Shown: in pieces, positions 1-32,000 of the stretch | How positions within the stretch are numbered: the first letter of the stretch is position 1 | Layout of the letters: the number at the start of each line of letters is the position of its first letter | DNA from: an uncultured Thiothrix sp. | Lineage (GTDB): Bacteria; Pseudomonadota; Gammaproteobacteria; Thiotrichales; Thiotrichaceae | Direction of reading: 5' to 3' | NCBI GenBank assembly: GCA_964293125.1 | Contig: CAXYXY010000011.1 | Span: forward strand, 16,171 to 48,170 | Length of the DNA stretch: 32,000 nucleotides | Made by a program: the position numbers and the translations under genes | Notes under the pieces: model-generated | The model's database searches: none | What the model was told of the DNA's origin: nothing | Seen by the model: the letters and a program-made list of their open reading frames with translations, nothing else

Positions 1-266
1 TTCAGGCTGGATAAATAAGATACCCAGTAAATGCTGTCTTCCAGCAGGAAGGTAAAGCTTTCAAAATCAAGTTGTTGGATAAAGGCCATGAAGCCTGTCC
101 AGCCAGCGGCCAAATCTAACGTCGGCGTATAAGGTGGCAGGCTGTTGGCAAAATCCGATAAAGCGATTTTCAGAACGATGCCGAACGGCAGGAGAAAAAA
201 TACCAGGAGCCAGATGAACGGGATGCCGATCAGCATGACCCTTCCCCAATCAATTTCCTGTTTCAT
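1..266 (-). CDS. potH: Putrescine ABC transporter permease, N-terminal part (gene runs off the left edge)
   Basis: Absent from the ORF track because it has no in-window stop. Reading the minus strand from the ATG at 266 (GGAGG 6 nt upstream, overlapping the potG stop) gives MKQEIDWGRVMLIGIPFIWLLVFFLLPFGIVLKIALSDFANSLPPYTP... This hydrophobic TM1 plus LPPYT segment closely resembles the PotH/PotB N-terminus. Gene order is potF-potG-potH. Confidence 0.7.
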   Translation of the reverse strand, partial: MKQEIDWGRVMLIGIPFIWLLVFFLLPFGIVLKIALSDFANSLPPYTPTLDLAAGWTGFMAFIQQLDFESFTFLLEDSIYWVSYLSSL

Positions 267-276
267 GGTCAGCCTC

Positions 277-1416
277 CTAACGGGTGAGTGGCAGAGCAGC
301 AGTAAAACTCCATGACAGCCATACCCGGTCAGACCAAGTAATCTCGCGGTTACTCAGGCGGCGGTGATTGGCCATTTTTGCCTTGATGGTGGTGCCATCA
401 TCAAGACGTATATGATAAGTAGAGGTATCACCGGAATAGGCAATATCCCAGATCTCGCCCTGCAAGGCATTCACTGTCTCATCGGGCTGCTCTTTGCTGA
501 CGGCAATTTTCTCCGGGCGAATCGCCAGCCAAAGCTTGTCATTCACCTTTAACGGCATGTCGGTATCCAGGCGTAACAGTGTGCCTGTCTGGCTGCGTAA
601 TTGCTTCTGGCGGCCATCGACAGCCGTCACCACACACTCCAGAAAATTGACATCGCCGATGAAGTCCGCGACATAACGTGAGTTGGGGGCTTCGTAAATA
701 TCGGCGGGGGTGTCGACCTGCACCACCCGCCCTTTGTTCATGACGGCAATGCGGCTGGCGACGGTCATCGCCTCTTCCTGATCGTGGGTCACGATCATAA
801 AGGTAAGCCCCAGCTTTTCCTGCAAATCCATCAGTTCAAACTGGGTTTGTTCACGCAGTTTTTTGTCGAGTGCACCCAAGGGTTCGTCCAGCAGCAGCAG
901 GCGTGGGCTTTTGGCCAGTGAACGCGCCAGTGCCACCCGTTGCCGTTGCCCACCGGACAACTGATGCGGCTTGCGGCTGGCAAACTCTTCCAGTTGTACC
1001 AGCTTTAACATTTCATCCACCCGTTGCTTGATGGCAGCGGCGTTTCTTCCTTCCTGTTTCAGGCCAAAGCCAATGTTCTTTTCCACCGTCATGTGCGGGA
1101 ATAGCGCATAAGACTGAAACATCATGTTAATCGGGCGTTTGTTCGGCGGGACATGGCTGATGTCCTTGCCGTCGATCAGGATGCGCCCGCTGGTCGGTTT
1201 TTCAAACCCGGCCAGCAGGCGCAGCATGGTGGTTTTGCCACAGCCGGAAGGTCCCAGTAAGGCGTAAAATTCACGTTCGTAAATATCGAGTGATAAATTA
1301 TCCAGCGCAGTAAACGCGCCATAGCGCTTGGTAACATTCTCGAATTGAATCAAGGGCTTCTGGGTTTTTTTCAGCCAGGGTGCAAAGACCTTGCGCTGTT
1401 CCGGTGTGTCCGCCAT
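277..1416 (-). CDS. potG: Putrescine/spermidine ABC transporter ATP-binding protein
   Basis: 379 aa. Walker A GPSGCGKTT, ABC signature LSGGQRQRVALARSL, Walker B LLLLDEP, H-loop VTHDQEEA. Long stretches such as RPINMMFQSYALFPHMTV match my memory of E. coli PotG. Lies between potF and potH. Confidence 0.9.
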   Translation of the reverse strand: MADTPEQRKVFAPWLKKTQKPLIQFENVTKRYGAFTALDNLSLDIYEREFYALLGPSGCGKTTMLRLLAGFEKPTSGRILIDGKDISHVPPNKRPINMMFQSYALFPHMTVEKNIGFGLKQEGRNAAAIKQRVDEMLKLVQLEEFASRKPHQLSGGQRQRVALARSLAKSPRLLLLDEPLGALDKKLREQTQFELMDLQEKLGLTFMIVTHDQEEAMTVASRIAVMNKGRVVQVDTPADIYEAPNSRYVADFIGDVNFLECVVTAVDGRQKQLRSQTGTLLRLDTDMPLKVNDKLWLAIRPEKIAVSKEQPDETVNALQGEIWDIAYSGDTSTYHIRLDDGTTIKAKMANHRRLSNREITWSDRVWLSWSFTAALPLTR

Positions 1417-1492
1417 ACCAACCTCCTTTGTTTAACTAACGATTAACGCTATCAGATCCGTTCAGGTGAACTCTGTCCAGGCCAGTATCGCT

Positions 1493-2605
1493 TTATTGGC
1501 CAGTTTTGATCCTTGTCCATGAACGATTGACCAGCCGCTGTGCCTTGGCATCATAGGGTTGCATGGTGTAGAGGCGCGCCAGGGTTTTTTCACCCGGATA
1601 AATCGCCTTGTTGTCCAGCAGGGTCTTGTCGACAAATTCCTGGGAGGCCTTGTTACCGTTGGCATAGGCGACAAAATTAGTCACCTTGGCAATCACCTCA
1701 GGTTCCATAATGTAATTCAGGAACAGGTAGGCTTCTTCGGTATTTTTCGCATCTTTGGGCATGGCCATCATGTCAAACCACATCTGCGCCCCTTCTTTCG
1801 GAATGGCGTATTCTACGGTCACACCGTTTTTGGCTTCTTCAGCCCGGGATTTTGCCTGGAAAATATCGCCGGAAAAACCGACTGCGACACAGATATCACC
1901 GTTTGCCAGTGCAGAAATGTACTCGGATGAATGGAATTTCTTGATGTAAGGACGCACCTTGTCCATCAATGCTTCTACTTTGGCGAGACTTTCTTTGGAG
2001 GTATCCTGATGATCCAGACCCAAATAAACCAAAGCTGAAGGAATGATTTCACTCGGTGCATCCAGCACGTGGATGCCGCATGTGGCGAGCTTGCTGGCAA
2101 TTTCCGGGTTAAAAATCATCTCCCAGGAGTCAACCGGTGCATTCGGCAGAATGGCTTCTACCTTTTCTTTGGAATAACCAATGCCGGTGGTGCCCCACAG
2201 GTAATTGATGGAATGCTTGTTGTCTTTGTCATAGGTGGCGGTGCGGGTCAGCACGACATCCCACATGTTTTTCAGGTTAGGCAGCTTGCTTTGATCCAGT
2301 TCCTGGAAGGCACCGGCTTCAATCTGACGGTTGAGGAAGTAGGCACTGGGCACAACCAGGTCATAACCGGAAGAACCGGCCAGCAATTTGGTCTCAAGCA
2401 CTTCGTTGCTGTCGAACACATCGTAGTTGACCTTAATCCCGTTCTTTTCTTCAAAGTCCTTGATCACAGATTCATCGATATAATCCGACCAGTTATAGAT
2501 GTTTAGCGTTCTGTCTGCGGCTTGCGCCAGTGGTGTGGCCAAGGTGACGCCCGCTACCAAGACCGAGACAGCCAGTTGCTTTACCTGCGTTTTAATGTCG
2601 CCCAT
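1493..2605 (-). CDS. potF: Periplasmic putrescine-binding protein (PotF/SpuD family)
   Basis: 370 aa. Signal peptide ends in AQA-AD. LNIYNWSDYI and the rest of the sequence are typical of PotD/PotF family binding proteins. GGAG RBS upstream of the ATG at 2605. Confidence 0.9.
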   Translation of the reverse strand: MGDIKTQVKQLAVSVLVAGVTLATPLAQAADRTLNIYNWSDYIDESVIKDFEEKNGIKVNYDVFDSNEVLETKLLAGSSGYDLVVPSAYFLNRQIEAGAFQELDQSKLPNLKNMWDVVLTRTATYDKDNKHSINYLWGTTGIGYSKEKVEAILPNAPVDSWEMIFNPEIASKLATCGIHVLDAPSEIIPSALVYLGLDHQDTSKESLAKVEALMDKVRPYIKKFHSSEYISALANGDICVAVGFSGDIFQAKSRAEEAKNGVTVEYAIPKEGAQMWFDMMAMPKDAKNTEEAYLFLNYIMEPEVIAKVTNFVAYANGNKASQEFVDKTLLDNKAIYPGEKTLARLYTMQPYDAKAQRLVNRSWTRIKTGQ

Positions 2606-2626
2606 TGTGATCTCCTTCTGAATAAG

Positions 2627-2647
2627 TTGTCTCTATTATAGAGACAA
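2627..2647. promoter_or_regulatory. Perfect 21-bp palindrome TTGTCTCTAT-T-ATAGAGACAA in the potF leader (candidate operator or RNA hairpin)
   Basis: Read directly. The 10-nt arms are exact reverse complements around one central base. It lies 22 nt upstream of the potF start codon, downstream of the predicted potF promoter. Confidence 0.45.
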
Positions 2648-2652
2648 GCAGC

Positions 2653-2681
2653 ATTTTGTATTAAGCATTTTTTTATGTCAA
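2653..2681 (-). promoter_or_regulatory. Putative sigma70 promoter of potFGH (TTGACA-N17-CAAAAT on the minus strand)
   Basis: Minus strand reads TTGACA (2681-2676), a 17-nt spacer, then CAAAAT (2658-2653). It has the same hexamers and spacing as the divergent puuA promoter. Sequence-only prediction. Confidence 0.3.
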
Positions 2682-2685
2682 ATTT

Positions 2686-2697
2686 TGTGATCACATC
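2686..2697. promoter_or_regulatory. Copy 1 of repeated motif TGTGATCACATC (palindromic core TGTGATCACA), next to the potF -35
   Basis: Exact 12-mer shared with 2830-2841. The core is a perfect 10-bp palindrome. Candidate binding site for a dimeric regulator. Confidence 0.4.
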
Positions 2698-2801
2698 GAA
2701 CAAGCTTTTATCCGCCTACTGGGTGAGTAAAGCGTTGTTTAAAAGGCTGCACTAAAGTTTCAGCTGGTTCTTCTTACCTAATAACCTTCTCTTTTGCCTA
2801 A

Positions 2802-2830
2802 TTGACATTTATCTGCCAAGGCGACAAAAT
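2802..2830 (+). promoter_or_regulatory. Putative sigma70 promoter of the puuA-spuC-puuB operon (TTGACA-N17-CAAAAT)
   Basis: TTGACA at 2802-2807, 17-nt spacer, CAAAAT at 2825-2830. It is followed immediately by the second TGTGATCACATC copy, a repressor-like position. Confidence 0.35.
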
Positions 2831-2841
2831 GTGATCACATC
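2830..2841. promoter_or_regulatory. Copy 2 of repeated motif TGTGATCACATC, overlapping the puuA -10/+1 region
   Basis: Exact 12-mer repeat of 2686-2697, 144 bp away. It overlaps the GTG that the ORF track used as a start (2831), which argues for the downstream ATG at 2885 as the true start. Confidence 0.4.
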
Positions 2842-2884
2842 CAATGATAACTTCGCCGAAAAACCAACACTTAAGCGTGTAACC

Positions 2885-4261
2885 ATGACCGATCCAAATG
2901 CTTATATTGCCTTGCAGTCCCATTCGCAGGAGGATTTGAAGAAGCTCCTGCGCCGTTACCAAATCGATGAAGTCGAATGTGTCGTAGCTGACATTCATGG
3001 CGTTGCCCGTGGCAAGGTGATGCCAGCGGTGCGCTTTGGCGAGTTGCAGCCTGTTTTCCTACCCTTCAGTATTTTCTTTCAGAGTATCACCGGACGTTAC
3101 TTCGAGTTTGATTCTGAAGATTACGATACCGACATCGATGTCAAACTGGTTCCCGACTTATCAACCTTGCGGGCACTGCCGTGGGCGCGTCACCCGAGTT
3201 TGATGGTGATTCACGACATGTATTATCAGGATGGCAGCCCGATTGCCTGTGCCCCGCGCAATGTATTACGCCGCCTGATTGAGCTGTATGCCGCGCAGGG
3301 TTGGAAGGCGATTGTCGCGCCTGAACTGGAATTTTATCTGACCGAACGCAACATTGACCCCGATACCCCCCTGACACCACCGGCAGGACGCTCCGGGCGG
3401 CAAAGTGTTGGGCGGCAGGCTTTTTCGATGATGGCGCTGGATGAATACGAGCCGGTGATTGAAGATATTTACAAGTTTGCCGAGGCGCAAGGGCTGGAAA
3501 TAAACACCATCATTCAGGAAGGGGGGCCTGCCCAGTTGGAAATTAACCTGATGCACGGTGACCCGCTGGCGCTGGCGGATCAGGTATTTGTGTTCAAACG
3601 CCTGATCCGAGAAGCCGCGATGCGGCATAACTGTTATGCCACTTTTATGGCCAAGCCGATGCAAAACCAGCCCGGCAGCGCCATGCACATTCACCAGAGT
3701 GTGGTGGATGCCAAAACGGGCAAGAACCTGTTTAGTGATGAGAAAGGTGAGCCGTCAGAACTGTTCTATCATTTTATCGGTGGCCAGCAGACTTATCTGG
3801 AGCCAGCGACCTGCATCATGGCGCCTTATGTGAATTCGTTCCGCCGCCTGATGCCGGGTGACTCGGCCCCGATCAATCTGGAGTGGTCAATCGACAACCG
3901 TTCTGCCGGTTTGCGCGTGCCCAACAGTAGCCCGGAAGCCCGCCGGGTGGAAAACCGGATTGCGGGGATGGATACCAACCCCTATCTTGCTATCGCCGCC
4001 AGTCTGGCTACCGGTTATTTGGGCATGACCCAGCAGATTCAGCCCACGGCGGAATTCCACGGGAACGCCCACGAAGCCAACTATGGCTTACCGCGTGGCT
4101 TGCAGGAGGCGGTGGTGGCCTTTGATGAATGTGATGCTTTACAGGATTTGCTGGGTCGCCAGTTTTCCGAGATTTACAAAGCACTCAAGGGCTGTGAGTT
4201 TGAAGAATACATGCAAGTGGTCAGCCCCTGGGAGCGTGAACACCTGCTATTAACGGTCTAA
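2885..4261 (+). CDS. puuA: Glutamine synthetase family protein, gamma-glutamylputrescine/polyamine synthetase-like
   Basis: GS catalytic-domain hallmarks are present (PELEFYL, NxxQxEGGPAQLEIN, KPMxxxPGSAMHIHQS, NRSAGLRVP, ENRIAGMDTNPYLA). No adenylylation loop region was recognised. Sits beside spuC/puuB-like genes. Start set at ATG 2885 (458 aa); the track ORF begins at GTG 2831. Confidence 0.85.
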   Translation: MTDPNAYIALQSHSQEDLKKLLRRYQIDEVECVVADIHGVARGKVMPAVRFGELQPVFLPFSIFFQSITGRYFEFDSEDYDTDIDVKLVPDLSTLRALPWARHPSLMVIHDMYYQDGSPIACAPRNVLRRLIELYAAQGWKAIVAPELEFYLTERNIDPDTPLTPPAGRSGRQSVGRQAFSMMALDEYEPVIEDIYKFAEAQGLEINTIIQEGGPAQLEINLMHGDPLALADQVFVFKRLIREAAMRHNCYATFMAKPMQNQPGSAMHIHQSVVDAKTGKNLFSDEKGEPSELFYHFIGGQQTYLEPATCIMAPYVNSFRRLMPGDSAPINLEWSIDNRSAGLRVPNSSPEARRVENRIAGMDTNPYLAIAASLATGYLGMTQQIQPTAEFHGNAHEANYGLPRGLQEAVVAFDECDALQDLLGRQFSEIYKALKGCEFEEYMQVVSPWEREHLLLTV

Positions 4262-4271
4262 AGGAGACAGC

Positions 4272-5645
4272 ATGAAGCACACCGAACAGCAGGCACTGGA
4301 TGCCGCTCACCACATTCATCCTTTCACGGATAGCCAACAGCTGAATGCCAAGGGTGCGCGCGTCATTACCCACGCCGGGGGTGTCTATGTACACGATGCA
4401 GCGGGTGAAAAGATTCTGGATGGCATGGCGGGTTTATGGTGTATGACGGTTGGCTATGGGCGGGACGAAATAGTCGATGCAGTCGCTGCCCAACTGCGTG
4501 AGCTGCCTTATTACAATACTTTTTTCCAGACCACCCACCTACCGGCAGCGAAACTGGCAGCACGGCTGGCTGAAGTCGCTCCGGCGCATATCAATCATGT
4601 GTTTTTTACCGGCTCCGGTTCAGATGCGAATGACACGATTCTGCGCATGGTGCGCCATTACTGGGTGATCCAGGGACAGCCGGAACGGCAGGTGATTATT
4701 GGCCGCAAGAATGCCTATCACGGTTCGACGGTGGCGGGTGCCAGTCTGGGCGGGATGGGCGCTTTGCACAAACAGGGCGGTTTGCCGATTCCCGGTATTG
4801 ATCACATCAACCAGCCCTACTGGTATGGCGAAGGGGGTGACAGTGACCCGGAAGCCTTTGGGCTGGCGCGCGCCCGTGAGCTGGAAGCAAAAATTCTGGA
4901 ACTGGGCGCAGACAAGGTAGCCGCTTTTATCGGTGAGCCGATTCAGGGGGCGGGTGGCGTGGTGATTCCACCGGCCAGTTATTGGCCAGAGATTCAGCGC
5001 ATTTGTCGCCAGTACGGGATTTTGCTGATTGCGGATGAAGTGATCACCGGCTTTGGGCGCACGGGTGAATGGTTTGGGGCGGATTATTACGGGATTGAGC
5101 CGGATCTGATGACGATTGCCAAGGGGCTGACTTCTGGTTACATCCCGATGGGCGGTGTACTGGTCGCGGATCATGTGGCCGAAGTGCTGCGGGAAGGCGG
5201 CGAGTTTTTTCACGGGTATACCTATTCCGGGCATCCGGCGGGCTGTGCGGCGGCGTTGAGCGTGCTGGATATTATGCAACGTGAGCGTTTGGTCGAACGC
5301 GTGCGTACTGATATCGGGCCTTACCTGCGGGAACGCTGGTTAAAGCTGGCCGAACACCCTTTGATCGGTGAAGCGCGGATGGTGGGTCTGCTAGGGGGGA
5401 TGGAGTTGACCCCGGACAAGGCCAAACGCGCTCCTTTTGCGGCGGAAAAAGGCACGGTCGGTTTGATGTGCCGTGAGAACAGTTTTAACAATGGCCTGAT
5501 CATGCGTCACGTCGGTGACACGATGATTATTGCCCCGCCACTGGTGATCAGTTATGCCGAGGTGGATGAGCTGATTGCCAAGGCCACATTGACCCTCGAT
5601 CAAACCTATGCTCAGGCACGACAGGCCGGGCATATCCCCGCATAA
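4272..5645 (+). CDS. spuC: Class III PLP aminotransferase, putrescine-pyruvate aminotransferase-like
   Basis: 457 aa. Shows aminotransferase class III features (SGSDANDT, LLIADEVITGFGRTG, the PLP-lysine context TIAKGLTSGY, and YSGHP). AGGAG RBS 6 nt upstream of the ATG. Polyamine gene context. Confidence 0.85.
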   Translation: MKHTEQQALDAAHHIHPFTDSQQLNAKGARVITHAGGVYVHDAAGEKILDGMAGLWCMTVGYGRDEIVDAVAAQLRELPYYNTFFQTTHLPAAKLAARLAEVAPAHINHVFFTGSGSDANDTILRMVRHYWVIQGQPERQVIIGRKNAYHGSTVAGASLGGMGALHKQGGLPIPGIDHINQPYWYGEGGDSDPEAFGLARARELEAKILELGADKVAAFIGEPIQGAGGVVIPPASYWPEIQRICRQYGILLIADEVITGFGRTGEWFGADYYGIEPDLMTIAKGLTSGYIPMGGVLVADHVAEVLREGGEFFHGYTYSGHPAGCAAALSVLDIMQRERLVERVRTDIGPYLRERWLKLAEHPLIGEARMVGLLGGMELTPDKAKRAPFAAEKGTVGLMCRENSFNNGLIMRHVGDTMIIAPPLVISYAEVDELIAKATLTLDQTYAQARQAGHIPA

Positions 5646-5659
5646 ATTCGGGTGAAAAA

Positions 5660-5681
5660 CGAGTGAGAAACGAGTGAGAAA
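5660..5681. repeat. Tandem 11-bp direct repeat (CGAGTGAGAAA x2) spanning the puuB start codon
   Basis: Read directly: ggtgaaaaa-CGAGTGAGAAA-CGAGTGAGAAA-cgg. The GTG at 5674 used as the puuB start lies in copy 2. The GTG in copy 1 is out of frame. Confidence 0.6.
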
Positions 5682-6981
5682 CGGCTTCCTCTATGGCAAT
5701 GACCCGCCGGGGCAATACCCGCCCTCCTGGTATGCAGCCACGGCCAACAGCCTGCCGCCTTTCCCGGCACAAGGGGGCGAGGAACGGGCGGATGTCTGCA
5801 TCATCGGTGGCGGGTATACCGGTTTGTCGGCAGCCTTGCATCTGGCGGTGGCGGGTTACAAAGTCATTGTGCTGGAAGCGCATCGGGTGGGCTGGGGAGC
5901 ATCCGGGCGTAATGGCGGACAGGTCGGCACGGGTCTGAACAAGGATCAGGCCGAGCTGGAGGCTCGTTTTGGTAAAACCCAGGCACACGCACTCTGGGAT
6001 TTGTCGCAGGAAGCCGTGCAGCTGTGCAAAGACCTGATTCAGAAACACGCCATCGATTGTGACCTGCAAACCGGGATTATCCATGCTGATCACCGGGCGC
6101 GTTTTGTGGCGGATAGCCAGGCGTTTGTGCATAAGCTACAAACGGATTACCAGTATGATCAGGTGAGTTTTCTGGATCAGGCGGCGCTGCGGCGTGAAGT
6201 GGACTCACCCGCTTATTACGGGGGTACGCTTGATTTGGGGGCGGCACACCTGCACCCGCTGAATTATGCCTTGGGTTTGGCCAAAGCGGCGCAGGCGGCG
6301 GGCGCTATTATCTACGAACAATCGCCGGTCGTGAGTTATCAGGCCGGAGAGCCGGTGACGGTCAAGCTGGCAGAGGGGCGTGTGAGCGCGAATTACCTGT
6401 TGTTGGCCTGTAATGGTTATCTGGATGGGCTGGAGCCAAAAATTGCGGCGCGGGTGATGCCCATCAACAATTACATCGTGGCCACCGAACCGCTGCCTGC
6501 TGCCACAGCGCGTGCCTTGATCCGTAACCGGTATGCGGTGGCGGATTCGCGCTTTGTGGTCAGTTATTTTCGCTTAAGTGCCGACCAGCGTTTGCTGTTT
6601 GGCGGGGGCGAGAATTACAGTTTCGACTTCCCGGCAGATATATCGGCCTTGGTGCGCCCGCGTCTGCTCGCGACTTTCCCGCAACTGGCAGCGGTCAAGC
6701 TGGCGTATGCCTGGGGCGGAACGCTGGCCGTCACCGCCAATCGTTTGCCGCATTTTACCCGCTTGGGGGCGAATGTGTTGTCGGCCAGTGGCTATTCCGG
6801 GCATGGGGTGGCGACTGCGACCCTGGCCGGTAAACTGATGAGCGAGGTGGTGGCGGGGACGCTGGAACGCTTTGAGGTGATGGCCAAAATTCCGTCTTAT
6901 CCGTTCCCCGGCGGGACTTTGTTGCGCTGGCCGCTGTTGGTCATGGCGATGATGTACTATTCTCTCAGGGATAAATTATAA
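5674..6981 (+). CDS. puuB: FAD-dependent oxidoreductase, gamma-glutamylputrescine oxidase-like
   Basis: 435 aa. The N-terminal dinucleotide fold DVCIIGGGYTGLSAALHLA followed by GWGASGRNGGQ fits the DAO family, and the N-terminus aligns by eye with E. coli PuuB. GTG is the first in-frame start after a stop. Confidence 0.8.
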   Translation: MRNGFLYGNDPPGQYPPSWYAATANSLPPFPAQGGEERADVCIIGGGYTGLSAALHLAVAGYKVIVLEAHRVGWGASGRNGGQVGTGLNKDQAELEARFGKTQAHALWDLSQEAVQLCKDLIQKHAIDCDLQTGIIHADHRARFVADSQAFVHKLQTDYQYDQVSFLDQAALRREVDSPAYYGGTLDLGAAHLHPLNYALGLAKAAQAAGAIIYEQSPVVSYQAGEPVTVKLAEGRVSANYLLLACNGYLDGLEPKIAARVMPINNYIVATEPLPAATARALIRNRYAVADSRFVVSYFRLSADQRLLFGGGENYSFDFPADISALVRPRLLATFPQLAAVKLAYAWGGTLAVTANRLPHFTRLGANVLSASGYSGHGVATATLAGKLMSEVVAGTLERFEVMAKIPSYPFPGGTLLRWPLLVMAMMYYSLRDKL

Positions 6982-7000
6982 AAAACCGGAGATGACGATT

Positions 7001-7582
7001 ATGCAAACAATTATGCACATTAACTCACAGTGGTCACAGGATGCTTATGTCAAAGCCTGGGACTTCGCGACCCTCGCGCATCATGGGCAATATTATTCCA
7101 CGCCTCAAGCCGGGGTGAAACTCGATTACATTAATCATATCGGTGCCGTCGCGATGGAATTAATGGCCGCACTCGCCGCGAGTGCGACGGATACCTGTCA
7201 GGCAAATCTGGCGTTGCAGTGTGCCCTGTTGCATGACGTGCTCGAAGATACTGAGCATACGCATGCCGAACTGATGGCCGAATTTGGTCAGGCCGTTGCC
7301 GATGGCGTGCAGGCTTTGAGCAAGAATCCGAAGCTGCCGAAAGACCAGCAAATGGCCGACTCGCTGGCCAGAATCTGTCAGCAGCCCAAAGCAGTCTGGA
7401 TGGTGAAACTCGCCGACCGGATTAATAATCTATCCACACCGCCCTATTATTGGACGCTACAGAAAAAGAGGGCGTATCAGGAGGAGGCGCGATTGATTCA
7501 TGAGCATTTGCACACCGCGAATGCGTTTCTGGCGGCGCGGTTACAGATGAAAATTGATGGGTATGAGCGGTATTTTGGGTAG
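7001..7582 (+). CDS. HD-domain protein of the RelA/SpoT hydrolase type (small alarmone hydrolase-like)
   Basis: Motifs HHGQ, INHIGAV, ALLHDVLEDT and KLADRINNL match the (p)ppGpp-hydrolase HD fold. There is no synthetase domain. Start set at ATG 7001 (GGAG 9 nt upstream); the track ORF starts at 6992. Confidence 0.75.
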   Translation: MQTIMHINSQWSQDAYVKAWDFATLAHHGQYYSTPQAGVKLDYINHIGAVAMELMAALAASATDTCQANLALQCALLHDVLEDTEHTHAELMAEFGQAVADGVQALSKNPKLPKDQQMADSLARICQQPKAVWMVKLADRINNLSTPPYYWTLQKKRAYQEEARLIHEHLHTANAFLAARLQMKIDGYERYFG

Positions 7583-7614
7583 CGCATGTTTTCGGCTGGC
7601 ATAGGGGGTATAGA

Positions 7615-7644
7615 TAGAGAGCCTCTTAATTTTAGGACTCTCTA
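7615..7644. terminator. Weak hairpin between convergent HD gene and brxL (TAGAGAG-N16-CTCTCTA)
   Basis: 7-bp inverted repeat read directly. It overlaps the brxL stop codon and the loop is AT-rich. No clear U-tract, so this call is weak. Confidence 0.2.
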
Positions 7645-9698
7645 AATATATCAACTTTTGTCTCCAGACACTTTCGCAGTATCAAGTCATTGACGCCAAC
7701 ACCGAACCAGCTATCTGGCTTTTGGAAAAAGTCCAGACCCCGCCCTATCTTTATTATCCAGCCATTATCGATACGGATTTCACGATCATGCAAGTACTCG
7801 TTCACCTTTAAGTCGAGTGCAATGTCCAGTTCTAGCAGACTTTGTTTGAGTTCAGCCAGACGACCAGACATTTCTTTTACGTCGGTTTCGTCATCGTAGC
7901 TAGTGATCAGGGTAATATTGCGGATGCTAGGTGTCCGTATCACTGCCTCGCAGAACCTGACAAAGTTCTGAATCTGGTGAGTTGCTCGTATATATGGATC
8001 TTCAATTTCAATCGATTTAGCACATTCCAAGTAAGGACTAATGATTGAGTCGTAGCTATACCCAGTTGCACCATAATGGATTATAAAATGTTGCTCCTGA
8101 AGCTCGGGAACCGTCAATTCAGGTGTTTCTACGGGTTGTGGTTTAGGTTCTACTGGAGCAGCAGCTGTTTGTTTTTCGGGATAAACGACTTCACCTGCTC
8201 TAGCATGAATATCGCGCCGTACAGGTTCTTGGGTAGCATGGGCTAACCTTGATTCAGGGCAATAAACGATGACCTCCTGTCCTAGGGTATCCAGGTACGA
8301 GAGGTTGATTTTGGCAAATTCATCATCGGATTTGCGCTTGTTCATTTGTTCTTTCACTCGGCGGCGGGCTTCTATGGCATAGGCGACGTATTCCGTAAAC
8401 TCTTCGTCGGATGGTGAACCGGTTGGGTGTAGAATCTTCAGAAAAGCCGAAACAGTTTTCTTGATGCCTTTTTCATCCCGCCCTTCGATAGCAGTTCCCA
8501 GTTGTATACGCTTGCTGACTTCCTGATAGCGATTGGTTTGCTTCAATTGGTAATGAAAGGCTTCTGCAATGTAATCGGTAATAAATCCATAGCGATCAGT
8601 CAGGAAATCGCTACTGTTTTTGGGCATTTCCCAGCCCGGCAAATAGTTGGCGAAACGATCCATCACGGCCAGATCAAATTCTTTGGGCAAAGGTTGGAAT
8701 AGGTCATAGACCTCAGAGTTCACAATCTGCTCGACTGACAAATCCAGGTTGCCAACAAACGCCATCGACGCATCGGCAATCACCTCGACCCCACGGGAGA
8801 ATCGCCCATTGGCCATAAAGTCTTTCATGATCTGAATGGTGTCTTGGTCTTTGACCTTGATGCCTCCGACCTCATCGAATGCAACGGTATCCCAGAAGCC
8901 AACCAGGCCTATTTTCTTGCGCTGGTTGTTATAGAACAAGGTGGCTTTGGTGGCTTGTCCGCCACTGATGAGCGTGGAGTAGGGTGAGAATTCGCTGAAG
9001 AAGTAGGATTTGCCGGTGCCGCGTGGGCCTAATTCGATGAAGTTATAGTTAGGCTCCACCAAGGGCATCAGGCGGGCGATAAAGTGCAGCTTCAGCCGAT
9101 GGCTGAGTTTGCTGGGTTCTAGGCCTACCGAGCGTAGCACTGCATCGAGCCATTCATTGCGGCTAAATTCATTGCGTCCTTCACAATAGCGCTCAAAATC
9201 GAAGCGGCTCAACTGAATCGGACGTAAATCCTCGATGTAAAAGGCATAGTCATCGTCTTCAATTTCGTTGTAGGCGAGGGTGACTTCTGCCCACAAGCCG
9301 CCCTGTAATAGGCGGTCGTGATCACGGTAAAACTTTTCGCTGATCGCGACTCGGCGGGAGTCGAAGTTTTCCAATGCTGCCCAGTGACGGCGGTCGTTTT
9401 CCACGTAGTTAACGTGCACCTTATCAATAAAGCGGTACTTGCCTTTGGTGGCGACTTTGGACTGGGCTTTGTTGGCCTCGTTGGGGCGCACATAGTTATC
9501 TTGCAAGGTATCCAGTACGGCTTCCAGCCCCGCCTGGATTTCAGCAGCATCATCGCTGGCACAATAGCGAGCCAGCAAAAACTCTAACACGAAGGTCGGG
9601 ACATTAGTGCCTTTTTTGATGCGGTGTAACAAGTCTTTGCGCACCACTTTTCCATCAAAGATAGCTGTTAGTTTTTTATCCAAATCGTCCATTATCAC
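7632..9698 (-). CDS. brxL: BREX Lon-like protease/ATPase BrxL
   Basis: 688 aa. Walker A GPRGTGKSY, with size and terminal position typical of BrxL. The GTG at 9698 overlaps the pglZ stop (GTGA); an alternative ATG lies at 9692. Confidence 0.9.
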   Translation of the reverse strand: MIMDDLDKKLTAIFDGKVVRKDLLHRIKKGTNVPTFVLEFLLARYCASDDAAEIQAGLEAVLDTLQDNYVRPNEANKAQSKVATKGKYRFIDKVHVNYVENDRRHWAALENFDSRRVAISEKFYRDHDRLLQGGLWAEVTLAYNEIEDDDYAFYIEDLRPIQLSRFDFERYCEGRNEFSRNEWLDAVLRSVGLEPSKLSHRLKLHFIARLMPLVEPNYNFIELGPRGTGKSYFFSEFSPYSTLISGGQATKATLFYNNQRKKIGLVGFWDTVAFDEVGGIKVKDQDTIQIMKDFMANGRFSRGVEVIADASMAFVGNLDLSVEQIVNSEVYDLFQPLPKEFDLAVMDRFANYLPGWEMPKNSSDFLTDRYGFITDYIAEAFHYQLKQTNRYQEVSKRIQLGTAIEGRDEKGIKKTVSAFLKILHPTGSPSDEEFTEYVAYAIEARRRVKEQMNKRKSDDEFAKINLSYLDTLGQEVIVYCPESRLAHATQEPVRRDIHARAGEVVYPEKQTAAAPVEPKPQPVETPELTVPELQEQHFIIHYGATGYSYDSIISPYLECAKSIEIEDPYIRATHQIQNFVRFCEAVIRTPSIRNITLITSYDDETDVKEMSGRLAELKQSLLELDIALDLKVNEYLHDREIRIDNGWIIKIGRGLDFFQKPDSWFGVGVNDLILRKCLETKVDIFRES

Positions 9699-12223
9699 AC
9701 CGTATAGTCCGTTTCTAAGTCAAGCTGGCAATAAGCTATCAAGGTGGATGGGTTCAGGGCTTTTATTTTGAATTTACCTTCAAACTCCATTTGCATTTTC
9801 AAGGTAATCTGAATCTTATCGCCGGGTTTGAGGGTGATGGTTCCGGTTGCAGGGTTTACTCTACCACCAGGCTTGGCTTCACCGACAACATTGCCTTTCT
9901 TATCGTGCGCTTCCAGCAGGATTTCAAAATCGCTGCCGACAGAGAACATATCCTGGGTTTCGACACCCATTTCCACCACTGGCAAACGGGTGGTAATGCG
10001 CTTTGCACCGTTTTTGTAATTCAGCACGACCTGGGCTTGTTGCATGGCAGGTTGACCAGGTGCTTTCAGTTGCAGGCTAATGACCGGCACGACCAGTTCT
10101 TGTAAAGATGCGCCGCCGTGATAATACAACAGGCCAGTCCGGTAAGACGCCAAACTCAAAGGCCCACTCAAATAAGCGAAATCCCCCCGAATACCTGCCT
10201 TTTCTGCGCTGATCCGATAGTGGTTAGCATCAGCATTGCCATCTCCCAACAAACAGCGGTCATGAGTATTTTGCCAATTGCCCGCAGGTTTGGGGCAAGT
10301 GTCGCCTGCTCCGGCATGGGTATTCATAAAGAAACCGTGGTCGGTAGCAATCACCACCTCGTGGAAACCGGCATCTTTCAATTTATGGATAGCCACGCGA
10401 ATCCGTTTCAAGGCATTGATAATTTCAGCCGGGGCGGTATCCGGGTGGTTCTCGAACTGACTGTCGATTTCCACCGCACGCAGCACCAGCAATTCGGTGT
10501 GCGCTTCGATAGCGAAGCCCTTGCGCACAAACTCTTCTAGCCGCCCTTCCTGGAAGCGTTGGCCGTAGCGCTTTTTGATCCAGTCCATGCGCTGCTTAAC
10601 GGTGCTGACTTCCTGGTCATGGATGTAGGGGGTGAAGCCGCTGTCTTTTTTCACCAAGCGTAGCCCTGTCCCGGCTTCGGGCAGTAAGCTTGCCATACCC
10701 ACCAAGGTGATGCTGGGTAGCTGAGCTAGTGCGACCTGTAGGGTGACTTTACCGTCTTCTGCCAATTGTTTTTCCAACGCCATCCCTAGTTCATAGCGCA
10801 ATGCGTCGATCATCAGATAGGCGACCTTATGTCCACCCTGTTGCAGTTTAGGGGCAACCAGCTTATCGAATACGTCAGCATTCGCCAGACGTCCTGATAA
10901 GGGCCAGCCACTGTGTTGCAGATGACGGGTAAATAGCATCTGCACTTTTTCCGCTAGCTTGGCGTATTGCTTGCGCATTTGCTGCTGGACGGATTTCATC
11001 ACGCCTTGCACATCTTGCCACTCATAATCGCTGACTGCTTGTTCAAACTCCCGTTGCAAACGATCGACTTCGCGCAATTGGCGGGTGTAGAAATCCAGTA
11101 ACGCATCCATGCTTTGGGTATGTTCCGGCAAGCTGCGTTCTTTGTCCTGACAAGACTCCAGCAAGGCCAGGGCAGCACGCAGCAAGTCCCATTGGGTCTG
11201 GCTTTCGCCTTTGCCTGTCCAGACCGACTGGGCGTGGCGTTGCAGGATTTCCCTAACCTTATCGGTGTCGTCGCGCAATAGGGCTTCGATGGTGCGTTGC
11301 AGGAAGGTGCGCTCTTCAAACGGGAAGGTGTCGCGTGCGCCTAAGTCTTGCATGTGACCGCAGGAATCAGATAAGCCGAGTTCGGTTTCGATAGCTTCCG
11401 CCCGCTCGATGTAGATGTTCTGGGTGTTACGGTCGCTGCGCAGGCGTTCGCAAAGGTCTTCGATCAATGGCTGGGCGGCATCCAGCGCACGCGGCACATC
11501 GTGCAGGCTGGCGGGCAGCATCTCAGGTAAATCAAACACGAACTCACTGAACAAGACGAATCGCCACAACTCTTCCGTAATAGCTGACCAGGTTTTGCCG
11601 CGTGTTTTCAAGTGCAGCCCGATGCTGGCTTGCAATAGCTCCTTAGTCTCTGCTACCCAGGCATCGTTGGTTTTGAGTGATTCTTGCTGGTTGGCAGTCG
11701 GTACAAGTAAGGCAAATAGTATTTCACGGGCAGATTCGACCTTGAGTAAGGCACGCAAGTTCGGCCAACTGAGGCCACCGCCAATCGCGTCAATCACCGC
11801 GAAGCTGGGGTTGGGGTTTTGCGCGAAGACTGCACGGATTTGGGTGGCGTGGTCGGGTTTGGCTTGTAGGCACAAGCTCTGGAATCCGTCGCCATCACCA
11901 ACGGGAAAGACTGCCCCGCAGGCTGCGTACAGTGCAAAGGGGTCTTGCTGCCGCTCCTCATCTTCCAGTGGTACGCTGGCAGGCACATAAACCAGTAATT
12001 GTTGGATGGGATTCCGCTCAGCACCCATTTGGCTCAAGGTGGCAATTGCCTGAGCGCGGCTAGTAATACTGGATTCACTGGCATTCACCACGACTCGCTT
12101 GTCACTTGCCATATCTAGACACAGGTCGTGGTAACGCCGTTCAGGGTCATACACCACCATAACCTGATGTTTCTTTAGGCGCGGCTCAAACACCTCTGTT
12201 TTGATAAATTCTGCAATCGACAT
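9695..12223 (-). CDS. pglZ: BREX alkaline-phosphatase-superfamily protein PglZ
   Basis: PglZ-domain motifs MIDALRYELG and ATDHGF. About 842 aa from the ATG at 12223, which has a GGGAG RBS 7 nt upstream and lies 4 nt after the DUF4276 stop. The track's 12265 start would overlap the upstream gene. Confidence 0.9.
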   Translation of the reverse strand: MSIAEFIKTEVFEPRLKKHQVMVVYDPERRYHDLCLDMASDKRVVVNASESSITSRAQAIATLSQMGAERNPIQQLLVYVPASVPLEDEERQQDPFALYAACGAVFPVGDGDGFQSLCLQAKPDHATQIRAVFAQNPNPSFAVIDAIGGGLSWPNLRALLKVESAREILFALLVPTANQQESLKTNDAWVAETKELLQASIGLHLKTRGKTWSAITEELWRFVLFSEFVFDLPEMLPASLHDVPRALDAAQPLIEDLCERLRSDRNTQNIYIERAEAIETELGLSDSCGHMQDLGARDTFPFEERTFLQRTIEALLRDDTDKVREILQRHAQSVWTGKGESQTQWDLLRAALALLESCQDKERSLPEHTQSMDALLDFYTRQLREVDRLQREFEQAVSDYEWQDVQGVMKSVQQQMRKQYAKLAEKVQMLFTRHLQHSGWPLSGRLANADVFDKLVAPKLQQGGHKVAYLMIDALRYELGMALEKQLAEDGKVTLQVALAQLPSITLVGMASLLPEAGTGLRLVKKDSGFTPYIHDQEVSTVKQRMDWIKKRYGQRFQEGRLEEFVRKGFAIEAHTELLVLRAVEIDSQFENHPDTAPAEIINALKRIRVAIHKLKDAGFHEVVIATDHGFFMNTHAGAGDTCPKPAGNWQNTHDRCLLGDGNADANHYRISAEKAGIRGDFAYLSGPLSLASYRTGLLYYHGGASLQELVVPVISLQLKAPGQPAMQQAQVVLNYKNGAKRITTRLPVVEMGVETQDMFSVGSDFEILLEAHDKKGNVVGEAKPGGRVNPATGTITLKPGDKIQITLKMQMEFEGKFKIKALNPSTLIAYCQLDLETDYTV

Positions 12224-12227
12224 ATGC

Positions 12228-12848
12228 TTACTCCCAAGCCAATACCGTAGCAATGGCGCTGGCAAATGCGTTAAAACTGGCTGATTGGTTATTGTCAGGA
12301 TTCAGGTGTGACGCAATCTCACGCGCACATTCCAGCTTGCGTAAGCCCGTAGGGAAATACCCGGCTTTTTTCAGTACCCGCTCCAATGCCTCCCATGTCC
12401 CACCACTGATGGCGTCCGGGTCACGGTAGGGTTTCTTTTGGGGAATGCTGGCGGGTACACGTGGATAAACCTGTTGCACCGCCTTCCAATCACCAAAAAA
12501 CCAGGCTTCCAATTCCTCAATCACAATGCGGTTCACCACTTGGAAACGTTGCCCCGCTGCTACCCTTGTTTTGGTGAGTAATCCTGCCTGTTGGGCAGTT
12601 TGCTCCAGTTGCTGTTTTAAGACAGCACAATCGCTGTCGTCACGATCCACCAGCACCAGAAGCGCCCAATTGTTTGGCAACCACTGGCTGTAGCCCTTTA
12701 GCCGGGCAGGAAGCTGCTTTAACAAGTCGTCTTTGCATTGGAAACGGATAATCTGAAACTCGACATCCCCCAACATGCGCGGCAATAGCCCTTCCAGCGC
12801 AGCCTCCATGGAAATTTCTTCCACCAGTACGATGAGCTTTTCCAGCAT
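12228..12848 (-). CDS. DUF4276-like small protein with a Toprim-like acidic motif pattern
   Basis: 206 aa. N-terminal strand plus acidic LIVLVEEISMEAA, then VLVDRDDSD (DxD) and VIEELEAWFF. This matches my memory of DUF4276 and resembles the Toprim E...DxD arrangement. Its ATG is 3 nt after the ATPase stop. Confidence 0.65.
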   Translation of the reverse strand: MLEKLIVLVEEISMEAALEGLLPRMLGDVEFQIIRFQCKDDLLKQLPARLKGYSQWLPNNWALLVLVDRDDSDCAVLKQQLEQTAQQAGLLTKTRVAAGQRFQVVNRIVIEELEAWFFGDWKAVQQVYPRVPASIPQKKPYRDPDAISGGTWEALERVLKKAGYFPTGLRKLECAREIASHLNPDNNQSASFNAFASAIATVLAWE

Positions 12849-12851
12849 CCG

Positions 12852-14096
12852 CTATTTTCCTATTGCTTTTTTTCTGGGTGCGCCAAGGTTCACCAGTGGG
12901 TCGCCCAAACCGAAATGCCCTTCCATCCACAAATAACCAAGGCTTGCCCCGGCTTTGACGAATTCGTTAATGCCCTGAATCTCCGCTGCGCATACCGCTT
13001 GGGTGAAACCGTGTTCGTCACGGTACAACACGCGCACTTCCTCCGGGTGCATGGCATTCAGCAAGAAAGGGGAATGGCTGGTAATGAGCAGTTGTGAGCG
13101 TTCAGACGCTGCCCGGCATTCTTCCGCCAGTTCTGGCAGCAGGCGCGGGTGCAGGAAATTTTCCGGCTCTTCGATGCCGATAAAGCGCGGCGGGTCGGGG
13201 TCATACAGCATGGTCAAATAAGCCAGCATCTTCATCGTGCCATCCGAGGCATATTTGGCTAGTACGGGTTGCTCGAAAGGCGCATCCTTGATTTGCAACA
13301 ATAAACGCCCATCCGGCATGGGTTCTGCTTCTACCCGTTCCAGCCGGGGGATGCGCTGGCGTAATACTTTAAAAATCTGCTCCAGACGTTCGGGGTGTTG
13401 CTCTTTCAGGTACTGGATGACATTGGGTAGGTTTTCACCGCTCTTACTCAGGCGTTCTTGTGGTCCGGCTTCGGGTTGGTTACGTGTCTGGTCAATCGAC
13501 AGGTAAGACACGTACCAGTTGGTGATAAATTCGCGCAACGCGGCAACGCGGGGGTGATTGGAAAACTGCCCCAAGGTGTTCACGGCGATCAGGTCGGGGG
13601 AGCGCAAATGGGTTTCTTCGCGGATGTCGTCTTCGTCCGGGGTTTCGCCGCTGGCGGCGCGACCAATCCCACGGGAAAATTCCAGAAAGCGGAACGGCTT
13701 GCCTTTGCTGCCGCGCCGCCATTGCAGCCATTCCTCGACCACTTCGGGGCCTTTAGCGCCTTCGTCGATAGCCAAGTGGTAGGTAATGATCGGGCTTTTG
13801 GGCTTTTCGCGGTATTTCAACTCGAATACGATGGGGCCACTTGCACCACGGCTTTTTAGCTCCCGCCCCCTGCCGCGCCTATCCCAAGCATGGCGTAAAC
13901 CGTATTGGAAGCATTCAGACAGGAAGTTGAACACATCAAACAGGGTCGATTTGCCGCTGCCGTTCGGCCCCAGTAACACGGTCATGGGGGTGAGCTTGTT
14001 CAGCTCGATTTTTCTGAGGGCGCGGTAGTTTTCGACGCGGAGTGATTCAATGCGCGGGATACCGTTTGCACTGTTTAGGGTTTCTTCAACAGCCAT
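12852..14096 (-). CDS. ABC-type AAA_15/AAA_21 family ATPase (OLD/AriA/PtuA-like)
   Basis: 414 aa. Walker [10 protein letters not shown], signature-like ASDGTMKML, Walker [16 protein letters not shown]-loop ITSHSP. AGGGAG RBS 7 nt upstream of the ATG. Lies 39 nt downstream of the pglX stop. Confidence 0.85.
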
Positions 14097-14135
14097 GTGT
14101 AGCTCCCTGTGGGGTTCGGGTTGTCCTTACTGCCA

Positions 14136-17100
14136 TTACATCATCCCTGCTATTTTGGTGCGAATCAATGCGTGCAACTGTGCATCCGTCATGGGGATGG
14201 GTTGCCATTCGAGTTTGGTTTCACCGCTGCCTTTTTTGCCGCGTTTGGTTTCGACTGCTACTTCATGCCAAAAGTCGGCTTCGACATCGTGGGCAATCGC
14301 CAGACTGCGGTCTTGGTGGCACTTGCGTAGTACGCGCTCAGGCCAGATGCTGTAGGCGAGGTGCGCCCAGTCGTAGTCGCCTTGTTCGAGTGCTTGCCAA
14401 GTTTCCTTGAGTTTTTTCTGCCAGGCTTTGTGCTGGAACAGTTTCCAGAGTGGCGCGGCGGTGATTTGCACACCGTCGTTGAGGTTCGGCTTCCAGAATT
14501 TGGCAATCCGCAGCAGCTCATCACGGAAATCCTTGAGTTCGGCTTCCAAGTCCAGCAGGCGGGCGAAATCCTTTTCCTCCTGACTGTTGCGGGTCTTGTT
14601 GCGCAAGCCAGTTAGGTCATCCTTGACCGTTTTCAGCTTCGGCTCCACGAAATCATTCACGCAGGTGTATAGCGTCTGTTCGCTCAGGCGATGGTAGTAC
14701 ACCCACAGTGTGTAAGAACCGGACGGGGTTTGCAAAGGCCAATAAATCGGCGCTTGCCGTCCAGATGATGAATAGCGGCTCAGATGAAAATCAAAAAAGC
14801 CGTTCGACTGTTCAATAAATGTTTCTAAACTCTTGGAACTCACGAAATCAGAAAAAAATTGAGTAATTTCAGTGTAATCGAATCCTAGAGAATTCGATTG
14901 GATGGCTGTAAGCAAGCTGGGGGCATCCAGTATTCCTATAAACCCTTTTTCATTGTCTTCAATAGCCCAGCGATCAAAGCAAACGCCAAAGAGGTAAACC
15001 AATAAATCTAGAATCAGCAACTTGGCAATTTCACAATTATCACGCTCAGACCACCTGGGAATGCACTCCTGAGGTGTCTTCTTTGAATAACTATTTAAAT
15101 CTTTTAAATCTTCGATCCCTTCAATTTTATAAATAGCATTAACTAATTCATCTATGTCGTTATGGATTTTCATAACTCCAGCCTGATCAAAACTTAATTC
15201 CACCACAAAATCATGCAATTGAGATCGCAGATCTTTTTGTGATAATAAATATGGTGATTTAAAGAATATTGTTGTTTCGTCCCATGAAAAGTATTTTTCC
15301 TTCAAGGAAATGATTTCTTCGACCTTACTTACTATTTGTTTTTTTAATTTATAGGAAGATGCTTCAAAATCAGGAGCAGGCATAAGATTAATATACCCGG
15401 AATACTTATGTTGGCCAGCATAAGTATTTAATATCCTAGATGCAAAAGTCGAGTTAAGAATAGCTAATACAAGAAGGCTCGTTTCTTTGTTTTCAATTGG
15501 AATACATTGCCCTTCAACCGTAAAGATTGCCTCTTTATTCATTATGTGAGCATCTAAATATTCACCTCTTTTTCCAAAGCATACGCCAGGTTTAAAATGT
15601 TGATTTTTATTTTGGATTCTATATGAGTATGACGGAAAATTATCCGATCCTAATTTTTTATATTTTCCATATTTGGCTACTTCTCGCTTAGGATTGGCAT
15701 ACCTAGTAAATTCCCCGCCATTGTATAAATAACAATATTCAGCTTCAGCACCAATTTTTTCATTCAGAGGTAACTCCCAAAAAACTCGAAAATGCCTTTC
15801 AGATTGCAATTGATGGCCTGTATATCCTGTCAAACCTAATGCAGAAAATGACTGAAGGGATTGAAAAGTATTTAGCAGGCCAGAGGGAAGATCATAAATC
15901 AAGGCTGAATTAGGGAAGCTATTGAAGCAACTGGTTTTATGTAATACGAAATTTTTATTTTGAACGATTTCAAACAAAGCCTTAGATTTTTCGTCGAGTG
16001 AAAAGTCTCTCAAATTAATAAAATAGGTTAACGGCTTTGAATGTTTTCGCTCACTCAGAATTAGAGACGAAACTTCAACGTTTGCTTCTAGTACATCCCA
16101 TCCCAAGTCACAAATTAACTCCAAGGAGTCTGATTCGAGAAGAACTCGTTTTCTAAAATTCTCATAAGAAGATTTATTAATAGGGCTTCTATCAATTACA
16201 GATCCAGTTAAACCTCCCTCACCCAACTTTTTGCTTAATCTAGAAATGAACGCACACAGAATATTTTTCGACCACTCAGGGTAGGTTTTTTCCAAATAAC
16301 GATTTGTATTCGCTGCACATTCGCCAAACGGGGGGTTCATGAGGACGACATCGAAGCGTTTGCGGCAGAGGTCGATAAAGGCGAAGCCTTTGGCGGCATC
16401 GTCGGCGAACAGGCGTTTTTGGTCGGATTGAGTGGATGCCTGGCTGGCGTAGTCGCTCAGGGCTTGCAGGATGCGCTGCTCGGCATCATCCCAGAAGGTT
16501 GCATCGTTAATCCCCCGCAAGTCAAACCCCAACTCGCGCTGCGGTGTCGCCGCCACCAATTCCGCCGGGAACATATCCCAACTCGTACCCTTGGCGGATT
16601 GCTGTTGCCACTGCGCCCGCGCCCCGGCAATCGCCCCCTGCATTTCCTCCTCGATCTTCAACAGCGTGCCCGCTTCCCCCGCCAGTTGCATCTTGTCGAA
16701 TACCCCCTCCACCAACTGCCCCAACACCGGCGGATACAACTGCGCGGTAAACTCCTGCAACAAGGCTTTCTCCCCCGGCATCGGCTCCGCACACACAATA
16801 TTCGATCGCCGGATCACCGGACGAACCTGCGGCTTCACCCGCAATACCTGCCAAGCCCGCTGCGCCCGCTGCCACAACGATAAGCCCGCAATCTGCACCG
16901 CACGCGGATCAATATCCACCCCATGAATATTGCGCTCAATAATCAACTTGGGGATTTGCACCTGAAACGCTTCAAAACTGGCATAAGTCGCCTGCAACGG
17001 CTGCAAGCCCGCACTACGGCTAAACGCTTGCGGCCCCAGCTCACTTTCCAGTTGCCAAGCCTCCTCATAAATCCGCACAAACAGGTCAAACGCATACAAA

Positions 17101-18113
17101 CCAAAATGCATCGAGCCACATGCCGGGTCGAGCATCAGAATATCGCGTGGGTCTTTTAAAGGGCGATGGGGAAACCCCTCCCCAACCCTCCCCTTATCAG
17201 GGAAGGGAGCTTTATCACACTCCGCCACACTATCCAAACTGGCATCTTCGCTCCTCCCCTGATAAGGGGAGGCTGGGAGGGGTTTCTCCCGCACCAAATA
17301 CCGGCAAGCCTCCACCAGCCCGGTCTTACCCTGCGTCATCTCATACCAGATGCGCCCCAAGGTATTATCGGTGAGGAACTCCACCACATAACGCGGCGTG
17401 AAAAACTGGTTGCGCACCGCCAATTCACGGCTATTGCGCGGCGCTTGCGACTCGGAGCGCATTTTCTTGCGCTCTTCCTGCGAATTGAAATACTGGTAAA
17501 TCCAGCCGATGGTTTCATCTTCCGCCCATAACGGCTCCAGATCAGGGTGGTTGATCTGCTCCAGCAACTCCAGCAACGCAGCCTCACGCGGGAACAAACG
17601 CCCCTGTGGGCTATAGCGATCAAACAACACCGCCAAATCCAGACTGAACTCATCAAACAGGCTGAACAGATAATGCCGGTAAGCATCGCCCGTTTCCCCC
17701 AGACTGCTGCCCGCCAACTGCTTGTACAACTGGAAACCTTTCGAGTTATACCCCTTAGCGACCGACTCCAGCAAAAAGCCCCGCGCCTCTGCCATGCGCA
17801 AAGCCGCCAACCGATTCAATACGGTGAACGCCTGCTCACGCACAATCCGCGCCGACACCTGCTGGGTACGCTCCTTTGGCGTCTTGCCGGGCGTATTCGC
17901 CAGATAATGCGTCAAGGTTTCCCGCAAACCCTGCGCCACCTGCCGCTGGCGGTTATCCAGTTGGCTCAATGCACTGACTTCCGCGACCGTGCCGGTTTTC
18001 GGGTCAAGCCCGTAAGTGGCCTGCAACTGGCGGGTGAATTCCTCGCTCAAACCGTCGCGGGCGGCATTGACGAACTTTTGCAGCCGGTTACGGGTACTTT
18101 GATCAAATGCCAT
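14136..18113 (-). CDS. pglX: BREX N6-adenine DNA methyltransferase/specificity subunit PglX
   Basis: 1325 aa. N-terminus typical of PglX (RNRLQKFVNAARDGLSEEFTRQL), motif I LDPACGSMHF, catalytic motif IV NPPF (residues 593-596). Sits between brxC and pglZ. AAGGAAA RBS upstream of the ATG at 18113. Confidence 0.9.
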   Translation of the reverse strand: MAFDQSTRNRLQKFVNAARDGLSEEFTRQLQATYGLDPKTGTVAEVSALSQLDNRQRQVAQGLRETLTHYLANTPGKTPKERTQQVSARIVREQAFTVLNRLAALRMAEARGFLLESVAKGYNSKGFQLYKQLAGSSLGETGDAYRHYLFSLFDEFSLDLAVLFDRYSPQGRLFPREAALLELLEQINHPDLEPLWAEDETIGWIYQYFNSQEERKKMRSESQAPRNSRELAVRNQFFTPRYVVEFLTDNTLGRIWYEMTQGKTGLVEACRYLVREKPLPASPYQGRSEDASLDSVAECDKAPFPDKGRVGEGFPHRPLKDPRDILMLDPACGSMHFGLYAFDLFVRIYEEAWQLESELGPQAFSRSAGLQPLQATYASFEAFQVQIPKLIIERNIHGVDIDPRAVQIAGLSLWQRAQRAWQVLRVKPQVRPVIRRSNIVCAEPMPGEKALLQEFTAQLYPPVLGQLVEGVFDKMQLAGEAGTLLKIEEEMQGAIAGARAQWQQQSAKGTSWDMFPAELVAATPQRELGFDLRGINDATFWDDAEQRILQALSDYASQASTQSDQKRLFADDAAKGFAFIDLCRKRFDVVLMNPPFGECAANTNRYLEKTYPEWSKNILCAFISRLSKKLGEGGLTGSVIDRSPINKSSYENFRKRVLLESDSLELICDLGWDVLEANVEVSSLILSERKHSKPLTYFINLRDFSLDEKSKALFEIVQNKNFVLHKTSCFNSFPNSALIYDLPSGLLNTFQSLQSFSALGLTGYTGHQLQSERHFRVFWELPLNEKIGAEAEYCYLYNGGEFTRYANPKREVAKYGKYKKLGSDNFPSYSYRIQNKNQHFKPGVCFGKRGEYLDAHIMNKEAIFTVEGQCIPIENKETSLLVLAILNSTFASRILNTYAGQHKYSGYINLMPAPDFEASSYKLKKQIVSKVEEIISLKEKYFSWDETTIFFKSPYLLSQKDLRSQLHDFVVELSFDQAGVMKIHNDIDELVNAIYKIEGIEDLKDLNSYSKKTPQECIPRWSERDNCEIAKLLILDLLVYLFGVCFDRWAIEDNEKGFIGILDAPSLLTAIQSNSLGFDYTEITQFFSDFVSSKSLETFIEQSNGFFDFHLSRYSSSGRQAPIYWPLQTPSGSYTLWVYYHRLSEQTLYTCVNDFVEPKLKTVKDDLTGLRNKTRNSQEEKDFARLLDLEAELKDFRDELLRIAKFWKPNLNDGVQITAAPLWKLFQHKAWQKKLKETWQALEQGDYDWAHLAYSIWPERVLRKCHQDRSLAIAHDVEADFWHEVAVETKRGKKGSGETKLEWQPIPMTDAQLHALIRTKIAGMM
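14780..16320 (-). other. AT-rich segment inside pglX (residues ~598-1111: distal methyltransferase half plus presumed target-recognition region)
   Basis: Hand counts of sample 60-nt lines give about 25-30% GC here (15301, 15901) against about 63% in the adjacent pglX 5' part (16561). The upper boundary falls immediately 3' of the NPPF codons. The lower boundary falls just before the conserved PIYWPL...WVYYHRL block. Confidence 0.75.
17168..17290. repeat. Imperfect palindromic REP/MITE-like element inserted in frame in pglX
   Basis: The left arm GGGGAAACCCCTCCCCAACCCTCCCCTTATCAGGGAAGGGAG (17168-17209) pairs with the reverse complement of 17251-17290 (GGGAGAAACCCCTCCCAGCCTCCCCTTATCAGGGGAGGAG). 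Conserved blocks are GAAACCCCTCCC and CTCCCCTTATCAGGG, with a ~41-nt spacer. It encodes the low-complexity peptide REKPLPASPYQGRS...PFPDKGRVGEGFPH (residues ~275-316). Confidence 0.65.
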
Positions 18114-18122
18114 GGGCTTTCC

Positions 18123-21100
18123 TTACTCTGCGGCTTTCAGTTCAATGCTCAGTTCAAATTCGTGGGCGTATTTCAGTTCACCACGTACATGCTGTAATTC
18201 GGCAATCAGTGCATCCAGGTCTGCCAACACAGTAACACGCGGCGGAGCTTTTACGAAACGGGTGATTTTCTTCTTACCCTCCTTGACTGCCTGCTCCTGC
18301 TCCTCCCGCAACTTGTCCTGCAAACGCTGTTGGCCGATACGCCGCAAGCGCTGTTTCACATCCTGCACCTGGGTTTGGATGCTGTATTCCTGATTCACCA
18401 GGGTACGCAAACCACTCAGATCGGCATTGGCAGTCACCGTCAACTGCTCCAAATCTGCCAGCAGGTTGTTTTGCTCCTGCTGGGTCAGTTCTTTCCACTC
18501 AGGAATGCGGTACAGGTCTTGCTGGGTGTCTTTGATACGCTGCTGTTGCTCGCCTTGCATCGCCAATACCGTGTCACGAATCCTTGCTTGCAAGGTGGTC
18601 AGGCCACTGGCGAATTCGGTGGCGTAACGGAAGAAGTCGGCATGACTTAAGCGTTCTTTGAGGTTGGCGAGTGTTTCCGCCAGTTCCTCTTTCAAACGCC
18701 CCGGCGTGCCACTATCCGGCAGGTTGCTCAGTTCGCGGCGGTGGCGTTGCAGGTTTTGCAGGGTCGGTTCCAGCCCCTGTTCCAGCGCCCGTTTCAACTC
18801 ACCCGCCCAACGCAGATTATTAAACAGGTCGGAATCTTCCCCGCCCAAGCGTTGTGGCGCGTCGGATGCATCCGTAAACAGGATGTCCTTGATGTCCTGA
18901 CTGAGCGTTTCTAAGCGCTCGACACCCGGCAATTGCAATGCTTTGAGCTTTTCCGCCAAGGGGCCATATTGGTGCTGGAGTTGTGGAAACAGCTTAGTGG
19001 TCGCTTTGCTGATGTCATCCTCCAGCGGCACGACCATATCGCCACTGAGTTCGGTCAAACGGCTGGCAGCATTCGCCAGCATTTCCATGCTGGGGCGCTC
19101 TTCGCGCAGGGAGACGCCAATGCTTTTGAAGCTGTTATTGGTCTTGAGCGCATCAATCGCTTGTTGTCCATTGACGGTGACTTCCCGCCCCGCCACTTTC
19201 AGTTTGATTTCCCCCGCCACCAACATCGCAGCCATCAGGTAACGCAGGGTATCCGGCGACCAACCGTAAGGCGCATCAGTGAAAATATCCGTCAGGCGTT
19301 TGCCTTCCATTAACCCTTGCCGTTCAATCATGTCGCGGATGCTGGTCATGGCTTTGTGGCTGGTGTTGATGGAAGGGCGACCAGCCTGTGTTTGCACCAA
19401 ATTCAAGGGATCTAATAAGTTGGTGATGCCGGTCAAGTTGCCTTGGCGCAGGAATTTTTCTGCCAGGTCAGTATTCGCCCGTACCGGTGCTTCGCTGTAA
19501 CGGTCAAACACTTGCTCTGCGACACCTGCCAGGTGTTTGCGGGCAGCTTCGATCAATTCCTGATGCAGCGTTTCTACTGCAGTCACTTCACCCCGGAAAA
19601 TGAATGAGCCTTGCAACAGGCTACGCTTGAGCAGGCGCTCCAGCTCTACCAGCAAACGGTTGGCCCGGTCTGTTTGCCCGGCGCAGTAGTCTTTGATTTC
19701 CTGATCGGGTTCATTACGGTATTTGCTGACAATTTCCTTGCTGCGATGAATTTCAGCGGTCAGCTCTTCCATTTCTGGCAGGGTGCGCCCCAGCAGGAAG
19801 AGGGTATGCGTGGCGGTTTTATGACGGCTTTCATCAATCATGCGTGCCTTGGCGGTGTTGTAGTTTGCCGGTTCCACCAGCTCCACCACGGTTTGCACCG
19901 TATTACGCTCACCCGACAATGAAGCAGGCACGCCACCCGCGTTTTGGGCTTTTAACCCGGTCTGGACAGATAAATTCCCATGCAAATGGGTAGCGGGTAA
20001 AGGCGAATACGCTTCACGCAGTGCTTCATTCTGGATACGGCGCATCTCCATCGCCCGTAGTGGAATGGCAGCGCGTTCCTGTTCAATATCATTGAGCTTT
20101 TCACTGAAAAACAGCAGTTGCCCATCCTGTTCGCCAAACGGCACGAAGGCATCGCTGATCAGCTCCTCAATGGCCTGTTTCACGGCATCCGAGTGGGATG
20201 AGGCGCTAATACCGGGGTGCATGAGACTAGCAACGTTTTGCACCGTAATCGGCAAGTTATTCAGGATTTGCAGCACACACACCGTTTTACCAATGTCTCG
20301 GTGCAATCCTGAAGTAGGGAAGTGCTGCTTGACTTTGCCGACTGCTGCATGAAGAGAAGCAAAAGAACGACGTATGTCTTTTTCCAAAGCATCAAACAAT
20401 GTGATGGTCGTTGCCAGCCAGCCAACCGACTGATTGGCAATTGGCGTATGCCCGTCCGCACCTTCCACCAGTACATCCTGAACCACCTTGATAGCGGAAC
20501 GCAGACCAATACCACCAGTGGATTTAGCTAAAGCGCCCAACAAATGCAGCAAAATATCGAAATGCGCAGGCAGGAACGGGTAAAGGTTAACAAAGGTTTG
20601 CCGGTCAAAATCAGCACCGTAGGCACGCGCATCCACCAATTTGGTATTATGCCGCAGGGCTTGGCCGTGCTTATCGAATAAAGTGCCTAGCTCGCCCTCA
20701 CCCTGGGGAGACTTGCCCAACAATCGGCTATAACAAATTTCCTTGATGTCATTGGCTTCGAGGTCGATCTGGATGGGGAAGCGGTCTTTGAGCTTGTAGA
20801 GTTCGGCTGAATTCAAGGCAACTTTTGAATCATCTTCGGTCAGGGTTTGCTGGGCAGTACCGATGATCCAGACTTTGCCGTTACCGATGTTCTTGAGGTT
20901 TTTCGCCAAGCCATCCAGGTTCAGGATCAGGTTCTGGCGGGAGCCGACGTATTGGCCCACTTCGTCGATAATAAAGATGATGTATTCTTTGCCAGTGGCC
21001 TCACGGGCAATGTCCAGCATTTCCCCCACCCGGTCATTTTCAAAGCGGATCACTTCGCTGGTTTCGGTTGAGAATGAATGGGCGGTTTTAAATAGTCCCG

Positions 21101-21755
21101 GATACATTTGGTGGGCAATTTCAGGGATCAGGCTGTCCACCACCAATTCGTCGTTACGGTAGTTTTGCCATTCCTCCCCGCCGGTATGTTCGCGGAACAG
21201 TTGCAGGAATTCGGCATGGCGGCCTTCTTTTTGCAGCTTGCGTTCAAAGGCGGCCACTTTCAGGTTGCGTGAATAACCCGCCCATTGCAGCACCTTGTAA
21301 TACAGCACGGTGGAAACTTCTTCCATCGTCGCCCCAGCCACCTGTTCACTGGCCAGGTCAAGCATCAGCACGGCGGCGGGGAAACGCTTGGCAACCGTAT
21401 TCAGCAAGGCTTTGGTGGTGGATTTTTTTAGGCGGTCTTGCAGGTGCTGGATGAACGGACTGCCATCAATCTTGATATTGTCGTCAAACGCCAAGCCCAG
21501 ATACTTGGTGAACGAGCTTTTGCCCGAGCCGTAGAAGCCGGAAACCCATACACCGACTTCATTCTCCCCACCTGCTTCCATCGCCATCTGCATCTTGCTG
21601 AGCAGCTTTTCAAATTGCTCTTCGATGCTTTCCGTCACCACGTACTCGGAGATTTCCGCTTTCAAGCGTTGCTCTTGGGAAACGCCATAGGTAATGACTT
21701 TCTCAATGGTGCGGTAGATGTCTTTGTCGTTGGCGAATAGTGCTTTGATTTCCAT
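18123..21755 (-). CDS. brxC: BREX P-loop ATPase BrxC/PglY
   Basis: About 1210 aa. Walker A GFYGSGKSSFTKYLG, a large coiled C-terminal region, and the expected position after brxB. Start set at ATG 21755 (AGGGGA RBS); the track's TTG at 21776 overlaps the brxB stop. Confidence 0.9.
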   Translation of the reverse strand: MEIKALFANDKDIYRTIEKVITYGVSQEQRLKAEISEYVVTESIEEQFEKLLSKMQMAMEAGGENEVGVWVSGFYGSGKSSFTKYLGLAFDDNIKIDGSPFIQHLQDRLKKSTTKALLNTVAKRFPAAVLMLDLASEQVAGATMEEVSTVLYYKVLQWAGYSRNLKVAAFERKLQKEGRHAEFLQLFREHTGGEEWQNYRNDELVVDSLIPEIAHQMYPGLFKTAHSFSTETSEVIRFENDRVGEMLDIAREATGKEYIIFIIDEVGQYVGSRQNLILNLDGLAKNLKNIGNGKVWIIGTAQQTLTEDDSKVALNSAELYKLKDRFPIQIDLEANDIKEICYSRLLGKSPQGEGELGTLFDKHGQALRHNTKLVDARAYGADFDRQTFVNLYPFLPAHFDILLHLLGALAKSTGGIGLRSAIKVVQDVLVEGADGHTPIANQSVGWLATTITLFDALEKDIRRSFASLHAAVGKVKQHFPTSGLHRDIGKTVCVLQILNNLPITVQNVASLMHPGISASSHSDAVKQAIEELISDAFVPFGEQDGQLLFFSEKLNDIEQERAAIPLRAMEMRRIQNEALREAYSPLPATHLHGNLSVQTGLKAQNAGGVPASLSGERNTVQTVVELVEPANYNTAKARMIDESRHKTATHTLFLLGRTLPEMEELTAEIHRSKEIVSKYRNEPDQEIKDYCAGQTDRANRLLVELERLLKRSLLQGSFIFRGEVTAVETLHQELIEAARKHLAGVAEQVFDRYSEAPVRANTDLAEKFLRQGNLTGITNLLDPLNLVQTQAGRPSINTSHKAMTSIRDMIERQGLMEGKRLTDIFTDAPYGWSPDTLRYLMAAMLVAGEIKLKVAGREVTVNGQQAIDALKTNNSFKSIGVSLREERPSMEMLANAASRLTELSGDMVVPLEDDISKATTKLFPQLQHQYGPLAEKLKALQLPGVERLETLSQDIKDILFTDASDAPQRLGGEDSDLFNNLRWAGELKRALEQGLEPTLQNLQRHRRELSNLPDSGTPGRLKEELAETLANLKERLSHADFFRYATEFASGLTTLQARIRDTVLAMQGEQQQRIKDTQQDLYRIPEWKELTQQEQNNLLADLEQLTVTANADLSGLRTLVNQEYSIQTQVQDVKQRLRRIGQQRLQDKLREEQEQAVKEGKKKITRFVKAPPRVTVLADLDALIAELQHVRGELKYAHEFELSIELKAAE

Positions 21756-21772
21756 TGTGTTCCCCTGATTAT

Positions 21773-22345
21773 TCAACCACCGACGTGGACAGAGCGATAA
21801 TTACCATCTTCTGGATAGAAGCCCAAAAATTTCAGCCGGGTTTTCCCGGTACGCACGCCGGGATAGAAAAACACGGTGGGCACATGGAACCTGCCGTGGA
21901 GCTGGTTCTCAATGGAACCAATCCGCAAGTAGGGATGTAGCGCCTCTATGTCCGCCACCAGCAAAATGTTGTTTGCCTGCCCTTCCAAGCTGGCAAGCAC
22001 TGCTTCAAGCTTGTTTTGCAAGGAACCATTTGTTAGTGCATTCGCCAATGACTTATTGGTTTTCTCCCATTGCAAGGGGGCTTTGGCATCAGCAGCCAAC
22101 CAGATTTTTTTCAAGGGCGCGGCATCCAGAATGTCCTGAATAGCTTGAGCTATCGAGAATTTATGGACGTTCCACCCCTCATTTCGTAGCTTCGCTTCCC
22201 ACGCTGGCAGGTTGCGTTTTACCTCCAGAATCTCTGCCGGGTGAAACACCAGGTAAAAGATGGGTTCGAAACTGGCGTGACCGACTTCCCGCCCTGTTTT
22301 TAGTCGTTCCACCAATTCGCTGAAATCAGTTTTGAGTGATGACAT
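21773..22345 (-). CDS. brxB: BREX protein BrxB (DUF1788)
   Basis: 190 aa. The size, the position between brxA and brxC, and motifs (PIFYLVFHP, ALHPYLRIGSIE, VPTVFFYPG, GNYR) match my memory of DUF1788. Confidence 0.85.
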   Translation of the reverse strand: MSSLKTDFSELVERLKTGREVGHASFEPIFYLVFHPAEILEVKRNLPAWEAKLRNEGWNVHKFSIAQAIQDILDAAPLKKIWLAADAKAPLQWEKTNKSLANALTNGSLQNKLEAVLASLEGQANNILLVADIEALHPYLRIGSIENQLHGRFHVPTVFFYPGVRTGKTRLKFLGFYPEDGNYRSVHVGG

Positions 22346-23138
22346 CTACCACTTCCTTCATTGTTTTGAATGACCAGCTTATGCGGGTAACATCGCCTGC
22401 AGATTGCACAATTATCCAGTTGTTTTTTGCTAAACGTTTGAATGCTTCACGCACATCGGCGGCTTCCAGCCCAAATAGCCTCCAGCTTTCATGCTGGATG
22501 AGTGCATTGTCCCCTAGTCCGTCAAAATGCAGTTGATAGGCCAGATACAGTACGGTTGAGTCTTGTACCCGCATAGGCTGAATCGTGCGACTAGAACTAC
22601 GGTTAGCTGACAGCAAACCATAATCTGCGCAACACCCCAGCAGGTACGACGACACTCGCTTGATGGTTGAGTCAGACCATGGCTTTTGTGTTTTTCCTTC
22701 CCGTACTGCGTGGGCTACAAAGTCTTTGGCATCTTCTGTACTGAGTGCATTTCGCCCACTGGCATATCGATCCCAGTACACCTGACGAATAAAGTCCTGC
22801 AAAATCAGATTGGCTTGGGCAGTGTAGAGCAGAAAAAGTTGGTTCATCGCCGCAGAAGGCAAGCATCGGACTAATGTTTGCAAAGACTCTGCTGACTGTG
22901 TTTTTAGATAACGGGGTGCAAAACATTCAGCAACAATATTGCGTAAGCGCCGAGCGGACACGAGCGGGAACAAACCTGACTCCAGTGCTTTGTTGTAAAG
23001 CGCGGCAGTCGAAATACCCTGCTCATATAGCGACAGCAACAGCCTGGTTTCTTCCACTAAACCTAGACCCGCTTGTAGCTGGGTGGTGTAGAGCGATTTG
23101 GCAAAGTTCACTAGACTTGCCGCATGTAAGGAAAGCAC
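22326..23138 (-). CDS. brxA: BREX protein BrxA (DUF1819-like)
   Basis: 270 aa, directly upstream of brxB and overlapping it by 20 nt. The N-terminal YTTQLQAGLGLVEETRLLL resembles DUF1819. The assignment rests mainly on synteny. Confidence 0.7.
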   Translation of the reverse strand: MLSLHAASLVNFAKSLYTTQLQAGLGLVEETRLLLSLYEQGISTAALYNKALESGLFPLVSARRLRNIVAECFAPRYLKTQSAESLQTLVRCLPSAAMNQLFLLYTAQANLILQDFIRQVYWDRYASGRNALSTEDAKDFVAHAVREGKTQKPWSDSTIKRVSSYLLGCCADYGLLSANRSSSRTIQPMRVQDSTVLYLAYQLHFDGLGDNALIQHESWRLFGLEAADVREAFKRLAKNNWIIVQSAGDVTRISWSFKTMKEVVDVITQN

Positions 23139-23611
23139 TGATAGTTTTGCTGAAAAGCTTTAAGGTAGCGTGCAGCGGCCTCGTTTAACAAGCTTTCCAG
23201 TGCATCGTCCTGAAACATACCAACCGCAACTGGCCCTTCTACTTTTTCAGTGGATACCTGCGTCAATTCCCCTAGAGCAGCAAGTGCAGCATCTTGACCA
23301 GATAAGCTATTTTTCAAGGCCATATTATTATCTTGAGTCTGGATATGTTCAGCGACTATTCGTTCAATCGAATTGGGTAGACGATAGAGGTGATAGGTAT
23401 TGCCTACGCCTATATGCTGATCGTGTGATAGCAAAGCAGCCTCACAAACGCCATTATACTGTGCAAGTAGGGTAGTCCGTGGGTAAATGGGCAGTAAAAA
23501 ACTCTCACTGGCTCGGCTGAAAAAATTACTGCCCCACCAAAATTTTTGATGTTTTTCACCTATATAGCCAACTAAGATTCTTAAGATTGAGACTTTCATA
23601 CCAATATTCAT
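23111..23611 (-). CDS. Hypothetical protein, first gene of the BREX operon (possibly BrxE-like accessory; unverified)
   Basis: 166 aa from the ATG at 23611 (AGGAA RBS 6 nt upstream); the track used an upstream TTG at 23635. It overlaps the brxA start by 28 nt, which suggests translational coupling. I recognise no motif. Confidence 0.5.
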   Translation of the reverse strand: MNIGMKVSILRILVGYIGEKHQKFWWGSNFFSRASESFLLPIYPRTTLLAQYNGVCEAALLSHDQHIGVGNTYHLYRLPNSIERIVAEHIQTQDNNMALKNSLSGQDAALAALGELTQVSTEKVEGPVAVGMFQDDALESLLNEAAARYLKAFQQNYQCFPYMRQV

Positions 23612-23648
23612 TCTGATTCCTAGAGTGATAGGCAATATGAGGTATGAG

Positions 23649-23678
23649 ATATTACTGCACTCGATTCCTGTTAGTCAC
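23649..23678 (-). promoter_or_regulatory. Putative BREX operon promoter (GTGACT-N18-TAATAT on the minus strand)
   Basis: This is the only non-coding DNA upstream of the operon (23612-23693). The minus strand reads GTGACT (23678-23673) and TAATAT (23654-23649). Prediction by eye only. Confidence 0.25.
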
Positions 23679-23693
23679 TAAAATTAGAAGTCA

Positions 23694-24683
23694 TTACGCA
23701 TAATGCACCCAGCGTGTTTCCTCCACAAAATGCTGCAAGTATTTGGTCATGCCCTGCTGTGGCCAGATTAACTGCATGCTGCCGTCCAGCGGTCGGTAGA
23801 TCGCGGTATACAGGGTGCCAAAGCCGCGTGCGTATTGGTGGCTGAACAGGGGCGGTTGCAGGAAACGCAGGGTAAAGCTTTGCGGTGTTTCCCAGCTGTT
23901 CGCCAGGCATTCAAATAACAGGCGTTCACGTTCGACGCTGGCGGTGGCGGTGGCGTGTTGTGGCCATTCGACCTGTTTCTGGTGGTTGGTAGTGGCCGGG
24001 ATCTGGCGGACGACCGGTTTGCGGTCAGGTGACAGAAATACGGTGCGGAACTGCCCGCGTTTATCCAGAATCGTCACGTTGTACGCCATGTGCACCGGAA
24101 TGGTTTTAAGTGCCACCAGCGCATCTTGCACATCGGAACATATTTCGAGTATGTAGCGCAATACGATCGGAATGCCGAAGCCATCGCCCACCACCTTGCT
24201 GCCACCAAAAGTGAGCGACACCACCAGCCCGGCATCGTTAATGCCATCGACCACCCCCCAGAGACAGTCACTGGTCGCAATCACTTTGCGCCCCAGCCAC
24301 TGGGTATGTAACAGGGTGCCTTCCAGCAAGGCCGGGCTGTAGTCATAATTACGAATCAGAAAATGCTCGTCCTCTGACCAGACCGCCTGTGAGCAGCCCG
24401 ACAAATAAGGGGGCGGTTTGTACATGCTCAGGAAACGGGCGGCCACATCGCTGCCGTCCGCCAGCTCACACAGGCGTTCATAAAGCGGCAGCAATTCAGG
24501 CATGTACTGGCGCAGGCTACGGTAGCTTTCCAGATAGCTGGGGCGACGATCATCCCCAGCCGACAGGAACCACTCCCGGTAAGCCATCCAGTGGCGATCA
24601 TACAGCGCTCGCCACTTTTGACCAGGCCATGCTTCAGAAACTGCCTGAAAACGCAGGCTTGTTACCTGAGGACTGTTGATCAC
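23694..24683 (-). CDS. Peptidase C45 / acyl-CoA:6-APA acyltransferase-like Ntn hydrolase
   Basis: 329 aa. Gly96-Cys97 in YLSGCSQAVW is positioned like the autoproteolytic G-C site of the IAT/C45 family. NYDY and DGINDAGL are consistent with the choloylglycine/C45 fold. The GTG start overlaps the ATP-grasp stop (GTGA). Confidence 0.6.
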   Translation of the reverse strand: MINSPQVTSLRFQAVSEAWPGQKWRALYDRHWMAYREWFLSAGDDRRPSYLESYRSLRQYMPELLPLYERLCELADGSDVAARFLSMYKPPPYLSGCSQAVWSEDEHFLIRNYDYSPALLEGTLLHTQWLGRKVIATSDCLWGVVDGINDAGLVVSLTFGGSKVVGDGFGIPIVLRYILEICSDVQDALVALKTIPVHMAYNVTILDKRGQFRTVFLSPDRKPVVRQIPATTNHQKQVEWPQHATATASVERERLLFECLANSWETPQSFTLRFLQPPLFSHQYARGFGTLYTAIYRPLDGSMQLIWPQQGMTKYLQHFVEETRWVHYA

Positions 24684-26152
24684 AGAATCTTGAAGGCTCC
24701 TGCTTCCAGGTTGATATCGGGTTTACTGGGCGCATCACCTATTGGAATCGACTGGTAATACTGATGAATACCCTTGATCCAGGCATGAGCACGCTCGTTC
24801 AGTTGGAACTCGTCCGTCATCAGGCGACCCCGGGTGATCAGAATCCCTAAATCAGCGCCTTCATAATGATAGTCGCCAGTGCCACTGATGCGCAGATAGA
24901 ACGCTTCCTGCTCGGTTTCGACCGCACGCCGGTGGTAGTCAAACCGTGCATACGTGACATTGCCTGCGGCATCCATCCGCCAGATGCCGGATTCCGGTGC
25001 CTGCGTAATATAGCCGACTGTGTCGGGGGTATGCTTGATGACCAACTGACTCCAGCTGTCGATGTTGTCCGGGTGTGACCAACGCTCGTTCAGATCATCA
25101 ATATCGAGATCAAAGTCGACATCACTCATTTCCAGCAAGTGGAACAGGAACAGGGGGGCGTCGGCATGCGCAAACGCCGCATGGTTCGTCATGGAACTGG
25201 CACCCGTCACGCGGGGGTTCAATTCACCCAGATACAGTTCGCCGGTGTCCTGATCGATCAGGAAGTCGAGTTCGAAGTAACCGCGATAGCCTTCTTCGCG
25301 CAGTGCTTCACCAAACTGGAACGTATACTGACGTGCCTTGTCGCGAATTTCCTGGGTGAAGGAGTTGGCGAAGATTTCGTTACCACACCAGCCGCCTTTG
25401 TACGGAGTCAGCTCTTTGAAGCCCACCAGTTCGGTCATCAAAGGGCCAACGATGGTGCCGCGCTTGGTCGTACAGGCTTCAATCGCGGAGCCGCGCACGT
25501 TGACGCGCTTCATGATCTTGACTTCACCTTCGCCAATAATCTCATCCGAATGTTTGTCGAATTCAGCTTCGTTGGAGATAAAGAAGGTGGTGTGCCCGGA
25601 ATCACCAAACGCGGTCTGCAGCACCAGATCAGTCCCAATACCCGCTGCCTTGGAGACTTCGCACAGTTGCTGGTAACTGCTGACCTCGGCGAGTGCATTC
25701 GGGACGCTGGGTACACCGGCACGATTACCAATCCGCACCGTTTCGATTTTGTTGTCCATCCGGGTGCGCAGTTCTGCTTTCGGGAACCAGACATCCATGC
25801 CCAGTTCTTTGCTGAGCTGTTCGGTTTCTTCATCAAACATCAGGTAGACCGCTTTCGGATCACCACCCCGTTTTTTGATGAAGTCGATTACTTCCTTGTG
25901 TTGCAGCATGTAGTTGTTGATGTCTTCGATGCTTTCGAATTCGCGGTGCGGTGTTTCGGAAGGCACCATGACGGCTGGATGGCGACCATCGAAGCAGTCC
26001 AGGTAATTAATGTAGCGGAAATTACCGACCCACTCATTGATACCCAGCAAATTGAAGTTGGTGGCACTGATAAAATAAATAGGCGTTTCATTGCGGTGAA
26101 AATAGCGGCGAATTTCAGAAATATTTCGTAACTTGACGGGCTTGTCGGACAT
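24680..26152 (-). CDS. ATP-grasp domain ligase (biotin-carboxylase-like fold, unknown substrate)
   Basis: 490 aa from the ATG at 26152 (AGGAGG 8 nt upstream); the track's 26272 start overlaps the decarboxylase gene. YFELDFLIDQDTGELYLGELNPRVTGAS is a typical ATP-grasp Mg/ATP-site motif. Confidence 0.75.
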   Translation of the reverse strand: MSDKPVKLRNISEIRRYFHRNETPIYFISATNFNLLGINEWVGNFRYINYLDCFDGRHPAVMVPSETPHREFESIEDINNYMLQHKEVIDFIKKRGGDPKAVYLMFDEETEQLSKELGMDVWFPKAELRTRMDNKIETVRIGNRAGVPSVPNALAEVSSYQQLCEVSKAAGIGTDLVLQTAFGDSGHTTFFISNEAEFDKHSDEIIGEGEVKIMKRVNVRGSAIEACTTKRGTIVGPLMTELVGFKELTPYKGGWCGNEIFANSFTQEIRDKARQYTFQFGEALREEGYRGYFELDFLIDQDTGELYLGELNPRVTGASSMTNHAAFAHADAPLFLFHLLEMSDVDFDLDIDDLNERWSHPDNIDSWSQLVIKHTPDTVGYITQAPESGIWRMDAAGNVTYARFDYHRRAVETEQEAFYLRISGTGDYHYEGADLGILITRGRLMTDEFQLNERAHAWIKGIHQYYQSIPIGDAPSKPDINLEAGAFKIL

Positions 26153-26258
26153 TAAGCTTTCCTCCTGTGTGGGGCTACTGATGAGCGCAGGTCGAATACG
26201 CTCGTAAAGATTCCTCAAGCCAGTCAGCTGGAGGAATCGGATCAATGGATGGACTCGA

Positions 26259-29036
26259 TTACTTGGGGGCAAGTGTGGCCAGTGCCTCTGGGGTAAACAC
26301 CTGCAAACCCAGTTCGGGCTGATAACCGTGAATTTCTTTCACATCCAGCGCCAGCATAAACGCGAGAATTTCCGGGCTGATCACCTGCCCCGGCACCAGA
26401 ATCGGGAAACCGGGCGGGTAAGGAATGACAAAGGACGCGGAGACCAGATCACGGCCTGCTGCCATTTCCTGTTCAATACTGCCATCATCAATCAGGAAAT
26501 ATTCACAGTTATCCAGATCAGCAGCCAGGAAGTAGGCGATGCGCATTTTGCCATCCGGCGTCGGATTTGCATTGTCACGCAGGAATTCCCGGCTGAAACG
26601 GCTGAAATCCGGCAAAGGTGGCAGATCTTCCGACAGCGAGCGTATCCGGCGTTGCATCATCCGCTGTTCGGCGTGGCTAGCATCCTCGTTATCGCGTTCC
26701 AGATCAGTGGCAATCCGTACCAGCACTTCGAGCAGAAAAGCAACTGAACTGCGGGTGGTGCCAATATTGGTCATGAACAGAACCGTGTTCCGGGACGTTT
26801 TGTTGATCTGAATCCCGTACTTGTCCATCAGGTATTTGTTCTTGAAGGTGTCGCCGTCGATCCCGGTTTTGCCCAGATACAGGGTGAGGCGCGTCGGGTC
26901 AATCACGAAGTCATCCTGTTCCCAGGCGCGCTCCATCGCATTATTCGCCCAGCCGGTTTCCTGGCTGTAATAGGACTTGATCCCGGAAGGTCGAAATTCC
27001 TCGGGAATCATGTCTTCGGCCACCAGAAAACGGAAATACTTGCTGAGCAAAGGGTGGGAGGCTACTCGTTCCCGAATCGCCATGGCCAGTTCCAACTGGT
27101 GCTGCACCAGCTCAAAACCTTCCAGTTCAACCTGTCGCCGTCCGGCATCCAGACTGGCCAGAATCTGGTAATTGGGCGAGGTCGAAGTGTGAGTCATGAA
27201 CGCTTCAGTGAACGAGGGGCTGACCCGGTGTTTGAAGTCCTGGTCATGCACATGGATCATTGAACCCTGGCGCAGTGAGGTCAGTGACTTATGGGTCGAT
27301 TGGGTGGCATACACCCGGATTCTGACCTTGTCCGGGTCAGGCAGCAGGTGTTCATCCAGCAGGGCATGGTTGTCCATCCCGGCGGTGCGTTCTACAAACG
27401 CCTCATATTCTGCACGGTACTCGGGCGTCTGGTATTTTGCGCGTAATTTGGTGGCGTTGGCCATTGCGGTACGCTTGCGGTAGGTCGGGATGCAGTGTGC
27501 GAATGCAAACCAGGCTTCATCCCAAAGGAAGATCAGATCCGGTTTGATCGCCAGACACTCTTCCATGACCCGCTCGACGTTATAGACCACACCGTCAAAG
27601 GTACAATTGGTCAGCAGCAGCATCCGTACCTGACCCAGCAAGCCTGCATCACGGTAAGTCAGCAGACGTTCCTTGATTTCGCGGATAGGCACTGCGCCAT
27701 ACATGGAATAGTCATGCAGCGGATAAGAATCCAGATAGGAAACGCGTGCCCCCGCCAACACCATGCCGTAATGGTGTGATTTATGGCAGTCGCGGTCGAT
27801 CAGCACAATATCATCCGGGCGCACCAGCGCCTGCACGACAATTTTGTTGGACGTTGAAGTGCCGTTGGTGACGAAGAAGGTGCGGCGGGCGCCAAAAGCG
27901 CGTGCCGCCAGCTCTTGAGCTTTTTTGATCGGCCCGTGCGGCTGCAACAGCGAATCCAGACCACCCGAAGTGGCAGAGGTTTCTGCGAGGAAGATATTGA
28001 TGCCGTAAAAATGCACCATGTCCTTGATCCAGTGTGACTTGGTGATCGATTTGCCGCGTGAAATCGGCATGGCGTGGAAAACACCCGTGGGCTGACGGCT
28101 GTATTCGCGCAATGCGGTGAAAAACGGCGTCTGGTAGCGCTCCTGAACACCGCGCAGGATATTCAGGTGCAGCTCCAGATGGTCTTCCTGCCGGTAGAAA
28201 ATACGGCGGAAGCGTTTGGTGACGCGTCCAGCCAGATCTTCAACTGCGCTGTTAGTAACCAGATACTGATCCAGTTCGGGGCGCAAGTCGTTCAGCAGCC
28301 CTGCCAGCAAGGGGCCACGCTCGTTTTCGGACGTGTCTTCGTAGACGGCTTCATCGATATGGGCGAGGGAGCGCTGCAGTAATTCCAGATGGTTCTTGGA
28401 GCGCAGCGGGAAGCCATAACGAATGACGCAAGCCTGCAAGTTATAGTTGAACAATACTGCAATCAGCGCATCTTCCAGGCTGGGAACGACCACGATGTCA
28501 TAGATGAAGCGGTCTTCCGGGCGGCGTACTTTGCGCAGGTTATCACGTAATAGCTGGATGTCTTCTTCAGAACTGTCATCCACGAACAGTACTTCAAAGT
28601 ACAGACGTTGCTGGCCGCTTTCTTCCGCTGCCTTGGCGGCGGCTGCCCCTTCGTCACGGGAGGAGAGTTCTTTGGTGTTGGTAATATCGATGGGGCGCAG
28701 GCGGTAGAGCTCACTGCTGAGGACGCGGACAATATAGGAGACGGTTTGTGCTAGTGCAGAATAGTCTTCATTATCAAACAGGTACCAGAGATGGCGAAAA
28801 TCTTCGGTGGAGGGGAAAGCCGTGTATTCTTCAATGGTGTGCAGGACTTCCATTGAAGCGCGGGTGGTGACGAGGATCTGTTTGGTATTGCCATGCTTTT
28901 GGTGACGGTCACGCAAGCGTTGCGTAAGGCTTTCTAGCTCGTGCCAGGTATCAAAACGTAGCTGGGTCGGGCTATGGTAGTAGTCCAAACGTGTTTTGGC
29001 TGCGGTCGAGGTGACAGGTGTTTTTTTCTCGCTCAT
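26259..29036 (-). CDS. Orn/Lys/Arg decarboxylase family PLP enzyme, long form with N-terminal extension
   Basis: 925 aa. PLP-lysine motif YATQSTHKSLTSL. CheY-like wing region LYFEVLFVDDSSEEDIQLL...VVVPSLEDAL. An extra ~140 aa precede the wing domain. Confidence 0.85.
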   Translation of the reverse strand: MSEKKTPVTSTAAKTRLDYYHSPTQLRFDTWHELESLTQRLRDRHQKHGNTKQILVTTRASMEVLHTIEEYTAFPSTEDFRHLWYLFDNEDYSALAQTVSYIVRVLSSELYRLRPIDITNTKELSSRDEGAAAAKAAEESGQQRLYFEVLFVDDSSEEDIQLLRDNLRKVRRPEDRFIYDIVVVPSLEDALIAVLFNYNLQACVIRYGFPLRSKNHLELLQRSLAHIDEAVYEDTSENERGPLLAGLLNDLRPELDQYLVTNSAVEDLAGRVTKRFRRIFYRQEDHLELHLNILRGVQERYQTPFFTALREYSRQPTGVFHAMPISRGKSITKSHWIKDMVHFYGINIFLAETSATSGGLDSLLQPHGPIKKAQELAARAFGARRTFFVTNGTSTSNKIVVQALVRPDDIVLIDRDCHKSHHYGMVLAGARVSYLDSYPLHDYSMYGAVPIREIKERLLTYRDAGLLGQVRMLLLTNCTFDGVVYNVERVMEECLAIKPDLIFLWDEAWFAFAHCIPTYRKRTAMANATKLRAKYQTPEYRAEYEAFVERTAGMDNHALLDEHLLPDPDKVRIRVYATQSTHKSLTSLRQGSMIHVHDQDFKHRVSPSFTEAFMTHTSTSPNYQILASLDAGRRQVELEGFELVQHQLELAMAIRERVASHPLLSKYFRFLVAEDMIPEEFRPSGIKSYYSQETGWANNAMERAWEQDDFVIDPTRLTLYLGKTGIDGDTFKNKYLMDKYGIQINKTSRNTVLFMTNIGTTRSSVAFLLEVLVRIATDLERDNEDASHAEQRMMQRRIRSLSEDLPPLPDFSRFSREFLRDNANPTPDGKMRIAYFLAADLDNCEYFLIDDGSIEQEMAAGRDLVSASFVIPYPPGFPILVPGQVISPEILAFMLALDVKEIHGYQPELGLQVFTPEALATLAPK

Positions 29037-29106
29037 CTAAATCGTGCTCCTCCGGGTGCTGGAAGCCTGGGGTCAGGCTCCCGGTGTTATAATCTCGCGG
29101 TGTAGC

Positions 29107-29967
29107 TCAGCTTTTTTCTCTACGGGCGGGTAACTGCAATGGCCCCAGTTCTGCCAGGTAAGGAAATTCAGCAGGTGTGTCATAGACAGTGAAGTGACAT
29201 TCACGATCACGGAAGCTTTTTAGCGGCTGACCCAGTCCTAAAATACCGCTTTCACGTTCATGGCGTACCCGTTCAAGATTGACTTCAATCGGGAACACTT
29301 CTTCGTTGGTACGACACTGGTGCAGTACAAATCCGGAAGGTGCCACCACTGAGGACAGGCCATTACCGCCATCGCCCACGCCATTGACATCAAAGAAGTA
29401 ACACTGGTTGGTAGCGGCTGAAGCGCGGGCAATGCTGGTTTCTACATCACGGTCGATGGTATCGGTAAAGGTTGGGTGTAAAATCACCTCGGCACCCATC
29501 GCCACCAGTGTGCGGGTGGTTTCCGGGAACCACATGTCGTAACAAATGGAGATACCAAAACGCCCGACTTCCGGCACATCGAACACTACAAAGCGATCAC
29601 CAGCCGTCACGCCTTTTTCGTAAGGACGAAACGGGAACATTTTACGGTAGCGGTCAACGACTACCCCCTGGGGGTTGATGATGGATGCAGTGTTATAGAC
29701 CTTGTCACCCTCCAGTTCAAACATCGAGCCAGGAATCAGCCAGATATTAAACTGCTTGGCCCAGCGTTGAAAAATCTCTTCAGTCGGGCCAGGCAAGGAC
29801 TGGGCATTGACCGGGCTTGGACCAAACGGTGCCAACTCGCTGAAAACGACCATTTCTACCCAGGGAAAGCGTGACATCAGCACCGCGAGCTTGGTGTACA
29901 TCGCATCAAGGTTGGAGCTGACAGCAGACAACTCCATTTGAATACCAGCAATGGCAAAACGTGTCAT
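29107..29967 (-). CDS. Carbon-nitrogen hydrolase (nitrilase superfamily amidase)
   Basis: 286 aa. The Glu-Lys-Cys triad contexts are VVFSELAPFG, YRKMFPF and FGISICYDMWFPE. Confidence 0.85.
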   Translation of the reverse strand: MTRFAIAGIQMELSAVSSNLDAMYTKLAVLMSRFPWVEMVVFSELAPFGPSPVNAQSLPGPTEEIFQRWAKQFNIWLIPGSMFELEGDKVYNTASIINPQGVVVDRYRKMFPFRPYEKGVTAGDRFVVFDVPEVGRFGISICYDMWFPETTRTLVAMGAEVILHPTFTDTIDRDVETSIARASAATNQCYFFDVNGVGDGGNGLSSVVAPSGFVLHQCRTNEEVFPIEVNLERVRHERESGILGLGQPLKSFRDRECHFTVYDTPAEFPYLAELGPLQLPARREKS

Positions 29968-30081
29968 AAAGATGGGTTACTCACAGTTAATAGCCCTACA
30001 TCCTAACATAGGCGGGCAAGAAGCATTCGTACCACATTTGCGGTATGGCAGGTGCGTCAGCTGGCTGGGGTAGGGTAATCA

Positions 30082-31848
30082 TCAGGCTTTTTGGGGTTGT
30101 GGCTCCAGATACACGGTTTGTGATGGGAAGGCGAGATCCGTACCCGCCGCCGCCACTATTTCCATCACTTTCAGCAGGAGGGTTTCCTGATGTTCCAGAA
30201 ACTTTTCTAGGTCATGCGTCATGACATCGGCCTTGATGCCGACAGTCAGGGAGAAGTCGCCAAGTGCTTCGAGGCGTACCCGGTGATTTTCAATCCACGG
30301 CATTTCATCCAGATAATGGCGCAGATTATCCATGATGGACTGTAACTGCTCGTGGGTGGTTTCGTAACGCAGGCCGATGGAAGCTCTTAGTACCCGGCAG
30401 GATCTCCGCGACAGGTTGGTAATATTGGCAGTCGAGAAATAGGAATTGGGGACAATCACCAGCGTTTTGTCAAGCGTAAGGATGCGGGTAGAACGCAGGC
30501 CAATGTCTGTCACTGTACCCCGGATGTTGCCAAATTCGCAGTCTTCGCCGATGCGTACCGGACGGTCTAGGAACAGGGTCAGGCCACCGACCACATTCTT
30601 GAAATACTCCTGCGCCCCAATACCGATGGCCAAACCCATTGCACCAAAACCAGCCAGCAGTGGTGCAATGGGAATGCCCAGCGATTGTGCGCCGAAGTAA
30701 ATGACGGTGGCGGCGGCAATCACAGAAATCAAACGTAACATGGTGCGAATTAGGCTGGCATCAATGCTGCGGGCGTTCAGCTCCTGCGTTTCCCAGACCT
30801 TTTCGGCTAGCCAGTTGAGCAGTGTGTAAGTAAACCAACTAGCAGTGATGAACAGCAGGGATTTGATCAGGAAGGATACGCCGACGAATACATCCGCTGT
30901 GATGTTGAATACGTCTTCGATCAGATCATGACTTCCCCATAGCAATAGGCCGATGAGCAGAGGAACAATGATATCCAGCAGGCTGTGGTTTTCGTCATGT
31001 GCGGCGTGCATATGCCAGCGGATCAGGTACATACTGATGCTGATCAGTAAGAGCAAGGTGCCGCCCATAGCCATCCATTGCCAGAGGGTTTGATCGAGGT
31101 AGAGGGCATCTTTGCTCCAGTCGGGTAGCCACAGGTTCCATTTGGGGGGCAGCAAATGACCGGGGGTACTGGTGTAGTAATCGTAGAAATTGTATTGGTT
31201 CAGGCTCGATTGTCTGAGTGGCGGTAGGTTGTGCACCTGCGCAAAGAATTCGGGAATGCGGTGTACGGTGTCAGGTGAGAACAGATATTCATCGACATAC
31301 TGGTCTTTGACCCCGAGTACAATAGCGATTTCAGTCCCGGGAATTTCCCAGCGTTGCAGGGGTTTGTCTGTGTCGCCGACCGCTGAGCTATCCGGAATGG
31401 TATTTTGTTCCGGTAATGGAATGCGCTCGAAAATTTCTTTCAGCATCAGGGCTCGTTCCAGACCGACACGGGCACGGTGCGCTTCGGGGATGTCGCTCAG
31501 GTTGAGGGTGCGGATAGCCTGTTCCAGGAGCTCTTCGGCGTATGCGCCCTGGGCAATGTGTTGTGGAGTGTGGAACAGCCCCTTTTCCTTGACAGCCTGC
31601 TGTTCCACGGTGTTAACCATATTGATGGCTTGGGTGGTTTTGTCGAGGAATTCTCGCAGCGTATCGCGCGGGGAGCGGGTGGCTGGTGGTGAGAGCGGGT
31701 TAATGCTGCCATTGGCGAAATTGTCGAAATCGCTGACCGCAGGTGTTTGTTCCGCTGTAATGGCTGGCTCTGATGGTTTGGCAGCCAGAACGGTATGGTG
31801 GATAAAAAATAGAAATGGAACGAATATTAACCATGCTCTTACACTCAT
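30082..31848 (-). CDS. Mechanosensitive ion channel family protein (MscS-like, large periplasmic N-domain)
   Basis: MscS core [28 protein letters not shown]...[26 protein letters not shown]. Start set at ATG 31848, giving the signal-like [23 protein letters not shown]. The track ORF begins at 31944. Confidence 0.85.
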
Positions 31849-32000
31849 GTACACCCTGCCTCTTCCTCCAACATCCATTGTAATCGATGTCGATATACTC
31901 AAAAATAGTTTGTTGCATCGCATCGAGAGCATCGAGAGTGACAAAGCGCTCCCCGTGGATGCATTCTACTTTCAGTGAATGAAAAAAAGATAGAGCTGGT

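Follow-up and report, generated by a model that had tools for sequence, protein, structure and literature searches.

The window, that is, the whole 32,000-nucleotide stretch of DNA that was analyzed, harbors a complete type 1 BREX operon in which brxA, brxB, brxC, pglX, pglZ, and brxL are co-oriented on the minus strand, each being matched by a PADLOC model at an E value of 6e-103 or lower (0 for three of them), in agreement with Pfam. In the PADLOC scan, the best match of every operon gene was either a BREX or an HEC-01 model. At the head of the operon lies a BrxE-family ORF (23111 to 23635; NCBIfam NF033447, 148 bits, the cut-off being 40), followed by brxA (22326 to 23138; PADLOC BrxA, 6e-103), brxB (21773 to 22345; BrxB, 2e-103), brxC (18123 to 21776; BrxC, E = 0), and pglX (14136 to 18113), a single ORF encoding a BREX methyltransferase and specificity subunit of 1325 aa (PADLOC PDLC02527, E = 0; Pfam Eco57I). 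The operon continues with pglZ (9695 to 12223; PADLOC PDLC02561, E = 0), whose product comprises 842 aa, and brxL (7632 to 9698; Pfam BrxL_N, BrxL_ATPase, and MIT_C at 2e-49; PADLOC BrxL, 4e-284), all of these genes being located on the minus strand. The encoded BrxL carries a C-terminal PLD-like (MIT_C/HKD) domain and, as judged by these domain matches, is an HKD/PLD-like variant.

In the textbook BREX operon, pglX is directly followed by pglZ. The window harbors two additional minus-strand ORFs at this junction, at positions 12852 to 14096 (414 aa) and 12228 to 12848 (206 aa), which specify an ABC ATPase and a DUF4276 protein, respectively, the successive spacers from pglX to pglZ measuring 39, 3, and 4 nt. 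When the DNA was read directly, the pglX stop codon TAA was found at 14138 to 14136 and the ATPase ATG at 14096, with the intervening 39-nt spacer (14097 to 14135, minus strand) containing the sequence GGGAG at 14107 to 14103, 6 nt ahead of the ATG. The ATPase gene ends with TAG at 12854 to 12852 and is separated by the trinucleotide CGG from the DUF4276 ATG at 12848; the DUF4276 gene, in turn, ends with TAA at 12230 to 12228, followed by GCAT and the pglZ ATG at 12223, the Shine-Dalgarno sequence of pglZ (GGGAG, 12235 to 12231) being formed by the terminal Trp-Glu codons of the DUF4276 gene. A longer pglZ with a TTG start at 12265 was called by the ORF lister, but the ATG at 12223 is the likely start, because the PADLOC PglZ profile aligns residues 1 to 842, counted from that ATG, with positions 1 to 840 of its 840 positions. 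The GC content of the ATPase and DUF4276 genes is 0.53 to 0.56, in contrast to the 0.33 to 0.40 of the pglX region at approximately 14500 to 16500. The two co-oriented genes, the 3- and 4-nt spacings, the position of the pglZ GGGAG within DUF4276 codons, and an operon-like GC content unlike that of AT-rich pglX had all been described in a first-pass annotation of this DNA, and each was borne out. A promoter and terminator scan of the BREX operon returned counts that did not exceed those of shuffled sequences, with no site at the junctions; the 39-nt spacer contains no promoter-like or terminator-like site on the minus strand. The pair is probably expressed by read-through from the BREX operon.

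The gene at 12852 to 14096 (minus strand) is predicted, on the basis of Pfam, PADLOC, sequence motifs, and Foldseek, to encode an HEC-01A-type OLD-family ABC ATPase. Its product matches Pfam AAA_21 (9e-32) and AAA_15 (4e-17), and its residues 14 to 399 align with positions 2 to 404 of the 406-position PADLOC HEC-01A profile PDLC04182 (E = 3.2e-164). The motifs GPNGSGKST (aa 43 to 51), RFIGIEEPE (304 to 312), and TSHSP (339 to 343) are present, and the functional sites were assigned as Walker A (G43 to T51), the Q-loop (Q177), a signature-like S284-D-G-T-x-K289, Walker B with the D-loop (E309-E310-P-E-N313), and the H-loop (H341). The Walker A, Q-loop, signature, Walker B, and H-loop residues are invariant across 77 homologs, the sets used for conservation comprising 77 to 80 homologs of 51 to 88% identity; the ATPase itself retains 80 to 88% identity across phyla. 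The structural model of this protein is only moderate (pLDDT of 65.6, from a shallow alignment of 83 to 87% identity) and was read at the fold level alone, where Foldseek returned PtuA, Thermus OLD, and GajA as the best PDB matches.

The gene at 12228 to 12848 (minus strand) encodes an HEC-01B-type DUF4276 protein, for which Pfam, PADLOC, AlphaFold2 (AF2), and Foldseek point to a Toprim-fold nuclease. The protein covers positions 1 to 191 of the 192-position Pfam DUF4276 profile (9e-33), and its residues 4 to 202 align with positions 2 to 200 of the 204-position PADLOC HEC-01B profile PDLC04202 (E = 9.9e-88); at E values of up to 10, HEC-01 models were the only PADLOC models that it matched. 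Its acidic motifs are VEE (9 to 11), DRDD (68 to 71), and EELE (111 to 114), which the AF2 model (pLDDT of 83.7, pTM of 0.82) arranges with E10 after strand 1, D68-R-D70 after strand 3, and E111, E112, and E114 after strand 4. No variation was seen among 80 sequences in the Glu, the DxD, or the additional acidic cluster. The top PDB match of this confident model, and the only one to stand out, is 6nk8, the C-terminal region of a Burkholderia OLD protein (BpOLD) with its Toprim domain, at a probability of 0.99, with a modest degree of structural similarity (TM-score of 0.47 to 0.48, E = 1.7e-3). A search of PDB sequences with a profile built from the DUF4276 alignment produced nothing meaningful. 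An exact look-up of the protein returned no identical record, and the nearest contigs were reached via P0001, which is 98% identical to it. The Pfam families and the motifs of both proteins that the first-pass annotation had named were all retrieved, as was the Toprim-like fold with conserved acidic residues that it had read into the smaller protein. The Pfam and PADLOC matches, the structural matches, and the conserved motifs together support its proposal of a split OLD-like module, in which the ATPase and the predicted Toprim-like protein are specified as two polypeptides.

Both proteins match their HEC-01A and HEC-01B models over nearly the full length, and the pair, by this profile-based assignment, is HEC-01, an already catalogued candidate cassette. 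HEC-01 (Hma-embedded candidate 01, PADLOC-DB v2) is an ABC ATPase and TOPRIM candidate that was found by virtue of its embedding (Payne et al., bioRxiv 10.1101/2024.01.29.577857). The window pair shares with it the two-gene arrangement of an ABC ATPase with a TOPRIM-like (DUF4276) protein embedded in multigene defense operons, but HEC-01 was originally defined from Hma systems, whereas the copy described here occupies the pglX-pglZ junction of a type 1 BREX system. No defense was detected for the HEC-01 representative of Payne et al. (bioRxiv 10.1101/2024.01.29.577857), while one representative from a cold-seep metagenome protected Escherichia coli against at least one of the phages T4, T5, and T7, with a positive plaque assay (PMC12881386).

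The pair also resembles several better-known systems. OLD-ABC and TOPRIM modules, proposed as "backup effectors" of BREX, have been found recurrently in or beside BREX and BREX-related loci (NAR 2026, PMC12839542), OLD-ABC-linked nucleases being present in at least 1242 taxa and the TOPRIM-linked version being the most prominent (PMC12839542); the statement in the first-pass annotation that no functional link to BREX had been described is, therefore, superseded. That survey takes TOPRIM-linked modules as PARIS-like (PMC12839542), but the window pair is not PARIS, as the partner of its ATPase belongs to DUF4276 rather than to DUF4435 (AriB), and no AriB or DUF4435 match to the small protein was obtained in Pfam or, at E values of up to 10, in PADLOC. 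Similarities to PARIS (AriA/AriB) are nevertheless apparent in the split of an ABC ATPase sensor from a distinct Toprim nuclease effector, a two-polypeptide layout like that of class 4 (PARIS), and in the capacity to reside within type 1 BREX (PMC11464382, PMC11341690). The ATPase matched AriA models at 1.6e-31 and 7.7e-21, against 3e-164 for HEC-01A, and, at the level of these profile scores, the similarity to AriA appears to reflect shared AAA_21 ancestry only. PARIS is, furthermore, often phage- or satellite-borne, whereas plasmids (10 of 72,556 records) and phages (2 records) seldom carry the family of the window pair.

Mad3 and Mad4 of the MADS system similarly pair an AAA_21-type ABC ATPase with a downstream DUF4276-family Toprim protein, within a methylation-based defense operon (PMC12065111, PMC11464382). 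The ATPase, however, scored 128 bits against the NCBIfam MAD3 equivalog, below its cut-off of 420, and mad3 (1e-23) was the only mad model among its listed PADLOC matches; no mad4 model matched the small protein (PADLOC, E values of up to 10), and the mandatory MADS genes mad6, mad7, and mad8 were not found in the operon by the PADLOC scan. Mad3/Mad4 is, thus, a more distant relative than HEC-01. P2 Old and the class 1 and 2 OLD proteins, together with Gabija GajA, share with the pair an OLD-type ABC ATPase and a Toprim core with Glu and DxD residues, and both proteins found their best structural matches among OLD/GajA structures (6nk8, 6p74, and GajA). In OLD and GajA, however, the two domains are fused, whereas in the window they are distributed over two ORFs, with a stop codon and 3 nt between them; Gabija additionally possesses the GajB helicase, which the window pair lacks. 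The matches of the ATPase to the GajA and PtuA models in PADLOC were partial (approximately 1e-15), and neither a GajB helicase nor a PtuB HNH partner is present, DUF4276 being the sole partner of the ATPase.

PrrC and RloA-RloB present a further parallel, as these ABC ATPase-linked nucleases reside among the hsd genes of type I restriction-modification operons, and the family of the window pair also occurs in the order hsdS-[pair]-hsdR. PrrC differs in consisting of one protein that includes an anticodon-nuclease domain, and RloB, although placed in the Toprim superfamily like DUF4276 (PMC12065111), belongs to a separate Pfam family with no match in the window. PD-T4-4 (Vassallo et al. 2022), in which a small nuclease accompanies an ABC-type ATPase, had been named in the first-pass annotation as the same pair; this identity was ruled out, as PD-T4-4_B is described as a PD-(D/E)xK nuclease (PMC12137116; bioRxiv 10.1101/2025.07.10.664194), whereas the partner in the window is a DUF4276/Toprim protein with matches to HEC-01 models exclusively.

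The distribution of the pair was surveyed across 80 species-level genomes, in all of which (80/80) the ATPase gene is located immediately upstream of the DUF4276 gene, and such a pairing is, therefore, not attributable to chance. The stop-to-start distance, as estimated by homology, is 11 nt or less, or an overlap, in most of these genomes. This constant order, the short distances, and strong purifying selection suggest that the two genes act as a unit. At least 30 of the 80 loci (38%) lie inside type 1 BREX, type 2 BREX (pglW-pglX-[pair]-pglY), or type I restriction-modification (R-M) operons (hsdM-hsdS-[pair]-hsdR), always co-oriented with the surrounding genes. Standalone pairs adjoin genes for AcrB, a histidine kinase, a decarboxylase, and MiaA, and among the large neighbors at eight non-BREX loci, PADLOC produced no defense match for six, Pfam identifying housekeeping genes. 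The tree places all 19 BREX-embedded pairs in one clade of approximately 37 sequences, within which standalone and BREX-embedded copies interleave. Because the pair occurs in type I R-M, in type 2 BREX, and as standalone copies, interleaved in the tree, it appears to be autonomous from BREX. We consider it somewhat probable that the pair represents an autonomous two-component candidate antiphage module of the HEC-01 type, carried as cargo by a type 1 BREX system at its pglX-pglZ insertion hot-spot, and the R-M, type 2 BREX, standalone, and other-cargo contexts favor the nested, independent defense that the first-pass annotation had listed as one of its two hypotheses.

The many copies adjoining housekeeping genes would also suit a pair that is not primarily antiphage, being instead a selfish addiction or toxin-antitoxin-like cassette, stabilizing any locus that receives it, or a DNA-repair-type ATPase-nuclease that hitch-hikes in a permissive site. 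Such a role would be in keeping with the lack of detectable defense in the hands of Payne et al. (bioRxiv 10.1101/2024.01.29.577857), with a degree of conservation that is very high for an immune sensor, and with the rarity of the family on plasmids and phages, but is rendered improbable by the co-oriented copies within methylation-based defense operons, by the defense genes that constitute the other cargo at the same site, and by the one positive HEC-01 plaque assay (PMC12881386).

This site was assessed in 80 metagenomic BREX relatives, whose pglX-pglZ junction is empty in approximately 31, harbors the HEC-01 pair in 7, and harbors other cargo in approximately 32, such that approximately 90% of the informative related BREX loci are without the pair. 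The direct pglX-to-pglZ arrangement that the first-pass annotation had called canonical, thus, holds for the textbook operon but not for the majority of these relatives. The other cargo, which includes DUF262/GmrSD-like proteins, SoFic, and HEC-07, consists of defense genes, and the pair, as one of several cargos that use this previously known hot-spot for insertion, is not a novel BREX component. These counts bear directly on the second hypothesis of the first-pass annotation, namely, that the pair is an accessory effector supplying a nuclease needed for BREX restriction. The co-orientation and tight spacing of the two genes within the operon and the intact predicted nuclease site of the small protein are compatible with such a function, which we regard as very improbable nonetheless, given the empty junctions and unrelated cargo in so many relatives, the occurrence of the pair, including members of the same clade, outside BREX in R-M operons and as standalone copies, and a history unlike that of the flanking BREX genes. 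Its premise that BREX lacks a nuclease is also dated, as PglZ was found to be a nuclease by earlier studies cited in the NAR 2026 survey (PMC12839542), which, in addition, describes HKD-nuclease BrxL variants of the kind predicted for the window.

Compared with the closest relative, dN/dS values were 0.016 for the ATPase gene and 0.067 for the DUF4276 gene, which, by this measure, are both under strong purifying selection. The dS of the pair was 0.13; that of brxB, brxC, pglZ, and brxL ranged from 0.5 to 3.6, and the substitution data indicate that the recombination history of the pair is separate from that of the flanking BREX genes. Within pglX, the AT-rich segment at 14759 to 16315 (minus strand; approximately aa 600 to 1118; GC content of 0.33 to 0.40) has no blastn match in the closest relative, L081, although its flanks are 87 to 96% identical, and this segment appears to be a replaced specificity region. 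The block that was recently exchanged in the lineage of the window links this pglX specificity region with the pair and with the 5'-terminal part of pglZ. The BREX-associated HEC-01 clade evolves approximately half as fast as PglZ, and distances between pairs correlate with those between PglZ proteins (Mantel r = 0.66, p = 2e-4), a correlation that remains compatible with a functional tie to BREX.

Such a tie would be expected if the pair were a dedicated BREX guard after the PrrC/EcoprrI or PARIS model, in which the ATPase monitors PglX or the BREX complex, or senses inhibitors such as Ocr-like mimics, and the Toprim nuclease is unleashed only once BREX has been neutralized, the link then being functional and not just genetic. 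Consistent with this possibility are the confinement of all BREX-embedded copies to one clade, the position of 18 of these 19 in the pglX-pglZ interval (mostly at -14 to +30 nt before pglZ), the co-variation with PglZ, the composition of the exchanged block, and the proportion of loci in methyltransferase-based systems; the same logic has been proposed for embedded ABC-ATPase systems by Payne et al. (bioRxiv 10.1101/2024.01.29.577857) and in the NAR 2026 survey (PMC12839542). We nevertheless consider a guard function rather unlikely, since standalone copies of the same clade are found beside housekeeping genes (L008, L013, L014, L033, and L035), one BREX locus (L024) carries the pair between pglZ and brxL, most informative BREX relatives are without it, and PARIS embedded in the BREX locus of Salmonella D23580 displayed neither cross-talk with BREX nor a response to Ocr (PMC11341690). 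A more specific form, in which the HEC-01 of the BREX clade acts as a PrrC-like sentinel specialized for BREX, monitors PglX or the BREX complex through physical contact, and deploys its Toprim nuclease once BREX has been disabled by a phage inhibitor such as a DNA mimic or SAM-depleting enzyme, is more doubtful still; were it correct, the joint exchange of these pglX, pair, and pglZ sequences would reflect co-adaptation of methyltransferase and guard.

To our knowledge, none of the DUF4276 Toprim proteins has a demonstrated mechanism. For the autonomous module that we favor, a course of action may be proposed by analogy to PARIS, OLD, and Septu, whereby the OLD-family ABC ATPase would oligomerize and keep the DUF4276 Toprim nuclease inactive. 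The ATPase might then sense a phage-derived cue, for which an anti-restriction protein or a signal of replication or DNA damage is plausible, along with ATP binding or hydrolysis, upon which the Toprim nuclease would be freed or activated and could cleave either tRNA, like AriB, or DNA, like OLD and GajA, thus aborting the infection. The benefit to BREX would lie in a co-inherited and co-regulated second layer of defense and not in a catalytic step of BREX itself.

Certain observations sit less comfortably with an autonomous defense. They include the negative result of Payne et al. for HEC-01, the moderate quality of the ATPase model, and the modest TM-scores of the Toprim match, as well as an ATPase conservation (80 to 88%) that is unusually high for a phage sensor and the Mantel correlation with PglZ distances.

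The HEC-01 cassette (Payne 2024) and OLD-ABC and Toprim backup effectors in BREX (NAR 2026) were already known, and the picture of how BREX works is unchanged by the pair; the window contributes a clear, well-conserved HEC-01 example in a defined genetic setting. The comparative findings that are not obvious from the literature are that a single HEC-01 clade holds all BREX-embedded copies of the survey, that this clade evolves more slowly than PglZ and has recombined apart from its flanking BREX genes, and that it competes with GmrSD-like proteins, SoFic, and other cargos for the pglX-pglZ slot. The intact and tightly coupled pair is a reasonable subject for asking whether such modules back up BREX.

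A paired inverted-repeat element adjoins the cassette in six loci; conserved cassette-boundary sequences were rejected, the element being missing from the window and blastn-short yielding no cross-matches. The idea that the conserved ATPase gene serves as the homology arm through which the pglX specificity segment is swapped was likewise discarded, the two breakpoints (16315 and 14759) both being located within pglX, and approximately 620 nt of conserved pglX 3' end lie between the unrelated pglX segment and the ATPase gene.

Profile searches of the ORFs on the minus strand of the window delineated a complete type 1 BREX operon, in which a two-gene cassette is inserted between pglX and pglZ. 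The operon comprises brxA (22326-23138), brxB (21773-22345), brxC (18123-21776), pglX (14136-18113, a single fused ORF of 1325 aa), the ATPase gene (12852-14096, 414 aa), the DUF4276 gene (12228-12848, 206 aa), pglZ (9695-12223) and brxL (7632-9698), all on the minus strand. This otherwise type 1 operon is headed by a BrxE-family ORF (23111-23635, minus strand, 174 aa; NCBIfam BrxE, 148 bits with the cut-off at 40) which has no match in Pfam or PADLOC; BrxE is usually assigned to type 6 BREX. In the product of brxL, a PLD-like MIT_C domain (aa 546-686, E 2e-49) takes the C-terminal place of the Lon-protease-like domain, as in the BrxL-HKD endoDNase variant that the NAR 2026 survey (PMC12839542) reported for 1030 of 2913 type 1 BREX taxa. 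Because ordinary metabolic genes (glutamine-synthetase-like, aminotransferase, FAD oxidoreductase, decarboxylase and nitrilase-type hydrolase) lie on both sides, the BREX operon is a single inserted locus rather than part of a large defence island.

Direct reading of the DNA places 39 nt, including a GGGAG, between pglX and the ATPase gene, 3 nt between the ATPase and DUF4276 genes, and 4 nt between the DUF4276 stop and the pglZ ATG, with the GGGAG that serves pglZ located inside the final DUF4276 codons. The position of the pair between pglX and pglZ, its coordinates, the two short gaps and the embedded pglZ ribosome-binding site are all as the first-pass annotation had them. As a consensus scan detected no promoter-like or terminator-like site at the pair's junctions, co-transcription of the pair with the BREX genes is likely.

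In Pfam, the 414-aa protein falls under AAA_21 (9e-32) and also AAA_15, its top PADLOC model being HEC-01A (PDLC04182, 3e-164, nearly full length), followed in descending order by weaker matches to AriA, AbiLi, mad3, NsnB, PtuA and GajA. Across 77 aligned homologues, each from a different species, the Walker A motif G43-x-N-G-S-G-K49-x-T51, Q177, the signature-like S284-D-G-T-x-K289, E309-E310-P-E-N313 and H341-S-P are invariant, so that it appears to be an ABC ATPase with catalytic competence. Its AlphaFold model, built from a shallow alignment, is of moderate quality (pLDDT 65.6); its nearest neighbours in the PDB, namely PtuA of Septu and of retrons, Thermus OLD and GajA of Gabija, all belong to the defence-type OLD-family ABC ATPases, and a phmmer search of PDB sequences was concordant.

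The 206-aa protein is covered end to end by Pfam DUF4276 (9e-33) and matches PADLOC HEC-01B (PDLC04202, 1e-87). At E ≤ 10, PADLOC returned HEC-01 models alone, those of AriB, mad4 and PD-T4-4 being absent, and NCBIfam returned no model. The AlphaFold model is confident (pLDDT 83.7, pTM 0.82) and alternates strands and helices, with strand 1 (residues 4-9) followed by E10 and E11, strand 3 (61-68) leading into D68-R-D70-D71, and strand 4 (108-110) followed by E111, E112 and E114. Among 350,542 PDB chains, Foldseek found one outstanding match, 6nk8 (probability 0.99, E 1.7e-3, TM 0.47-0.48), the Toprim-containing C-terminal region of OLD from Burkholderia pseudomallei. Residues E10, D68, D70, E111, E112 and E114, and likewise D120, D145, E153, E156 and K171, are invariant in 80 DUF4276 sequences of 51-76% identity. 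DUF4276 has been placed in the Toprim superfamily by Payne et al. (bioRxiv 10.1101/2024.01.29.577857) and by the Menshen study (PMC12065111). Since the model, the invariant residues and both published assignments agree, the earlier reading of the pair as a split OLD-like ATPase plus Toprim-like module stands.

The system matching the pair is HEC-01, in which, by the definition of Payne et al., a TOPRIM protein accompanies an ABC ATPase; it has the same two components, but was defined from copies embedded in Hma systems, whereas the window copy lies in BREX. The earlier equation of the pair with PD-T4-4 was rejected, as two independent papers (PMC12137116; bioRxiv 10.1101/2025.07.10.664194) class PD-T4-4_B among the PD-(D/E)xK nucleases. 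Mad3/Mad4 of MADS bear a more distant resemblance (PMC12065111, PMC11464382), the window ATPase reaching only 128 bits against the MAD3 equivalog cut-off of 420.

Homologues of the DUF4276 protein exceed 5,000, and the best 120 of these, spread over many phyla, are all at least 67% identical. In a context survey of one genome per species, which returned 80 loci, the ATPase gene was immediately upstream of the DUF4276 gene in all 80, with a stop-to-start distance of 11 nt or less, or an overlap, in most (a homology-based estimate). The context was type 1 BREX in 19 loci, with the pair in the pglX-pglZ interval in 18 and between pglZ and brxL in L024; additional genes lay between the pair and pglZ in two BREX loci and between pglX and the pair in two. 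A conserved gene of ~210 aa without a PADLOC match separates pglX from the ATPase gene in loci L007 (5908-6528) and L019 (6696-7337), with a SoFic gene just upstream of it in L007. Type I R-M provided the context in 9/80 loci (the full hsdM-(PDC-S02)-hsdS-[pair]-hsdR order in 7) and type 2 BREX/Pgl in 2 (pglW-pglX-[pair]-pglY), while many pairs were standalone, adjoining housekeeping genes such as those for AcrB, a histidine kinase, ornithine decarboxylase and MiaA. A Meiothermus taiwanensis plasmid (L085; NZ_CP021131, 47824-59681), annotated as hsdM-DUF262-hsdS-DUF4433-macro-[AAA ATPase-DUF4276]-hsdR, holds three consecutive cassettes between hsdM and hsdR of one type I R-M operon: DUF262, DUF4433 plus macro-domain (DarT/DarG-like), and ATPase-DUF4276. 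Upstream of the pair in a Giesbergeria MAG (L038, 1813-8370), several mad3-/mad8-like ATPase matches fall in one long ORF, which may represent a MADS-like neighbourhood or a high-GC ORF-calling artefact. With the pair concatenated, a neighbour-joining tree placed all BREX-embedded copies in one clade of ~37 sequences, inside which standalone copies interleave. Members of the family seldom occur on plasmids (10 of 72,556 records) or in phages (2 records).

The ABC ATPase, intact and strongly constrained, is coupled to a likewise intact Toprim-like protein that always adjoins it; co-oriented embedding of the pair in methylation-based defence operons recurs, but the pair can also exist outside them. 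We consider it reasonably probable that it is an autonomous defence module, in keeping with the nested-defence part of the first-pass interpretation. That it is a non-defence or selfish cassette, a reading to be weighed with both the housekeeping neighbours and the repeated embedding in defence operons, appears decidedly unlikely.

Viewed from BREX, in 80 metagenomic loci with a PglZ sharing 53-76% identity with that of the window, the junction was empty in ~31 (pglX straight to pglZ, gap ≤140 nt), held this pair in 7 and held other cargo in ~32, most commonly a ~620-aa DUF262/GmrSD-like protein (HEC-05- or HEC-06-like) and, further, SoFic, HEC-07-like and other genes. A core nuclease role, with the pair supplying an activity that BREX was supposed to lack, is, with the junction occupied in some loci and empty in others, highly improbable. 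The survey is concordant with the report of Went et al. of genes between pglX and pglZ in ~7,000 of ~9,000 BREX loci, and with Payne et al. on embedding in general. The NAR 2026 survey (PMC12839542) described OLD-ABC ATPases linked to TOPRIM or other nucleases in BREX loci of at least 1,242 taxa, reading these linked modules as backup suicidal effectors; the embedding is, therefore, real but already published, as the family is already catalogued, and the earlier statement that no functional link to BREX had been described fails.

Among 16 BREX-embedded loci, distances between pairs track those between the PglZ proteins (Mantel r=0.66, p=2e-4). The pair is thus often inherited along with the BREX operon, and it diverges about half as fast as PglZ (mean p-distance 0.18 vs 0.32). 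A BREX-specific guard function, to be read against both this co-inheritance and the copies outside BREX, is unlikely. Relative to the closest relative, a metagenomic contig (L081) of identical gene order, the pair shows 97% DNA identity (dS ~0.13; dN/dS 0.016 and 0.067), against 79-88% (dS 0.5-3.6) for brxB, brxC, pglZ and brxL; judging from these values, the pair has a history of its own, apart from the flanking BREX genes. The high-identity block extends from mid-pglX (~17150) to ~300 nt into pglZ (~11900), so that the operon centre (specificity region plus cassette) has undergone exchange by recombination more recently than its flanks. It is interrupted by a 1.56-kb AT-rich pglX stretch (14759-16315, minus strand; ~aa 600-1118 of PglX, GC 0.33-0.40) without any similarity to L081, although the sequence on either side of the stretch is 87-98% identical (96% over the 842 nt just 5′). 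This stretch looks as though a lower-GC donor had recently supplied a new specificity (TRD) region, and the specificity segment would thus have been replaced again after the exchange.

In the closest relatives and at least 8 species (surveyed loci L081-L084, L004, L010, L011, L018, L020 and L034), PglX is split into two translationally coupled ORFs of ~640-660 aa each, with a conserved junction (...AAAYVLEKQA* then MT.FLRLL..., ATGA-type 4-nt overlap); no mention of a split PglX was found in the NAR 2026 BREX survey.

Published experimental support for HEC-01 defence is thin and mixed, one representative having given no protection (Payne et al., bioRxiv 10.1101/2024.01.29.577857) and another having been protective against one or more of T4, T5 and T7 (PMC12881386). 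If PARIS (PMC11464382), OLD, Gabija and Septu are a guide, sensing and regulation would fall to the ATPase, and the Toprim protein would be the nuclease effector, set free or activated when a phage infects. The infection would then be aborted or the invading nucleic acid degraded, with either tRNA or DNA as the possible substrate. To our knowledge, no DUF4276 Toprim system has yet been mechanistically dissected.

Paired inverted repeats, TTGTGGnGCAT-N-ATGAGCGACAA, often in two copies, adjoin the cassette in six loci (L004 8678-8712; L018 8678-8742; L023 3300-3334; L030 730-794; L007 5780-5814; L003 10671-10694) and are absent from the window's junctions. In four of these loci, BREX-embedded as well as standalone, the repeats immediately precede the ATPase ribosome-binding site, while those of L007 lie upstream of an extra gene and those of L003 between the DUF4276 gene and pglZ. 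Of 16 matches to the pattern, ~13 fell at these six loci, and shuffled sequences yielded 0-1; the element may serve as an operator or mark the boundary of the cassette.

What the first reader, a model, noticed from the sequence alone, without database searches (positions are those of the whole stretch)
14780..16320. pglX is a compositional mosaic: a ~1.5-kb AT-rich cassette starting right after the NPPF motif
- **Composition:** Within one intact 1325-aa ORF the GC content drops sharply. Hand-counted 60-nt lines give about 25-30% here against about 60% in the flanks.
- **Boundaries:** the switch occurs exactly 3' of the NPPF codons (around 16320). Composition returns to operon-like values near 14780, just before the conserved C-terminal block PIYWPLQT...WVYYHRL.
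- **Content:** the low-GC part encodes the distal methyltransferase half plus the region expected to hold target recognition.
- **Interpretation:** the simplest reading is a recent homologous-recombination swap of the specificity module from a low-GC donor, anchored on conserved flanking motifs. That would change the BREX recognition motif. In a ~55% GC host, an AT-rich tract may also create internal promoters or nucleoid-protein silencing sites upstream of the ATPase-DUF4276-pglZ-brxL genes.
Basis: partly seen in the sequence, partly recalled or inferred. Interest (0 to 1): 0.7.

Follow-up and report, generated by a model that had tools for sequence, protein, structure and literature searches.

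The report
AT-rich swappable specificity cassette in pglX
The middle third of this BREX phage-defence methyltransferase gene is an AT-rich, exchangeable module holding the DNA-recognition parts; relatives swap such modules between otherwise near-identical operons, so this is a clear case of a known way of changing defence specificity, not a new system.

Summary
Inside the intact 1325-aa pglX (14136-18113, minus strand), GC falls from 56.8% to 34.6% and GC3 from about 0.67 to 0.29 between 16309/16310 and 14782/14784 (aa 602-1110). That is 6.4 SD below any other same-sized stretch of the window.

The breakpoints lie 5 residues after NPPF and 11 before PIYW, where family conservation also collapses and recovers. 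Across 185 homologues, N-segment identity tracks C-segment identity (rho 0.86) but not the middle (rho 0.05). Proteins at least 95% identical in N have middles with a median identity of 25%. Three sister operons are 95-97% identical in DNA on both sides of an unalignable ~1.5-kb middle, which shows allelic cassette replacement directly.

The fold model places the distal methyltransferase lobe, the TRD, the spacer helices and the proximal C-terminal domain in the cassette.

Two qualifications apply. An AT-rich middle is family-wide (61 of 63 loci, even in low-GC hosts), so a low-GC donor organism is not required. No donor was found: the nearest cassette is 65% identical, so the swap is "recent" only relative to the backbone. 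The promoter and silencing ideas are unsupported.

Verdict: a well-documented member of a known kind, specificity-module exchange, and moderately interesting.

The parts
14136..18113 (-). pglX (brxX), an intact 1325-aa BREX-1 N6-adenine methyltransferase and specificity factor
   Evidence: ORF. Pfam Eco57I and N6_Mtase. PADLOC PglX model at 1393 bits. Sequence hits to 8c45, 9ewz and 8zek.
16311..18113 (-). Conserved N segment (aa 1-601): N-terminal helical domain plus the MTase core through motif IV. Its composition is host-like (GC 57.8%, GC3 0.70).
   Evidence: 57-77% identity to 120 homologues. Consensus frequency about 0.8. GC values.
16326..16337 (-). NPPF catalytic motif IV (aa 593-596), the 5' anchor of the cassette
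   Evidence: Motif position. In the family the 5' exchange junction peaks at aa 595-599.
14784..16310 (-). AT-rich exchangeable cassette (aa 602-1110): GC 34.5%, GC3 0.29
   Evidence: Change points. Identity to homologues is only 20-65%. Cassette identity is uncoupled from N and C. No other ORF of 50 aa or more in the tract.
15909..16310 (-). Cassette part 1 (about aa 602-735): the distal lobe of the MTase domain after motif IV. It is equivalent to E. coli BrxX ~517-650, which holds the backbone-contacting lysines and the loop reading base 6. Boundaries are approximate.
   Evidence: Alignment to 9ewz and 8c45. Model strands at aa 635-700. Residue roles from PMC11842806.
15369..15908 (-). Cassette part 2 (about aa 736-915): target recognition domain, an alpha/beta fold. 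Boundaries are approximate.
   Evidence: Model. Foldseek match to 9ewz_C and 8c45 at TM 0.74-0.80. TRD limits of the solved structures from PMC11842806 and PMC11341690.
15114..15368 (-). Cassette part 3 (about aa 916-1000): two long spacer helices
   Evidence: Model helices at aa 921-942 and 962-994. Corresponds to Salmonella PglX spacers 850-960 (PMC11341690).
14784..15113 (-). Cassette part 4 (about aa 1001-1110): helical proximal part of the C-terminal domain, the least conserved stretch of the family
   Evidence: Consensus frequency 0.10-0.37 at aa 961-1100. Model.
14136..14783 (-). Conserved C segment (aa 1111-1325) with host-like composition (GC 54%, GC3 0.65). It begins with the PIYWPLQTPSGSYTLWVYY block, with PIYW at 14739-14750.
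   Evidence: 58-80% identity to homologues. Consensus frequency 0.88 from about aa 1103. The 3' junctions fall at aa 1110-1139.
18123..23635 (-). Upstream BREX-1 genes: brxE-like (23111-23635), brxA (22326-23138), brxB (21773-22345) and brxC (18123-21776)
   Evidence: Pfam BrxA, BrxB and BrxC wHTH. orf174 is 53% identical to the BrxE of L001.
7632..14096 (-). Downstream genes: HEC-01-like ATPase (12852-14096) and DUF4276 (12228-12848) inserted in the operon, then pglZ (9695-12265) and brxL (7632-9698)
   Evidence: Pfam. PADLOC HEC-01A/B.

Best explanation
The AT-rich tract is the exchangeable specificity cassette of a type 1 BREX PglX.

In this PglX clade the gene has a conserved scaffold and a hypervariable middle. 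The scaffold is N (aa 1-601: N-terminal domain and the catalytic MTase core up to NPPFG) and C (aa 1111-1325, from just before PIYWPLQT). The middle is about 510 aa. By homology with the DNA-bound E. coli BrxX structure, it carries every base-reading element except the adenine pocket. These are the post-motif-IV MTase lobe with the loop that reads position 6, the TRD that reads positions 1-4, the spacer helices and the proximal CTD.

Alleles of this middle are replaced as a unit by homologous recombination in the conserved flanks. This is shown in the family. For the window it is inferred.

In the window's lineage, N and C have equilibrated to the ~53-57% GC genome. The cassette keeps GC3 0.29, so it has a shorter or different residence history and was installed by such a replacement. 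Its source was an AT-rich cassette pool, whose nearest known member sits in a ~39% GC metagenomic operon.

The expected consequence is a BREX recognition motif different from that of operons with the same scaffold but another cassette. This is inferred and not tested.
For: Composition:
- Breakpoints at 14782/16309, z = -6.4, GC3 0.29 vs 0.65-0.70.
- The breakpoints coincide with the family conservation boundaries.

Module behaviour in the family:
- Across 17,020 pairs of 185 homologues, N-vs-C identity gives rho 0.86 and N-vs-M gives rho 0.05. The 237 pairs with N >=95% have median M identity 25%.
- In 417 near-identical-scaffold pairs the divergence junctions are at aa 580-600 (407 pairs; 415 within 575-604) and aa 1110-1139 (397 pairs).
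- L001, L084 and L085 are 95-97% identical in DNA from brxC to pglX codon ~594-614, and from codon ~1100 to the end of brxL. The ~1.5 kb between is unalignable.

Separate history in the window:
- At identical-aa codons against L001, GC3 is N 0.72/0.34, C 0.65/0.33 and M 0.30/0.22.
- Directional synonymous changes are 193:33, 70:21 and 72:48.
- N+C GC tracks host GC (slope 0.98, r 0.94), whereas M lags (slope 0.68).

Content of the cassette:
- The model of aa 561-1160 (pLDDT 87.7) matches 9ewz_C and 8c45 at TM 0.74-0.80 with 16-18% identity.
- Base contacts in E. coli BrxX all lie C-terminal of NPPY (PMC11842806).
- All M homologues sit at the same position in PglX-length proteins.

No repeats, silent copies or recombinase lie at the edges, so this is not site-specific inversion.
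Against: - No close relative of the window's own operon exists in the collections; the best scaffold identity is 77%. The replacement in this lineage is therefore inferred from composition and from sister lineages, not seen directly.
- The nearest cassette is only 65% identical, and its divergence from the window's is similar to that of the scaffold (69-72% DNA identity throughout). Co-descent of cassette and scaffold is not excluded by sequence distance alone.
- The AT bias of M is family-wide and holds even in low-GC hosts. Some force other than recent import may keep M AT-rich, which would weaken the composition-based dating.
- Recognition-motif change and methylation were not tested.
Confidence: 0.8

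Rival explanations
1. One reading: a single recent transfer of the module directly from a low-GC organism into this ~55% GC host, by crossovers in the conserved motifs.
For: The cassette has GC3 0.29 in a genome with GC3 of about 0.60-0.67. The nearest cassette relatives (L001 at 65% aa, L004 at 48%) are in hosts of 39-41% GC, with cassette GC 30-32%. Only a slight GC-ward shift is seen at synonymous sites (72:48).
Against: Both edges return to host-like GC3 within about 15-30 codons, with no low-GC spill-over into the conserved flanks where the crossovers would have to lie. A low-GC donor's flanks would be only about 70% identical in DNA, which is poor substrate for homologous recombination. 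The AT-rich middle occurs in 61 of 63 loci, including high-GC hosts with unrelated cassettes, so a similar-GC relative could have been the donor. No donor closer than 65% was found in any collection.
Confidence: 0.3
2. There was no transfer in this lineage. The middle is vertically inherited and is kept AT-rich, or driven AT-rich, in situ. The cause would be fast evolution under diversifying selection with AT-biased mutation, weaker GC-restoring forces, or selection for AT-richness.
For: The AT bias of M is nearly universal in the family and holds in low-GC hosts too (GC3 0.21-0.27 vs 0.34-0.36 in L001, L004, L007, L008 and L013). Window-to-L001 divergence in M is of the same order as in N and C. 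Amino-acid composition accounts for about half of the GC deficit.
Against: In-situ divergence cannot give ~25% identity between cassettes of proteins that are 98% identical in N and 93% in C, nor unalignable DNA inside 95-97% identical operons. Replacement is therefore demonstrably the dominant process in the family. Synonymous sites within a single transcript differ by 0.4 in GC3 across a boundary 15-30 codons wide. That is hard to obtain from mutation bias alone.
Confidence: 0.12
3. Assembly chimera or other artefact that joins reads from two organisms at conserved motifs.
For: The source looks like a draft or metagenome-type record: the protein is known from NCBI and ENA on 3 contigs without a name. 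Conserved motifs could in principle mis-join contigs.
Against: The reading frame is intact across both junctions and the full PglX architecture is preserved. The same protein is on record on three contigs, up to 111 kb long. The same pattern is seen in dozens of independent isolate genomes and complete chromosomes, for example L014, L042, L068 and L024. Two precise in-frame mis-joins would be needed.
Confidence: 0.02

Closest known systems
E. coli HS BrxX and Salmonella PglX (PDB 9ewz, 8c45; PMC11842806, PMC11341690)
   Same: They share the BREX-1 operon context, the gamma-class N6-adenine MTase with an NPP[FY] motif, and the domain order NTD-MTD-TRD-spacer-CTD. The fold match is TM 0.74-0.80 for aa 561-1160. 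[quoted passage not shown]
   Different: Sequence identity is only 16-18% in the cassette region. The window belongs to a different PglX clade whose N and C parts are 70-78% conserved across very distant hosts. The naturally exchanged unit mapped here (aa 602-1110) is much larger than the TRD. It also takes in the post-motif-IV MTase lobe, the spacers and the proximal CTD. Neither the compositional mosaic nor the exchange junctions are mentioned in the papers I read.
Type I R-M HsdS target-recognition-domain exchange by recombination in conserved regions (own knowledge; example held in the library: Xylella fastidiosa preprint 10.1101/2022.09.01.506293, listed)
   Same: Variable DNA-reading domains are flanked by conserved sequence. 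Allelic replacement by homologous recombination generates new methylation and restriction specificities. Specificity genes are typically AT-rich relative to the genome (own knowledge).
   Different: Here the module sits inside a single-chain MTase and specificity protein, not in a separate S subunit. One cassette is exchanged rather than two half-site TRDs. It carries part of the catalytic domain with it.
Type IIL/IIG enzymes of the MmeI family (PDB 5hr4)
   Same: They are single-chain gamma-class MTases with the TRD C-terminal to the MTase. Specificity is set by the TRD plus MTase-domain contacts. Structural similarity was detected (rank 45).
   Different: The window's protein has no nuclease domain. 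The BREX-specific NTD and CTD are present. It works within a six-gene BREX complex.
Phase-variable pglX with a silent partial copy and an adjacent recombinase (reported for some BREX loci; own knowledge, Goldfarb et al. 2015)
   Same: Both diversify PglX specificity by swapping the C-terminal part of the gene.
   Different: The window has no inverted repeats at the cassette edges, no second pglX fragment and no recombinase. Exchange here is between genomes, not a programmed switch within one genome.

Membership tests
BREX type 1 system | Gene set and order brxA-brxB-brxC-pglX-pglZ-brxL on one strand | tested here: met
   Pfam BrxA, BrxB, BrxC wHTH/DUF6079, Eco57I/N6_Mtase, PglZ, and BrxL_N + BrxL_ATPase are all on the minus strand from 23138 to 7632. 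A BrxE-like gene lies upstream. A two-gene HEC-01-like insert lies between pglX and pglZ.
PglX/BrxX methyltransferase | Gamma-class N6-adenine MTase motifs (motif I GxG, motif IV NPP[FY]) in a ~1200-1400-aa protein with BREX-specific N- and C-terminal domains | tested here: met
   DPACGSMHF and NPPF are present. PADLOC PglX model at 1393 bits. Hits to 8c45 and 9ewz by sequence and by fold.
PglX/BrxX methyltransferase | Methylates a 6-bp asymmetric BREX site and is required for defence | not testable with these tools
   Needs methylome sequencing and phage assays.
Exchangeable specificity module (as in HsdS or MmeI-type TRDs) | A hypervariable segment bounded by conserved sequence, with its identity uncoupled from the rest of the protein | tested here: met
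   N-vs-C rho 0.86 and N-vs-M rho 0.05. Conservation profile.
Exchangeable specificity module (as in HsdS or MmeI-type TRDs) | Different modules on near-identical backbones, i.e. allelic replacement with defined junctions | tested here: met
   Met for the family: 417 pairs and L001/L084/L085 at the DNA level. For the window's own lineage no close relative exists, so it is inferred from composition.
Exchangeable specificity module (as in HsdS or MmeI-type TRDs) | The module contains the base-contacting residues | tested here: inconclusive
   The fold and alignment place the equivalents of E. coli BrxX 517-1071 in the cassette. That range includes the position-6 loop 587-601 and the TRD contacts K681, D684, R751, Q784 and N823 (PMC11842806). 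No DNA complex was modelled for this protein.
Exchangeable specificity module (as in HsdS or MmeI-type TRDs) | Exchange changes the recognised DNA motif | not testable with these tools
   Needs methylomes of strains with different cassettes on one scaffold.
Phase-variable (inverting or shufflon) pglX | Inverted repeats at module edges, a silent partial pglX copy and a nearby site-specific recombinase | tested here: not met
   No repeat pairs flank 14784-16310. There is no second pglX-like ORF and no recombinase in the 32-kb window.
Xenogeneically silenced AT-rich island or internal promoter source | Excess of promoter-like sites; binding by H-NS-type proteins; internal transcripts | tested here: inconclusive
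   Promoter-like sites number 5 against 6.5 +/- 2.6 in shuffles of 12000-19000. Four of the five lie inside the cassette, two of them on the sense strand. Protein binding and transcription are not testable here.

The most novel reading that the evidence does not exclude
The AT-richness of PglX specificity cassettes may not be a passive trace of a low-GC donor. It may be a family-wide, maintained property. On this reading the ~1.5-kb NPPFG-to-PIYW module behaves as a quasi-mobile 'gene within a gene'. It would circulate across phyla faster than it can equilibrate to any host, or it would be held AT-rich by selection, for example for regulation by nucleoid proteins or to limit recombination to the two conserved anchors. 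The natural junctions would then define the correct cut points for re-programming BREX specificity by whole-cassette transplantation.
Probability: 0.25. Interest if true: 0.65.

Novelty: new member of a known kind. Interest (0 to 1): 0.45.

Why it matters
PglX sets which 6-bp motif a BREX system marks as self and attacks in phages. The finding shows that nature re-programmes this by swapping one ~510-aa block, cut just after NPPFG and just before PIYWPLQT. That gives a concrete design rule for engineering BREX specificity. Published attempts used point mutations, and loop grafts lost defence (PMC11842806).

It also explains why closely related strains may differ in methylome and phage range. 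It is a caution for annotation and HGT detection too: a strong intragenic GC step in pglX is the norm for this family, not evidence of an assembly error. The family-wide AT bias of the cassette, present even in low-GC hosts, is an open quantitative question about how fast-cycling defence modules escape compositional equilibration.

Tried and rejected
- The word-indexed protein search with the cassette alone returned only 8 weak fragments and missed even the query's own protein. The AT-biased, low-complexity word content swamps the candidate list, so it was not used.
- The exhaustive search of 50%-identity representatives cannot resolve cassette relatives, because whole PglX proteins cluster on their conserved N and C parts. 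It only showed that all cassette homologues sit at the same place in PglX-length proteins.
The source organism remains unidentified.
- Scans for close cassette relatives found nothing closer than 28% identity: JGI metagenomes, viral contigs, plasmids and phages.
- A shufflon or site-specific recombination model was rejected: there are no flanking repeats, silent copies or recombinase.
- An embedded gene on either strand was rejected: no other ORF of 50 aa or more lies in 14700-16400.
- The multiple alignment is unreliable in the gappy region aa 930-1100. It understated P0002 identity there, so pairwise alignment was used instead.
- Synonymous-difference fractions (0.49 in M vs 0.60-0.65 in N and C) were not used for dating, because sites are near saturation and composition differs between segments.
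Full report
**1. The observation**

The window carries a type 1 BREX operon on the minus strand. The genes are brxE-like (23111-23635), brxA (22326-23138), brxB (21773-22345), brxC (18123-21776), pglX (14136-18113), pglZ (9695-12265) and brxL (7632-9698). A two-gene insert lies between pglX and pglZ (12228-14096): an AAA_21 ATPase plus DUF4276, matching the PADLOC candidate system HEC-01. The operon sits among polyamine-metabolism and other housekeeping-type genes.

pglX is an intact 1325-aa ORF. A two-breakpoint likelihood fit on its GC content puts the switches at 14782 and 16309, which is aa 601/602 and 1110/1111.

| Measure | Cassette | Rest of pglX | Rest of window |
|---|---|---|---|
| GC | 34.6% | 56.8% | 52.9% |
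| GC3 | 0.29 | 0.65-0.70 | 0.53-0.70 (other genes), except brxA (0.48) and the brxE-like gene (0.39) |

No other 1527-nt stretch of the window falls below 46% GC, so the tract lies at z = -6.4.

The '25-30%' figure is a little too low as an average. NPPF is aa 593-596 and PIYW is aa 1122-1125, so the switches lie 5 residues after the first motif and 11 before the second.

Roughly half of the deficit comes from amino-acid usage. FYMINK residues make up 33% against 21%, and the same protein with the window's codon usage would be 45.8% GC. The other half comes from codon choice.

**2. What the tract is**

A full-length search found 120 homologues. I cut each at the query's breakpoints.

| Segment | Identity to the query |
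|---|---|
| N | 57-77% |
| C | 58-80% |
| Middle (M) | 20-65% |

Most M values are near 23%. A family alignment shows the same picture. Consensus frequency is about 0.8 up to aa 600. It is 0.1-0.6 from 601 to 1100 and 0.88 from about aa 1103. The compositional and conservation boundaries therefore coincide.

Across 17,020 pairs among 185 homologues, N identity predicts C identity (Spearman 0.86) but not M identity (0.05). The 237 pairs with N at least 95% identical have a median M identity of 25%.

In 417 pairs with N at least 93% identical and M below 40%, sustained divergence starts at query aa 580-600 in 407 pairs (415 if the 575-604 bins are counted), peaking just after NPPFG. It ends at aa 1110-1139 in 397 pairs.

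At the DNA level I compared three metagenomic operons: L001, L084 and L085. L001 carries the cassette closest to the window's. They are 95-97% identical from brxC to pglX codon ~594-614, and again from codon ~1100 to the end of brxL. The ~1.5 kb between has no detectable similarity. This is allelic cassette replacement on a common backbone, with junctions at the window's two GC breakpoints.

**3. What the cassette contains**

An AlphaFold model of aa 561-1160 (mean pLDDT 87.7, pTM 0.89) matches E. coli BrxX bound to DNA (9ewz_C) and Salmonella PglX (8c45). The TM-score is 0.74-0.80 over about 640-660 aligned columns, at only 16-18% identity.

By these alignments, aa 602-1110 correspond to about residues 517-1071 of E. 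coli BrxX. That range has three parts:
- the MTase lobe after motif IV, with the backbone-contacting lysines and the 587-601 loop that reads base 6;
- the TRD (651-837), which reads bases 1-4;
- the spacer helices and the proximal CTD.

Domain limits and residue roles are from PMC11842806, and PMC11341690 gives the same layout for Salmonella. The adenine pocket (motifs I and IV) stays in the conserved N segment. By inference, then, the exchanged unit carries all sequence-reading elements together. It is far larger than the TRD alone.

**4. History in this genome**

No close relative of the window's operon is in any collection. The best scaffold identity is 77%. The nearest cassette is that of P0002/L001, at 65% aa identity and 69% DNA identity. 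It lies in an operon whose flanks are about 39% GC.

Comparing the window with L001 at codons that encode the identical amino acid gives the following.

| Segment | GC3 window / L001 | Window-GC:L001-AT vs the reverse |
|---|---|---|
| N | 0.72 / 0.34 | 193:33 |
| C | 0.65 / 0.33 | 70:21 |
| M | 0.30 / 0.22 | 72:48 |

The scaffold has therefore fully drifted to the host's composition while the cassette has barely begun. This is what is expected if the cassette was installed after the scaffold had equilibrated.

Both edges return to host-like GC3 within 15-30 codons. No repeats flank the cassette, and there is no silent pglX copy or recombinase. The event was homologous recombination in the conserved anchors, not programmed inversion.

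**5. The qualification: this is a family trait**

In 63 non-redundant loci from genomes spanning many phyla, M is lower in GC than N+C in 61. The mean difference is about -0.10. Several loci approach the window's -0.22:
- L014, Flexilinea: -0.20;
- L042, Marinobacter: -0.20;
- L006, Endozoicomonas: -0.18;
- L057: -0.18.

N+C GC follows the flanking genome (slope 0.98, r 0.94), whereas M follows it only partly (slope 0.68, r 0.69). The deficit persists in low-GC hosts, where GC3 is 0.21-0.27 against 0.34-0.36. In the 23 loci with a strong signal, unsupervised breakpoints fall within 30 residues of the NPPF boundary in 19. The 3' composition break is more scattered.

Three points follow:
- The window is the extreme of a general pattern.
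- An AT-rich cassette does not by itself identify a low-GC donor organism. The proximate donor could be a similar-GC relative that already carried an AT-rich cassette, which would also explain the lack of low-GC spill-over into the flanks.
- Why the cassette pool is AT-rich everywhere remains unexplained.

**6. The regulatory ideas**

A consensus scan of 12000-19000 finds 5 sigma-70-like sites, against 6.5 +/- 2.6 in shuffles. Four are inside the cassette, two of them on the sense strand (16013-15986 and 15417-15390). AT content alone would produce this. Nothing here supports or excludes internal promoters or silencing by nucleoid proteins.

**7. Comparison with what is known**

The BREX structure papers already state that the TRD is the most variable part of BrxX and that it sets specificity (PMC11842806, PMC11341690). 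A 2026 survey notes rapid TRD divergence (PMC12839542). Exchange of recognition domains by recombination is classical for Type I HsdS and is known for single-chain Type IIG/IIL enzymes (own knowledge; the Xylella preprint listed).

In the papers I read and in my literature searches I found none of the following for PglX:
- whole-cassette allelic replacement;
- its junctions;
- the size of the unit;
- the family-wide AT bias.

My searches were limited, so I do not claim these are unpublished. I file the finding as a new, well-resolved member of a known kind of process.

**8. Verdict**

- Observation: confirmed.
- Interpretation: partly supported. The module swap anchored on conserved motifs holds. 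'Recent, from a low-GC donor' is plausible but unproven and not required. The regulatory consequences are untested.
- Artefact: very unlikely. The frame and fold are intact, the protein is on record on three contigs of up to 111 kb, and the same pattern appears in many isolate genomes.
- Interest: moderate. The practical value is the natural cut points for re-programming BREX specificity. The open question is why these cassettes stay AT-rich in every host.

Noticed in passing
window 12228-14096 (-): An AAA_21 ATPase (12852-14096) and a DUF4276 protein (12228-12848) match the PADLOC candidate defence system HEC-01 (E = 3e-164 and 1e-87). They are inserted between pglX and pglZ, and their GC is normal (0.52-0.55). 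The sister operons L001, L084 and L085 lack this insert. The pglX-pglZ gap is a known hotspot for embedded defence genes (PMC11341690).
   Followed up: partly
window 17169-17290 (inside pglX, aa ~275-315): Two copies of a GC-rich 20-nt palindrome (CCTCCCCTTATCAGGGGAGG and CCTTCCCTGATAAGGGGAGG) lie 46 nt apart and in frame. They sit in the least conserved loop of the N segment (identity to homologues 0.08 at aa 281-300). No other copy occurs in the 32-kb window. This may be a small REP/MITE-like element tolerated in a surface loop.
   Followed up: partly
window 22326-23635 (-): A second, milder low-GC patch lies at the head of the operon. The brxE-like orf174 has GC3 0.39 and brxA has GC3 0.48, against about 0.6 elsewhere. 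orf174 has no Pfam hit but is 53% identical to the BrxE of L001.
   Followed up: partly
loci L004-L083 (pglX relatives): The 3' end of the low-GC tract in relatives falls into discrete classes relative to the homology-defined cassette end: about 0-10, +45-60, +85-104, and -112 to -147 residues. Sequence-divergence junctions, by contrast, are tight at aa 1110-1139. This may reflect sub-cassette exchange or differing ages of the distal helical part.
   Followed up: no
loci L001, L004, L007, L008, L013 (low-GC hosts): The cassette is AT-richer than the scaffold even where the host itself is about 39-42% GC (GC3 0.21-0.27 vs 0.34-0.36). The family-wide bias is therefore not simply import from lower-GC donors.
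   Followed up: partly
window 7632-23635 against flanks 1-7582 and 23694-32000: The whole BREX island is inserted between polyamine uptake and catabolism genes (potG, potF, a GS-like gene, an aminotransferase and an oxidase) and a cluster encoding an acyltransferase, an ATP-grasp protein and a decarboxylase. Apart from the cassette and the operon head, its GC3 matches the neighbours, so the island as a whole looks long-resident.
   Followed up: no
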